Shown here: piece by piece, positions 1-64,000 of the stretch | Position numbering within the stretch: the stretch's first letter is position 1 | Layout of the letters: each line of letters opens with the position of its first letter | Assembly (NCBI GenBank): GCA_963666315.2 | Contig: CAXXHG010000039.1 | Location: 64,001 to 128,000, forward strand | Reading direction: 5' to 3' | Source of the DNA: Candidatus Binatia bacterium | GTDB lineage: Bacteria > Desulfobacterota > Binatia > Bin18 | Length of the DNA: 64,000 nucleotides | Made by a program: the position numbers and the translations under genes | Notes under the pieces: model-generated | Database searches by the model: none | What the model was told of the DNA's origin: nothing | The model's input: the letters and a program-made list of their open reading frames with translations, nothing else

Positions 1-616
1 ACGATTTGTCCTCGTAGCCAAACATGGCCCACGGGGTGAATACGCGCCATGGGCCGGTTCCTACCGGCAGGCCTACTTTCTCACGTGCACCTGGACCGTC
101 GAGAAACCCGGGAGAAGAGATAAAATCGACCCGATCAACAAATTTTCGCTTTTGCTGGTCGGTCATCAGAATCGTCCGCCAACACTGAGCCGCGATCGTA
201 TCTGCCCCGCCTGGACCTCCAAAGCGCCGGCCTCGTCCACCCTCGTATTCGCCCAGCACGGTGGAATTCACATTCCCGTACCGATCAACCTGGAGGGTGT
301 TGAGGATGCCCACATCGACATAGCCGAGTTGAGCGAAGTTGCCCGCAGTGTTCATGCTCCCCCATTGTAGAGCCCGGTATCCGGCTCGAGAGGCGACCAT
401 GGTCATGAGTGGGTCCAAGGGCATCATGGATTGCGGAGCAATCACTCCATCCTCAGTCATATATTGGACGCCCGAGCTATAGAGCCGTTGCGCCAGCAAA
501 ATACTGTACAGTGGCTCCCCTCCACCGCCGACCCAGTAGCTCTTTTCCTCTTCAATGATCCGAGAGACCGTACAGATCAGATGCTCCCGTTCTGCAAAAT
601 GTGTGGCCGGTGTCAT
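1..616 (-). CDS. CoA-transferase family I beta subunit (GctB-like), runs off the window edge
   Basis: Manual translation from ATG at 616: MTPATHFAEREHL...LQVDRYGNVNST...RFGGPGGA; overlaps the stop of the alpha subunit. Confidence 0.85.
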   Translation of the reverse strand, partial: MTPATHFAEREHLICTVSRIIEEEKSYWVGGGGEPLYSILLAQRLYSSGVQYMTEDGVIAPQSMMPLDPLMTMVASRAGYRALQWGSMNTAGNFAQLGYVDVGILNTLQVDRYGNVNSTVLGEYEGGRGRRFGGPGGADTIAAQCWRTILMTDQQKRKFVDRVDFISSPGFLDGPGAREKVGLPVGTGPWRVFTPWAMFGYEDKS

Positions 617-1584
617 ATCGAGTAGCCCTCCCGAATAGTTTCGCGTCGTTGCAGCGCTTGCAGATTTTTCCAACCTACGCGTTTCTCCAACATTTCAGTA
701 TGCGAGTCCACACTATACACCCATTTCTCAAGATAGGGGTGGAGATCTCCGCGCATCATGCCGCCGAAGCACTCGACCACGTGCTTCACATCAGAAGCAT
801 AGTGCCCTTGGACCGTGCCTGGATAGGCACCAAAGGGTACATGCACAACGGCATCAACCGTAAAATGCGCAATAGCCGTTCGGGCCGGATCGCGTCGAAA
901 TTCATCCGTCTCGATAATTTCCTCGGCTGAAAGAATGACTCTTTTTGAGGCTAAGGCACAATCAACATGGGAGATGCCTGTGCCGAAAATGCGCGCATTG
1001 CCATACACATCGGCCTGATGCACATGAATGATCGAGACATCCGGATTCAGCGCAGGCAAAAGTACCACGGGCTTCCCGGAGAAGGGGTCGTTGACTAATT
1101 TAGCACCGGATTTCAGAAATCCGTCTGTTCCGCCAAATGACCGGACCCCGATAAACGGCAGGCCCTGGGCCCCAGCCTGCAATCGATAGGTCATGACCAC
1201 ATTCGAATATTCATAGGTTTGGAGCCGTCCTTCTGCGACTGCTTTCGATAGCCATGGACCAAAGCCGACAAAGCCGATATCCGCTTTGCGGGCGCAGCCG
1301 CCTTCAACGAGCAGAGCCAGAGCCACATAGGTGAATTTCCCGCAGATCCAGAGGTCTTTTTTCTTTTGGCGAATGACCTCACGGATGAGTGAACTCGGCC
1401 CGCGCTGAAAGTAGTTGCAATCATAGGCCAGATAGTCGCCATCGGACACAAATTTCTCAATGGCTTCATGCTCGTTCATCATTTTATTGACGAGTGTACG
1501 CGGCTTATGGTCTCGGACCCACGCGCGGAATCCGTCAGGATCAGGTGGAAAGTATTCGCCTTGACCCTCTGCAAGAATCTCCAT
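613..1584 (-). CDS. CoA-transferase family I alpha subunit (GctA-like)
   Basis: 323 aa; PALNPDVSIIHVHQADVYGNA and VVHVPFGAYP motifs. Confidence 0.9.
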   Translation of the reverse strand: MEILAEGQGEYFPPDPDGFRAWVRDHKPRTLVNKMMNEHEAIEKFVSDGDYLAYDCNYFQRGPSSLIREVIRQKKKDLWICGKFTYVALALLVEGGCARKADIGFVGFGPWLSKAVAEGRLQTYEYSNVVMTYRLQAGAQGLPFIGVRSFGGTDGFLKSGAKLVNDPFSGKPVVLLPALNPDVSIIHVHQADVYGNARIFGTGISHVDCALASKRVILSAEEIIETDEFRRDPARTAIAHFTVDAVVHVPFGAYPGTVQGHYASDVKHVVECFGGMMRGDLHPYLEKWVYSVDSHTEMLEKRVGWKNLQALQRRETIREGYSI

Positions 1585-1826
1585 GTCTGTCAGCCTCCTT
1601 AGGTAGCCTCAGGCTTAGATACCACAGCAACGCCGGACGTGCCAAGGCCGATGTGCCAGGGTACGTCCTGGGCACATCCATATGATGTATAATAGAGCAA
1701 CTTGGGCTTGCAATCCGGAGGGCCTTCCTCTATCCATGGGCCAGCTCGGGAATTGGTCATATCCCTACACTGATCTGTGTACGATATAGGGCTGAGGGGG
1801 AGAGGGTGTAGGGTTGAGGGGAGAAG

Positions 1827-2582
1827 ATGAGTGTTGCTGGGTTTATCTGTCTACTTATATTTAGTGCACCGCTCAACGTAGCGGCTGAACCCGAAGACGG
1901 CATTCAGCAGGTATTGCTGCGCTTGTCACTGTTTCAGGAGACGTTTCAGCAAGATTCTCCTGGTGAGTTTCCATCACGCTGGAAAGTCCGTGGCAAAAAA
2001 TCGGTCGCCCAGGCCGTGTACCGGATTGCTGAAGAAGAGGGTAATCGATTTCTGCATGCCTATGCCAATAATCAAGATGTACAAATCGGCATGGAATATT
2101 CCTTTGAACCGAGAGACTATCCCATTTTGCGCTGGCGTTGGCGGGCAACAAGACTCCCTTCCGGTGCGAATGAACGAGCCAAAAGGACGAATGATTCCGC
2201 TGCTGCGGTCTATGTAATTTTTGATAGCGGGATCCTGCCTCGGGCGATCAAGTATGTCTGGAGCTCGAGCCTGCCGGTCGGGACACGTTTCGACAGTCCG
2301 GTTTATTGGCGGGCCAAGGTCGTGGTCTTGCAGCACGGGCCGGCTGGGCCTGGTGAGTGGCGGCAGGAGACTGTTAATTTTCACCAGGACTATAAGATTC
2401 TGTTCGGCTTTGAACCTGGAGAAGTGCGCGGCATAGCTCTGCTCACCGATTCCGATACGATGACGAGCGTAGCTGAGGCCGCGTATGACGATTTTATGCT
2501 GCTACCGGCAGAAGCGCTGCCCGTGCTCGCCGCAGAAAAGGCCGCTGTCGAGCTGTCGTCGATACGGCAAGAAGAACAGTAG
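1827..2582 (+). CDS. DUF3047 family secreted protein
   Basis: Signal peptide; YPILRWRW, NDSAAAVYVIF, IKYVWSS and LLTDSD motifs. Confidence 0.8.
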   Translation: MSVAGFICLLIFSAPLNVAAEPEDGIQQVLLRLSLFQETFQQDSPGEFPSRWKVRGKKSVAQAVYRIAEEEGNRFLHAYANNQDVQIGMEYSFEPRDYPILRWRWRATRLPSGANERAKRTNDSAAAVYVIFDSGILPRAIKYVWSSSLPVGTRFDSPVYWRAKVVVLQHGPAGPGEWRQETVNFHQDYKILFGFEPGEVRGIALLTDSDTMTSVAEAAYDDFMLLPAEALPVLAAEKAAVELSSIRQEEQ

Positions 2583-2644
2583 AGCAGGAGGGGCAGTTCC
2601 CGAATTGCCAGGGTGCAGTTACGCGCCAACTTCGCAACTTCGCC

Positions 2645-3262
2645 TTACTCGTTGTCGTAATGCAGATCGTGTGCGATCTGCTCGACCGTTTGAGCCACTG
2701 GATCAAAATAGTTCAGCGTCTCGGTGCTGATATCTCCCCCGTAGATATGAACGCTTACCACCGGCTCATTGGTTTGATTGATAAAATCGTGGACCTCTTC
2801 GCTCGGGGACAATACATGGGAGACGTTCCCCGGATGGAGATCTAACGAGGCGGTTTCCTTGAGCTCTGCGTAGCCCGTGTGTGTGCCATCATCCAGACGT
2901 TGATAGCGGATAGTACGGAGCTGATTGCGGTAGACACCTTCGACCACCCATTTCCCGGCATGGTCGTGTACGCCGCTCGATCCGCCCGGGGGCCAGATGG
3001 CCACCATAATATTAAAGCAATCTTTCGGACCACGATGGAGGCGGTAGAGCGTAAAGTCCTGATGCTCTGTGGTAATGCGCCCGGGGGCCGGCTGACAGTA
3101 TTCTTCAGGCAGACTGTTTGCGGTAAGAAACCGTTCAAGTAGGGGCTCAGCTGCGGCAACAATGTTGGCATGCTCCTGCTCGTCTACAACAATCGCTTCG
3201 ACGTCTGCTGCGAGTTGCTGCAGGGTATAGGGTGATTCGTTCTGATAAGCAAGATTACTCAT
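2645..3262 (-). CDS. Cysteine/thiol dioxygenase family (cupin)
   Basis: WPPGGSSGVHDH...EVH...VSVHIYG. Confidence 0.8.
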   Translation of the reverse strand: MSNLAYQNESPYTLQQLAADVEAIVVDEQEHANIVAAAEPLLERFLTANSLPEEYCQPAPGRITTEHQDFTLYRLHRGPKDCFNIMVAIWPPGGSSGVHDHAGKWVVEGVYRNQLRTIRYQRLDDGTHTGYAELKETASLDLHPGNVSHVLSPSEEVHDFINQTNEPVVSVHIYGGDISTETLNYFDPVAQTVEQIAHDLHYDNE

Positions 3263-3424
3263 GAGATTCCCTCCTTATTGCCCTTTTGGCTGACTTGGCG
3301 CTGAAAAGCAAGAGCTACGGTTGTTGTATGTACTCCCTTGACAAGCCGGTCCAGCATGGCAGAAATGGCCCAGCGGATACCCGCGTGTCTAGATAATGTT
3401 CTGGGTGAAGGAGTTTATATTTTC

Positions 3425-4297
3425 ATGGCCCAAGCGCAATCGTTACGGACACTACTTTCCCAGGATAAATTCCTCATGGCCGCAGGTGCCTATGATGTCA
3501 TTTCGGCTCGGCTGGTTGAGGAAGCCGGCTTTCCTCTGGTCTATTACTCCGGTGGCGTGTCTGCCGGGGCGCTCGGCTATCCAGACTTTGGCATGCGGAC
3601 GTTGACAGAAATGATTATCCAGCTTGAAGGGGTATGCCGTGCGGTGAGTGTGCCCGTGATCGCCGATGCCGAAGCGGGTTTTGGGTCGGTGTTGAACGTT
3701 GTACGCATGGTGCAGGAGTACGAACGGGCGAATGTGGCCGGTCTGCATATCGAAGATCAAGATTTGCCTCGGCGGTGTGGACATCTGGGCGGAAAACGTC
3801 TCGTCTCTGCGACCGATCATGCAGCCAAGATTCGGGCAGCGGCCGAGAACCGTACGGATGCTGATACGGTGATTATTGCGCGCATTGATGCCATAGCTGT
3901 CAACGGCCTCGATGATGCAATGGCGCGCGCGGTTGTCTATCTGAAGGCGGGCGCGGACATGTTGTTCTTTGAGGCGTTTGAATCGGTCAAACAGATGGAG
4001 CAGGTGTGTCGCGAGTTTTCTTCTACGCCGCTTATGGTCAACATGGTGGAGGGCGGAAAAACGCCCTTCCTGCCTGCCCGGGATCTTGAACACTTAGGCT
4101 TTTGTCTGGCCATATATCCGGTGACGAATGTTTTAGCCGCTACCTACCAGATGAAGAAAACGCTCCAGATCCTACGAACAAGTGGGAGCACCCAAGGCGC
4201 GTGGCACGAAATGCTGCCGTTTAATGACGTGTTTAATGGGTTGCTCGGCTGGGATCAAGCTTTGGCTTTTATTGATCATTATACTCAATCCGAGTGA
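3425..4297 (+). CDS. Isocitrate lyase/PEP mutase family (PrpB-like)
   Basis: DAEAGFG and IEDQDLPRRCGH; likely start is ATG 3425. Confidence 0.85.
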   Translation: MAQAQSLRTLLSQDKFLMAAGAYDVISARLVEEAGFPLVYYSGGVSAGALGYPDFGMRTLTEMIIQLEGVCRAVSVPVIADAEAGFGSVLNVVRMVQEYERANVAGLHIEDQDLPRRCGHLGGKRLVSATDHAAKIRAAAENRTDADTVIIARIDAIAVNGLDDAMARAVVYLKAGADMLFFEAFESVKQMEQVCREFSSTPLMVNMVEGGKTPFLPARDLEHLGFCLAIYPVTNVLAATYQMKKTLQILRTSGSTQGAWHEMLPFNDVFNGLLGWDQALAFIDHYTQSE

Positions 4298-4302
4298 GAT
4301 GT

Positions 4303-5964
4303 ATGGCAGACCCGGAGAACGTGCTGTCGCCCCAACTGTCCGTCTCGGGGCAGGCCGCCCAACTCGTGCAGGTTGATGCCAAAAGTCGTCAAGAGATGAT
4401 TCTTGCGGCACCTAACAGTCTTGACCTCGTACGGGCGCTGTCTTCGGAGACGCTCCTGTACACGATCAAAGAGATTGGAGCCAACGATGCCGTCGACCTG
4501 CTTGCGTTGGCGGCTCCCGATCAGGTGCGTGACATACTGGACCTCGACTGCTGGCGCAAGGACAGTCTGGATGACGAACGCCTGATTCATTGGCTGCTGC
4601 TGCTGGATGAAGGCGGCAGCAGCCAACTCGCCGAGTGGTTCCTGCACACCGACATTGAACTTCTGGTGCTGTTGGTGAAGCGCCACTTCGAGGTCGTCCG
4701 CCAGGTTGATATTGAAGATGATCGGGATTTTGACCACACAGAATATTTCACGGTTGACGATCAATATCTGCTCCGTTTTCGTGGCGAACCGGAACCGATT
4801 TTACACGTGCTGATCGAGCGTATACGGACGCTGGACTACCGGATGTATCTTTATGTCCTTGAAAACAGCCTGTTTGAACTCGAAAGCGGCCTTGAAGAGG
4901 CTTCCTTCCGCTGGCGAACTGCCCGGCTGGAAGACCGCGGCTATCCGACATATAAGGAAGCTCAGGATCTCTTTCGCTTTGTCCCTCCAGAGTCCGTCCA
5001 TTTGCAGCCATATACACGTACGACACTCCAGATGCATTTTGCTTCAGGAGACGATGTCGTTACGCCGCCTGATCATGCCTTGGCCCTGTTGTCGCAGACC
5101 GCTTCATTTTTTTCCCGCGTCTTGGCAGCCCTTCCCGCTGAGTCTCTCGAACAGATCGGGCAGGAGTTAGCCTACCTGACCAATATTATTGTGGCTGCGG
5201 AAGGACGGGATACCGGCGAAATCGGAGAAATTCGGCGGTGTGTAGAAATGGCGCATGACTATGTCAATATTGGTCTGGCGTTTACTGCCAAGGAGAATGA
5301 GAAGGACGCGCAACACCTGCTCCAGTCGACGCAAGTCCGCCCGTTTTTCCAAGCGGGCCGGGGCTTGATCCAACGTCTCCAGCACCAGGCCGACAAAATG
5401 GCCGCTCAGTTGCATGAAAAAGGTCTGCCGGAATGGGCGAGCTATCTCGATACCCCGTTTCGGGAGATGGCTGTCGGGGTTCGGAGGAGGATGCCGCTCT
5501 TCTTTGTGGGTCTGGAGACTCCGGGCGAGATTGTGTCTCGACGCTTTAGCCGGTTGTCCGAAGTCAAACAGGTGCAAGCTTTGCTCGCTCAGATTCCGAT
5601 GTGGCTGGTAGCCCTACAGCGGTGGGAACTTTTACCTGAGGGAAAAGCGCCTGAGGGTGTCACGTTGGCCGTGCTGTGGAATACGGCGTTTGCCCACTGG
5701 GTCCTCGAAAGGCAGGTCGACGTCCGTGTGCTGAAACGTCAAGAACTCGAAACCTTGCACGAGCAATTGCCGCCTGCCTCGTTAGAAGAACGCTGGAATG
5801 CCTTTCTTGTCTTTGCCGCTGAGCAGATTCGGTTCACGCACGAAGAACAAGCCGCACTTGGAACGCTTGCCCGCCACGCCCGAGACAAGATCGAAGAGGT
5901 TCTGGTTGTGGATGCCAAGACCGTAGATTTACGATTCATTGCAGGACTCCTGGTTGAAGAGTAG
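4303..5964 (+). CDS. DUF6178-like conserved hypothetical protein
   Basis: LDLDCWRKD, ELEEASFRWRTARLEDRGYP and FQAG motifs. Confidence 0.7.
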   Translation: MADPENVLSPQLSVSGQAAQLVQVDAKSRQEMILAAPNSLDLVRALSSETLLYTIKEIGANDAVDLLALAAPDQVRDILDLDCWRKDSLDDERLIHWLLLLDEGGSSQLAEWFLHTDIELLVLLVKRHFEVVRQVDIEDDRDFDHTEYFTVDDQYLLRFRGEPEPILHVLIERIRTLDYRMYLYVLENSLFELESGLEEASFRWRTARLEDRGYPTYKEAQDLFRFVPPESVHLQPYTRTTLQMHFASGDDVVTPPDHALALLSQTASFFSRVLAALPAESLEQIGQELAYLTNIIVAAEGRDTGEIGEIRRCVEMAHDYVNIGLAFTAKENEKDAQHLLQSTQVRPFFQAGRGLIQRLQHQADKMAAQLHEKGLPEWASYLDTPFREMAVGVRRRMPLFFVGLETPGEIVSRRFSRLSEVKQVQALLAQIPMWLVALQRWELLPEGKAPEGVTLAVLWNTAFAHWVLERQVDVRVLKRQELETLHEQLPPASLEERWNAFLVFAAEQIRFTHEEQAALGTLARHARDKIEEVLVVDAKTVDLRFIAGLLVEE

Positions 5965-5997
5965 AGCAGGCTAAAAGTATTAAGGGATTGAAGCAGG

Positions 5998-6813
5998 ATG
6001 GAACAACTTACAGACAAAGTCGCCGTCATCACCGGCGGAGCAAGTGGAATCGGACTGGCTACGGCGCGTGTACTTGCCAGCCGAGGCGTACGGCTGGTGT
6101 TGGCAGATGTAGAAGCCTCGGCCTTGGACCAGGCGGTTGCTGAGCTGTCTGCAAATGGGACGACGGTCCAAGGTGTGGTGTGTGATGTCGGCGACTTGAA
6201 GGCGGTGCAACGACTGGCTGATACGGCCTTCGACTCAATGGGCGCCGTGCACCTTGTGTTTCATAATGCCGGGGTGGCGGTTGGCGGTCCGATTGTTGAC
6301 ATGAAACACAGTGACTGGGAATGGACCCTGCGGGTGAACCTGTGGGGCCCCATACACGGCGTTGAAGTGTTTGTGACACGCATGATCGCGCAGGGCACAG
6401 GCGGCCACATGGTGTTTACCGCGTCGTTTGCCGGTCTGGTCCCAAACGAAGGACTTGGGCCGTATTGTGTGTCCAAATATGGTGTTGTGGCCTTAGCTGA
6501 GGTATTGCGCCGAGAACTGCGAGCCCATGATATTGGGGTGTCGGTCCTATGTCCGATGCGTGTCGCAACGAATATCGGCCACTCCGAGCGTAACCGTCCC
6601 GCTGCGTTGGGAGGCGCAGGAGCTTCCCCTCAGGTGCAAGACCAAGGTGAAGACAATAGCAATCTTGCCGGACGAGTGCTGAACGTGGACGATGTAGCGT
6701 CTCAAGTCGTTGATGCTATTTTCGCCAATCGGCTGTATATTCTGCCGCACGAAGAAAGCCGGCAGTCCGTCCGGCGTCGCTTCGAGCGTATCGATCGGAC
6801 GTATGATGAGTAG
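5998..6813 (+). CDS. Short-chain dehydrogenase/reductase
   Basis: TGGASGIG, HNAG and YCVSK. Confidence 0.92.
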   Translation: MEQLTDKVAVITGGASGIGLATARVLASRGVRLVLADVEASALDQAVAELSANGTTVQGVVCDVGDLKAVQRLADTAFDSMGAVHLVFHNAGVAVGGPIVDMKHSDWEWTLRVNLWGPIHGVEVFVTRMIAQGTGGHMVFTASFAGLVPNEGLGPYCVSKYGVVALAEVLRRELRAHDIGVSVLCPMRVATNIGHSERNRPAALGGAGASPQVQDQGEDNSNLAGRVLNVDDVASQVVDAIFANRLYILPHEESRQSVRRRFERIDRTYDE

Positions 6814-6821
6814 CGGGCGAA

Positions 6822-6872
6822 ATGATGAAAGGGCTGGCAACGATTACGCCCCACCCGATTGTCCAGATGTAA
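6822..6872 (+). pseudogene. Original 5' end of the VOC/glyoxalase gene, cut off by element integration
   Basis: MMKGLATITPHPIVQM then TAA; HPIVQM is encoded by the att core and continues as HPIVQMCWVVDD at 20179. Confidence 0.8.
6852..6870 (+). repeat. attL core CACCCGATTGTCCAGATGT
   Basis: Identical to 20179-20197. Confidence 0.9.
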
Positions 6873-7116
6873 ACAAGCTGTGAGATTTCAATAACTTAGC
6901 GGGTTGTGCTGCGCAGAATCGCGCAACCCCACGCACAATCCGCAACCTATCCGCAACCAACATCCTGCAATGAGGAGGTCTGGAATCCCGACCTTCCTCA
7001 AGCTACCATAACCCCAACCGGGAGGGCCTAGCCTTGGCCAGCGAAAAGGTGGTGTCTCTCCTGCCCGCCCTGGCCCTCCTGTCTCACAGCAGGAGCGTGC
7101 CTGACAGGAGACAGGT

Positions 7117-7930
7117 GTGGGACATTCCAAATCTAAGCAGGCGGCCGAGGTATCCGAGGCCCAACGCGCGTCGGACCATCTAATCAATGTCGTCACCAAA
7201 AGAGGAAAGCTGCTGAGCATGGCAGCGGCTTACGTTGTTGCAACGATGACGTATCCACAGGATGAGGATGGGAGGCGGCGCTGCATCCTCATCCTACTGA
7301 CCGGAGTAAGTGGACGCGCACAAAAGAGGGTGCCGCGCAGTACCGACAAGATCAGCCGAACGTTAGGAGACCAGATCAGTCACTATGGAGGCTATGCCGC
7401 CCTCAGTGACGTGCCCGCACACGCGGAAATGATGCAAGCCTATAGGGACAGGAGCAGGCATGGCCTCCTCGCGGGTGATGTCCTGTTGAACGTGTATCGC
7501 ATAGACAATACGGGCATGCCAGCCAGCGTAAACAAAGCGGTATTCCTTCGCGCATCACAAGACAACGACGCGCCGGTCAGCGAGAGAAAGGTCCGCCATG
7601 CATGGAGCGACTACAGGTCCGTCGCTCCGTTCTGGGCTGCGTTACGGCTGCGGCAACAAGCCAACAGTCCCGGAGGAAAAATCCCTCAAGCTTCTCCTAC
7701 AGAGATCCTCCCAAAAAGAATTGCCCGCGTTCCTAGCGGAGTGTGAAGCTTTCCGTTTATTTGCCATCACCTTCCACGCCCGTGGTATGTCTAATCCCCT
7801 CCTCGATGCCGCCAAAGTCTGGTGCATACCTGCGAACGTACACTTGCCCGATGGCCCGCTGTGGCATGCGCAGCTTTCCCCGCCGGAACTGCTGATTCTC
7901 GCAGGCTACCACGCACGACAGCGGTCCTAA
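7117..7930 (+). pseudogene. Hypothetical element protein upstream of xis, apparently frameshifted
   Basis: Overlapping ORFs 7117-7746 and 7598-7930; AGGAG RBS before the GTG. Confidence 0.5.
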
Positions 7931-8052
7931 CGCAAGCAGCCGAGCGTCTCTGCGCTGCCTGTCTGAAGACGCACCGGCCCCTTATCTACAGTACTGCAGG
8001 CCCACTCTGCATGAATTACAGCTGTTTTCTCCATTGATATCATCCTCTCGCT

Positions 8053-8322
8053 ATGACACGAATCGAAACGAGCCTACAAGCCGACGGGTTTCTCAGCAAG
8101 CGAGAAGCCGCAGAATATCTTTCTCTTTCCGCCCGCTCAATAGATAATCTCCTGGCCAAAGGCGAGCTACCGGCCTTTAGACCTCCCATCGGGACGGAAC
8201 ACGGGCGCAAACTGCTTTTCCGGCGATGCGACTTGGACGCATGGGTCGAGCGCTATCCGGCGAACCAGGATCTCGATCAGATCGTGGAAGAGGCCCTTGT
8301 CGGAATGGGTCGAGAGAAATAG
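8053..8322 (+). CDS. Excisionase-like helix-turn-helix protein (HTH_17)
   Basis: FLSKREAAEYLSLSARSI...GELPAF...LLFRRCDLDAW. Confidence 0.85.
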   Translation: MTRIETSLQADGFLSKREAAEYLSLSARSIDNLLAKGELPAFRPPIGTEHGRKLLFRRCDLDAWVERYPANQDLDQIVEEALVGMGREK

Positions 8323-8493
8323 ACCTCGTGTCTTACTGCTGGCGGGGAGGTGTACTTACATTCTTTGCCAATCAACCACCGGTTTGTGTGAGAACACCTC
8401 CCACGTGGAACTCATAGGCCTCGTGAGAAGGTCAGAACGACGCACCATAGGACGTTCATTTGGGAGACCATAACCGCCCAAGGAGGGAGAGAG

Positions 8494-8793
8494 ATGCCGC
8501 GCAGAATGAAGAAGTTTGAACTCGGATCATTATATCTCAAAGCCCAAAATTGCCGCTTCGATATAGAGGCAGTGAGAACGATCCTAAATCAGGAACTAAA
8601 GCCGTTGATCATTGGCGATGAGGCGGCAATGGATGCATGGCGCGACGCATTTATATTCACCTTACGGCTCTGTGGCTATCTACGAGAAACCACCGAAGCG
8701 CTCCGTTACGCTTACAACGACGCCCAAGGCCACCCTCATCCTGAATTTGGGAGGAAGATCGAATGCCAGCCTGCTCCAAAGCTAGGTGACTAG
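8494..8793 (+). CDS. Hypothetical element protein
   Basis: 99-aa ORF with AGGAGG RBS, co-oriented with xis. Confidence 0.5.
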   Translation: MPRRMKKFELGSLYLKAQNCRFDIEAVRTILNQELKPLIIGDEAAMDAWRDAFIFTLRLCGYLRETTEALRYAYNDAQGHPHPEFGRKIECQPAPKLGD

Positions 8794-8934
8794 ACACCAG
8801 CTACAGAGGCGTGTGGTCCCTCAGCGCAAAAAAGCCCGACCCGGTGGGAGCCAGGCAGGGCAAAAATAAATTACGACTGTGGCTTGGGACGCCTTCCACA
8901 AAAGCCCCAGGCCACCGGTCAAAAGGAAATAATT

Positions 8935-9279
8935 ATGAGAGACGATAACATAAATGCCGGTACAACCCAAGACGGCCTACCGCTCCAATGGGCGCCCTAC
9001 TACGCGAGCCTAAGGTACCCTGTCTTGCCCGTTCACACGCCCACGACCAGCACTGTAGCCAGACGAACCATACGGGAGGGAAAAATGGACGATGGCAGGC
9101 TAAGCTGCGATCAGTGTCCGTACACGATCGCGGTTTCTCTGGAAGACATCGACGCGGACATTCACCAGGCCGGAGACGTGCGCTCGTGCGGAGACAATGC
9201 TGGTTTTCTCTGCGCCTCCTGCCACAGCGAACTGGTGTTTGAGGATCCACAGCCTTTCCCGGAGGAGCCAAGTGTCTAG
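8935..9279 (+). CDS. Hypothetical protein: Prim-Pol-like N-terminal motif plus CxxC...CxxC zinc finger
   Basis: WAPYYASLRYPVLPVHTP; CDQC...CASC. Confidence 0.45.
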   Translation: MRDDNINAGTTQDGLPLQWAPYYASLRYPVLPVHTPTTSTVARRTIREGKMDDGRLSCDQCPYTIAVSLEDIDADIHQAGDVRSCGDNAGFLCASCHSELVFEDPQPFPEEPSV

Positions 9280-10351
9280 CTCGCCACCTCGCCGCCGTAT
9301 TGTTCCAGTGCATCTGATCCCCAGTACAGTTGAAGAGATCGACCCGGTCTCAGACTGGCACGAGGAGGAGTCAGAGGAACCGTTAAGTAGCCGAGAACCT
9401 GTGATCTTATCTGATGAACGCCGGGACTTGGGGCTTGTCACTGCCGGAGAGTTATTAGCCCAGCCGGATAGAGACACTCAGTGGCTAGTCGATGGTCTCC
9501 TGCCTGTCGGCGGTACCTCCGTTATGGTAGCCAAACCGAAAGTGGGCAAAACCGTCACCGTACGAAATCTCGCCAAGGCAGTCTCCCGTGGCAGTCCTTT
9601 TCTCAATCGCGGCACCCTACAAGGCACGGTCATCTACCTGGCGATGGAAGAGATCGAAGAAATGGTGAAGCAGTCTTTCAGAAAGATGGGTGTTACTGAC
9701 TCGGATCCCATCATGATCCGATGCAGCATGATGGATGAAACATCGGCCAGGCGACTACACGCCAGTATACGAAACGATCCCCCAGCGCTGTTGATCGTGG
9801 ATACGTTGTTTCGATTCGCAAGAATAAGAGACGAGAACAAGTACGCGGAGGTCACCAGGGCGCTGAATCCTCTGATCAATCTGGCCCGCGAGACCGGTAC
9901 GCACATATTGGCCACACACCACGCGAAGAAGGAGATCGCAATTGGGGACCCTATGGACGCGGTGCTCGGATCAACGGCGATATTTGGCTCGGTTGATACC
10001 GCCATTATGCTCCAAAAAAACTCGCAGGGCATTCGGACGATCTGGTCCGGTCAACGTTATGGCACTGCAATACCGAAAACAATTTTGCGTTTAAACACGG
10101 AAAGGGAACGTACCTGGATAGTCTCCGAGACAGTCCATGTGGAACCCGCAGGGGAGATGCGCCAGGAGCGAAAGGAACTGCTCAATATCGTCATCAATTC
10201 CAAGGATCCGCTATCAGCCAAACAAGTCGCACAACGTGCCAATAAAAACGAAAGTACGACGCGGAACATGCTAGAGAAGCTCATTTTGGCAGGAGATATT
10301 GAAAAGTGCAAAGAAGAAGGCCACGTAACATATGCCCCAAGAACTTCGTAA
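9272..10351 (+). CDS. AAA_25/RepA-type RecA-fold helicase with C-terminal HTH
   Basis: WLVDGLLP, AKPKVGKT (Walker A), LLIVDT (Walker B), THHAKK, LGSTAI; GGAGGAG RBS before GTG 9272. Confidence 0.85.
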   Translation: MSSSPPRRRIVPVHLIPSTVEEIDPVSDWHEEESEEPLSSREPVILSDERRDLGLVTAGELLAQPDRDTQWLVDGLLPVGGTSVMVAKPKVGKTVTVRNLAKAVSRGSPFLNRGTLQGTVIYLAMEEIEEMVKQSFRKMGVTDSDPIMIRCSMMDETSARRLHASIRNDPPALLIVDTLFRFARIRDENKYAEVTRALNPLINLARETGTHILATHHAKKEIAIGDPMDAVLGSTAIFGSVDTAIMLQKNSQGIRTIWSGQRYGTAIPKTILRLNTERERTWIVSETVHVEPAGEMRQERKELLNIVINSKDPLSAKQVAQRANKNESTTRNMLEKLILAGDIEKCKEEGHVTYAPRTS

Positions 10352-10525
10352 AGAAGTGTAGCAGGTATAGTAAAGAAGTGTCGTATAGGAACCGTAGTAG
10401 CCGTAGTAAGCCATGGTAGATTGAAACTGACGACGACAGCGTAGTAGGTAGCGTAGTAAACCAAAATCAAATGAATTCCATGTGTTAGAGGAGGATTACT
10501 ACGTTACTACACCTACCATGGCTTA
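10348..10525. repeat. Putative replication origin of the element (iteron cluster)
   Basis: GTAAAGAAGTGT x2, CGTAGTA x4, inverted TACTAC copies, and a 13-bp inverted repeat at 10407-10419/10513-10525. Confidence 0.6.
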
Positions 10526-10710
10526 TGCATGTTGACTGGAATGGCGGTCCACGTCGCCGGTTATCAGCATACGCTGGCCTCGGCGACGCTATGCTTCTTG
10601 CCGTCCTATCTGATTTGGCAGGTTGGCAAGTATCCCGTCGAAAATGGAAGATGTGACCTTGATGACTAACTTAACCCATATTACATGACAGGAAATCGGA
10701 GGACCCTCAT

Positions 10711-11181
10711 ATGCAGAGATTAAGCCTTGAGGCTGACGAAGAGGAACGAGTCCGTATGGAACGAGCCTGCCACAATGTGGACGATTGGCTCAGATCACAC
10801 CCTCGTGTTCCCGCTACGAAAACAGAGTTGCAGCATATCATGAACATCCACAGTGCCCTCGTCAGCGGATTCCAGCATGTGTCTCGACACGAACGGGAAC
10901 GCCTTGAACGAGGCATCGTTGATCACCTCTGGTATTATATCTCCCATCCGCCGAAACAAGCCGAGCCGCCCAGAAAATTAGGCCATGCGGCACCTATCCA
11001 GAAGGCCGTATTGCGCTTCCTGCACATGAATGAATATCCGATGGGCGCTGGCGAGATCGCTGTCGCGCTAGATAAGACACCGAACAACATGGCGCAGAGA
11101 CTCCTGTCATTGCACAAAGCCGGGAAAATAATCCGTGTGAGCCCTGGGCGTTATATTCCAGCTGGGCCTCCAGAGGCATAG
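10711..11181 (+). CDS. Hypothetical protein with C-terminal winged HTH
   Basis: PMGAGEIAVALDKT...LHKAGKIIRVSPGRY; GGAGG RBS. Confidence 0.55.
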   Translation: MQRLSLEADEEERVRMERACHNVDDWLRSHPRVPATKTELQHIMNIHSALVSGFQHVSRHERERLERGIVDHLWYYISHPPKQAEPPRKLGHAAPIQKAVLRFLHMNEYPMGAGEIAVALDKTPNNMAQRLLSLHKAGKIIRVSPGRYIPAGPPEA

Positions 11182-11351
11182 CTGGTCGCACTAGGCACAC
11201 GACTTATCCGCCAGAGCATAGACCGAGTAGTCGAGAAGCGCGATTTGATACATATTTCGCGACTACCCAGCCACTCGTTGCTCTTGCAGGTCACAAACCG
11301 CATGGATACTGATGGACAGGCGAGGTGGGGTCGTAAAAGGAGGGCCATTGA

Positions 11352-11918
11352 ATGCACGCTCTTTTCCACTTCAGTATTGCTGTCCTTTTGCTGTCTTCGG
11401 CAAGTTGCGAAGTCGTCTCGGACCTAGCGAAAGATGCTCGGTACAGGGGAACAAACGTGGGCTACCAACGATGTATTGACCGAAACGAAGATGTCGCTCT
11501 CAGCGCTGAGTCAGTCAAATCGCAGTGTAGCGCTGAGCATAGCCGGGTGATTAGGATCCTCCACGAGGCCAGCGCTTCCTATCAAAAACCACGATACAAG
11601 AGCGGCTCCTTGAGTGCGATCTTGCAGAGAAGCATTTATTTTGCTGGATTTGTTACAAACCTGTCCCGGGATCAGATAGTCACCGCTGTGGAGATCACCC
11701 TCACGCATCAGGATAATATCGATGAAGCAGGGCAACCGATCGGCGAAGTCGTTCGATCGGAGAACCTCTGGATTGAACCTGGAGCGATTGGGGGGTTTAG
11801 GATCGAAGGCTACGATCTGGATTTTAAACCAGCAGATGGGAGACTGAAGGACGGCGAGAAGTTTCTCTATTCATGGTCAATCAACAAAATCCGAGGGCTA
11901 CGGATAAAACTCCGTTAG
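11352..11918 (+). CDS. Putative lipoprotein, hypothetical
   Basis: Hydrophobic N-terminus ending SASC; 188 aa. Confidence 0.5.
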   Translation: MHALFHFSIAVLLLSSASCEVVSDLAKDARYRGTNVGYQRCIDRNEDVALSAESVKSQCSAEHSRVIRILHEASASYQKPRYKSGSLSAILQRSIYFAGFVTNLSRDQIVTAVEITLTHQDNIDEAGQPIGEVVRSENLWIEPGAIGGFRIEGYDLDFKPADGRLKDGEKFLYSWSINKIRGLRIKLR

Positions 11919-11949
11919 CCTGAGTAGTACAAGATTGTGATGGCGGGCA

Positions 11950-12235
11950 ACCGCGTATGACGTGCTGGCCGCCCACAACCCAATGACGGTGCGGCATGCT
12001 GCTGAGAGATACCGGGCGCGACAGGCACAGCTGTACTGTATTTTCAGATTTCGATCCCAGCGGGGAGCCGTGCGCTGCGGATATTACGCAGTACAATTTA
12101 CCCCCGGACTTGGCGAAACCAACCGACTCGCGGCGCAAGGCGTTTGTGCATAAATATGGCGATGTGTCAGTCGAGTTGGACGCGATACCCGTGGATAGTG
12201 GATACTGGAACAATGAGTGCGAGCGTGAGGCCCCA
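11950..12235 (+). pseudogene. Collapsed remnant of a TopoVI-A/Toprim-like mobile-element gene
   Basis: Fragments PMTVR, SDFDPSGE and YNLPPDLAKPTDSR...YGDVSVELDA in shifted frames. Confidence 0.5.
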
Positions 12236-12239
12236 AGGG

Positions 12240-12589
12240 AAAATTTCTTGGCCTGGTTTGATCGCCCGCAGGCTTTCAATGCGAGCCGTCTTCCAACGGG
12301 TTGAGATAATCAACTCCGCGTTCGGTTTTTCACCGTGATTAATATAACGGGTATAATTGGACTTCGGCCCGACCGCGTTGATCCAACGGTTCTTGCAGGC
12401 CCACATCAAGTAGAGTGATGATACATAGGGTTCTCGGTTCGCATGCCAATCACGAATAATCTCGCCAACATAATAGCCTATGGTTTCACCCTTCTTGATC
12501 ATAGTTTTGGCAAACACGCCTTTTCCGCGTCCGGGAGAATTTTTGATGATGAAGCTATCAAAAGTATGCACTACCTTCTTCCTTGGCAT
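12240..12589 (-). pseudogene. SET domain protein, 3'-truncated
   Basis: GKGVFA and RYINH...PN; ends at GQEIF without the expected xDY motif. Confidence 0.75.
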
Positions 12590-12621
12590 TAGTCCTCCCC
12601 GCCTCAACCCTCATACGTCTT

Positions 12622-13509
12622 TTATGAATAGATCAGCGTCCCATGCGCTCCGGATTCACGCAACCGCCAATATAAGGCATCAAGCTTTTGTGTAATCGGA
12701 CCAGGGGTCGCTCCTTGGAGCGGGCGCCCTGAGACTTCCCGTACGGCTAACGCCCCGCCGGCCGTGCTGCAAGTAAAGACTTCGTCCGCCGAGTATAGAT
12801 CAAAGGCCGTTAAATCTCGCTCAACGGCAAGAATGCCAGCTTCTTCGGCAAGGTCAAGAAAAGTCTGGCGGGTAATGCCATGCAGCACCTCCCGTCCGGG
12901 TGTATACAGCGTCCCTTTACTGACCATAAAAATATTTGATGCCGGCCCCTCGCTCACATACCCGCCAGTTGAAAGCCAAATAACATCATCATATCCCGCC
13001 TCCAGCGCCTCAATCTTAGCCAGTTGAAAATGGAGACGATCCAGGCATTTATAACGCGGGTCAAGTGTGTCAGGCGTAAAGCTGCGTAAATGGCTAATGA
13101 AAAGGCGAATACCCGTATTCCGTTTTTCCTCGTCCGCGAGGAAAACATACGGTGCAGCCCAGATGATAACGGTTGGATCGTAATCACGCGGGTCAGCGAC
13201 CACCTGCTTCGCAACTCCACGTGTCACAATAAAGCGGATGCTCGCATCCTGCATCTCGTTGCAGCGTACGGTTTCAATGATCGCTTTACGCCACTGTTCC
13301 CTCGTCATAGACGTGGTCAGCCGTGCTGCCTGCAGCGACTGAAAAAATCGATCAAGGTGTTCGTCCAGCTTAAAGATGCTTCCCTTCCAGGCTGAGACCA
13401 CATCAAACACCCCATCGCCTAAGAGAAAACCTTGATCGAGTACAGAGATGTTTGCCTGACTCAGGGGCTTGAAGTCTCCGTTTATGTAAAGGAGGGGTTC
13501 GTTCGGCAT
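12622..13509 (-). CDS. Aminotransferase class IV (IlvE/Dat-like)
   Basis: GFLLGDGVFD, EHLDRF, EGPASNIF, LHGITR and ADEVF. Confidence 0.9.
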   Translation of the reverse strand: MPNEPLLYINGDFKPLSQANISVLDQGFLLGDGVFDVVSAWKGSIFKLDEHLDRFFQSLQAARLTTSMTREQWRKAIIETVRCNEMQDASIRFIVTRGVAKQVVADPRDYDPTVIIWAAPYVFLADEEKRNTGIRLFISHLRSFTPDTLDPRYKCLDRLHFQLAKIEALEAGYDDVIWLSTGGYVSEGPASNIFMVSKGTLYTPGREVLHGITRQTFLDLAEEAGILAVERDLTAFDLYSADEVFTCSTAGGALAVREVSGRPLQGATPGPITQKLDALYWRLRESGAHGTLIYS

Positions 13510-13738
13510 GGTTTGGTTTACCTCTTCGACCTTAGTGCAAGTAGCGCGCCCTTCGCATCTGGAGTCATCTATACTACGCGTCTTAACAAGGGAACTAGGG
13601 GAAGGACAATGAGATATCCTTATCGAATCTAAATCAGGTAGGCGGTCGAGATAAAAATGGGAACAGCAATCGAACAGGAATGGCCAGCCTCCGGCTTAGG
13701 AGAAAGTGCTGGAGGGGGATAAAGAAAGAAGCGCTCGC

Positions 13739-14419
13739 TTACTTACGAGCCTTCGCTGGCAGGGCAAAGTTAAGGACTTCACCAGCCGCCCACATACCAA
13801 CGGCAATTGCAGCTCCGACAGGACCACCAGTCAGGGCCCCAATCCCGGCAGACGTACCAGCACCCACAGCCTGGCCGGTGCGTTTCGCGTCATTCTTATC
13901 TCGGCCCAAAGCGGAGGCGGTGGATTCGGCAATAAGCTGTGCGGCATCTGCAGCAATCAGCCAGGGTGTTGTTGCCGCTCGACTGGCAGCTTTACTCGAA
14001 AGCTTTGCGGACGCTTTTACTGCAAGTTTGGCAGCACCGGTGGTAACCATGCTCACCACAACTTTTGATACAGCGTCAGATGCGCTTTCTATAAACCGAT
14101 CAACCTGCTGACTTTCGCGTTTGCCAGTGCGACACCAATTGACAAAATGCTCACAGTTATTCCACAGAATGTGATATTCCTGTTCACCGATACAATTCAA
14201 CGCTCGGAGGGCGATCTCATCGGCATCAAAAGAAGTGGGAGTAGAGTGAACCTCAATCGAGTGGCCTTTGGAGAATTTTTCGCCAGACGTGACGTGAACG
14301 GACGCCGTCACCCCATCCGATAGGCCTCGCCCATATTGGACGACATAGCCATCGCCAAGATCGATGGCGTGGTGCGTATACCAGCCACGTCGGGCGATGA
14401 GATGGTCGCCTTTTGCCAT
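13739..14419 (-). CDS. LRAT/NC-domain protein (permuted NlpC/P60) with C-terminal Gly-rich helices
   Basis: YTHHAI and NNCEHFVNWCRTG. Confidence 0.85.
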   Translation of the reverse strand: MAKGDHLIARRGWYTHHAIDLGDGYVVQYGRGLSDGVTASVHVTSGEKFSKGHSIEVHSTPTSFDADEIALRALNCIGEQEYHILWNNCEHFVNWCRTGKRESQQVDRFIESASDAVSKVVVSMVTTGAAKLAVKASAKLSSKAASRAATTPWLIAADAAQLIAESTASALGRDKNDAKRTGQAVGAGTSAGIGALTGGPVGAAIAVGMWAAGEVLNFALPAKARK

Positions 14420-14479
14420 AGTGCTTACCAAATCCTCTTTACCAGAATGCCACGACTAAAGCCCTCAACAAAGACCTTA

Positions 14480-15156
14480 TTAGGTAACAGTTTCGGCTGA
14501 CGAATCATGAGGGGCATCGGCGCTCTGCGATCTTTTATAAATCGTCACGGCACACGGACGCCCCACCACTTCGCCCTTCTCGTTGAACTCGCCATACTCT
14601 GATTGAAACAGATCCATGCCCCATTCGCGAGGCTGGGTATCAAACCACAGCTTGGTATGCGCAGTAATACAGGACGTCTTTTTGATTGAAACTCCATTTT
14701 GCGGCTTCTTGGTCACACCGAGCTGACTCGGATGGCGCGTTGATGTTTCGGCCTTGCCCTCTTGAAGCATGCGGCCTCCACTGGGGCAGTAGTGCAGCAA
14801 GAACTGGAACTTCTCATCGTCTTCTTCGCATGTGAAGTCATAGCCGTGAGAGCGCAGGAACATGGCATATGTTTCAGCCAGCAGGGCGGGGTCTTTATCT
14901 CGATGGGCTTCCAGGACGTGCGCCACAGTTTTTCGCCTACATAACGCCAGGCTTCCTCAACCGCATCTTCGCCGAGTTTTTCTTTGACGTAGTCAAGAAA
15001 TACGGCAGACATGTCGCCGTACAGATCGTGGATCGGACGGCCCTCTTCCCAAATTTCGTCGACCGCCTTCAGCGCCTGTTCCGTTTGTCCTGCTTCGATG
15101 GCCGCCTTGGCCCGGTCACGAGCCGTTTTCATGAAGTCGTGACGGATGCGTTTCAT
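14480..15156 (-). pseudogene. Frameshifted hypothetical protein (CPSGGRM motif)
   Basis: Split over ORFs 14713-15156 and 14480-14926. Confidence 0.55.
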
Positions 15157-15161
15157 AATGC

Positions 15162-15605
15162 TTACACAAAAATATCGAGCGGCAAAAATGCAGAGACAAG
15201 GAAGTTGGGGACATCCACGAGTTCACTGACCTTGAGATCCACGGCTACGCTGCAGATGGCGTAGGCCTGTTGGCGGGTATAGCCACGCTCATCAACCAGA
15301 TGATCGATCATATTCAGCAGCGCGTTCCGGGCCGCGAGCGTAGCGTCTTCTGAATGCGCAACGCCTTCACGTGTATAGGGCTGCCCCGTTGTTGCAAAAA
15401 AGCGCTTGGGAACGGCCATCCCTGGTGTAGTAAAATAATCTTCGCGATAGAACTGAATATCCCGAATATTGTGTTTTGCCGCCATTCCTTTGAGAACCAT
15501 AAACGAACAGTAACACGTGGCCGCCATCTCAACCGCGGTACCGCAGCTCTCGCCATCTCCTTGAGCAAAGTGTGCATCACCGACGGAGAACAACGCACCC
15601 GGCTA
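15162..15605 (-). pseudogene. Acetamidase/formamidase C-terminal fragment
   Basis: FSVGDAHFAQGDGESCGTAVEM and AYAICSVAVDL...VDVPN; the N-terminal part is missing. Confidence 0.8.
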
Positions 15606-15609
15606 CACT

Positions 15610-17949
15610 CTTGGTGAACGTCTCCGGCAGCGGCGTCTACAGAAGCACGGATGGAGCGACGAGTTGGGCTCCCGTCAACCTGGACGTTGGTGATCTCGGA
15701 ATCACGTCGTTCCTCTTCGACCGTGTCTACCCGCAGACGGTCTATGCGCGCACGGCCAGCGGCGTACTCAAAAGTGTTGACGCCGGCGTTTCATGGATAC
15801 CGACAAACAGCGGACTGACGAACGCCTCAGTACGTTCTGTAACGGTTGACCCGCTCTCTCCTACTACTCTGTATGTCATCACCAGTGGTGACGTATTCAA
15901 AAGTACAAACGCCGGTGAATCCTGGACTAACCTGGACACTGGCATCCCCACCCTCACCGTTCTCGCGATCGACCCGGTTGATCCGACCATACTGTATGCT
16001 GGCATAGCAAAACTGTACGGCACCGAGGGGGGCGTATTTAAGAGTATCGATGCAGGAGAAACGTGGACGGCGGCGAATGTCGGCATCAGAAACCATTCAG
16101 TCAGGGGACTCGTGATCGACCCTGATAGGCCAACAACGCTATATGCTGGGGCCACACCGGACTTCTCCGCGGAAGTGACAGACGTGTTTAAGAGTATCAA
16201 CGGTGGAGCAAGCTGGGGACAGGTCAACGACATCGATTATGTTTCCTCTTTGGCCATAGACCCCAATTCTCCGACGACTGTGTATGCCGGCGGACTTGAT
16301 CGGGTCTACAAATCGGTAGACGGCGGCGAGACGTGGACTTCGACAGTTATTGGAGCAGTCTTTGGTGAACTCTATGTTGGCGCCTTAGCAATTCCACCCT
16401 CAACCACCACGATAGTGTACGCCGGTACGTCCAGAGGCGTCTTCAAGAGCACGAATGGCGGAGACAGCTGGGTAGAGGTGAACAGAGGGCTCCCATCATT
16501 CCAGCGACACCCATTGGGCTCTGGATATAGCAACGTCGCGACGTTGGATGCGCTAACAGTTGATCCCACCACCCCAATGACTCTGTATGCAGGAACCGAC
16601 AGAGGGGTATTCCGGAGTACCGACGGCGCCAGTAGCTGGAATGCAATAAACATGGGGCTCCCAAATGCTTATGTAAGTGGACTCGCGATTGTTCCATCGG
16701 GCACCATACTGTATACGGCTACCGGTGCTGGTGTTGGCAGTTTCGAGTTTTCCGGAGAAGAGCTGCCGAGGATCATTGCCCATTTGGAGACCCCGGAAAA
16801 AGAACGAGACCATTTTTTTCTATCTATTTTACCTTGGTTTCTGGCATTGGCATAATTCAGGGGTGGGCCTTTCCCACCCAGGCAGGCAGTCAGATCAGCG
16901 GTGTGTACATAGATGCCAGCAGCCGTAGAATCCGCGTCCCCTGTTGCTCAGAGCGGGCGCACGTGAGCGCAGTATATCCGGAATTCTCTCCTCACAACAC
17001 ACGCAATAGCGGTTGGAGTACAACCCTTAATTGGAACATAAACTTTGTTCTATCGTATCCGGATTTGGTAAACGTCGAAATACGGGGTACGCGAGGGGAG
17101 TTCTTCTTCGCCGAGACACGTACCACTATGGCTATCAGTGCAGGCCAGTTCGAATTTGTCGATCAATTTCTCTTGTCGGAGGCAAATGTTGCAATCCGGG
17201 ATGGGCAACTCGCGGTGGCGGGAGTGATCGTTCGAGATAAGGTCACGCAGAAGCGGGTGAAGATCAATACGCGGTTTCGCTGGTCCGAGAGTGCGCAAGG
17301 CTTCCAAATGGTCGCAGCCGTGACCACGGGCAGTCTTGCCTCTCAACGATCCCCCGTGTTTGATTTCTTCGCTTCCCTCTCTTCCTGGTTCCCGGGTGCA
17401 AGGGCATTGGTCTCTTCTGCGTTCGCTGCCACTGGCATACGCGCTGTAGTCGAGAGTCCTCAATCGGGAGAAACCGTCTCTGGTGTTACGGTCATGCACG
17501 GGTGGGCGTTTTCAGAAGACAGCACGATAGCGCAGGTTCGCCAACTGATCGATGGGAAGCCTATTAGCAACGTACCGTGCTGTTCAGAGCGACGTGATGT
17601 CGCAGAGGCGTTCCCTGACAGCCCCAACGCGCTCCTAAGCGGGTGGGGGGTTTTATTTAACTACGGACTGCTCGGTTCCGGCGCCCACACCGTGACGATT
17701 GAAATCGAGGATACGGAGGGTAGCGTAACGACAAAGCATCATTCAATCGAAGTGGTCCGACTCGGTGGATTTGAGTTTGTCGATCAGTTTGATCTCTCGA
17801 TAGCGACGGCGCGTCTTGATGGAGAGCTGATCATCATAGAGGGGGTGAAGATTCGGGATAAAATCAGTCAGCAGACCAAAGTGATTGACGTTCACCTCCG
17901 GTGGTTTGAGAACTCCCAAAGTCTAGGCGTGGTGGCTACAAGCGAGTAG
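15610..17949 (+). pseudogene. BNR/Asp-box beta-propeller protein with duplicated C-terminal domain; 5'-truncated and interrupted near 16812
   Basis: Eight SxD/NxGxS/TW Asp-box repeats; two copies of VSG..GWAF...VPCCSER. Confidence 0.75.
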
Positions 17950-18196
17950 AGCATCCAAGGTCTGTGATGCGTTGCAAGCGGTGTTCATCTTGCTCAGACG
18001 TTGACACTGTTTAAGACAACAATATTTTTGCAAATTTTTTTCGTATATGAAGAGACGCTTCAGGGCCATGGACAGAGTCTGGAGGGGGGGCCTACCCCTC
18101 TGATTACGGAAGCACCTCATCGGGAGACGAGCTGAAATACTGTAGTTTCTACGAGGCAGAAATCCCACCCCTGCACCGATCGCTCGCTAAACGGCC

Positions 18197-18225
18197 TTGA
18201 CAAATATCACTGTATGTTCTATAAC
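18197..18225 (+). promoter_or_regulatory. Sigma70-type promoter for radC/int
   Basis: TTGACA-17 bp-TATAAC. Confidence 0.7.
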
Positions 18226-18433
18226 TATGTGTTCCTATTTCGTTATAGCAATCGCCGTTGTGGAGTCTCTTTCCACGGCACGACGAATCACAGAAAGGAG
18301 GGCAACAATATAACGCGGCGTGAAGTCGGCCACCCGAGGTGTATCGAGCACCCCGAGTAGCCTAGCAGCCCTCAGCACAGCGGGTACTGACAGCTGTTCC
18401 TTCGATTCCTAACCCGCCGGAGGAGTTCCGGCA

Positions 18434-18910
18434 ATGACACAGACTATCCACGAGTCACCACACTACGACATCCCCGTCTATAAAGTCACTCTCGTTAGGG
18501 AGAACAACTTGACCCAGCAACAACGCCCCATCGTTCGCGATGCCCAGAGCGCGGCCACCATCCTCGCAGCCTATCTGGCAGGGGAAGATAGAGAGCATTT
18601 CGTGGTCATGATGTTAAACGCCAAGAATCGCATCATCGGGATTAATACAGTCTCAGTAGGGAATTTAACGGCGTCTCTGGCTCATCCCCGGGATGTCTTC
18701 AAGCCGGCGATTCTCGCCAATGCGGCCGCTATCCTCCTGGCCCATAACCACCCGAGCGGAGACACTTCACCCTCCCGGGAAGATATTGCGTTGACTCGTA
18801 AGCTCTACGAGGGGGGCCAACTCCCGGGCATCACCTTACTCGATCACATTATCGTTGGGGATCATGACCACTGGTACTCGTTCCAAGATGACGGCATAGG
18901 CCTGGCGTAA
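18434..18910 (+). CDS. radC: RadC/JAB-domain protein (short mobile-element type)
   Basis: REHF, HPRDVF and HNHPSG...SRED. Confidence 0.9.
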   Translation: MTQTIHESPHYDIPVYKVTLVRENNLTQQQRPIVRDAQSAATILAAYLAGEDREHFVVMMLNAKNRIIGINTVSVGNLTASLAHPRDVFKPAILANAAAILLAHNHPSGDTSPSREDIALTRKLYEGGQLPGITLLDHIIVGDHDHWYSFQDDGIGLA

Positions 18911-18986
18911 GCGTCAACCTTTGATCTGGACGTACGGCTTCCCTTTGTGGGCCTGTACGTCCACACAGTTACCGAGAGGAGTCTAT

Positions 18987-20125
18987 ATGGCAGTCAAGGT
19001 CAGAAAGCGCAGAGACAAATGGTGGGTGTACATTGACCACAACAACAAACGGAAGGCCAAGTGTATCGGCCCGAGTAAACGCGCGGCGGATCAGGTAGCC
19101 GAGAAGATCCGGGCGAAGCTGGCACTGGGGGAAATGGGCATCCTCGACACAGAGAAAGAAGCTCCGTCCATCACCTTTGCAGAGTACCATCGGCATTGGT
19201 TCCAGCAGTACGTGGTGACAACGAAGAAGATACGGACGCAAGAGCAATACGAGATGATCGGCCGACTCCACCTGCTCCCAGTCTTTGGCGACGCCCGCTA
19301 CGTGACATCAAGGCAAAAGAGATCCGTCAGTTGGCCTTCCGCCTCCTCGCCGAGGGTCGAGCGCCCAATACTGTACGCAGGGTCCTGGTGGCGCTGAGTA
19401 GCCTCTTTCAGTTTGCGTGTAAGGACGAGGAAGTAGACCACAACCCTGTACGGGGTATTGCCGGCGAGATTCGGTCCAGCAATACCGAGGAGCGGAGTCC
19501 GGCAGATTTCTTGACACGCGAGGAACTTGGTCACGTGCTCCGGACTTGCCAAGAACAGATGTCCCGTCACTACCCTTTGGTCTCGCTCCTTGCGCGGACA
19601 GGGGTACGCATCGGGGAAGCGCTCGCCTTACGCTGGGACTGCGTGGACTTCCACGGCCGGTGCCTCATTATCAAGCATTCGGCTGATCGCGGCAGGATTG
19701 GGACACCGAAGTCGGGAAAAACGAGACGAGTGGATATGAGTCGAGGGCTGACCGAGACCCTCCAGGCGTATCATCTTCAGCAGCGGAAACGGGCGCTGCA
19801 GCAGGGCACGACGCAACCGTCGTTTCTGTTTACGACGCGTACCGGCGCCATGATGGACCGCGCTACCGTCCATCGGACCGTCTGGCAGCCACTCTTGCGG
19901 AAAGCGGAGATGCGGCATATCCGGGTCCATGACCTGCGGCATACGTTTGCGTCCTTGCTGATCCAGAACGGCGAGTCCTTGGCCTACGTAAAAGAGCAGA
20001 TGGGGCACAGTACGATTAAGATGACGGTGGACACCTACGGACACCTCGTACCCGGCGGGAATAGACAGGCAGTAGACCGGCTGGATGGGCTCGAAAAGGC
20101 AACCATCCGCAACCATACACTCTGA
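18987..20125 (+). pseudogene. int: Tyrosine recombinase/phage integrase, frameshifted near 19295
   Basis: N-terminus MAVKVRKRRDKWWV; catalytic RTGVRIGE, HDLRH, MGHS and TYGH in the second frame. Confidence 0.9.
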
Positions 20126-20139
20126 GGGAGGGAAAAAGC

Positions 20140-20436
20140 GTGCTAAGTCCTGAGAAAGTCTCACTGTGTAGCGAACAACACCCGATTGTCCAGATGTGTT
20201 GGGTTGTCGATGATATGGAAGCATCGGCCCAGCAGTGGGCCGCGACAATGGGGGCGGGACCGTTTTCCTGATCCCACATATTCAACTCGACGCGCTGACC
20301 TATCGGGGTAAACCTGCCACGCTGGATCAGTCGTCCGCCGTCGGCCAATGGGGCACGCTCCAAGTCGAGCGGTTTCAACAGCATTGCACCAACCCGTCCG
20401 GCGCGCGGGAAATGTACGCACCGGGAGAGACGGGGT
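20140..20436 (+). pseudogene. VOC/glyoxalase family gene body with element-provided start; frameshifted and 3'-truncated
   Basis: HPIVQMCWVVDDMEASAQQWAATMGAGPF/LIPHIQL...TYRG...QWGTLQVE. Confidence 0.75.
20179..20197 (+). repeat. attR core CACCCGATTGTCCAGATGT
   Basis: Identical to 6852-6870. Confidence 0.9.
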
Positions 20437-21348
20437 CGGCGGCTCATACGTCCACTGTCACATCAGTAGCGTTGGCGATAACGAGGCAAAAGACGACGAG
20501 GATTGCCTACGCATTATCCGGCGCTATCTGAGCTATTTCCCGACCAATGTATATACATCGCCGCCGCACGTTGAGCCGAGTGATGATCCAGAGCGCCGTG
20601 ATGAAGAGCTGCTTGCTATTGTGCCGCGTAACCGCAAGTGGCCGTATAATATGCTCTACGTGATGCGGCATCTGGTCGACCACGGCACGCTGTTCGAGCT
20701 CAAACCTCACTTCGGAAACTCGGTGGTGACCTGTTTGGCCCGTATGGACGGTGCAGTCGTTGGGCTAGTGGGCAATCAACCGCTGAATAGGTCTGGCATT
20801 ATTGATGGGGCGGCTGCCGATAAGGTGACCCACTTTATCCAGCTGTGTGACGCCTTCCACATCCCGCTCATCTTTCTGTCCGATGGGCCAGGCTTTATGA
20901 CCGGTTCTGTATCAGAACGCGAGGCGACCCTCCGTCGCGGGCTGCGTATTGCCTATGTCATGGCATATATCACTGTTCCTACAATCTCGGTTGTCTTACG
21001 CAAGGCCTATGGCATGGGCGCGGTTGCCATGTGTGGGCACAACAGCGGACAGATCCTGACCTTGGTCTGGCCATCCGGAGAGTTTGGCGCACTGCCGGTC
21101 GAAGGCGGTGTAGATGCGGGCCATAGACGTGCGTTGGCTGAGACCGAAGAGGGCGGGTGGACGCGCGAGGAACTGGAAGCGTACTACACGCAATTTGGGG
21201 TCCTCTCTCAACGGCGGAGACATCTAATTTCGACGATATTATTGACCCGCGTGAGACACGCCCGCGTATTATTCGAGCGCTGCGTGCTGCCCGTGCGCGT
21301 AACGCTGCGCCCCTCGGTCCGAAAATGCGACATGGGATTATGCCATAG
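20437..21348 (+). pseudogene. Acyl-CoA carboxylase carboxyltransferase, C-terminal half, frameshifted
   Basis: CDAFHIPLIFLSDGPGF, LRKAYG and FDDIIDPRETR...HGIMP. Confidence 0.8.
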
Positions 21349-21404
21349 TAGAGGCATCCCTTGTACCCGTGTGTCCGGGCGGGAAGTGGGCCGGAGGCGG
21401 GAGC

Positions 21405-22094
21405 CTATGCCTCCTCAGTCCTGTTCTGCCGCAATGCAGAAAGTGCACTTTCTACTCGGTCTAGGCGCTGAAGAATTTCCTGTTGCGGATCGGCGCGCAG
21501 ATAGCCCTGCTCAACAAGTTGGATGAAATTGCGAGCGACTTCATCCGCCGACAACGGTCCGTCGGGCTGGTACCACTGGTACAGCCAATTGCACATACCG
21601 AGAATGGCAAAAGAGACCAGCTTAGCAGGCAGTGGAGCCAGCCGCCCGGCTTGTATGCCTTCGGTAATCACCCCTTCAATCAGGCCGTCATACACGCGGC
21701 GTTCGGTTCGCGCCCGTTGGGCTATCTCTTCGGGCAGGTTGCTCTCTTCACTGAAAAAGACCCTCAGAAAATTCCCTTGGTCGGCCATCAACCGGACTTG
21801 ATGCCGGATAATTTGGCGCAACTTTTCTTCAGGCACTATGGCCTGGGAACAAATCTGACGCAAATCCCGCTGAAAGATCGCAATCGTACGCTCAAACACA
21901 CGAATAAGGAGCTCTTCTTTACTGGGACAATAACGGTAGAGGGTGACGCGCGAGATGCCCAGCCGCTCGGCGATGGTTTCGAGCGTAGTTGCCCGATAAC
22001 CCTGCTCCCCAAAGCAGTCCGCCGCCGCCTGCAAGATGGCTTCTTCACGCACAGCCTGCTTGCTGCCCCGTTCCCGTCCGTTCTTCGTAGCCAT
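21405..22094 (-). CDS. TetR family regulator (KstR2-like)
   Basis: N-terminal TetR HTH; ILGMCNWLYQWYQPDG. Confidence 0.88.
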   Translation of the reverse strand: MATKNGRERGSKQAVREEAILQAAADCFGEQGYRATTLETIAERLGISRVTLYRYCPSKEELLIRVFERTIAIFQRDLRQICSQAIVPEEKLRQIIRHQVRLMADQGNFLRVFFSEESNLPEEIAQRARTERRVYDGLIEGVITEGIQAGRLAPLPAKLVSFAILGMCNWLYQWYQPDGPLSADEVARNFIQLVEQGYLRADPQQEILQRLDRVESALSALRQNRTEEA

Positions 22095-22246
22095 GCCCTG
22101 CGCTTACTGGATTCGCCCCGGTCGTGCAAGCCGCCTCCTGTCGTCCGATCTTTCTCTTCTTTTCCCTTTGCCCCCCTTGTCAGGGGACGCTTGGACTTGG
22201 TATGCGCGAAAAAAGAGAAAGGGCATTCTAGTGCGAGGAGGTGGAG

Positions 22247-22804
22247 ATGCCGCGATCCCGGTTGCCGAAGGAAAGTGTGCTCGTCCTGGGAGGCGCGCGC
22301 TCAGGAAAGAGCGACTACGCCTTACAGCGAACACTCAAGTGGAAAGGCCAGCTGGTCTATTTTGCGACGGCCGAGGCGAAAGATGAGGAGATGAAAGAGC
22401 GTATTGCCCGCCATCGTGCTGAGCGTCGCAGCCGACGCTGGGTGACAGTAGAGGAGCCTCTAGAAGTCGTCTGGCGGCTGAAGGAAATGGACGACGATAT
22501 TGGGGCGGTGATCCTCGACTGTGTGACCCTGTGGGTCTCGAATGCCCTGCTCAATGACCAAAAAGATGATTTGGAGAGCCAGGTTGCTGAGCTTGTCGAG
22601 GAACTCCCCCTTTTCCCTTTCCACTTTCTTGCTGTGAGCAATGAGGTGGGCTTAGGCATCGTTCCGGATTCGCTTCTCGGTCGGGAGTATCGCGATTTGC
22701 TTGGCTCGGTAAACCAACGACTGGCCCGAGTGTGTAATGAGGTTGTGTTTATGACTGCCGGGATTCCCATGCAGCTGAAAGGCAGCTCAAAGGAGAGTCC
22801 GTGA
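22247..22804 (+). CDS. cobU: Adenosylcobinamide kinase/cobinamide-phosphate guanylyltransferase
   Basis: GGARSGKS, RIARHR, DCVTLW and SNEVGLG. Confidence 0.93.
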   Translation: MPRSRLPKESVLVLGGARSGKSDYALQRTLKWKGQLVYFATAEAKDEEMKERIARHRAERRSRRWVTVEEPLEVVWRLKEMDDDIGAVILDCVTLWVSNALLNDQKDDLESQVAELVEELPLFPFHFLAVSNEVGLGIVPDSLLGREYRDLLGSVNQRLARVCNEVVFMTAGIPMQLKGSSKESP

Positions 22805-23868
22805 GATTAATGCAAGAGACACTGGGCCAGATCACTCCAATTCTTTCTGATTTGGCCGACACCGTCCAAGCCCGTCTTGATCAACTCACCAAGCCGCAGG
22901 GCAGCCTGGGACGGTTAGAAGATATTGCCCGGTGCTGTGTGATGATCACTGGACGCGAACATCCGCAGGTGACGAAAAAAGTCCTCTTTGTCTTCTGTGG
23001 CGATCATGGCGTGGCAGCCGAAGGCGTGAGTGCGTACCCACGAGAAGTAACGGCCCAAATGGTGCTCAACTGTCTCCACGGCGGGGCAGCTATTTGCGTG
23101 CTGGCTCGTCAGCTTGGTATCGATGTGAATATTGTTGATGTCGGGGTTGATGCAGATTTTTCTCCTGAACAACCTGAACAATTTGGGTTCATCAACAAAA
23201 AGATTGGACGTGGAACAGCAAATTTTACTCAGCAGCCCGCCATGACTCAGGAAGCAGCGGTGCGGGCTATTGAAGTTGGGATTGCTCTGACCGCTAAGGC
23301 GATACACAATGGTGCCCAGCTCATCGGCGCGGGGGAGATGGGCATAGGCAATACCACATCGGCGACCGCGCTGTTGTGTGCGTTGAGTGGATTCAGTCCG
23401 GAAGAGCTGACCGGGGTGGGAACCGGAATACATGAAGAGGCGCGGCAGAAGAAAATCGCAGTTATTCGCACTGCCCTCGCTCTTCACACGCTTGAGCGAG
23501 CCGACCCTCTCGGTATTCTGGCTCACCTTGGTGGATATGAAATCGCTGCTATGGTCGGTGTCTATCTCGCCGGAGCGGCGCAAAAGGTTCCGCTCCTTGT
23601 TGACGGTTTTATCGCGACCAGTGCCGCCTGGATTGCCTGCGGCCTGAGCCCCGCAGTAAAAGGCCATCTCATATTTGCGCATTGTTCTGCGGAGCAGGGC
23701 CATCAAAAAGTTCTGGATGCACTCCACGTACAGGCGTTGCTGGATCTCAAGATGAGGTTGGGTGAAGGAACCGGCGCAGCACTGGGGATGAGTATCGTCG
23801 AGTCTGCCGTCCGACTGTACAGTGAAATGGCGACTTTTGCTGAAGCGGCAGTCTCAGAAAAAGCGTAA
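22801..23868 (+). CDS. cobT: Nicotinate-nucleotide--dimethylbenzimidazole phosphoribosyltransferase
   Basis: TKPQGSLGRLE, GEMGIGNTT and RLGEGTGA. Confidence 0.95.
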   Translation: MRLMQETLGQITPILSDLADTVQARLDQLTKPQGSLGRLEDIARCCVMITGREHPQVTKKVLFVFCGDHGVAAEGVSAYPREVTAQMVLNCLHGGAAICVLARQLGIDVNIVDVGVDADFSPEQPEQFGFINKKIGRGTANFTQQPAMTQEAAVRAIEVGIALTAKAIHNGAQLIGAGEMGIGNTTSATALLCALSGFSPEELTGVGTGIHEEARQKKIAVIRTALALHTLERADPLGILAHLGGYEIAAMVGVYLAGAAQKVPLLVDGFIATSAAWIACGLSPAVKGHLIFAHCSAEQGHQKVLDALHVQALLDLKMRLGEGTGAALGMSIVESAVRLYSEMATFAEAAVSEKA

Positions 23869-24450
23869 TGGCTGCTCCTCAAGACGGACAAGATGGGCAA
23901 GATAAGCAAAATGGGAAAAACGGGCAAGACAAGCGTGCGACTCCGTGGGCTGTGAAAGTGCAGGGCGCAACGCTTGTTGTCTCTCTGCCTGTTCCGTATC
24001 GAGTCCTGAGTTGGGCGCCTCTCAATCCTGGATTCGTAGAAGCTCGAACCATCATCAACCATCACGTCAGCATCAAAAATCCGATACCCGACGAACCGGC
24101 GTATGCTTTGACGCAGCACGCCCAACAGTTACATCTTGCCTTCCCGGTTGTTGGGCTGATGACCGGAGTACGCATGGAGCGGCTCGTACGACAGACCGAA
24201 CAGCTCGACGCGCTGATGCTTGAATGTTGCGCGACGGTTGGATTGACGAATGCCCTGGCGGTAGGCGATCACGCGACCTATGAGGAGAGGCCGGGGACTA
24301 TCAACCTGATTGTCTTGCTCGATCAGCCGCTCACTGCAGGTGCGATGGTCGAAGCTATTTCCCTTGTGACCGAGGCAAAGCTGCAATCTCTACAAGCTGC
24401 TGACGTGCGCAGTACAGTTTCTCACTCGCTCGCAACGGGCACAGGAACGG
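23868..24450 (+). pseudogene. cbiZ: Adenosylcobinamide amidohydrolase, 3'-truncated
   Basis: VGLMTG, GTINL, TEAK and ATGTGT, then an abrupt junction. Confidence 0.75.
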
Positions 24451-24798
24451 AACTTCGTTCCTGTGCGGCTGACTGCGTTGGCGATCATCGCTGCAGCCTG
24501 GCTGCTGCGCTGGGTCGGGCGGGGCTATGACGGCGCCGCAGCCTGGCGCATAACCCGGCGTGACGGTCACAAACACGCCAGCCCGAATGCCGGCTATCCT
24601 GAGGCGGCCTTGGCCGGCGCCTTAGGCGTCCAGTTCGGCGGTCCGAGCGGGTACTTTGGGACGGTCGTTGATAAACCGACATTGGGAGAGCCGAGTCCGT
24701 CACTGCCTCCTGCTCTTATATCGCAAAGTCTGACCTTAATCGATGCACCCAGTGTTGTGTCGGTGAGTCTCTGTACTGCTTTACTTCTCTTTTTTTAA
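24451..24798 (+). pseudogene. cbiB: Adenosylcobinamide-phosphate synthase C-terminal fragment
   Basis: NFVPVRLTA...RDGHKHASPNAGYPEAALAGALGV. Confidence 0.85.
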
Positions 24799-24922
24799 GC
24801 TCCGGTAAGCCCTCTAAGCCCCTCTAAGTGCCTGTCAAGTCCGCTCTCTCTTGCGTCTATTGAGGAGGGCAGGATAAGGAGAAGGGAGCGCAAGAGAAGA
24901 AAGAGAAGCTAAGGAGGGAACC

Positions 24923-25447
24923 ATGGGTAACATTCACGTCTCAAAAGAAGATATGCTGAAACGGGTCGCGCGCTTTAAAGATCTGAAGTCCAGTGACCAG
25001 GCCTTTGTGGACAGCAAGATCCCCGGCCATGAACGGAACATCTTCAACGTCATTGGCCGGGGCGTCACTGAGGATACGAACCTCAGTCCTGCCATTACCG
25101 CGGTCCAGGATTTTAACGTCACCTATGTTGGCGCGAGTCCGGGAAAAGGTGCGGCCCTGCACAGTCATAGTACGGTGGAAGTCTTTATTCCCCTATCCGG
25201 GAAGTGGTCGATTTTCTGGGGGGATGAAGGTGAGCAAGAGATCATTCTCGAAACCTGGGATACGGTTTCGGTTCCAACTGGAATCATGCGCGGCTTCCGC
25301 AATGTCGGGACTGAAGATGCGCACTTGATGGCTATCCTAGGCGGGACAGATCCTGGCCATGTGGCCTGGGCTCCGCAGGTTCTGGAACAGGCGAAACAGA
25401 CCGAACTCACACTTGATGCGGAGGGGAATCTGCTGCCGGAAAATTAG
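24923..25447 (+). CDS. Cupin domain protein
   Basis: GAALHSHSTVEVF...WDTVSVPTG.MRGF; AGGAGG RBS. Confidence 0.8.
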   Translation: MGNIHVSKEDMLKRVARFKDLKSSDQAFVDSKIPGHERNIFNVIGRGVTEDTNLSPAITAVQDFNVTYVGASPGKGAALHSHSTVEVFIPLSGKWSIFWGDEGEQEIILETWDTVSVPTGIMRGFRNVGTEDAHLMAILGGTDPGHVAWAPQVLEQAKQTELTLDAEGNLLPEN

Positions 25448-25622
25448 AGTGTCCCCGTTACTTGTGAAGTAATCGTCTCAAGCAGTCCATGCTGTACTGC
25501 CACGCCGGACTGCCGTCTGAGAATCTAGGCGAGGTTGGAACCCTAACCAGTTTGGCTTTTTTGCCAGTTCAGTATAAACCTGCCCCTGCATCTCTACCGT
25601 TTCTCCGACCGACAAATCCCGG

Positions 25623-26689
25623 ATGCACGGTGGCAATGTCGTTGCCTTTGCACGGGAGCGGGGTGTTGCACAAGAACGCATCCTTGACTTTAGTGCGAGC
25701 ATCAACCCGCTTGGCCCTCCGTCAGCCGTGAAAGCAGCCTATCGACGGGCGGTGTCCGGCATGAGCCATTACCCACAGCCCTATGCCGATACGCTAGTCA
25801 CCGCCCTGGCCGCCTATCATGGTCTGGCGTCCTCCGCGATTTCGGCCGGCAATGGCTCGACCCAGTTGATCTATCTTGTGGCGCGCGTGTTTACGCCGCA
25901 GCGGGTCCTGTGTATTGCCCCGCTCTTTAGCGAGCATAGATATGCTTTTCATCTCGGTGGTGCACGGGTCAAGCAACTTGTCCTGCGACCTCCCCGATTT
26001 TCCCTGTCATTAGATCGTTTGCGCACAGCGCTAGACATTTGTTAGAACATGCTGGTGCTGACCAATCCCAATAGTCCAACCAGCCAGGTTATGCCCCGGG
26101 AACAGGTCAGGGATATCGTGCGCCTGTGTCGGCAGACTCAGACGCGATTGCTGATTGATGAAACATCTATGGATTGGCTGGAAGAAGAATCCACCAAACG
26201 TCTGGCTATTCGTAATCGTCACCTCATTGTTGTACGTTCGCTCACTAAATTTTTCGCTTTGCCGGGGCTGCGGGTGCGCTATCTGATTGCCTGCCCGTCC
26301 GTTGTGCGGCTGCTACGCAAACACCTCGAACCCTGGTCAGTAAACGGCGTAGCCATAGCAGTGGCCCGCGTCTGCTTGCAGGATCAAGGCTATGTTCGAC
26401 GCAGCAGAACATTTATGAGCCACGAACGGGCGTGGTTGCGGGAGCGTCTCAAAAAAATTTCAAACGTATCGGTTTTCCATCCTAAGCGAATTTTCTCCTT
26501 ACTCAATTGGCTATGAAGACTATTGCCGCACCTCAGCTCGCCAAGGAACTGGCGCAGCAGAATATGCTGATCCGGTCGTGTGAGGATTTCCACGGTCTTG
26601 ATACACGTTTCTTTCGCGTAGCGGTCAGGCTGCGCCAAGAGAATGGACGATTATTGGCGGCTTTGCGAGCGGTTCTGGGGAATACGTAG
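25623..26689 (+). pseudogene. cobD: Threonine-phosphate decarboxylase with in-frame TAG (26043) and a late frameshift
   Basis: MHGGN...DFSASINPLG, NPN, RSLTKFFALPGLR and FFRVAVR. Confidence 0.85.
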
Positions 26690-26714
26690 CCTGACAGGCG
26701 ACACCGATACGCTC

Positions 26715-27464
26715 TTATTTTTTCTCGAAATGTTTACGCATCGCCGCAAAACTGAGGCGTTGGTGATACGCCAGCTCGTCGTCGGGATAGCGGTGCTCCC
26801 GGCCGTACACGCACTGGCAGCGGGCGTGACAGCGGCCAACACAATCGGTCGAGACTCGCACACGGTGCTGGACGCAAGACGGAATGTCCCAGCCTTTTGC
26901 AACGTCGATCGCACTGGCTGGGCATGCGGCCATGCAGGCCCGCTCTGTACAGCTTGGGCAGGGGTCAAAGCCTGGCGCAACAGGAGGGACCGAGAGTTCT
27001 TGGTCAATGAGAATGGCCGCCCGCAAAGCCATCCAGGGTCCATATTCTGGGTGTATCATCACCCCGAGAATACTCGGCCCCGCCAGCCCCGCTGCTTGTG
27101 TTAAATGCATGAAGGAGACGGTGAGGCCGTCAAAAAACTGGAATGGATAGATATAGCGATAACGGGCTTTTGTGAGATCCAAGTGGTGGGTAAGTGTGCC
27201 CTCGATGATGGCAACCGTATAGGCATCAAGCGGATGCTTGTGTTGCTGAAAATAGCCGGGTCTGGCATCCGCATAGTCGCGAAAGTGTTCCCAGAATTCT
27301 CCTCCGCCATTCCCAATAACGATCACCGTCTTTGCAGTGGGGAGGAGAGTGCCAATGTGATATTTGGGCGTGACTAATGCTTCGTAGTCGGCCACCGGGG
27401 TGGTCCCAATGAGGTTGAGGCCGGCTGGAGCGAGGGCGGTTGTAATGTTTTGGAGGAGATTCAT
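26715..27464 (-). CDS. QueG/CblC-like protein with C-terminal 4Fe-4S Cys cluster
   Basis: HPLD, IHPEYGPWMALRAA and CPSC...C..ACP...C...C...C.AR..C. Confidence 0.65.
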   Translation of the reverse strand: MNLLQNITTALAPAGLNLIGTTPVADYEALVTPKYHIGTLLPTAKTVIVIGNGGGEFWEHFRDYADARPGYFQQHKHPLDAYTVAIIEGTLTHHLDLTKARYRYIYPFQFFDGLTVSFMHLTQAAGLAGPSILGVMIHPEYGPWMALRAAILIDQELSVPPVAPGFDPCPSCTERACMAACPASAIDVAKGWDIPSCVQHRVRVSTDCVGRCHARCQCVYGREHRYPDDELAYHQRLSFAAMRKHFEKK

Positions 27465-27492
27465 CTCTCTCTTGGCCTTTCCTCGCTTTTCT

Positions 27493-28242
27493 TCATTTCT
27501 CATAATTCACTGCGATCAGAAATAATCCTTGCGGCGGGGCAGTACGTCCGGCCTGGGATCGATCCTGGGCTGCAAGGATCGCGGAAAAATCGTCGACGCT
27601 CAGTGCCCCGCGCCCGACTTCGACGAGCGCGCCGACAATATTCCGTACCATGTGGCGCAGAAACGATCGGGCTTCTACATCATACACGAGAAAGCCGTGC
27701 TGGAGACGGACCGTGCTCCGGATCATGGTCCGCCAGGGCGTACGTTCCACTGAGTCGGCCCCTTGAAAAGAGGAAAAGTCGTGGTGGCCGACAAGCACCG
27801 CAGCGGCTTGGTTCATGGCAGACTGGTCTAAGGCCAAGGCGACATGCCACGAGTAGCGAGCAAACAGGGCGGACGGATACGACTGATTCCACACACGATA
27901 GCGGTAGGTGCGGCTGGAGGCATCATAGCGCGGGTTAAATTCCTCAGAGATTTCCGTCATCTCTCGGATCACAATGTCAGGAGGGAGCAGGGAATTGACG
28001 CTGTGCTGAAAGCGCGGCAGGTTAAGCGGACCCGCTGCGTGGAAGGTGGCTACCTGGCCCAGTGCATGCACGCCTGCATCCGTTCGTCCAGCGACATGCA
28101 GGCGCGTAGGCGTATTCAGGATTTGTGATAGAACCGCCACAAGTGTACCTTGGACCGTAGCTCCATTGGGCTGGAGCTGCCAGCCGTGGTAGTTGGTGCC
28201 GTCATATTCGAGCAGCAGTTTATAATGCACTCCGTTCCTCAA
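27493..28242 (-). CDS. truA: tRNA pseudouridine 38-40 synthase
   Basis: YDGT, AGRTDAGVHA, FLRHMVRNIVG and TAPPQGL. Confidence 0.95.
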   Translation of the reverse strand: MRNGVHYKLLLEYDGTNYHGWQLQPNGATVQGTLVAVLSQILNTPTRLHVAGRTDAGVHALGQVATFHAAGPLNLPRFQHSVNSLLPPDIVIREMTEISEEFNPRYDASSRTYRYRVWNQSYPSALFARYSWHVALALDQSAMNQAAAVLVGHHDFSSFQGADSVERTPWRTMIRSTVRLQHGFLVYDVEARSFLRHMVRNIVGALVEVGRGALSVDDFSAILAAQDRSQAGRTAPPQGLFLIAVNYEK

Positions 28243-29341
28243 GAAGCTGAATAAAGGATTCCCAGCCGAACGCCTCGCATTTTGCCGCTATCGCTGCGTC
28301 ATAGGGCTTTGTAAGGAAATCGGTATATAAACGCTGAATCGCCCTGGCTACGTCATCCGAGTCTGGATCGGCGAGGACTCCCGTCTGTCCATCCTCAATA
28401 ATGTCGGGAAAGCCGCCGACCCGAGTCGCAATGACAGGTTTTCCAAAGCCATAGGCTAAGGCGATCGTCATGCTTTGGGACGCGGCGCGATACGGTAGAA
28501 CTAAGGCGTCGGTAGCCGCAAATAAGGCCGGCCACTCCGGCTTGCTGATATACCGATCAATAATCCGGACGCAATCATTGAGATGTAAAGATTGGACAAG
28601 ACTGCGGGTTACATCCACGGAAGTGTAAAACTCGCCAGCAACTAAGAGAGACACGCCCAGCTCTCGTGGCACCTTGGCCAAAGCGTGCAGCAGAATGTCC
28701 AACCCTTTGTAGGCACGCACATAACCAAAAAACAGAAGGACGCGGCCTGATACTCCAAGACGACGCTGGGCTTCTTCTCGGTCTGGTTGGGATTGTGAGG
28801 TCTCCAAAAGTGGATAGTCCAGAAAATGAACGCGTGTATCCGGAACAAGCGTTTTGATGAGATCGGAATCGGTGCGAGAGTGGACAATCACATCCGTACA
28901 GCGCTGGGCAACCCAGCGCAGCGCAAGGTCTTGGCCTGGAAGCGGCTCATGCGGGCGGGTATGGTGAGAGATCAAGATACGCGCCGTCCGAGGCAGGGCT
29001 GTGCGAAGAGCAGACAAAACGGAAATATAACACGGCGCAAAAAAAGGATGCCACCACTGAAAGGTTACGACGTCCGGAGCCCAGGCGACGATGTGTCGTG
29101 CCGTGCGCCACCAGCTGAGGGGATTGAGACTATCGAGGCAGGCGAGGGCCGAGGTCTGAGTGTGGTGAGGGGCAGCATCGTACTGGCTGCGGCCGGGGAA
29201 AAAAAATTGCGGATACAACCGAGAGAAATTGAGTTGTTCGACCCGGTGGCCGGCCAGCCGGAGTGCTTGGGCTCGGGCATCATTGTCAATGGCGATCCCT
29301 CCACGGAGCGGGGCTGAGGGGCCGACCAGAACACACTGCAT
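28220..29341 (-). CDS. Glycosyltransferase family 4
   Basis: LLFFGYVRAYKGL, LPYRAASQS and PVIATRVGG. Confidence 0.88.
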   Translation of the reverse strand: MQCVLVGPSAPLRGGIAIDNDARAQALRLAGHRVEQLNFSRLYPQFFFPGRSQYDAAPHHTQTSALACLDSLNPLSWWRTARHIVAWAPDVVTFQWWHPFFAPCYISVLSALRTALPRTARILISHHTRPHEPLPGQDLALRWVAQRCTDVIVHSRTDSDLIKTLVPDTRVHFLDYPLLETSQSQPDREEAQRRLGVSGRVLLFFGYVRAYKGLDILLHALAKVPRELGVSLLVAGEFYTSVDVTRSLVQSLHLNDCVRIIDRYISKPEWPALFAATDALVLPYRAASQSMTIALAYGFGKPVIATRVGGFPDIIEDGQTGVLADPDSDDVARAIQRLYTDFLTKPYDAAIAAKCEAFGWESFIQLLEERSAL

Positions 29342-29370
29342 AGCGCCGTTAACCAGAAGAGTTGCGCGAG

Positions 29371-30453
29371 TTATGAGGACGAGAGAGGCGACGGCGCCGT
29401 TCGAGCAGAAGCCGGATCGTGGGGCGCAGGCGGGTGCGGTCGATCGGCATCAATGCTGAGACGGCTGTTGTGTTGTGGGCTGTTGATGACCTCTACAATG
29501 CTACAGTCCTCACGCCGACCACTGAGGAAGATAAAGAGCTCAGCCATCAAACCAAAAAAGATGAACTGCAGGCCGGACAGGAGCAGAAAGATACCGACTA
29601 AGAAGAGCGGCCGGTTCCCAATCCACTGTCCGAATATCCATCCGAGCCCGAGGTAGACGATGATAGCGGTACCCAGGAGGCCACTGCTCAGTCCGATCAG
29701 GCCGAAGAAGTGCAGCGGCTTATGCGTATACCGCCCGAGCATCACCAGTGTGATGAGATCAAAAATACCGCTGAGCGAACGCGACCAGCCGTAGCGGGAA
29801 TGGCCATGTCGTCTGGGGAAATGCCGTACCGGCAGCTCCTCAATGCTAAAGCCGCGTTGGCGAGCAATGACGGGAACAAAGCGATGCATTTCGCCGTACA
29901 ATTTGAGTTCTTGTACCACCTGGTGGCGGTAGCCTTTGAGGCCGCAATTCATGTCGTGCAAAGTCAGGCCTGTCATAAACCGGGTACCGGCGTTGAACAG
30001 ATACGAACTGATAATCCGCGTCCAGTCGTCCTGGCGGTCTTGCTTCCAACCGCTCACGACATCTGTCCCTGCAGCCAATTGGTCGAGAAAACGTGGAATC
30101 TCTTCCGGAGCATCCTGCAGATCCGCGTCTATGGTGATGAGGAAATCCCCCTGGGCTCGGCTAAAGCCTTCTGACAATGCGGCTGCTTTTCCGTAATTGC
30201 GACGAAAGCGGATGGCGCACATATGTGGATACTGGGTTGAGAGCGTATGCAGGATCTCAGGCGTTTGATCCGTGCTGCCATCATCAATAATCAGGATTTC
30301 ATATGTATCGGAGCATTCTTGTAGCGTTCGGTCGATCCGCTCAAGAAGCTCGGGCAAGGCCTCAGCCTCATTAAACGCTGGGACAATGACTGAAACGTGC
30401 ATATTCTCCATTTCTGAGTATCTCTTCTCGTTTGGGGGCGAAACACAGCTCAA
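29371..30453 (-). CDS. Glycosyltransferase family 2 (ArnC/GtrB-like)
   Basis: DDGSTD, RNYGK, DADLQD, DMNCGLK and GEMHRF; two C-terminal TM helices. Confidence 0.88.
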   Translation of the reverse strand: MSCVSPPNEKRYSEMENMHVSVIVPAFNEAEALPELLERIDRTLQECSDTYEILIIDDGSTDQTPEILHTLSTQYPHMCAIRFRRNYGKAAALSEGFSRAQGDFLITIDADLQDAPEEIPRFLDQLAAGTDVVSGWKQDRQDDWTRIISSYLFNAGTRFMTGLTLHDMNCGLKGYRHQVVQELKLYGEMHRFVPVIARQRGFSIEELPVRHFPRRHGHSRYGWSRSLSGIFDLITLVMLGRYTHKPLHFFGLIGLSSGLLGTAIIVYLGLGWIFGQWIGNRPLFLVGIFLLLSGLQFIFFGLMAELFIFLSGRREDCSIVEVINSPQHNSRLSIDADRPHPPAPHDPASARTAPSPLSSS

Positions 30454-31421
30454 TCGGAGCGGGACTGCCGGACTACATCATCGGTTGGGGGCAAAGGATG
30501 ACGCAAGCCAGCGAGAAATCCCACCGTCCAGACAGTATAGCCTGGTATGAGAATGGGTAACAGAAGTGCGTACAGAACAAAAGACTGGAGGTGTGAAAGG
30601 AGGAGGCGGTGCGCGGTGCGTAGACTACGAATGAACGGCAGGCTGCAGGCTAGCCACGGATAGTCTTGGAACATCTGGCCGCGCAGGGGGACGATGCGGT
30701 GTGCAACCGCTGACCCAAACCCCAAGCGTCGCTGATGATGCAGGAAAGCGAGCAAGCCGGTCCGGTTCTGATGTGTGACCGTAATGTGAGGATCAAAGAG
30801 TATACGCTGTTTCTGCTGAGTAAGAAGAAAGTTAAATACCAGATCCTCAGCGCCAGGCGGCAGAGGACGAAATGGCCCGACCACGTCAAACACCTCTCGA
30901 CGAAAGCAAATATTACAGTGAGGAATCATCCCTACCAGGCGTGGCTGACCGAGAGGGAAGAACTCGTTGAATTCAATCAGATATGTGGCTGTCCCGACCA
31001 TGCTGCGCGGCGTTCCATTCGCAATTGCTCCGCCGACGGCGGCATAGTCTCCTGCCTGATGATGGGCGAGTAACCGTTTGAGCCAGTCTGCTGGGACCAC
31101 ACAATCTTGATCCGTAATGGCAATATACGCGGCTTGGGTATGTTGAATACCGATATTACGCGCGATCGACTGATGCGTTTGTTGCGCAAGTGGAACGACG
31201 GTTACCGTCGGGAAGTCGCGTTGAACGCGCTCGGCTGTGCCATCGGCAGAGCTATCAACAACAATAATCTCAAAGGCAGCGATCCCTTCTTGCTGTAAGA
31301 GTGCAGTCAGACAGTGATCAAGCAGTGGTCCTGGTTTAAATGCGGCAATGACCACGGCAACGTCTGGAGGCATACCTTTGCTCATGGTGGAGGTGGTGCT
31401 CGAAGATTGTTCCTGTGGCAT
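30450..31421 (-). CDS. Glycosyltransferase family 2
   Basis: ARNIG, TDQDC and AED. Confidence 0.85.
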   Translation of the reverse strand: MPQEQSSSTTSTMSKGMPPDVAVVIAAFKPGPLLDHCLTALLQQEGIAAFEIIVVDSSADGTAERVQRDFPTVTVVPLAQQTHQSIARNIGIQHTQAAYIAITDQDCVVPADWLKRLLAHHQAGDYAAVGGAIANGTPRSMVGTATYLIEFNEFFPLGQPRLVGMIPHCNICFRREVFDVVGPFRPLPPGAEDLVFNFLLTQQKQRILFDPHITVTHQNRTGLLAFLHHQRRLGFGSAVAHRIVPLRGQMFQDYPWLACSLPFIRSLRTAHRLLLSHLQSFVLYALLLPILIPGYTVWTVGFLAGLRHPLPPTDDVVRQSRSD

Positions 31422-31555
31422 TTCTTCCTCAGATCAGTCTCAATAGCAGTATGAAGAGAACGGTTCAAACCCTATACCTGCGTATTATCTAGTGCGAACA
31501 AGAGGGGTGTGGTAGAGAGGACAAGCTACTGCCGGCTTGCAGTCATAGGCGAAAT

Positions 31556-33464
31556 ATGCCGGACGATAAAAGACGCACGATGCAACGGCGCAGTCCGGTT
31601 CTCTCCCGGAAATCAATCGCCTTTGGACTCGAAAGGATGTTTGGCTGGCGGCTGTCGGCTTTCTATCAACACTGCCGTGTGTATGTGCGCCGTTGGCGCT
31701 CAAGACTTGCCCCTTATATTCGACCCTGGCTGGAACAACTGCGCCGTGATCCGTACCGTGTATGGGTGGGTGAGACGGACCGCCCGCAGGCTCAAATTGG
31801 GTCGTCCGGTTTCGATGCGATACCGTCTCAGCCTGTCCTGTCCATTGTATTGTTTGTCCAGGATCCAAACCGCAAATGGTTAAACGAGACGATCACCTCT
31901 ATTATACGCCAATCATCTCCCGACTGGGAGCTCTGGTTATGCCCAATCGGGGATGCGCAAACAACGCGTGCCGCCTGTGAACAGTACATGGCCCAAGATC
32001 CAGAGATCCAAAAGGATCCGCAGATTCAAAAAGATCCACGGATACATATTGGGCCACTTTTTTCTGCCCCAAATCGGGCCTTGGCATTTAACGCGGCTTT
32101 CCCTCAGGCGCGTGGAGTATTCATCGGGTTCCTCGGCCAGCACGACCAGCTCGCTGCTGATGCGTGTGCCCAAGTCCTGCATTATTTCGACGCAGACGAC
32201 TATGCACTGATCTACACGGACGAAGATAGGCTAGATGCGCGGGGACAGCGATATCGACCTTTTTTTAAACCGGACTGGTCGCCCGACCTATGTCTCTCAA
32301 GTGTGTATGCGTGCCGCTTTGTTGTCTATCGCCGAAATCTTGTCGAGCAGGCCGGCGGTGTTCGCCGGCCTGGAGGTATGCATGCAGACGGCTGTGTGGC
32401 CTATGATCTTCTCTTGCGCTGTGTAGAACAGTCCTCGCGGGTCGGGCATATCGCGCAGGTGTTGTATCACCAGCGAGACGAGGGAGAAGGAGAGACACGT
32501 TTGCGGCACGCCCGGGCCAAACGGACGCTCGAAGCCGCCTTGAACCGCAGGGAAGAAGACGCCAGCGTTGAGGACGGCCCGCTCCTGTCTACGTTCCGTG
32601 TCCGCCGCCGGCTCTCCTGCTCTCCACTGGTGAGTATTATTATTCCGACCCGCGACCAGGTCGGATTCCTGCGTCGCTGTGTGCAGAGTATTGAATCGAG
32701 AACAACCTATCCAACGTATGAAATCCTCATCGTTGATAATGGCAGCCAAGTACAAGAAACTCTGGCCTATCTTGCTACGCTGCCGCACGACGTCATGCGC
32801 GACGATATGAGTGATGCGCCGTTTAACTTTGCTCGTGTGTGTAATCAAGCGGCGATCCAAGCACGTGGGGAGCAACTGCTTTTTCTCAACAACGATATGG
32901 AGGTGATTACCCCAGAGTGGTTGGAAGCACTCCTGGAGCACGCCCAACGTCCGGAGGTCGGCGCGGTCGGGGCGCAGCTTTTATATGCAGATCTGACCTT
33001 GCAGCATGCCGGTGTTGTGCTTGGGGTCAGAGATATTGCGAGCCATGCGCATAAATATCAACCGCTCTCACAGCTGGGTTACCAGGCTTTTCCGCATCTT
33101 ATTCGTAACTATAGTGCGGTGACTGCTGCCTGTCTGATGCTGCGAAAAGCGGTATACGAAGAGGTTGGCGGCATGAACGAGGACTTAGCCGTCACCTTTA
33201 ATGACGTGGACCTGTGTTTGCGATTGCAGCAGCAGGGCTACCGCATCGTGTATACCCCGTATGCCAAGCTGTATCACTATGAGTCCAAGAGTCGCTGGTA
33301 CCAGCCGCCGCGGTCAGAGGAAGTTCAGTATATGCGTGACCACTGGGGGGGCAGTAATCGCGAACGACCCGTATTATAACCCGCATCTGACACGAGAGCG
33401 GGAAGATTTTGGTTTTGATATCAACCGGGCGCGGGCGTGGACGAGGAACCGAGAAAAAGCGTAG
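31556..33464 (+). pseudogene. Double-domain GT2 (O-antigen type); C-terminal frameshift in a G run near 33350
   Basis: FKPDWSPD, LNND, SAVTAAC and NDVDLCL; the tail NDPYYNPHL is in another frame. Confidence 0.8.
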
Positions 33465-33530
33465 GGGCACGACGTTCCGTGATGTGTGTACCGTGATTTG
33501 CGCGCCGCAATTTTTGCGCCCTGCCCCGAC
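33461..33530. repeat. GTAG-type REP-like palindrome
   Basis: GTAGGGGCA...TGCCCCGAC between convergent genes. Confidence 0.5.
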
Positions 33531-33547
33531 CCTGATGTGGCGTGTTG

Positions 33548-34714
33548 TTACTCGCCTAATTTATACACCTCGGCCACGTTTGCGCCGATGACCTGCTGTC
33601 GCGCGGTTTCGGACAGCGGAGCCACGAGCCGCTTCAGGGCTGGAATATACTGGTCGCTATGATCGGGATGCGGGAAGTCTGACGCCCAGAAAAACTTGTC
33701 GGATCCGACAAATTCGATCAGTTTCTGGAATGCTTTCTCATCCGGGTCAGCCGAGATCCAACACTGGCGCTTAAAGTAGGTGCTGGGTTTCTCTTTGAGT
33801 TGCGTCGAGTGTGCAAGCGGGCCATCAAAAACAGCATCCATCCGGTCGAGCAGATAGCCGATCCAACCCGCCTGGGATTCGAGCACAACGACTTTGACCC
33901 GTGGAAATCGCTCAAACACGCCGTAGTGGAACAGTGAGACAAAGGCCTGCTGCATACTCTGGGCGACGAGTACGTCAAGATACCAACTAAAGTCAATCGG
34001 TTCAGTTGGGACGAGGTCGTCAAAGCGGGTAAGATGCGTAAACCTGATGGGCTCAAAGGTGGGGTGGATGGCAATGGGCACATCGAGGTCCTGGGCAGTC
34101 GCCCAGACTGCATCATAGTCCGGGTGCCCGTGCGATTTTCTCGTCCAGGTAAAGGGAGCAAAGAAGGCGCCTTTGCAGCCGTCTTTGACCGCCCGTTCAA
34201 GTTCTTTGGTCGCTTCAGCCGGATCCGTACCCGACAGATGGGCGATAGGCACGAGACGTCCACCAGACCCTGAGCAGAAGTCGACAATCCAGCGGTTATA
34301 GGCGCGGCAATAGGCGGCGGAGATTTCCGGATCTTCGATCTCACATTCCCATAACAAGCCTATCGTGGGGTAGAGGATGGCCTTGACCAGACCTTCTGCC
34401 TCGATCCGCTCCAGACGCTCTTTCGGGTCCATCGAGCCAAACGGGGCTCCAGCCAGAAACGGGCGCTCCGGACTGGGGAGGATGTCCCGCTGTCCCATCG
34501 CCCCAAGAATTCCAGGAAAGCCTTTCGGGCTTAGCCGTGACGGCTTGCCGTCAAATTCAAAATATTCCCAGCCTTCGTCGTCTTTTTTAATTCGAATAGC
34601 CCGGTCGCGGTATTGCGGCTCAAGATATTTCTCCCACAAATCGGGGGGCTCTAAGATGTGGCCATCTCAATCAATTGCGCCCTCAAGACTGACTTCCCCG
34701 TTACCTGCTGACAT
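33548..34714 (-). pseudogene. Amidohydrolase_2 family with in-frame TGA at 34667-34669
   Basis: MSAG...AID*DGHILEPPDLW...WASDFPHPD. Confidence 0.8.
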
Positions 34715-34937
34715 AGCGGCCTCCTTCTCTGTTTCCTGTCTGTATAGTCTATTTCCCCATACCCGCAATCAGAGAGAAATGCCAGTCTTTTTCTTAAGGA
34801 CTTAACCCTCGGGTCTCTCTACATCTTTTCCATAAGCGATACCATCGATACGGTATTGATGCTGGTGGCGGCGCGGAACCTCCCTTTCCTTCACGTTCCA
34901 GACAGGGGCCGAGATTGTGGTAGCTAACTTATAATTT

Positions 34938-35587
34938 ATGCTGCAGTCCTTGACCCGTAACCAATTCTTTATGCTCTCAGGGCTGCTTGTACTCATCCTC
35001 GACGTTGTCTTGACGTGTATATGGATGAATGGTGCTTTGCCTACCGACTCGAATGGCGACTTCTTTCAAACCCTCTCCCTGAGCCTCTTTTTTTTACGCT
35101 TGTGACCGGTGGATTCTTACTGACCCGGTATCGTCTCCCTCGGAGCTATTGGATAATCCCGATCTTCGCCCTTATCGCGGCTATAGAAGAATCGGCATGG
35201 ATCAACATGGTCTTTGGACGGCCGCTGGTCGTGTTGGGTGAGGAACACTATAATCTGCATGACTTCTTCGGCACGGCGTATCTTCTCCTAAAGGAGGCTG
35301 AGCTCGGGTGGGGAAGTGCAGTTGTTGGTGGTGGAGTGCTCTTTGGCGCTGGAGCGTTCTTTTTTCACAGTCTGGAATCCTTTTTCGTGTACCGTCGGCC
35401 GCTGCTTATCGCGGGTCTGGCTGTCGGGTTTCTGGTGCTGGCTCAGGTGAGTGATGCGGTTACGAAGATGGGAGGGTATAAGAAAACAGGCCAGAGCCCG
35501 ATCAGTATGATTGTGGAAGAACTGCTTGAAAACAATGCAGCGTTGCTCTTTTTGCTGGCAGCAGTGGCATTGCACTATGAGAAATGA
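34938..35587 (+). pseudogene. Multi-pass membrane protein, probable 5' frameshift
   Basis: IEESAW...NLHD and EELLE motifs; hydrophobic helices. Confidence 0.5.
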
Positions 35588-35695
35588 CGGGATTGAAGCA
35601 GAGTTTCCCTCTTGCCAACGTGAAGGACTAGGCGCTCTAGTTCTTCAGCAGCGGAACTGGTAAGGAAAGCAGCACTGACAGAAGGAGATCGTATT

Positions 35696-35878
35696 ATGCT
35701 GGGTACTTTAATCGGATTTGGAATGGGCGTGGCCATATTCGTCGGGGCGTGGTCCGCTTCGAGTTTTGGCGAGGGCCATGTTTCAACAGGGGCAATAACT
35801 TTAGGCGTGTTAGGCGCGATCAGTGTGACCGTGCTGGTTTCGGTGCTCGCCAGGCTCGAGCACCCAGGGCCGGAGTAA
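35696..35878 (+). CDS. Small two-TM membrane protein
   Basis: 60 aa, AAGGAG RBS. Confidence 0.4.
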   Translation: MLGTLIGFGMGVAIFVGAWSASSFGEGHVSTGAITLGVLGAISVTVLVSVLARLEHPGPE

Positions 35879-36013
35879 GAACCCAAGAGGCTCGTTTTTC
35901 GATATTCTTTTCGCGGCCGGCCGTGCTCTAAAACCGTCGGCCACACAGGCTACTTCGAGACTGAGAAGAGAATTCTTGTCCCCCCAGACGGGCGAACGGG
36001 AGGGACAAGCTCA

Positions 36014-36346
36014 TTAAAACAGGGTGCCTGTACACCTCGCCGTTGCTCCGATAGCACTCTCCCGTGCATTGAGCACGTCACAAAGGCCGTTGCCGTCTGC
36101 ATCTGCGGCTACAGCAGAGCAGTCAGACCCTGGGGGGAATACATTCGCAGAATCACAAATTGGTAGCCGGCAGTCGCCGTTGCCCAGAAAGTTTTCTAGT
36201 ACGTTTGCCGCTATGTTGAGCGCTTCGCCGTTATGACAAACTTGCAGCCCACCGAGGGGTACATGCGCCTTGGCCCACACGAGGTCTGACCCTGGCAGCG
36301 TGAGTAGGAAGGCTCCGACAATAGATAATATGAGCATTCGTTTCAT
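36014..36346 (-). CDS. Small secreted Cys-rich protein
   Basis: Signal peptide MKRMLILSIVG..VWA; 6 Cys; DADGNG motif. Confidence 0.6.
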   Translation of the reverse strand: MKRMLILSIVGAFLLTLPGSDLVWAKAHVPLGGLQVCHNGEALNIAANVLENFLGNGDCRLPICDSANVFPPGSDCSAVAADADGNGLCDVLNARESAIGATARCTGTLF

Positions 36347-36550
36347 ACATATTTTCCTTAGATAGACTAATACAGATAAGACTCGCATCGATCGGGTCGC
36401 CCGTTTTTTTCTAGGTTAGGCCATGAGCATGAATATCTCCAATGCTCCGCAGAGAGGGTTTTTCGTACTCCCCTAGGAGTAGAGGACGCCTCTATTTTGC
36501 ACTGACTCGCTGCAAGCCACACATGGAATGAACATGCCAGCCGAGCGACA

Positions 36551-37033
36551 TCAGTAGACCGGATACTCTTCTAGAAGGGGCGCCTCGAAGCCTAGCCCAG
36601 GCTCAGCTTTTGGAATCGACTGTTGAGAGGTCTCACTTGTAAGATAATTCCGTAATAGCGGTGATACGCGTTGTAACCCGGCTCTCGTCGCCGTATCGAT
36701 TCGGCCGGTTTTCGGGAGATCCTGATCTCGCTGGAACCGGCTGATCTCCACGCGCGTTCTTGGCCCCATGATTCCATCCTGTGGGCCAGGGTCATAGCCC
36801 GCGTCTTCCAAAACACCCTGCACCCAGAAGACTTCGAGATTTGCCCCTTTATCAAAATTAATGGGCGGGAGGACTAGGGGCGGTGGGGGCGGAGCAGGCC
36901 GCAGGGCAGGCGGCGAAGCGGGCCGCGGAGCAGGCGGGGATGTTGCCGCACACGAGCAAAAGGTGAGTAACAGGACCCAGCTCCCGGCCCTTTTCCACAG
37001 TGCAGACGTCCACATACGGTCAACGGGTAACAT
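36551..37033 (-). CDS. Peptidoglycan-binding (PG_binding_1) lipoprotein with Pro-rich linker
   Basis: GYDPGPQDGIMGPRT...FQRDQDLPKTG. Confidence 0.75.
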   Translation of the reverse strand: MLPVDRMWTSALWKRAGSWVLLLTFCSCAATSPPAPRPASPPALRPAPPPPPLVLPPINFDKGANLEVFWVQGVLEDAGYDPGPQDGIMGPRTRVEISRFQRDQDLPKTGRIDTATRAGLQRVSPLLRNYLTSETSQQSIPKAEPGLGFEAPLLEEYPVY

Positions 37034-37157
37034 AAAGAGAGAGTCTCATCAATCAATAATTCGTGCGACAATTCGTAAGCGGCTCATGAATACTGAGAAA
37101 CTCATCTTAAAGCCGACAGTCGGAATCAAACCAGACTGTAAGCCAGCAGTCCCGCGC

Positions 37158-37577
37158 TTATTTCCTTGTTATTCTTGACCCCATCATGAGGAGAAGAGTT
37201 CCTACCAGGCCGCCGCCGTAACCAACGGACAGCGGGTACCATAGTCCCCACGCAATCAGGGCGTACCATGGTGCTGCGACAAAAGTCACAGGCGCTAGCG
37301 CAAAGCCAATCAGCAATCCCCAACCCCCAGCAACATCGTTCACAATGGCCAAGCAGATCATGAAGCCCCACAGGCCATAGACAATCCAGACGACTGCGCC
37401 GATCAGTTTGAGGATGTCCCCGGCCGTCATATCAGACAAGTGGCTGACTAGGCGGCGAATTTGGGTGTCGGCTAGGGGCTTCACGGAGATCCACAACGAC
37501 CTCAAGCTCTCCGCTACGGAATCCGCACTCGTGGTCTTATTTCTTGAACGACTACGTGGCCGGTGACTCATTGGCAT
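37158..37577 (-). CDS. Hypothetical membrane protein
   Basis: Three hydrophobic segments; start uncertain. Confidence 0.45.
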   Translation of the reverse strand: MPMSHRPRSRSRNKTTSADSVAESLRSLWISVKPLADTQIRRLVSHLSDMTAGDILKLIGAVVWIVYGLWGFMICLAIVNDVAGGWGLLIGFALAPVTFVAAPWYALIAWGLWYPLSVGYGGGLVGTLLLMMGSRITRK

Positions 37578-37870
37578 TTTCTTCCTACCTTTCTAGCCAT
37601 TCGGATAAAGTGGCTGCCCCTCGACTTGGACAAGGTGTCAAGGTGTTTTGACCAGACTCTTCCTCCACCTTTACAGAACGGGAGCGTTACGGGTGCTATG
37701 AACAGCCCGGTCAGAATTAATAAGGATGGGTGCTTTGAAGGGGGAGCGTGACATATACGTTTAGTCAGTCGGTATATGCGTCCGGTCTTTTACCGGCCTC
37801 ATTGTTGGAGTGAGAGATTTGAGAAGAAGGGTTTTTTAGCTTATTTGACTTCCGCCTTCTCCCCCTCTCT

Positions 37871-38230
37871 ACATCGGCGGACAGGTACGTTATGGGAAGG
37901 GCGCTATCGGGCCACCCTCATCGACACAAATGGTTGGCGATGCGCGCTTCTATCCGTGGTCGAGTTATCGGTGGCATGCGGAAGGGAAGGCCGGCGCGCT
38001 GATTGCGGATCAGCGTTTGTATTGAGCGTGAGGTAAGACGGCGGGGCACGCCGGCGGGCGTATCGAGACCTGTGCTTCGTTGCCATTCGGGAGGCGACGA
38101 ACAAAGGCTGGGTGTGAGGCAGTACTTGGTATAAGAAGGCCATGGCGGCCCACCTCCCTCGATGGGTGGCGCCGTTACCCAATACGCAAGGGTCGTATTC
38201 GGAAACAGACTCTTTAATCGAGTCTGACCT
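37871..38230 (+). pseudogene. REP-associated tyrosine transposase (RAYT) remnant
   Basis: HRRTGTLWEGRY, YPWSSYRWHA, IREATNKGW and terminal IESD; internal deletions and stops. Confidence 0.75.
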
Positions 38231-38239
38231 AGTCTGACC

Positions 38240-39666
38240 CTGAGGGATCCCCACGAATAGGAGTAATTTCGAGGAAGTTCATGGGGGTTCACGCGGCCCT
38301 GTTGCGAGTGGTCGCCGCCGCCTCGATCAGCGGGCACAGACAATGGGACTGACTACTCTCCAGCAACGATTCCCACGCGCCGGTGAGGTCCTGTGCAGTG
38401 AGTGTGGTCCGTCTATCGGCACTCACGATGAAGCCAATAAAAATCGTCGAGAGGACTGTCCGCCGCCTCACGGTGTTGGCTTGATATTGCCACTGTTGGC
38501 CTGTTAATTCCGTCGCTTTCCCCATCAGCCAAGCCACCATCAAGGCCAACAGCGCAATCAACAACAGGACTTGTAAACGTTCGACGTGCTGGGTCAGATG
38601 GTGTTCCAATGACAACCCAAAGCGCGTGCTCTTGAGATCGCGGAAAGCTTCTTCGATTTGCATGCGCAAGGCATACCACGCAACAACCTGCTTGGCGAAG
38701 TGAGAACATGGCGGGAGCGAGGTGGCTAAGAGCCACGGTTCTGTGGTTGAGACGGCGTATCGTCGACTGCGGGCATTCCGCGCTTTGTGCCCGAGGCGAT
38801 TCTTATGCACGCGTCCTTGGGACGGGGCGTTGTACAGCACGAGGTGGCAGGCCAGGGGGTTGCTCTGGGCCATGCAAGCTTGCCCCAGGGCTTGGGGTGT
38901 TTTGGTGGCCAGGAGGTACAGGGCTTTACAGGGAAACCAGGGCTCCTCCTCCGCTAATTGTACAAACGTCCGGTTCCTGACGCGCCCGAGCCAATCCCAG
39001 CCCAACGACTCGACTAACTTAAACCAGGGGACGCGAAAGCCGGCGTCGGAAACGATGAGGGGGGAGCAATCCGCCGCTAACATCCCCTTCAGTGTCTGCA
39101 GAAAATGGCGATGGCTCTTGGGTTTTTCTTTGGTCTGGATCGTATGCACTTTCTCATACAAGGTGACCGACCGCCCTTTCACCGCTACGGCAGCGCGCAG
39201 TAAAAAATGGCGCTTGCAGTTACCCAGGTCCGACCAATCCACCAGGATGATGGGGCGGTGGCACCTGCCGATAAGCCGGCGAACCAGCTCCGCATAAATG
39301 GCGCCACGTTCCCGGTGGAGGTGCGTGTTCGATAACAAGCGGTCCGCTCGTTTAATGCAATGCTTCTGTTTCGCCCGGCTCGCGATGGAGCGGCCTAAAG
39401 CCGTCACCGTCAAGCGTGCCCCGGACAAGGCGGCCAGCACAGTCACCTCAAGGGCCCGCCGCCGGGCTTGATGCATGGTGGAACAGGTGTCGTTGAGCAA
39501 TGTGCGTAAGACGTGTTAAGCTGGCACGGTGCGGTCTCCTCTGATCCTGATTTTGCTCCGCATTAGAGCAGATCGAGACGCACCGGACCGGTCCCCTGGA
39601 GGGATCGATTTTTTTATCCTCTTGTTTTTAGACGCTTTTTTGGTGTGATTCGTGGGGATCCCTCAG
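38240..39666 (-). mobile_element. IS4 family (IS10-like) insertion sequence, 1427 bp
   Basis: 19-bp perfect terminal IRs CTGAGGGATCCCCACGAAT; 9-bp flanking duplication AGTCTGACC. Confidence 0.93.
38289..39527 (-). CDS. IS4 family DDE transposase; TAA at codon 4 after GTG 39527, open from TTG 39500
   Basis: KHCIKRADRLL, VDWS, DAGF and YALRMQIEEAFRDLK (YREK motif). Confidence 0.9.
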
Positions 39667-39812
39667 AGTCTGACCAGTCTGACCCGACTTCTATTTACTT
39701 CCCAAAGTAATCTGCCGGACCACAGACCCTGATCACATATTCAGGACCTTTGACCAGCTCAAGGTTTCTGTACCAGTGTGAGAGTTAGGGATAAGCGAGT
39801 TCTGTTGCCCAG

Positions 39813-40103
39813 ATGGAAAAGTTCGGGGTGCTGGTTGCGCCAGTCTTATCTGTTGCCGAGACCGTCACGTATCCGCATCTGCGCGCACGTGGCGCCGTCC
39901 GGACGCTCAAAGATCCGCTGGCCGGTGAATTCGACATTCCCGGTATGCCGCTGCGGTTCTCACGTTTTCCGGAAGATCTCCCCCTCCAAGCCCCGACCCT
40001 GGGTCAGCACAATGAGGAAATCCTGACCTCGTATCTGAAGCGCTCGCCAGAAGAGCTACAGAAACTGCGCGAAGCGGGGGTGTTGGCGGAGAAAAATTCG
40101 TAG
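39813..40103 (+). pseudogene. CaiB/BaiF CoA-transferase C-terminal fragment
   Basis: PHLRARG...APTLGQHNEEIL. Confidence 0.8.
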
Positions 40104-40116
40104 ACAGGAGGCATCT

Positions 40117-40310
40117 ATGCCGACCCAAGGCAGCCAACACGTTCTCAGCGGGCTGCGCGTGCTCGACTTTATGCGCGCGCTGGCCGGGCCAACCTGCAGT
40201 CGCATCCTGGTCGAGATGGGTGCCGATGTCATCAAAGTCGAATCTGCCCCTTATGGTGATTTGGGCCGCAACGCCTCCGTCTTTCGCAGTAAGCGCAGCC
40301 TGGTTCACGT
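40117..40310 (+). pseudogene. CaiB/BaiF CoA-transferase N-terminal fragment
   Basis: LSGLRVLDF..ALAGP...MGADVIKVE. Confidence 0.8.
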
Positions 40311-40335
40311 CCAGCCCCTCTCCCCTGGATTCTCT

Positions 40336-40624
40336 AGATTCACAAACCAAGTGCAACACGAGCTGGATAAGGTGTTGTCATGGACAAGAGATACAGACAA
40401 CTTTCAGTTGAGGAGCGGTGGAAGATTGCCGGTCTTCAAGGCGCGGGGAGCTCGCTCCGGCAAGTTGCAGCAGCTGTGGATCGCGCGCCATCGACCATTG
40501 CTCGCGAGATAAAGCGGAACCAGGGCACCCAGGGGGCCTACACCCCGGCCTATGCCGATCAGCAGGCTTGCGCCCGGAGGTGGAACGGCTCGAAGCTGGA
40601 ACGCAAGAAGGAGCTGCGCGTCAA
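40336..40624 (+). mobile_element. IS30 family fragment (left end plus HTH_38 N-terminus)
   Basis: YRQLSVEER...SLRQVA..VDRAPSTIAREIKRN; truncated. Confidence 0.8.
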
Positions 40625-41884
40625 GGCCCTGGTCAAACCCGTTGTCGTACACAACCACCTCGCCGCCGTCCTCATACCAAATCTTGATCCGAAAGGTATC
40701 GTCAGCGTCCGGGTCCCGATCCTTGGCCCAGATCATAAACTTGAAGTCCTCGCCATTGGGAGCCACGGCGCCGTTGATGGTTCCTGACCCCTTGTACTGG
40801 GCATTCGTGCCATTCTGGCTGACCACCAGCCAGTCATAGGTAGAGGAATGGAAGTCGAGGTCCCCGCCTTGAAGTTGAATTCGGTGTTCCCCGTCGGAAC
40901 GTTGGCGCCCTTCTTGTACTTAGACACAAATCCAAAGTTGGCTTTGCCGGTCGTGTCGGTGGTGCACTCCGCGAAGTAACCTGCCCCCTGTGGCGAATCA
41001 ATCCAACCACCGCCAGTCACAAACCCCCCCCCGTCTGGATCAAAGACAACTGCGAACTGGAACACGGCCTCGTGTGAGTTGTCAGCCTCTGAGTTGTCAG
41101 CCTCGGCTGTTACTGTCAGCGTGACGGTATAGACTCCCGCAGCGGTATACGTATGGCTTCCAGTCACTGATCCAGAGCCTGCACTTTTTGTCAGCGTGCA
41201 ATCGATATCAGTGCCCGTGTTGCATATATCATCATCTCCCCAACCCCAGACTGCCGTGTGGGTATCGTCCGGGTTCGGATCAATGAAAGTGGCACTAAAA
41301 GCGCTCATAACAGTGTCTACTTCAACCGGGTTCTCTGGCCCGATGATCCCCTCAATCGTTGGCGCAGCCGCATCTAGGGTTACTGGTGGGTCGCCTGGGC
41401 CGAGTTCGGTCGTCTCGCCCTGGAACTCAACTACAATTGGCGCCGTGCTCCCTTGTGCATTTGTGATCTCGAGTTCGTCGTCAGCGACCGCCTCTTTGAC
41501 TATCACCGTCGAACCACTGAGGGCTGTCACAACAATCGCGCCCAAAACGATCTCGATCGCTCCCGCTAGCACTCGTGTCGTCAGGGAGCCGCAGGTGACA
41601 AGGATCGAGTCGCTGTCAGTGAGGATCATCGTTGCAGGCGGCTCAAGGTTGCACGCGGTGATACGAGCAGGCCCCGGACCGGCCCGTATCTCCATGGCGT
41701 CAATCTGTAGCCCTGTATCTGGCGCAGCGTCCACGACTGTGACAAGCAGACCATCCCGATTAAGGATGGCACCGAAGCTCATACCACCCAAGGCTTGGTC
41801 GGTGAAACGCCTGGGTGTCACTGATCGGGGGGTTCTCTTATAGCGCGACTCTCTCGGGGCTCGGTTCCCGGCAGGCCCCAACAC
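40625..41884 (-). pseudogene. PKD-domain secreted protein, frameshifted and truncated
   Basis: WGWGD...HTYTAAGVYTVTLTVT, GFVTGGGWI, ANFGFVSKY and DTFRIKIW. Confidence 0.75.
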
Positions 41885-42069
41885 GTAATCCAGCGGCTCG
41901 TCATGGTATCTGCTTGTAGAGCGTGGGTTCGCTCATGACTCACTGTATGCAGCGTACGCTCCATAATGAGGCGGCTCAAGCGAGCGGAGTGATCGAAATG
42001 ACTGGCATTTTTACACCTCCGGGATTGACAGACGAAAAAGAGGGCGGGTAAGTACTTCAACTACTTTGC

Positions 42070-42114
42070 ACGAAAGTGGCGGAAATGGCAGATGCGCAGG
42101 ATTCAGGGTCCTGT
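42070..42114 (+). pseudogene. 5'-half copy of tRNA-Leu(CAG), att-like remnant
   Basis: Near-identical to 42837-42881 up to the anticodon stem; no 3' half. Confidence 0.8.
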
Positions 42115-42222
42115 ATATCAATATATGCAAGCCTGGCCCTCTTGAACCTCCTTGTTAGTCCTCCCCCCTGTCAGAGTTCCGTTACTGAGCGTCGCCTTCC
42201 CACATGTTTTGGCCGTTCTTCT

Positions 42223-42486
42223 TTAATGCTCGGTCTGCATGAGTCTCTCGGCAGTACCGCGTGTCACGTCTAGCTGAACTTGGATCAGTCGCCCGTTGTC
42301 TGTCACGGACTGCTGTATAGCTGTACTGATTTGCGCCAGGATGTTCAGCTGACGTGCCATAAGCCGGGTTTCTTGGCGAGTATCTTTTGTTGTCTCGCCT
42401 TGCTCTGCAATGCGCTTGTCCAGTGATTCCAGCTTGCTTTGTAGCGCCGCGAGCTGCTTGTGTAACTTTGTTAGATTTGTTGCCAC
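42223..42486 (-). CDS. Small coiled-coil hypothetical protein
   Basis: 87 aa with heptad pattern; GGAGG RBS. Confidence 0.5.
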   Translation of the reverse strand: MATNLTKLHKQLAALQSKLESLDKRIAEQGETTKDTRQETRLMARQLNILAQISTAIQQSVTDNGRLIQVQLDVTRGTAERLMQTEH

Positions 42487-42489
42487 GGC

Positions 42490-42687
42490 CGTATGCCTCC
42501 CTCGTGGTTGTGATGAGGGCTACGACTTTTTCACTCCAGAGTCAATAGAAAATCTTCACCAACACCACGCACTCATTTTAAGACGTATGAGGTCCTTATA
42601 GATGGGATAGGGAAGAATGACCTCAGTTGGTTTCCCTTGGGCATTCATGACTATTTTGGCCTTGCTGGCAATAGTATCTGCTTGCAT
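42490..42687 (-). pseudogene. Type II toxin-antitoxin-like remnant
   Basis: MQADT...NAQGKPTEVILPYPIYKDL (antitoxin-like), followed by FSIDSGVKK/VVALITTTREAY (RelE-like C-terminus). Confidence 0.4.
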
Positions 42688-42836
42688 AAAACGTTTTCCT
42701 CGTGGCTCGCTTTATGCAGCATCTTCTCCATCATGAGATGGCTCAGGCGAGCAGAGTGATCGAAATTATTGACATTTTCACACGTCCGGGATTGACAGAG
42801 GAAAAGAAGGTCGGGTAAGTACTTCACTTACTTTGT

Positions 42837-42920
42837 GCGAAAGTGGCGGAAATGGCAGACGCGCAGGATTCAGGATCCTGTGGGGTAAAACCCGTGGGGG
42901 TTCAAGTCCCCCCTTTCGCA
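42837..42920 (+). tRNA. tRNA-Leu(CAG), CCA not encoded
   Basis: Acceptor stem GCGAAAG/CTTTCGC; anticodon arm CAGGA-TTCAGGA-TCCTG; long variable arm; GTTCAAGTC T-loop. Confidence 0.95.
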
Positions 42921-42927
42921 TGAGTCA

Positions 42928-42962
42928 GGGGGCTTTTCTCAATATGAGAGAAGCCCCTTTTT
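42928..42962 (+). terminator. Intrinsic terminator after tRNA-Leu
   Basis: GGGGCTTTTCTCA/TGAGAGAAGCCCC stem followed by TTTTT. Confidence 0.8.
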
Positions 42963-43040
42963 GATGTGACTCCCGCTGTGTAAAGCCGTACCCCAATTGC
43001 GCTAGACTGCTTCCTCAAGGAGGCGTCAAGGAGAAGTCTG

Positions 43041-46000
43041 ATGCCCAACGAAGTGGCGGCCCATTACGATCCGGCCGGATTGGAAAAAACAATCGCCCAG
43101 CAGTGGGCGGAGACCAAGCCCTTTGCCGCCACGCCGGACGAGAACGACAGGCGCTATGTGATTATGATGCCGCTGCCCAACGTGACTGGCGCGCTGCATA
43201 TGGGCCACGCCATGGACAACGTGATGCAGGACATGCTGACGCGCTGGCACCGCATGCTGGGTGACAATGCGTTGTGGATGGCGGGGACCGATCATGCCGG
43301 TATAGCGACCCAGGCGGTAGTGGAAAAGCGGCTGTTTGAGCTGGAAGGCAAAACGCGGCGCGACATAGGGCGCGAGGCCCTGGTGGGGCGGATTTGGGAC
43401 TGGAAGGAACAGTATCAGACCCGCATTGTGAGCCAACAGCAGGCCATGGGCTGCTCGTGTGACTGGGACCGGCAGCGCTTTACCATGGATAAGGTTTGCG
43501 AGCGGGCGGTGTATTGGACCTTCTTTCATCTGTTTCGCGACAGTCTGATTTTTCGCGGGACGCGCATGGTCAACTGGGACTGTCATTTGCAAACCGCAGT
43601 AGCGGATGACGAAATTATCTATGAAAGCGTACAGGGCCATTTTTGGCATCTGCGCTATCCGGTGATTGATCCCCAGCCGGGTGAGCTTGAATCCGTTGCG
43701 GTGGCTACAACTCGGCCTGAGACCATGCTGGGCGATACTGCGGTTGCCTGCCACCCCGACCCTCGTGGGGCGCTTGAGGAATTGATCGTTAAAACCAAAG
43801 AACGGCTGTCTCGGGCCAGTCAAAAAGACACAGCTGAGCTTGAAGCGGAAATTGAGCGACTTGAAAAACGGCGTGTAACGCATCTGCCGCAGCTGGAGCA
43901 ATTAACGGCCATGGCCGAGGCGGGTCGTATGGTGCGCTTGCCGCTGCTCGACCGTCCCATTCCCCTCATCTGTGACCAGTGGGCCAAGCCGGGGTTAGGC
44001 AGTGGGTGTGTGAAAATCACACCGGGCCATGACCCCAACGACTACGAGGTGTGGGGCCGGCACCAAGAACAGATCGGCATCATCAATATTCTCAACATAG
44101 ACGGTACGCTGAATGACAACGCCGGGCCGTATCAAGGACTCGACCGTTTTGATGCGCGAGAGAAAGTCGTCGCAGATCTCAAGTCCCAGGGTTTGCTTGA
44201 GGCTATTGAAGACCGTGAGATTGAGATTGGCCACTCCGACCGGTCCAAGACGCGGGTTGAGCCCTATCTGTCGGAGCAGTGGTTCGTGCGGATGGGTGAC
44301 GTAGACGGGGGCGTGATGTGTGGCCGGGGGACGCAGAACGAGTTTGTTGCGCCCGGACTGGCCCAGGCGGCGATTGATGCTGCGCAGGGTGAGTGGCGTT
44401 CGCCGAGTGGAAGAAACGTCTCTTTTCACCCTGATATTCGCTATCGCAATACCTATATCAGCTGGCTCGCTGAGAAGCGCGACTGGTGTATCAGTCGCCA
44501 ACTCTGGTGGGGGCATCGGATTCCCATTTGGTCAGGAAAATTCCAAGGACGGGTCTTACAAGAAAAACTGGCCTGGCTGGCTCCCTATCTGAGTCGCGCA
44601 GACGTTGTCGCCCAGCTCCAGATGGACGAGACAACCGAAGTGCTGCAGCCAGACAGCCTGGAACGGCACATTGCCCACATTGCTCAAATTGACGAGAATG
44701 CCGGCGCTCAAATCCTGGTGTGTTTGCGAGAGCCTGCAATCCAGACGGACACTGCAGGAGAATTTGAAATCGCCGGCTTTGTCCGCGATCCTGACGTCTT
44801 GGATACCTGGTTTTCCAGCGGGCTGTGGCCCCACAGCACGCTGGGCTGGCCCGATCCGGATACGGCCGCAATCGACCCTGGCCAATCGCCATTAGGCAAA
44901 CAAAATGGTGCCGACGACTGTTTGTCGTACTACTATCCGGGCTCGTGCCTGGTTACTGGACGTGACATCATTACGCTGTGGGTGGCGCGCATGGTCTTGA
45001 TGGGCCTGTATAATCTCGGAGATCTGCCGTTCACGGATGTCTTCATCCACGCCACGATTATGGATGGCAAGGGTGAGCGGATGAGTAAGTCGAAAGGCAA
45101 CGGCATCGATCCGGTTGATATCATCGAACGCTATGGCTGCGATGCCATGCGCTATGTGCTGTGTGAGATGCAGACCGGCTCGCAAGATATTCGTCTACCC
45201 ATCCAGGCGATTTCTCCTTTTACCAATAAGCCGGTCGATCTGGCCAAGGCCGAGCATGGCAGCACCATCTTTACCTATCTCTGCCCCGAAAGCGGGAAAG
45301 AGTTTGACGTGCTGGGTACCATGCCGGATGTCCCTGCAGCCAAACTCATCAGTGAACGTTTTGAGGTCGGCCGGCATTTTTGTAACAAGCTGTGGAACGC
45401 CGTCCGCTTCGCCCTGCTCAATCTTGAGCAGACGTCGTTTGTCCCGCGCGCGCCCACAGAGTTGCCGTTTGAAGATCGTTGGATATTATCGCGCCTCACG
45501 CGGGCTATTGCCGAAGTCCAGCATCAGCTTGAGGTCTATAATCCATCGGCTGCGATCTCGACTGCGCGCGATTTCTTTTGGTCTGAACTGTGCGACTGGT
45601 ATTTAGAGATGATTAAGCCGCGCTTGCGTGAGGCGGGCGAAGCGGACAGCGCGAGACAGGTCTTAGCCTTTAGCCTCGACCAGGTGCTCAGGCTCTTTCA
45701 ACCGTTCATCCCGTTCATTACCGACTTCTTATGGCAGCGACTGAGTGAACACGCAGCGCAGCGCGGTATTGACCGACAGCTCCACACGCCGGAATCGATT
45801 GCCCGTGCGCAGTGGCCGCAGGCGAATCCAGGCTGGCAGGATGACGCACTAGAGCAGCGTGTCGGCTTTCTGCAGGAGGTTATTCGCGCCATTCGCGACA
45901 TCCGCAGCCAGTATACCGTGCCTCCTAAGCAACGGGTGCAGGTGCGCATCAAGACCTCGGGTGCAACGCCTGAAATCCTCAACGAGGGGATGTCTCATAT

Positions 46001-46313
46001 CTGTAGCCTGGCTAGTGTAGAGTCGGTCGAAATTGCGCCGGATGCGAAGCGGACGCACGACTCGGCAACCGCAGTGGTCGGTGAAGTCGAGATCTACGTC
46101 CTGGGTGTTATTGATGTGGACAAAGAACGCGTCCGACTGAACGGACAGATCAAAAAGCTGACTGGTCCGCTTGAGGGCGTGCGAAAAAAGCTCGGCAACC
46201 AGAAATTCCTGTCCCGAGCAAAGCCTGAAGTTGTCGAGCGCGAACGAGCCAAGCTAGTGGATATGGAGTCGCAGTTGAGTACGCTAAACGAACACCTGCA
46301 AGAGTTGGGGTAA
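43041..46313 (+). CDS. valS: Valine--tRNA ligase (long form with insertions)
   Basis: PNVTGALHMGH, DWCISRQLWWGH, DVLDTWFSS and MSKSKGN. Confidence 0.97.
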   Translation: MPNEVAAHYDPAGLEKTIAQQWAETKPFAATPDENDRRYVIMMPLPNVTGALHMGHAMDNVMQDMLTRWHRMLGDNALWMAGTDHAGIATQAVVEKRLFELEGKTRRDIGREALVGRIWDWKEQYQTRIVSQQQAMGCSCDWDRQRFTMDKVCERAVYWTFFHLFRDSLIFRGTRMVNWDCHLQTAVADDEIIYESVQGHFWHLRYPVIDPQPGELESVAVATTRPETMLGDTAVACHPDPRGALEELIVKTKERLSRASQKDTAELEAEIERLEKRRVTHLPQLEQLTAMAEAGRMVRLPLLDRPIPLICDQWAKPGLGSGCVKITPGHDPNDYEVWGRHQEQIGIINILNIDGTLNDNAGPYQGLDRFDAREKVVADLKSQGLLEAIEDREIEIGHSDRSKTRVEPYLSEQWFVRMGDVDGGVMCGRGTQNEFVAPGLAQAAIDAAQGEWRSPSGRNVSFHPDIRYRNTYISWLAEKRDWCISRQLWWGHRIPIWSGKFQGRVLQEKLAWLAPYLSRADVVAQLQMDETTEVLQPDSLERHIAHIAQIDENAGAQILVCLREPAIQTDTAGEFEIAGFVRDPDVLDTWFSSGLWPHSTLGWPDPDTAAIDPGQSPLGKQNGADDCLSYYYPGSCLVTGRDIITLWVARMVLMGLYNLGDLPFTDVFIHATIMDGKGERMSKSKGNGIDPVDIIERYGCDAMRYVLCEMQTGSQDIRLPIQAISPFTNKPVDLAKAEHGSTIFTYLCPESGKEFDVLGTMPDVPAAKLISERFEVGRHFCNKLWNAVRFALLNLEQTSFVPRAPTELPFEDRWILSRLTRAIAEVQHQLEVYNPSAAISTARDFFWSELCDWYLEMIKPRLREAGEADSARQVLAFSLDQVLRLFQPFIPFITDFLWQRLSEHAAQRGIDRQLHTPESIARAQWPQANPGWQDDALEQRVGFLQEVIRAIRDIRSQYTVPPKQRVQVRIKTSGATPEILNEGMSHICSLASVESVEIAPDAKRTHDSATAVVGEVEIYVLGVIDVDKERVRLNGQIKKLTGPLEGVRKKLGNQKFLSRAKPEVVERERAKLVDMESQLSTLNEHLQELG

Positions 46314-46485
46314 CACGGAGCATCCACGCCGAGAGGCGAGATTCTTCGTTTCACTCAGAATGACAGAACCGGGGGCCGCTGGATATTCGGATAGGCACTA
46401 AATCCCTATCTTCCAGTCCCTAACCCCCAACCCCTAGTCTCTAGAGCCTTGTCCCCGCGTAGCTGGGTGTATACAGTCCTAAGCC

Positions 46486-47355
46486 ATGCACCCGTTTGAC
46501 CATCCGGCTATTGCACGGCTGATTACGCTCGCTCTGGAAGAAGATATCGGCCGTGGGGATGCCACGACCTTGGCGACGATCCCGCCAGATCAGACCGCGC
46601 GAGGCAAAATAACAGCCAAAGCGGATGTCACGATTGCAGGCCTACCGTTGATCCTCATGGTCTTGCAGCAAGTCGATCACACCGCAGGCGTGCGACTGTT
46701 AGTGGCGGAGGGCGACCGGGTCTCACAAGGCGAGGTGGTTGTCGAGCTGTGGGGTGTGGCGACTGGCTTGTTAGCTGCCGAACGGCCCCTGCTTAATTTT
46801 CTGCAGCACTTGTCTGGAGTTGCGACACTGACCCGGCAGTTCGTTGAGGCCGTGGCAGGGACGAATTGCGACATTACCGACACCCGAAAAACGCTGCCCG
46901 GTTTCCGCCTGCTTGATAAATATGCGGTCGGCAAGGGAGGGGGGAAAAACCACCGGCTCGGGCTCGATGACGGCGTATTAATTAAAGACAATCATATTGC
47001 CGTGTGTGGCGGCGTTGGGGCCGCTGTGCGCCAGGCACGCAGCCAGGCTTCACCCTGGTTGCGGATCGAAGTCGAATGTACAACGCTTGAAGAGGTGCAC
47101 GAGGCGCTCGATGCTCAGGCGGATATTATTTTGCTAGATAATATGACCACCGCCCTGATGGGTGAGGCGGTGGAATATCTCAATAACCGTACCTTGGTTG
47201 AAGCCTCAGGCAATATGTCTCTTGATCGCGTTCGTGAAGTGGCTGAAACCGGCGTGGATTTTATCTCAGTCGGCGCGCTGACCCACTCGGCTCCGGCGGC
47301 AGATTTGAGTATGGCGGTGACCTGCGAAGCAGTGGCCTGTAAGGAGTCGCGCTAA
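46486..47355 (+). CDS. nadC: Quinolinate phosphoribosyltransferase
   Basis: DTRKT, NHRLGL, LIKDNH, LLDNM and EASG. Confidence 0.95.
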   Translation: MHPFDHPAIARLITLALEEDIGRGDATTLATIPPDQTARGKITAKADVTIAGLPLILMVLQQVDHTAGVRLLVAEGDRVSQGEVVVELWGVATGLLAAERPLLNFLQHLSGVATLTRQFVEAVAGTNCDITDTRKTLPGFRLLDKYAVGKGGGKNHRLGLDDGVLIKDNHIAVCGGVGAAVRQARSQASPWLRIEVECTTLEEVHEALDAQADIILLDNMTTALMGEAVEYLNNRTLVEASGNMSLDRVREVAETGVDFISVGALTHSAPAADLSMAVTCEAVACKESR

Positions 47356-47372
47356 GCCCGGAGTCCTAGACC

Positions 47373-48236
47373 ATGGATGACGTTTCTGAGCAAGGTTTTG
47401 GTGCTGCCCTTACGTCTCAACTCTCTACCCGTTTCCTTGGTCGGCCCCTTCATTTTTTCGACTCGATAGACTCGACGAATACGTATGCCTCTTGCTTAGC
47501 TCGGGCTGGGGCTGCTGAGGGCACGATTGTTATTGCTGATACCCAAACCGCGGGAAAAGGGCGCTTAGGCCGGTACTGGGTTTCACCACCCGGGGTGAAT
47601 CTCTATCTTTCGGTCATTCTTCGACCGTCAAAATCTGCTGCTTCTGCCCCGCAGTTAAGCTTGCTGGCCGCGGTAGCTGTCGCCGAGACGATTGCCCAGC
47701 ACATTCAACTGTCTCCGGCCATAAAATGGCCGAACGATGTCTTGGTCTCTGGGAAAAAGGTGTGTGGCATTCTGACCGAGATGCAGACCAAAGCGCGCGG
47801 CCTTCAGGCCGTCATTCTCGGCATAGGCGTTAATATTAATGCGCCGCTTTCGGCTTTTCCTGAAGAGTTGCGGGTGAAGGCTGCTTCGCTGCTTGGCGTC
47901 AACGGACAGCTGATCGATCGGGTTGCATTTACCGCACATTTGCTGACCCGCCTTGAGAAATTGTACGTTCTGTGGCTAGAAGGAGGATTCCCGGTCGTAC
48001 GATCAGCCTGGGAAGGCTATGCGGCAGATTTGCTGGGCAAGCCGATTGTGATTGCCGCTCCTGAAGGGACGATAGCGGGCACCGCGCTTGGTATTGACCA
48101 GGACGGAGCGCTCCTTGTCCAACTTGTCCGAGAAGGGCAAGAAGAGCAGGCTGGGCAGCCTGGTGCTATTCGTCGGGTGCTCGCCGGAGATGTGACCGTA
48201 GTCGGTGGCTATCGAAAGACTGACGGGATGAACTGA
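47373..48236 (+). CDS. birA: Biotin protein ligase (no N-terminal HTH)
   Basis: [20 protein letters not shown] and KVCGIL. Confidence 0.95.
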
Positions 48237-48243
48237 GACACGC

Positions 48244-49008
48244 ATGATACTCGCCGTTGACGTGGGCAATACGCATACAGTCGCCGGTCTCTACCAAGGC
48301 AAGACCCTCGCCTACCACTGGCGGTTTCTGACTGAGGCCGAGCGGACGGCGGATGAGTACGGGGTATTGCTGCAGAGCCTGTTTGCTTCGTGTGAACTGA
48401 GCCTGTCGTGTGTTGATGGCATCGTGGTGTCCAGCGTTGTTCCCCCAATGTTGAAAACGGTTGAGGAACTCGCGCAGAAATACTTTCATATTGTCCCTCT
48501 GATCGTTGGACCGGGCGTAAAGACCGGCATGCCGATTCTGTACGATAATCCAAGTGAAGTGGGGGCGGACCGCATTGTCAACGCGGTGGCGGCATACGAA
48601 CGCTACCAGAGAGCCACCATTGTTGTCGATTTCGGTACGGCCACAACGTTTGATTATATAACCCAGGCTGGGGAATATCTGGGTGGGGCCATCGTCCCGG
48701 GAGTGGGGATCTCCTTGGACGCGCTCTTTCACAAAACCGCCAAACTGTATCGGGTTGAGCTGGTTAGACCACCCAAGGTCATTGGGCGGAATACGGTCAA
48801 CGCGATCCAATCCGGGATTTTTTACGGCTATACCGCCCTCGTGGATGGGATGGTTGAGCGCATTCGAAAGGAAAACGATGCCCAGGCACGGGTCATTGCC
48901 ACAGGCGGATTTGCCCAGCTCATTGCCGCGGATTCCCGGACGATTGAAGAGGTGGATGAGTTCGTGACGCTTGAGGGACTGCGTATTCTGTATGAACGGA
49001 ATCATTAA
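48244..49008 (+). CDS. coaX: Type III pantothenate kinase
   Basis: DVGNT, GADR, DFGTAT and ATGG. Confidence 0.95.
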
Positions 49009-49099
49009 AAGAAGAATCTGAAGGCACGGCGCTGTCTAGTACAGTAATTGCGTAATGATTGCCCCATGATTGCACCGCGCTGGCAATAAGGAGGGAAAC

Positions 49100-51185
49100 A
49101 TGGCCGTCGGGGATATGAGCCGGATACGAACCGTTGGACTGCTGGGCGAGGGTGGCGCCGGGAAGACGACGTTGGGCGAAGCGCTCCTCTATGCTGCCGG
49201 TGCAACAACTCGTCAGGGACGCGTAGACGATGAAAGCTCAGTGCTCGATTTTGAGCCCGAAGAGATGCGGCGGAAAGCAACACTGTCAACCGCATTTCAT
49301 ACCCTCGGGTGGAAAAAACACGATATCTGCCTGGTTGACCCGCCTGGATATGCCAATTTTCTGCCGGACACACGCTATGCCATGGAGGCCATGAGTGCTG
49401 CAATTTTTGTGGCCAGTCCGACCGGCCATCTCAAAGTTGAGGGGGAGCGGTTGTGGAACTGGGCCAAAGATATGAGCATCGCTCGTATCGTTGTGTTTGT
49501 CCAAGATGGATCGTGAGGAAGGTGAATTCGGCCAGGCCATAGCCGCGTTGGGCAGTACCCTTGAAACGACGCTCGTGCCGATTCAGATTCCTATTGGAGC
49601 GCAGGCTGATTTCCGTGGCGTGGTAGACCTGCTCACCATGAAAGCATTGATATTTGAAGGGGATAACGGCGCAGTCACAACCGAAGATATTCCTAGCGAG
49701 GTGCAAGGCCAGGCGGATGAATATCGTGAAAAGCTGCTTGAGGCCGTGGTAGAGACCAATGACGACTTGCTGACACGCTACCTGGAGGGCGAGGAACTCA
49801 GCACAGACGAGATTACCCAGGCCTTGCGTGAGGCGGTTGCCTTAGTTCAAATCTTTCCCGTTCTGTGTGTATCCGGGGGGCAAGCCTTAGGCGTGCAGCC
49901 CGTGTTGGATGCGGTTATCACCCTCTTGCCCTCCCCAGCCGCACGTGCGCCTGTGACGGGGACCAACCCGAAAACCCAGGAAGGAGTCGTATGCGCGCCC
50001 GACCCGGATGCCGCGTTTTCCGCCCGCGTGTTCAAAACTTTGGATTCCCCGACAGGCAAACTGTCGATGTTATGTGTAGTCTCGGGCCATATCGACAGCG
50101 ACTCGGTTGTGTACAACCCGACGCGTGACAAAAAAGAGCGTCTTGGCCAGCTTTTTCATCTCGAAGGGAAAAAGCAAAACCCTGTAGCAACCGCGTTGCC
50201 TGGAGATATTATCGGCGTCGCCAAGCTCAAAGAGACGCATACCGGCGACACGCTGTGCGCTGAAAAAAATCCGGTCGTCCTTCCTCCGCTCGTTGACTTT
50301 CATCCGGTTATCTCGTTTGCCCTTGAGTTGAAAGCGCGCGGAGACGAGGAAAAAATTATGACCTCGCTGGACCGTCTCACCGAAGAAGACCCGGCGCTTC
50401 ATATAGACCGCGATCAGCAGTCCAATGAAATCTTGATTTCCGGTGCAGGCCAACTCCATATTGAAGTGGTGGTCGAAAGACTTAAGCGGAAATACGGAGT
50501 TGAAGTCGAACTCAAAGCCCCGAAGGTCCCGTATCGCGAAACCATTACCATTAAGACCGAGGCCCGAGGACGGCTGAAGAAGCAGTCGGGCGGACGCGGA
50601 CAATTTGGCGACACGTGGCTCCGCGTCGTGCCTTTACCGCGCGGCAAAGGCTTTGAATTTATTAATAAAATTAAAGGTGGCGCGGTCCCCAGGCAGTATA
50701 TCCCGTCGGTTGAAAAAGGGGTCGTTGATGCCCTCGGTAAAGGCTTTTTGGCCGGGTACCCAATTGTCGATGTTGAGGTCGCTCTGTATGACGGGTCCTA
50801 TCACGATGTGGACTCGTCTGACATGGCTTTTCAGATTGCCGGGTCTATCGGGATCCAGAATGCAATGGAAAAGGCCAAGCCTGTTCTGCTCGAACCTATT
50901 ATGCATTTGGATATCACTGTGCCCGAACAGTATACGGGCGATATCACCGGCGATGTCAATCGCCGGCGCGGACGGCTGGTCAGTGTCGATGCCAAGGGCC
51001 ATAATCAGATCATCAAAGCCTCTATTCCTATGGCTGAGATTATGTCGTATGCGCCTGATTTGCGATCTATGACCAGTGGGCGCGGGACGTTTGAGACCGG
51101 ATTCTCGCATTATGACCAGGTGCCGCAGCATTTGACGGAGAAAATTATCCAAGAAGTGAAGCAAGCGCGGGAGGAACACAGCTAA
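49100..51185 (+). pseudogene. fusA: Elongation factor G paralogue (EF-G2-like), frameshifted near 49490
   Basis: Non-canonical G1 GEGGAGKTT; KKQSGGRGQFG and DGSYHDVDSS; split over two frames. Confidence 0.85.
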
Positions 51186-51307
51186 GTGCAGGCTGAACGG
51201 TTTGTTTTCAGAGCGCCGTATGAAACCGTAAGACCGTAGAGACGTTGACAACCTGAGTCGGGTTGTACTAGAGTCCTCTTTTGGCTTTATTTTCAGGAGG
51301 GCTGCTT

Positions 51308-51538
51308 ATGGATGCAAGAGAAGATGCACTGATCCGTTCCCTACTCGACACGGAGCCTGAGCTTCGTCGCCATTATGAGGAGCATACTCAGCTTAAAGAA
51401 CGTCTCCAAGAACTCAGACAAAAGCCTTTCCTGACTGAAGAAGAAGAGAGAGAAGAAAAAACAATCCAAAAACAGAAACTGGCCGGCAAAGACAGGATGA
51501 TGGAAATCCTGTCTCGCCATAAACAGCAAGCGGCATAA
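51308..51538 (+). CDS. DUF465/YdcH family protein
   Basis: EEH...KQKLAGKDRM; AGGAGG RBS. Confidence 0.75.
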   Translation: MDAREDALIRSLLDTEPELRRHYEEHTQLKERLQELRQKPFLTEEEEREEKTIQKQKLAGKDRMMEILSRHKQQAA

Positions 51539-51649
51539 CGGAGAGCAAACTCACCTGCTTCTCCTGCTATCCTGAGTCGAGACGCAGTCTGCCGACACTG
51601 GTCTGGTGCGGCACCGGCTCGTCGGACTCTATTCAGAACGACAGCATAC

Positions 51650-53217
<1,568 letters not shown>

Positions 53218-53261
53218 TTGAGGGATTAGGGGTTGGGGGATAGGGACTGGTAGTATTCGCA

Positions 53262-53921
53262 ATGCATTTCGCACGTGAGGGATATGGATGGATCTCCGGA
53301 CTGGGTGCCCTATCCCTCATACTCGGTCTCTTAGATTGGCAACCCTTTGGTTGGCTGATTTTCGGGCTGACCCTGTTTGTTGCCTTTTTCTTTCGCGACC
53401 CTGACCGCGCTATTCCCGATGACGAACGCTTTATTGTTGCACCGGCGGATGGACGTGTTATCACTATCGAACAGAACGCCCAGGGCAAATATTTCTCTGA
53501 GCAACCGTCCTCTCGCGTAGGTATTTTCCTGTCTCCGCTCGACGTCCACGTGAATCGTGTCCCGATCTCCGGCCAGGTGACGCAAATCCAGTATCAAGCC
53601 GGGAAATTCCATGCGGCGTTTGCGTCTGATGCAGCGGAGGTAAACGAGCAAAATGCAGTGATGTTACAGGATGCTCAGGGCCGACACTTCATCGTGGTTC
53701 AAATCGCGGGTATGCTGGCCAGGCGTATTGTGTGCCGACTCAAAGATGGTGAGCAGGTTCAGCAGGGTGATCGGTATGGCATGATTATGTTAGGCTCCCG
53801 GGTTGATCTGTACTGTCCAGCAGAGGTGGAATTAAAGGTTGAAGTAGGCCAACGGGTGAAGGCTGGTGAGACGATCATCGGCGAGTACCGCAGCGCCACT
53901 AAAAGCTTCGTGTCGTCATGA
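53262..53921 (+). CDS. psd: Phosphatidylserine decarboxylase
   Basis: FFRDP, APADG, DVHVNR and LGSRVD. Confidence 0.92.
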   Translation: MHFAREGYGWISGLGALSLILGLLDWQPFGWLIFGLTLFVAFFFRDPDRAIPDDERFIVAPADGRVITIEQNAQGKYFSEQPSSRVGIFLSPLDVHVNRVPISGQVTQIQYQAGKFHAAFASDAAEVNEQNAVMLQDAQGRHFIVVQIAGMLARRIVCRLKDGEQVQQGDRYGMIMLGSRVDLYCPAEVELKVEVGQRVKAGETIIGEYRSATKSFVSS

Positions 53922-54799
53922 ATACACGAAAAAAAATTGGACGTCTGCCTACCTCCAAGAAAATGCGGCCCCCTTTGCGCAAAGGGGTCTATCTGCTACC
54001 CAATCTGTTTACGACCGGTGGGCTGTTGTGTGGCTTCTACGCGATCATTGCGACGATCAAGGGCGACTTCCGGGTTGCTGCGACCGCAGTGCTGATCGCC
54101 CTCATCTTTGACGCGCTGGATGGACGTATTGCCCGCATGACGAAGACCTCAAGCCAGTTTGGCGCGGAATATGATTCCCTGTCTGACTTAGTGGCTTTTG
54201 GCGTCGCCCCCGGCGTATTGGCGTACCGCTGGGCTTTAGAGCCGTGGGGAGCGTGGGGCTGGCTGGCTGCCGCTCTCTACGTTGTGTGTGGCGCACTCCG
54301 ACTCGCTCGCTTCAATGTCCAGACTGCAGTGGTGGAGAAAGACAGCTTTGTCGGACTGCCGATACCTGCGGCTGCCGCAGGTATCGCCACAACGATTTGG
54401 CTCTACTACTTCCTCGGAGGCGAAGGAACGACAAGTAAACACCTGACCTTACTCCTCCTGGTGTCTGTGCTGGCCGGCTTGATGATCAGCACGATCCGCT
54501 ACGCGAGCTTCAAAGACCTCAACCTGCGCGACCGCCAGCCGTTTGGGCTCCTTGTTGTGGGCATTATTCTTCTGCTGTTCACGATCGCGGAGCCGCAGAT
54601 TATGCTGTTTAGTCTCGCGACTGTGTATGTCTTGTCAGGCCCGCTGGGGATGATTCCGCATTGGTGGAAGAAGCGCGCTCAACCTGAACAAGAGACTAGT
54701 ATCGCTGTTGTCCATCCCGAACGCGTACGGGAAGAGTCGCCACACCGGTCGCTTGCGCATGCCCATTCACTTGACAAAGAGAAAAAGGGTTCGGTATAA
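53918..54799 (+). CDS. pssA: CDP-diacylglycerol--serine O-phosphatidyltransferase
   Basis: PNLFT, DGRIAR...G.EYDSLSD and LRLARFN. Confidence 0.93.
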   Translation: MNTRKKIGRLPTSKKMRPPLRKGVYLLPNLFTTGGLLCGFYAIIATIKGDFRVAATAVLIALIFDALDGRIARMTKTSSQFGAEYDSLSDLVAFGVAPGVLAYRWALEPWGAWGWLAAALYVVCGALRLARFNVQTAVVEKDSFVGLPIPAAAAGIATTIWLYYFLGGEGTTSKHLTLLLLVSVLAGLMISTIRYASFKDLNLRDRQPFGLLVVGIILLLFTIAEPQIMLFSLATVYVLSGPLGMIPHWWKKRAQPEQETSIAVVHPERVREESPHRSLAHAHSLDKEKKGSV

Positions 54800-54800
54800 C
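54771..54800 (+). promoter_or_regulatory. Sigma70 promoter for the leu leader and leuA
   Basis: TTGACA-18 bp-TATAAC inside the pssA 3' end. Confidence 0.7.
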
Positions 54801-54810
54801 AGAAAACAGC

Positions 54811-54909
54811 ATGGGTAGAGCAATAACAAAAATTGAAATTTTAGCCACAGGTCTCCTGCTTGACCTGCTACTTATCATCCCGCCTGAGGGATCCGAGGGA
54901 GGCGTGTAG
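54811..54909 (+). CDS. Leucine attenuator leader peptide (32 aa)
   Basis: MGRAITKIEILATGLLLDLLLIIPPEGSEGGV; tandem Leu codons. Confidence 0.75.
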   Translation: MGRAITKIEILATGLLLDLLLIIPPEGSEGGV

Positions 54910-54967
54910 GCGCACCAGACTCTCGGAGGCCACGGGCGGGACAACCGATTCGTGGCTTTTCTTTACA

Positions 54968-54997
54968 GGGCTGCGGGTCTACTCGCAGCCCTTTTTA
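54968..54997 (+). terminator. Attenuator terminator upstream of leuA
   Basis: GGGCTGCGGGT-CT-ACTCGCAGCCC followed by TTTTTATTT. Confidence 0.8.
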
Positions 54998-55026
54998 TTT
55001 ATATGGATCAAACCGAGGAGGAAGAT

Positions 55027-56580
55027 ATGGAACGCGACGTTGTCAAGATTTTCGATACCACATTGCGTGACGGCGAGCAGTCGCCTGGCGCCACCATGAA
55101 TATTGAAGAAAAAGTCATGATAGCCGGCCAGCTCGAGAAGCTCAATGTGGATGTCATTGAGGCCGGCTTTGCTGCATCTTCGGAGGGCGATTTTGAATCC
55201 ATTCGGCGTGTGGCCGAGCTTGTTTCCACGCCCATTGTCTTGAGTTTAGCACGCACCAAGGAAGATGACATTCGCCGCTCCATTCAGGCAGTGGAAACGG
55301 CGCAGCATCCGGGCGTGCATATTTTTATTGCAACTTCGGATATTCACCTCAAACACAAGCTCATGATGAGTCGTCAGGAGTGCCTTGACGCAGCCGTGTG
55401 GGCGGTCGAGTATGCCAAAAAGCACCTTGACTATATCGAGTTTTCGGCTGAAGATGCCTCCCGGACGGATCGTGACTTTCTTGTCCGGATTTTCGATGAA
55501 GTCATTAAGGCAGGCGCGGTGACCCTGAATGTTCCAGATACCACCGGCTATGCCATTCCGCATCAGTTCGGTGCCCTGTTTCAGTATTTACAAGAAAATG
55601 TTGCCGGCGGAAAAGACGTGACCTGGAGTGCCCACTGTCACAATGATCTCGGCTTGGCCGTGGCAAACTCCCTCGCTGCCATTGAAAACGGTGCGCGCCA
55701 GGTTGAGTGCACGATCAACGGCATAGGCGAACGCGCTGGTAATACGTCCATGGAAGAAGTCGTGATGGCGCTCAGGACGCGGGAAGACGTTTTCTCCAAT
55801 GTCAAAACCAATGTGGTCACTGAACAGATTTACCCCTCCAGCCAGCTCTTGTCTCAAATCACCGGTATCAGTGTTCCGATCAATAAGCCGGTTGTTGGCG
55901 ATAACGCCTTTGCCCATGAGGCGGGTATTCACCAAGATGGGGTACTCAAGTACAAGCTGACCTATGAGATTATGCAGCCGCAGACGATTGGACTGAACAG
56001 CAACAGGCTGGTGCTGGGCAAGCACTCCGGACGCCATGCGTTTATCGAGCGGCTGAAGTTCCTGGGTATTGATTACAGCGGCACGGATATGAATAAGGCG
56101 TTTGTGCGCTTTAAAGCTTTGGCTGACAAGAAAAAGAGCGTGTATGACGAGGATTTGATTGCGATTGTGATGGAAGAGACGGCGCGCGTTCCGGATAAAT
56201 ATGAACTCGTGTATCTGAATGTCACGTCGTCAAGTATGGCAGTTCCGCATGCCACCGTGAAGATGAAAGTCAATGGGGAAGAGCAACTTGAGGACGCCTC
56301 TGGCGACGGCATGGTCGATGCCTGCTACAAAGCCATTTCTAAAATCGCTGCAATGGACTTGCAGCTCGAACGCTATTCGGTCCAATCCATCACGGGTGGG
56401 ACGGATGCCCAAGGAGAAGTGTCGTGTCTCTTGCGCCAAAATGGGACCTCGGTCAACGGACAAGGGTCGCACACCGACATCATCATGGCCAGCGCTTTAG
56501 CGTTTACCAATGCGCTCAATAAACTGGCATATCTGGCGCGTTATGGCGATCGGTCTGGCGCCCACCGAGAGGGGCCATAA
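55027..56580 (+). CDS. leuA: 2-isopropylmalate synthase
   Basis: DTTLRDGEQ, HCHNDLG, GERAGN and GIHQDG. Confidence 0.97.
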   Translation: MERDVVKIFDTTLRDGEQSPGATMNIEEKVMIAGQLEKLNVDVIEAGFAASSEGDFESIRRVAELVSTPIVLSLARTKEDDIRRSIQAVETAQHPGVHIFIATSDIHLKHKLMMSRQECLDAAVWAVEYAKKHLDYIEFSAEDASRTDRDFLVRIFDEVIKAGAVTLNVPDTTGYAIPHQFGALFQYLQENVAGGKDVTWSAHCHNDLGLAVANSLAAIENGARQVECTINGIGERAGNTSMEEVVMALRTREDVFSNVKTNVVTEQIYPSSQLLSQITGISVPINKPVVGDNAFAHEAGIHQDGVLKYKLTYEIMQPQTIGLNSNRLVLGKHSGRHAFIERLKFLGIDYSGTDMNKAFVRFKALADKKKSVYDEDLIAIVMEETARVPDKYELVYLNVTSSSMAVPHATVKMKVNGEEQLEDASGDGMVDACYKAISKIAAMDLQLERYSVQSITGGTDAQGEVSCLLRQNGTSVNGQGSHTDIIMASALAFTNALNKLAYLARYGDRSGAHREGP

Positions 56581-56677
56581 GCAGGGATCACCCCTGTTTG
56601 CAGGGATTCCCCCTATTTGATTGTGCCTAGCGTTTGTGATGGACTTGCCGGGCGGAGCAGCAGGCAAGGAGAATAAA

Positions 56678-57757
56678 ATGGCACATAAAGTTGCAGTGTT
56701 TGCAGGTGACGGAATTGGCCCTGAGGTCATGGGCGAGGCGACTGAGGTCCTCAAGATCGTCGGGCCGCGATTTGGAATAGATTTTACGTTCGAGCCGGCT
56801 TTGGCCGGCGGCTGCTCGATTGACGCACACGGAGTGGCGCTGACGGATTCCGCGCTCCGGGTGGCCAAAGAGAGCGATGCGGTATTGCTTGGTGCGGTTG
56901 GCGGGCCCAAGTGGGATGACCCGAAATCCATGGTTCGTCCGGAACAAGCCATCCTGGGTCTGCGCAAGGAGCTGGGGCTGTTCGCAAACCTGCGGCCGAT
57001 TCAGGTCAATCCACATTTGGTGCACGCTTCGACCTTGAAGCCCGAAGTCTTGGCGGGTGTTGACCTGATGGTGGTACGCGAGCTGACCGGCGGGGTGTAT
57101 TATGGCCGGCCGAGCGAGCGGCGTATCGGCCCGTCCGGACGGGAAGCCGTTGATACTATTTTCTACACCGAAGGAGAGGTGGAACGTCTGATGCGGGTGT
57201 CTTTCGAGTTGGCTCGCAAGCGACGCAAAAAACTCACCTCGGTTGACAAGGCAAACATCATGGCGTCGTCGCGGATGTGGCGCGAAGTCGCCAATGAAGT
57301 TGCGCAGGACTACCCCGATGTCGGATATGAGGATGTCCTGGTTGATGCCATGGCGATGCATCTGATTCGACGGCCGAGCGATTTTGACGTCATCGCCGCG
57401 GAGAATATGTTCGGCGACATTCTGACTGATGAAGCGTCTATGCTCGTCGGGTCCATGGGCCTGCTGCCCTCCGCTTCACTCGGAGAGGGGCTGCGTGGCT
57501 TATACGAACCCATTCATGGTACGGCTCCGGACATCGCCGGCCAAGATAAAGCCAACCCGATTGCCATGATCCTTTCGACTGTACTCATGTTGCGCCTCTC
57601 GTTTGGACAGGACGACGCAGCGCAAGCGATTGAAGACGCCGTCGAGCAGGTCTTAGCCGGCGGCTACCGAACGCCAGATATCGCCCAGCCGGAATGCCAC
57701 CTGGTCGGCTGCAAGGAGATGGGTCGTCTCGTCCGAGAGAAGCTGGGGGAGCAGTGA
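56678..57757 (+). CDS. leuB: 3-isopropylmalate dehydrogenase
   Basis: [16 protein letters not shown] and [12 protein letters not shown]. Confidence 0.97.
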
Positions 57758-57835
57758 GTAGTTGGCTCGCGAGCTTCTCCCCTCTTGGGGCTGACAGGGT
57801 AGGTAAAAGGGCGAAGGAGATTGGCATGCCCCCCG

Positions 57836-57934
57836 GTAGCCTGGATGGAACGGAGTGGAATCCGGGGAATGCGCGCGCGTTCCCTCGCGGTCGGTAGAGT
57901 AGTCCTGGACTCCGTTGCGTTACGTCCAGGCTAC
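57836..57934. repeat. GTAG-type REP doublet
   Basis: GTAGCCTGGA...TCCAGGCTAC inverted ends. Confidence 0.7.
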
Positions 57935-57947
57935 ACAATCCTCTAGA

Positions 57948-58072
57948 GGGTGTTTGGAAACTCGCTGGACACGTCATTGCGAGCATAGCGAAGCAATCTG
58001 AGCGGGACAAGAGATTGCTCCGTCGGCTCCAGCTCCTCGCAATGACACGTTTTCCCCCATTGCCAAACACCC
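57948..58072. repeat. Nested palindromic repeat (GTCATTGCGAG family) inside GGGTGTTTGG/CCAAACACCC inverted ends
   Basis: GTCATTGCGAG...GCAATCT...AGATTGC...CTCGCAATGAC. Confidence 0.7.
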
Positions 58073-58114
58073 ACTCGCTGCGAGGTAGCTCTGTTCTTGG
58101 ATGACGGTCTTGCT

Positions 58115-61100
58115 TTACTGGATCTCCTCCAACAGCGCCTTCGCGTCCTTCAAGTCCGCCGTATCAAAGCCTTCGGTGAACCAGTTGTAGACGGGCGCGA
58201 GGAGTTCGTGGGCTTCCGTCGTCTTGCCTTGCTGCTGCCACAGCCGGGCCAGGCTGGTGGCGGCGCGCAGCTCCCAGTATTTGGACTGTTGGTGGTGGGC
58301 CACCTCAAGGGCTTGCTGATAACAGGCTTCCGCTTCTTTTTCTCCTGCCGCTACGTCCCGAGCTTGGAGCGTCAACTCACCTTGGATTCGGAACACTCCT
58401 GCCTCGCAGTACCGCTCTCCCGTGCTGGTGATTGCCGTCTGCGCTTTGGCCAGGAGTGTCAGCCCTTCCTCCACGTGTCCGTCGTCCCCGAGAAGTGCCG
58501 TTAGCAGACTCAGAAAAAGCGGTCGATTCGACACAGAGGCTGTCGCCCTAGACGCATCAAGGGCCGCCCGGAATTGAGCAATCCCCTCAGTTCGGTGACC
58601 TTGGGTTGCTAGCGTCCATCCGTGCAGCATGCGACCGTACGCCAAGTGGGCCGCATAACCCTGGGCGGTCGCGAGCGTGATCAACCGCTCAGCCAACTCT
58701 TGTGCAGCCCGCACTGCCCGGCCGCGACACAGGTTCCAACCGGCCACGGCCAGGCCGTATGCCAGACTATTCGGGTGCGCCACTTCTTCGGCGAGGGCCA
58801 GTGCCGCCTGGCTCATCTGGCGAGCCTGGTCTGGATACCCAAGAAAGACGAGGGTACAAGCCAGTACCGCTTTTCCCATGACGCCGGGGTCCATCCCGTA
58901 CACAAAGGCTAAGGCGTGGTGTTGCGCGGGGTCGTAGAGGGTCAAGAGCTGCTCGAAATGCTCTCGACCTTGTGAAAATTCCCCCTCTTGATAGTAGGCT
59001 TGCCCCATCGCATAGTGAGCTTCGATGAGCAGGGCGTCATCTTGCACACGCTCGGCCAGCGTGAGCAGCTGCTCTGCGAGGGTATGCGCGGTCTGCCACT
59101 CGGCGCGGACACTGTAGAACGCACACATTCCCCACAAGACGGGGAAAATTTGTTGGGTTTCTCCTGCCTGGCAACACAACTCGCGTGCCCGGGTGTACAC
59201 CACGCCCACCTCTGGAGCCGCAAACCCTTTGAGGGCAATCAGTGGACCGCCCAACGTGGTTTGAAGCGGCAGTTCGAGCTGAGCGCGCTCGGGCGTATCC
59301 GGCAGGGTCTGGACCAACTCGATTCCCTTGGTCAGATACGTAATCGCCTCTACGTTCGCGGTCCGTTGGTTGGCCCGCTGCCAATAGGGAATCGCGCGTT
59401 CAGCAAGCCCTGCCTGCGTGTAGTGATGGGCCAGCAGTTCGGGGCGCGTTCCCACGGTCTCGGCATACTGCTCCTCCAATACCTTCGCCGTCTGGGCATG
59501 CAGTTGGTGGCGACGGCTCTTGAGCAGCGCCTCGTACGCGACATCTTAGAGTAAGGCGTGCTTAAAGGTATACGTCGCCTCCGGGGGGACACCGCGCGCA
59601 AACAGAATCTCAGCGCTCCCTAATTGGCTCAGTCCATCTCGCAATAACGAGTCATCCATTTGCGACACAGCCTGGATGAGGTCATACGTAAATTCGCGGC
59701 CTAACACCGCGCCTATTTGGGCGAGTTCTCGAACGGGCGCGAGGCGATCAAGGCGGGCGGCAAACGAGTCTCGTAACGACGACGGGATGGCCATTTCCGG
59801 CAGCGGGCGGGTTAACGCATACTGCCGGTCCGTCTCGATTAGCAGACCGGATTCCAGCAGATTCTTGGTCATCTCCTCGATGTATAGCGGCACCCTGTCC
59901 GACTTGGCCAGCAGTTGTTGTACCACCTCCTCGGGCAGCGCTTTACCCGCCACCCGCTCGACCATGGCAGCGATCTCTTGCTGTGGTAGACGGTTGAGGT
60001 ACATCTGCAACGTATGCGCTTGCGCCGGCCACGGCGGCGTGAATTCGGGCCGAAACGTGAGCAGTAGGAGCATCCGTGAGGCAGGCGCTTGGTCTATGAG
60101 CAGGCCCAGCAGTTCTAAGGTCGAGGGGTCTGCCCAATGCAAGTCTTCGAACTCGATCCGCACCGGCTGGTGTTCTGAGGCATGCTGCAACCAGGTCACC
60201 AACGCCTGGAGCGTTCTCTCTTTCTGTTTTTGCGGACTGTATTGTAAGGGCGGATGGTCGTCAGAGAGCGGGATCGACAGGAGACTGGCAAACAAGGCCA
60301 CGGTCTCGTCGTCATTCATTCCCACAGGTTCTAACCACTGGCTGAGCTTGGCGAATTTTGCGGCCGCAGTATCGTCCTTGGTGAAGGCTAGGACCTGCTG
60401 CAGCCGGTCGGTGATCGGATACAGTGCACTGTTTTGATAAAACGGCGAGCATTGGCACAGGATGCTCAGTTGCGGCTCGGCCTGGATGTTGTCCCGCAGC
60501 ACTTGCATTAGGCGGGATTTGCCGATGCCGGCTTCACCGCTGAGCAACACCACCTGGCCGTCGCCCGCTTTGGTTCGCTCCCAGCGGCGCAGTAGTGGTT
60601 CCATTTCTTCTTCACGACCAATGAGCGGCGTCAGCCCCTGTTGCACGGACACGTCAAAGCGGCTGTGCGCCTCCCCTTCCCCCGTGACCTGATAGAGCGT
60701 GAGGACAGATGAAAGTCCTTTCAGCTCCTGGGGACCGAGGTCGTGGCAGACAAAGAATCCTTGTACGAGGCGGTAAGTATCGGCACTGATGGCTATCGTG
60801 TGCGGGGCAGCTTTCCCTTGTGCCAGCGCGGCAATATTCGGCTTCTCGCCTAAGGCCAGCTGTTCGGTATGCTCGCCACCCCCGACCGTGCCGATGACGA
60901 CCGGGCCGGTATGCAGACCAATGCGGGCTTGGATGGGCTGAGAGAGCGGCAGCGTTGATAAAACATCGAGAATCTCTAGGCCACTGCGAACCGCACGAAT
61001 GGCATCGTCTTCATGCGCCGCCGGGTAGCCGAAGTACACCAAAATGCCGTCGCCGAGATATTGGGCGATATGGCCTTCGTAGCGCTCAATCACCTGCCGA

Positions 61101-61477
61101 CACGCATCCTGGTAGGCGCGCACGATGGCGTGCAGGTCTTCGGGGTCGAGTTGTTCCGAGAGTGCAGTAGAACCGACCAGGTCACAGAACATCACCGTCA
61201 GTTGGCGGCGTTCGCCTGTGGGCACCTCCTGTTCCGGTTGGGGCGACGGGGCTGCGGGAGGATCCTCCGCGCTCTGAGGGGAGGTCTCCGCTCCGGTCCA
61301 GACTAAGACTTTGCTTTCCTCATCGACTGCGACCCGTCGCCCTTCGATCAATTCAAACTTGAGGTCGTCCAGCGCCTCATCATCAAGGGCAAACTGCCGC
61401 TTGAGCGTCCGGTAGGGGAGCCGGCCACGACGCTGAAGCATATGGATGGCCTGTTCCAAGACTTCGTCGAACGTCAT
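58115..61477 (-). pseudogene. Class III adenylate/guanylate cyclase + AAA ATPase + TPR protein with in-frame TAA at 59546-59548
   Basis: MFCDLVGST, GDG, GEAGIGKS, FKHALL*DVAY and WFTEGFDTADL; both ORFs are in the same frame. Confidence 0.88.
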
Positions 61478-61762
61478 CGCCTCGCCCCTCGACCTCATTA
61501 CTCCTTCGACTGACTCGATTCAAGGCGAACCGTCGGTCAGGCGGCCAATCGCTGCCGGGGATTCTCAGGCCGTCCTACGCCAACCATATACTGCCCGCCG
61601 GCATAGACCGCAGGCTGTCACTCTGTCCCCTTGAGTTTCAGAAAGGGAGACTCTGCCACTCGCGGTAATTTCCAGCAGTGAGTGACTGGCCAGTAGCTGC
61701 CTAGGACGTTGCCTTCATGTGCAACTCCTTCTCCCGCCGCATAATTCTTGCGCCTGGTTGTT

Positions 61763-61812
61763 GGCAGGGGCACGGCGTGCCATGTCCAGGGCGACCGGCC
61801 GGTCGCCCCTAC
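61763..61812. repeat. REP-like palindrome
   Basis: Perfect GGGCGACCGGCCGGTCGCCC, ending CCCCTAC. Confidence 0.6.
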
Positions 61813-61815
61813 ACG

Positions 61816-62675
61816 CTAACGTGTTTCGCCGGCCTGCAGGAGCGCGATGATCGCTTCTTTCTGACTCCGCTTGTGAAAGTCTGCAAGCATACTCTTTTCT
61901 AATGTCCCAGGCGTCGCATCCGGGGCAGTGAGCAAGAGGGTCGCCGTAGCCGGCTGATCATTCCACACGGCTTCGGTTAGTGCCGTCCAACCGTATGCAT
62001 CTTGTGTGGCCGTTCTTGCCCCATGGGTGAGCAGCAACTGCACGATGTCCGTATGGCCGCGGCTTGCCGCCCGGAGCAGGAGGTGCGCCCCTGACTGGTT
62101 CACGACATCAACCTCAGCCCCGTAGTCGAGGAAGAGGCTGACGAGCGCGGTATGACCTCTGGTGGTTGCTGCCATGAGCGCGGTCATACCTGACGGCGAT
62201 GGGACGTTGACCCGAGCCCCGTAGTCTACAAGAGTTGAGCCGATTGGGTCTGGCCGTTCCAGGCGGCCAGCATGAGCGGAGACCAGCCGTTTCGGTCATA
62301 GATGTTGATACCAACGCCTAAATCCAGCAAAAGCTGGACGAGGTCACTATGGCCATACAACGCTGCATACATAAGCGCGGTGCTTTGCTCTCCATCGCGT
62401 ATGTGCGGGGAAATATCAAGTGTCAGCAGGCTCTTGGTCAGAAAGAGTGAACCTGTTTTCGCGCTGTCAAGAAAGATTTCATACGCCCAATGCTCCAGAT
62501 CTTGGCGCGAGGCAGCCGCCCAGTGTTGAACAGTCCGGCGGGATTCGAGTATCCAGTCCTGGAGATGCTGGAGAATGGTCGGAGAGTCGTTGGCTGAAGA
62601 CGTGCGGCTGCCCTGGCAGCCTAAACATATGAGGTAGAATAGCGCCAGCCCAACAGCAGTCTGGAGTGACCTCAT
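61816..62675 (-). pseudogene. Ankyrin-repeat lipoprotein, frameshifted near 62230
   Basis: TALMYAA..G and SPLMLAA repeats; lipobox CLGC. Confidence 0.8.
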
Positions 62676-62757
62676 CCCGCTTTTCTCGCCGTTTTTCTCG
62701 CCGATATCGGAAAGAGCAATAAATAGTGTCTCATGGCTTTTGGGAGGGTCCGCCGTG

Positions 62758-63354
62758 TCATGCGTTATCCGTGCTTGCCATGTTTGGCTTGCCACGCTTG
62801 AGCAAGTCGTACCAGTAGAATGCTACGACAACGAGCGCGTGGGTAATGCGCCCCTGGCGGACGATCTCGGGCAGTTCGCTGACTGGTACCAGGGTGACTT
62901 CTGTTTCCTCTGTCGTATCGAAGTGTGGTTCACAGATTCTTTCGACGTTGCGCGCCAGAAAGCTATGGCAGCGGTTAGCCTGAATAGCCGGGTTCGGGTG
63001 TATGGCCCCGAGGGGGATGATGTCGTCCGAGTCATAGCCCGTCTCTTCTTGCATTTCCCGGCGTGCGGCATGCAGCGGAGAGGCGTCCTCTTGATCGACC
63101 ATGCCACCTGGAATTTCGAGCGTGATATCGTTCGTCCCGTGACGGTATTGATGGATCAGTACCACCTCTTCATTCGGTGTCACTGGGATAATGTTCACCC
63201 ACTCGGTGCTGTCGAGAACAAAGAAGTCATGCGTTTTTCCGGTCCGTGGAGAACGCGAACGGTTTTTTTGTAAAGAGAAAATTCTACACGAGTATACTGT
63301 TTCCGAGTCAAGGCGTTGCCAAGGCTGGATCTTGCTCTGTGGCTGATCAGACAT
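62758..63354 (-). CDS. NUDIX hydrolase (ADP-ribose pyrophosphatase-like)
   Basis: EIPGGMVD...AARREMQEETG. Confidence 0.9.
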   Translation of the reverse strand: MSDQPQSKIQPWQRLDSETVYSCRIFSLQKNRSRSPRTGKTHDFFVLDSTEWVNIIPVTPNEEVVLIHQYRHGTNDITLEIPGGMVDQEDASPLHAARREMQEETGYDSDDIIPLGAIHPNPAIQANRCHSFLARNVERICEPHFDTTEETEVTLVPVSELPEIVRQGRITHALVVVAFYWYDLLKRGKPNMASTDNA

Positions 63355-63787
63355 GGCAGCAGAATAGGGCTGAGAACAGTCGCCGGTACTCGATGGCCGG
63401 ACAGCGGTCCATGATGACAGTGAGGCCGGCTGCGTGCGCTTTTTTTGCTGCGGTTTCGTCAATGACTCCGAGCTGGAGCCAGAGGACAGAGGCGCCGATG
63501 GCAACGGCATCCTCAGCAATCTGATCCACGAACTCTGAACGCCGGAAAACGTCAACCATATCGACTATATCCGGGACCTGGTGAAGACTCGGAAAGCAGC
63601 GCTCGCCCAGCACTTCCCGGCAATGCGGGTTAACGGGAATAATGGTGTGGCCTTTAGCTTTGAGGAGAGCCGCGATCTGATGGCTGTCCCGACTTGGATC
63701 AGGTGAACAGCCGACGACGGCAATGCTGTGCGGTGTTGTCAGAATGTCCCGAATCGTTTCGTCAGGTGGGTTGGTAAAGAAGGTCAT
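63347..63787 (-). CDS. CoA-binding protein (YccU-like)
   Basis: IAVVG.S, PVNP, VDVFR, WLQLG and MDRC. Confidence 0.9.
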   Translation of the reverse strand: MTFFTNPPDETIRDILTTPHSIAVVGCSPDPSRDSHQIAALLKAKGHTIIPVNPHCREVLGERCFPSLHQVPDIVDMVDVFRRSEFVDQIAEDAVAIGASVLWLQLGVIDETAAKKAHAAGLTVIMDRCPAIEYRRLFSALFCCHV

Positions 63788-63987
63788 GTTGCCCGCTGTA
63801 TCAGATCCTCAAAGGAACGCTCAAGACAACGCTTAATCTCCACCATACGGGCACGAAAGGCTTCCTCGCCCTGCATAGCGGGATCGTCGATATCTCCGTG
63901 CTCGCCTGCAAACTCTTTGAGTGTGAACGCGGGCTTCCCGGTTGCTTCGGTGTAGGCTTCGAGCATGGACTTCTGCTCGCTTGTCAT
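63784..63987 (-). CDS. Hypothetical protein
   Basis: 67-aa ORF overlapping the start of the next gene. Confidence 0.4.
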   Translation of the reverse strand: MTSEQKSMLEAYTEATGKPAFTLKEFAGEHGDIDDPAMQGEEAFRARMVEIKRCLERSFEDLIQRAT

Positions 63988-64000
63988 GGTGAGAATCAGA

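Follow-up and report, generated by a model that had tools for sequence, protein, structure and literature searches.

The window examined here, a 64,000-nt stretch of DNA from the genome of an uncultured marine Binatia bacterium, carries a 13.3-kb island that contains an integrase and lies within the first codons of a small metabolic gene encoding a VOC protein. The left flank holds a host SDR gene (5998-6813, + strand; Pfam adh_short, 3.9e-46), and a DNA query spanning 6400-6870, which covers the 3' part of this gene, found matches in 21 of 24 other genomes of the genus. Downstream of it, the ATG at 6822 opens an orphaned native VOC 5' end (6822-6872, + strand) that translates to MMKGLATITPHPIVQM, runs into TAA, and matches the native N-termini of VOC proteins P0002-4, P0010, P0016 and P0020. 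A repeat search located the 19-bp core CACCCGATTGTCCAGATGT in two exact + strand copies, one inside this stub (attL, 6852-6870) and one 13,327 nt further on (attR, 20179-20197). In translation the core gives HPIVQM, which occupies residues 11-16 in the native VOC protein, and thus falls within the 5' coding region. No third copy with up to two mismatches occurs in the window, the core is present just twice in the whole 4.99-Mb assembly, and two matches were reached in 0 of 100 shuffles of the sequence, so that the repeat is far beyond chance.

At the right end, the integrase stop (TGA, 20123-20125) is followed directly by the Shine-Dalgarno word GGGAGGG (20126-20132), a 7-nt spacer and a GTG at 20140 that begins a 13-codon leader, MLSPEKVSLCSEQ; this element-borne segment occupies 20126-20178 on the + strand and abuts attR. 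The frame from GTG reads VLSPEKVSLCSEQHPIVQMCWVVDDMEASAQQWAATMGAGPFS and ends at TGA 20269-20271. The remnant of the VOC body (20198-20434, + strand) lacks one T in the run 20263-20266 and is cut at 20434, where a carboxyltransferase fragment (Pfam Carboxyl_trans, profile positions 185-434 of 493) is joined on and extends to 21526. The initial annotation of this DNA had described the 19-bp repeat, the orphan start MMKGLATITPHPIVQM with its stop, and the in-frame GGGAGGG-GTG leader, and all of them are present at these positions.

Gene content of the island and state of its integrase

The left arm of the element (6871-6962, + strand) is homologous, by alignment, to the left arm of a sister element located elsewhere in the genome on contig C21, which has its own 20-bp repeat; the core of this sister lies in the 5' leader of an acetoacetyl-CoA synthetase-like gene, named from its translated N-terminus. 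A motif search found two exact ATCCGCAACC repeats in the left arm (6938-6947 and 6949-6958) and a third, arm-type copy within the last integrase codons (20105-20114), which places these repeats on both arms. Next to the left arm is an int-alpA RNA motif (Rfam RF02996; 7021-7093, + strand) that scores 36.3 bits against a gathering score of 35.8, a borderline match; it sits between the integrase and the excisionase-family gene in circular order, and the sister element gave no match to it. The + strand genes that follow encode an excisionase-family, AlpA-like HTH protein (8053-8322; Pfam HTH_17, 2.3e-11; NCBIfam TIGR01764 'excise', 39.2 bits against a cut-off of 28.8) and an AAA_25 RepA/primase-helicase-like protein with a C-terminal winged-helix part (9197-10351; Pfam AAA_25, 3.1e-28; PHROG 906 DNA polymerase/primase, 3.8e-23). 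Further along are a gene for a BNR/sortilin-repeat protein (15572-16855; Pfam; repeat family D1), one for a protein to which the Pfam scan gave no known family (16834-17949), and a RadC-like JAB domain gene (18434-18910; Pfam RadC, 5.7e-42; NCBIfam TIGR00608, 139 bits).

A cargo block on the - strand (12167-15593), assigned with Pfam, interrupts this order. It comprises a SET-domain gene (12167-12607), a class IV aminotransferase (12622-13509), an LRAT/NlpC-like gene (13739-14431), a gene of no assigned family that is read in two overlapping frames, with indels relative to a homologous copy (14480-15156), and a C-terminal fragment of a formamidase (15162-15593). The cargo homologue in metagenome runs X1 and X3 is without the aminotransferase and has extra letters behind positions 14661, 14696 and 14917.

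The tyrosine integrase (18987-20125, + strand) retains a SAM-like N-domain and a catalytic domain that scores above the curated cut-off (Pfam Phage_integrase, PF00589, 1e-26, 94.2 bits against a cut-off of 27.1; PHROG 1 integrase, 8e-60). The catalytic motif of tyrosine recombinases is R..HxxR..H/W..Y, and these residues are present in the translation as ARTGVRIGE, HDLRHTF, GHS and TYGHL. The gene has no uninterrupted reading frame, a point missed in the initial annotation: one base is lost near 19292, and tblastn against an intact paralogue assigns the N-terminal part to frame 1 (18987 to about 19292) and the C-terminal part to frame 3 (about 19277 to 20125). The identical frameshifted integrase occurs in two independent assemblies (X1 record 6 and X3 record 11, 0 differences), and no near-identical intact integrase was found among 2,272 matches, the best of which is 61% identical. 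More distant integrase relatives in the same genus adjoin tRNA-Thr and tRNA-Ala genes.

Together, the tyrosine integrase, excisionase-family gene, AAA_25 replicase-like gene, RadC, int-alpA RNA and arm repeats make the segment look like an integrative element of the int-alpA type. Its core genes, the leader and the host gene all lie on one strand, and no conjugation genes were found among the ORFs scanned in the element.

Empty and occupied sites

Metagenome contigs provide the unoccupied counterpart of this locus. In one contig from run X4, position 6854 is followed immediately by 20182, so that exactly 13,327 nt are absent, and contigs from X1 and X3 (depth 22.2 and 8.26) likewise lead from the left flank across the core into GTTGGGTTGTC, the sequence found after attR; the runs also contain loose contig ends at 6870. 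Relatives without the element thus have the two halves of the VOC gene contiguous, as had been anticipated, and the repeats together with these contigs bear out the earlier proposal of a discrete segment inserted in the 5' coding end of the gene. The direct repeat that brackets the segment, together with the empty site of relatives, which consists of left flank, one core and right flank, identifies a site-specific integrative element.

Could a metagenome bin instead have joined an unrelated element to a VOC fragment via the shared 19-mer? In runs X1 and X3 the element-bearing strain reaches a depth of only about 2-4, and its contigs end 11 nt beyond the core, as such an artefact might produce. 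Nonetheless, Logan contigs from two studies bridge the attR junction with 0 differences (X1 record 6, 17885-20208; X3 record 11, 18812-20208), an independent genome assembly, G009, has the same attR junction, and proteins P0001, P0008, P0015 and P0018 from other assemblies span it, which makes a misassembly extremely improbable.

The initial annotation had further proposed an integration-controlled expression switch, in which excision and re-integration would toggle the VOC gene between the SDR operon and the radC-int transcript. The same metagenomes hold both empty-site and occupied-site forms, the element has integrase and excisionase-family genes, and the shared orientation of core genes, leader and host gene would suit such a device. 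These points are outweighed by the state of the locus. The window and two independent assemblies share the same frameshifted integrase pseudogene, and no near-identical intact integrase came up among the 2,272 matches; the empty-site contigs stem from co-occurring strains that show about 22 differences from the window in 6576-6832 and are therefore other, diverged strains rather than products of excision in the window strain; no attP or circle joint is listed among the contigs of four runs, a data type that drops rare forms; and G009 has lost both the integrase and the attL core. We thus consider a reversible switch very unlikely, and this part of the earlier proposal is not upheld.

An element-supplied start and chimeric VOC proteins

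VOC family membership rests on PF13669 (Glyoxalase_4), which matches P0001-P0006 and the L035 ORF (6.5e-11, 42.9 bits against a cut-off of 27), and on a match to PDB 3gm5 (1.9e-8). We compared N-termini among the 20 proteins in the P0001 search and its 90% cluster: nine are native (P0002-6, P0010, P0016, P0017 and P0020), four are of the element type at full length, and seven are truncated or otherwise altered. The native start in P0002-4, P0010, P0016 and P0020 takes the form MKGL../MIKEL..ITPHPIVQM (MKGL../MIKELATITPHPIVQM). By contrast, the element-type start MLSPEKV(S/A)LCSEQ begins four distinct full-length VOC proteins of 183 aa (P0001, P0008, P0015 and P0018), in which leader and VOC form a complete open frame. 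The sole other genome copy of the attR junction, in G009, reads ATG-CTAAGTCCTGAGAAAGTC.., with the start codon at the corresponding position and the frame unchanged, between flanks that are 88.5% and 91.4% identical to the window, and with the end of the integrase left as a remnant. The native starts, the in-frame GTG, the four 183-aa chimeras and the ATG of G009 corroborate the initial claim that the element swaps a 10-residue start for a 13-residue one. The in-frame start brought by the element thus yields a product of full length, as in the P0001-type proteins; in the window, the product is shortened by later damage.

The simplest competing view is plain insertional inactivation of a dispensable VOC gene, with a fortuitous GTG and GGGAGGG and a gene that has been decaying since. 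To gauge what chance would produce, we built 26,376 mock junctions from every element position on both strands, and an in-frame start preceded any stop in 55% of them; 9.8% also had a 4-mer Shine-Dalgarno word and 4.8% a 5-mer word, so the start and ribosome-binding site alone are only moderately beyond chance. Leader codons 2-5 moreover fall in a family motif, GCTAAGTCCTGA, and the leader overlaps a motif, GCTAAGTyc..TGA, that related elements conserve beside their cores, so that part of the leader's conservation may serve recombination rather than coding.

The VOC gene itself has also fared poorly. That it is frameshifted and truncated, as first annotated, is confirmed by the single T lost in 20263-20266 and the cut at 20434: contigs from X1 (18.3 of 18.3), X3 (8 of 12) and X4 (7.4 of 10.2) have a T inserted behind 20262, the VOC body continues in another frame (ORF 20235-20531) to about 20434, where it is fused to the carboxyltransferase fragment, and in metagenome contigs the loose end at 20434 goes on as VOC. 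All three species genomes with this gene near the site (G000, G009 and G024) have a broken copy, and this VOC is absent from most genomes of the genus, with a DNA match in 2 of 27 others. Four 147-aa VOC forms cluster with the chimeric lineage, which fits relaxed selection after the insertion. These forms and the broken alleles of G000 and G009, at or beside this site, all belong to the element-bearing lineage and argue that VOC function was not secured by the swap. Tree analysis did not distinguish one insertion from several.

Against inactivation stand the four distinct full-length chimeric ORFs, the ideal Shine-Dalgarno spacing directly after the integrase stop, and the identity of the triplet before CTAAGT, which is a start codon (GTG or ATG) in both diverged VOC-site copies and a non-start triplet in all five related elements at other sites (GCG, GCG, ACG, TGG and TGG). 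The same design has also been shown to function in dusA islands (bioRxiv 10.1101/2021.06.18.448947). We regard inactivation as a serious competitor that is nonetheless unlikely to be correct.

The one hint of expression comes from RNA-library contigs over the integrase end and attR, at 19944-20094, 20116-20251 and 20180-20330; these are three short contigs from one library, found with the window stretch, for which DNA carry-over is possible, and the one RNA contig that bridges the junction comes from another strain because it carries 13 differences. A promoter search found a single sigma-70-like site (18001-18028), against 1.1 expected from shuffles, which is no more than chance, and no terminator-like site lies between the integrase stop and the end of the element. 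With a ribosome-binding site and an in-frame start next to the integrase stop and no such site intervening, the locus can yield a chimeric VOC that has a new N-terminus, and we infer that transcripts of the element drive, or once drove, expression of the chimeric gene.

The reading that best accounts for these data, to which we assign a probability of roughly 0.85, is that an int-alpA type element inserted in the 5' end of the VOC gene, supplied a ribosome-binding site and start that yield a chimeric VOC, and is now a fossil in the window genome. The insertion, the empty-site alleles, the in-frame leader and the intact chimeric ORFs in other assemblies are direct observations. Tyrosine-integrase recombination would have occurred at the 19-bp core, in codons 11-16 of the VOC (Glyoxalase_4) gene downstream of the SDR gene; the side with the host promoter would have remained at attL together with the first 10 codons, now part of a dead stub of 16 codons. 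On the right, the element end provides a Shine-Dalgarno word 7 nt before a GTG, together with 13 codons whose frame continues across the core and on into VOC, and the chimera would presumably be translated from transcripts begun in the element (radC-int). Its fossil state in the window genome shows in the single base missing from the integrase, in a VOC gene that lacks one base as well as its 3' half, and in the partly decayed cargo; in a second species, a remnant is all that is left at this site.

Relation to known elements

Islands of the int-alpA or 'P4-like' class share with this element an integrase, an AlpA/excisionase-family HTH gene, a primase-helicase-like AAA_25 gene and the int-alpA RNA. 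They target tRNA genes, whereas the window copy and its C21 sister use cores on the 5' side of protein genes. Hochhut and Waldor reportedly described in 1999 that SXT inserts in the 5' end of prfC and replaces this end and its promoter. SXT/R391 ICEs thus also use a coding 5' end as target, but SXT is roughly 100 kb and conjugative, whereas no conjugation genes appear among the ORFs scanned here.

In dusA islands, too, both the 5' end and the promoter of the target are documented to be replaced (bioRxiv 10.1101/2021.06.18.448947). These dusA-specific elements enter a protein-coding gene at its 5' end and substitute element sequence for that end (dusA-associated integrase islands and prophages, Farrugia et al. 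2015, PMC4482086; IMEVchUSA3, PLoS Genet 2021, PMC8409611, the same work as the preprint). The Binatia island resembles them in that the 5' end of a coding target is replaced by element sequence. It differs in its target, a VOC gene in an uncultured Binatia lineage rather than dusA in Proteobacteria, in its dead integrase, and in that expression of the chimera is a prediction here; the integrases of the two are likened only at the level of the tyrosine recombinase superfamily. The N-terminus that IMEVchUSA3 supplies resembles the original and is just as long, with 61% identity over 35 residues, whereas the one supplied here is unrelated in sequence and three residues longer (13 versus 10). Replacement of a 5' end is therefore already known from other mobile elements, and the Binatia island is a fossil case in which integrase and target gene are both broken. 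It opens no new mechanism, since experiments on dusA and prfC elements have already demonstrated the principle.

What the locus offers is a clean natural before-and-after pair of 5'-end replacement, with the site both empty and occupied and with chimeric genes in intact as well as decayed form, in a phylum without cultured members. It also shows that the targets chosen by close relatives of a single integrase range from tRNA genes to a 5' leader and a coding 5' end, which is useful to island-finding software limited to tRNA genes and 3' ends, and to gene callers, by which stub and chimeric start are otherwise misannotated. More speculatively, and we think improbably, a tRNA-targeting integrase family may have moved to the 5' sides of acyl-CoA-related genes (VOC and the C21 leader), with the integrase reading outward into the host gene in both, the VOC start built into the arm motif, and the chimera outliving the integrase. 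If so, a chimeric gene that outlives its integrase would represent a lasting rewiring of the host gene onto element-derived signals as opposed to a transient switch.

Insertion of the element into a VOC gene

The ends of the element are marked by a 19-nt direct repeat, CACCCGATTGTCCAGATGT, at 6852-6870 (attL) and 20179-20197 (attR), a spacing of 13,327 nt. These are the only two copies in the window and in the whole 4.99-Mb assembly, and two matches were obtained in 0 of 100 shuffles. On the attL side, an ATG at 6822, 8 nt downstream of an SDR gene (5998-6813; adh_short, 3.9e-46), opens the stub MMKGLATITPHPIVQM, followed by TAA. On the attR side, the integrase stop (TGA, 20123-20125) is followed by the Shine-Dalgarno word GGGAGGG (20126-20132), a 7-nt spacer and a GTG at 20140, from which a 13-codon leader, MLSPEKVSLCSEQ, reads uninterrupted through the core (HPIVQM) into CWVVDDMEASAQQWAATMGAGPF before the frame breaks. 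The repeat, the stub, the GGGAGGG and the in-frame GTG had each been described in the initial annotation, and every item was borne out.

Six longer proteins, all of them Glyoxalase_4, matched the 42-residue stretch that begins at GTG 20140. Of these, P0002-P0004 have N-termini reading MKGL(E/D)(T/A)ITPHPIVQMCWVVDD, which is the attL stub joined to the attR body, and P0001, full length at 183 aa, starts MLSPEKVSLCSEQHPIVQMCWVVDD. P0001 belongs to a 90% cluster of 19 proteins, 15 of which were listed and read. Four of the 15 are full-length proteins with the chimeric, element-type start (P0001, P0008, P0015 and P0018, in which position 8 is S or A), and another four are full-length 180-aa proteins with the native, host-type start (P0010, P0016, P0020 and P0017, the first three with the N-terminus MIKELA(T/A)(I/M)TPHPIVQM). 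The remaining seven, each shortened or altered, comprise four forms of 147 aa beginning at MGAGPFF, two 84-aa forms and one protein whose N-terminus is foreign.

To check the junctions, contigs from four public sequencing runs (X1, X3, X4 and the RNA library X9) were aligned to window positions 6500-20900; runs with a small word share (X5-X20) were left out of any habitat inference, and stretches of the element without cover in X4 and X9 were given no interpretation. An empty site is present in one X4 contig (depth 2.8) that links 6854 to 20182, jumping 13,327 nt; 16 of its letters are compatible with either side. Empty sites also occur in X1 (depth 22.2) and X3 (8.26), where the left flank and core run on into GTTGGGTTGTC, the 11 letters after the attR core; these contigs represent an abundant diverged strain, with about 22 differences within 6576-6832. 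The occupied form is bridged across attR with 0 differences each by record 6 of X1 (17885-20208) and record 11 of X3 (18812-20208) and, because these contigs come from two studies, a binning artefact at this junction is ruled out.

The proposal that the element inserts into a protein-coding gene and exchanges its N-terminus is thus upheld by the native proteins, the chimeric proteins and the empty-site contigs, and the intact attB looked for in relatives is found in the X4, X1 and X3 contigs and in P0002-P0004, where its two halves are contiguous. The segment is a site-specific insertion in VOC codons 11-16 that has cut off the native promoter side and the first 10 codons.

Within the genus, left-flank DNA (6400-6870 in the window, from the 3' portion of the SDR gene) has a match in 21 of 24 other genomes. 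No VOC-like frame follows the SDR gene among the frames listed for nine of these loci, L002-L010 (five on both strands, four only on the strand that does not carry the SDR gene), and only 2 of 27 other genomes contain a match to the VOC DNA, so attB was taken from the proteins and aligned contigs and not from genus synteny. A whole native VOC gene is present in other Binatia genomes (loci L033-L040, 77-83% identity), with differing neighbours; L035, at one point considered an SDR-VOC neighbour, was withdrawn since its upstream gene is a BKACE enzyme by Pfam and not an SDR.

Gene content and decay

The core genes of the element all lie on the plus strand. Its left arm, ~90 nt from attL on that strand, is common to a sister element (alignment A2) and contains ATCCGCAACC twice as an exact repeat; a third such copy falls within the last codons of the integrase. 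A further exact copy at 47057 is taken as chance, lying as it does inside an ordinary coding region. An int-alpA RNA at 7021-7093 (RF02996, 36.3 bits versus 35.8) precedes an excisionase-family gene at 8053-8322 (TIGR01764, 39.2 bits; cut-off 28.8) and an AAA_25 primase-helicase-like gene at 9197-10351. A minus-strand cargo block holds a SET domain, a class IV aminotransferase, an LRAT-like gene, a two-frame unknown gene and a formamidase fragment, after which come, in order, a BNR-repeat protein, a protein of no known family, RadC and the integrase. Five diverged 34-nt units at 15763-16471 give the repeated VFKS.DGG.SW blades of the BNR/sortilin-like protein. None of the element ORFs scanned is a conjugation or virion gene, and the element has the appearance of a small integrative island that may be mobilisable. 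The sole tRNA gene in the window, tRNA-Leu(cag), lies at 42836-42921.

Homologues of the cargo block in X1 and X3 are arranged differently, are without the aminotransferase and have three small insertions relative to the window, which indicates that the cargo is variable and partly decayed. At 14480-15593 (minus strand), the unknown gene, in two overlapping frames, adjoins the formamidase C-terminal fragment and, since the homologous copy in X1 and X3 has the small insertions at 14661, 14696 and 14917, the window's copy looks decayed.

The integrase is also broken. Compared with an intact 390-aa paralogue by tblastn, residues 2-102 align in frame 1 and residues 98-376 in frame 3, with a join near 19292 that fits a one-base loss, and the broken sequence is identical in the X1 and X3 contigs. 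The C-terminal 309 residues returned 2,272 matches from a large protein collection, the best 61% identical, and we saw no near-identical intact copy among them. The VOC gene, as the initial annotation had stated, is frameshifted and truncated. Other VOC alleles have an extra T behind 20262 (X1 18.3/18.3, X3 8/12, X4 7.4/10.2) and run on beyond 20434 as ..VQHLTWFADD, the point at which the window, through a deletion, joins a carboxyltransferase fragment (20434-21526; Pfam profile positions 185-434 of 493). Other strains in X1 differ in sequence on both sides of this joint.

Other copies of the site and related elements

Two other genomes hold the VOC gene near this site. In G009 (locus L016 on contig C414), the flanks share 88.5% and 91.4% identity with the window, and attR comprises an integrase-end remnant, ATG-CTAAGTCCTGAGAAAGTCGCGCTGTGTAGCGAACAA, a core carrying a single change, and a VOC sequence with TAA after VVDDM; on the left, the native VOC start, ATGATGAAAGAG.., overlaps with the stop of the SDR gene. 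In place of the window's element there is a 1.4-kb segment (2258-3621) with no likeness to it which, judged from ORF translations, resembles a toxin-antitoxin pair, one member AbrB-like and the other PIN-like. Given the same attR with decayed remains, the site in this second species was either already occupied or hit independently, and it is further decayed there. In G024 (locus L017, contig C1, ~6520-6650, minus strand), the SDR gene runs from its 5' part straight into the VOC body at a shared word, GAAGC.TCGGCCCAGCAG, and the VOC sequence carries stops; the fusion looks like a short-homology deletion that would have taken out the remainder of the SDR gene and any intervening DNA. The arm motif was found in 2 of 401 genomes of the class, G009 and the window's own genome (G000) alone. 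The leader as an 18-mer matched 13 stretches in metagenome contigs, one of them real (L085, the G009 contig itself) and 12 due to chance, and as a 19-mer it matched three stretches in viral contigs, all due to chance.

Integrase homologues (E up to 1e-20) are present in 4 of 28 genus genomes, G000 included. The sister element in G000 (C21:107738-113275; loci L022 and L074) spans 5.5 kb between copies of a 20-bp repeat, CATCAGATCCGATACATGAA, and its integrase, 61% identical to that of the window, has an intact 390-aa frame. The core of the sister element lies ~30 nt upstream of the start codon (ATG) of a gene that resembles acetoacetyl-CoA synthetase, judged by its translated N-terminus; its integrase reads towards the host gene, as does the window's, and its attL is also found on contig C344 of G009. 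About 200 nt inside its left end is a single CRISPR-repeat-like sequence (L074 1663-1699, minus strand; RF01322 CRISPR-DR9, 28.4 bits, below the gathering value of 45). Relatives at a greater distance (48-53% identity) lie next to tRNA-Thr and tRNA-Ala genes or to 3' copies of these. Contig C38 of G000 has a direct repeat of >350 nt (86279-86640 and 109540-109900, copies 23 kb apart) that opens with a tRNA-like 3' end and adjoins a 48%-identical integrase, which suggests a tRNA-type island or tandem islands.

In most relatives, the stretch from the integrase stop to the core contains the motif GCTAAGTyc..TGA. The initial annotation had asked whether an in-frame start before attR is conserved among such elements. 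At both VOC-site copies the triplet before CTAAGT is a start codon, GTG (window) or ATG (G009); in the five other motif-bearing elements it reads GCG, GCG, ACG, TGG and TGG. This pattern, from a small sample, agrees with a start codon that would be fixed only where needed. As for one versus several insertion origins, a tree of 18 VOC bodies gave a polytomy on which the chimeric label needs four changes, no fewer than in shuffles; we do not claim repeated integration.

Possible expression of the interrupted gene and standing of the element

For the VOC gene, the end of the element carries a Shine-Dalgarno word, a start and the 13-codon leader, in frame through the core, and transcription from the element may pass through the integrase into VOC. 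Full-length chimeric ORFs are found, as protein sequences, in other assemblies. Counted in favour of read-through are the gap of only 14 nt between the integrase stop and GTG 20140, the location of the sole terminator-like site on this strand, which is inside the integrase (a count at chance level), and contigs of the RNA library X9. Promoter and terminator scans gave counts no different from shuffles. Two X9 contigs (19944-20094 and 20180-20330) have 0 differences; the one that bridges the junction (20116-20251) has 13 and so derives from another strain. Because the stretch itself was the query that led to this run, and because the library may include carried-over DNA, these contigs are a weak hint of element-to-VOC transcription.

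Against a lasting benefit, we count the broken VOC genes of G000, G009 and G024, the four 147-aa forms, which group with the chimeric rows in the tree (91/94 support), and the 4.8% of mock junctions that have a start and a 5-mer Shine-Dalgarno match by chance. An AlphaFold2 model of P0001 (6-row alignment) was too poor for use, with a mean pLDDT of 54.6; at this low confidence, residues 1-17 precede the first strand. No attP joint was seen in the aligned contigs of the four runs. Together with a dead integrase and with empty sites that belong to other strains, this leaves the reading of the element as a reversible, integration-controlled expression switch unsupported; what stands of that interpretation is the insertion and the N-terminal swap.

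A literature search, limited to Binatia together with integrase, found no prior work on that pairing. For SXT in prfC, a passage of one article (PMC8409611; bioRxiv 10.1101/2021.06.18.448947) states the same 5'-end replacement as for dusA elements. The element described here has this design in common with the dusA and SXT-prfC elements and differs from them in its target and host phylum and probably in its integrase lineage; the N-terminus that it supplies bears no relation to the native VOC one. The element at the VOC site is a fossil, and its kind, one that replaces the 5' end of its target, is already known.
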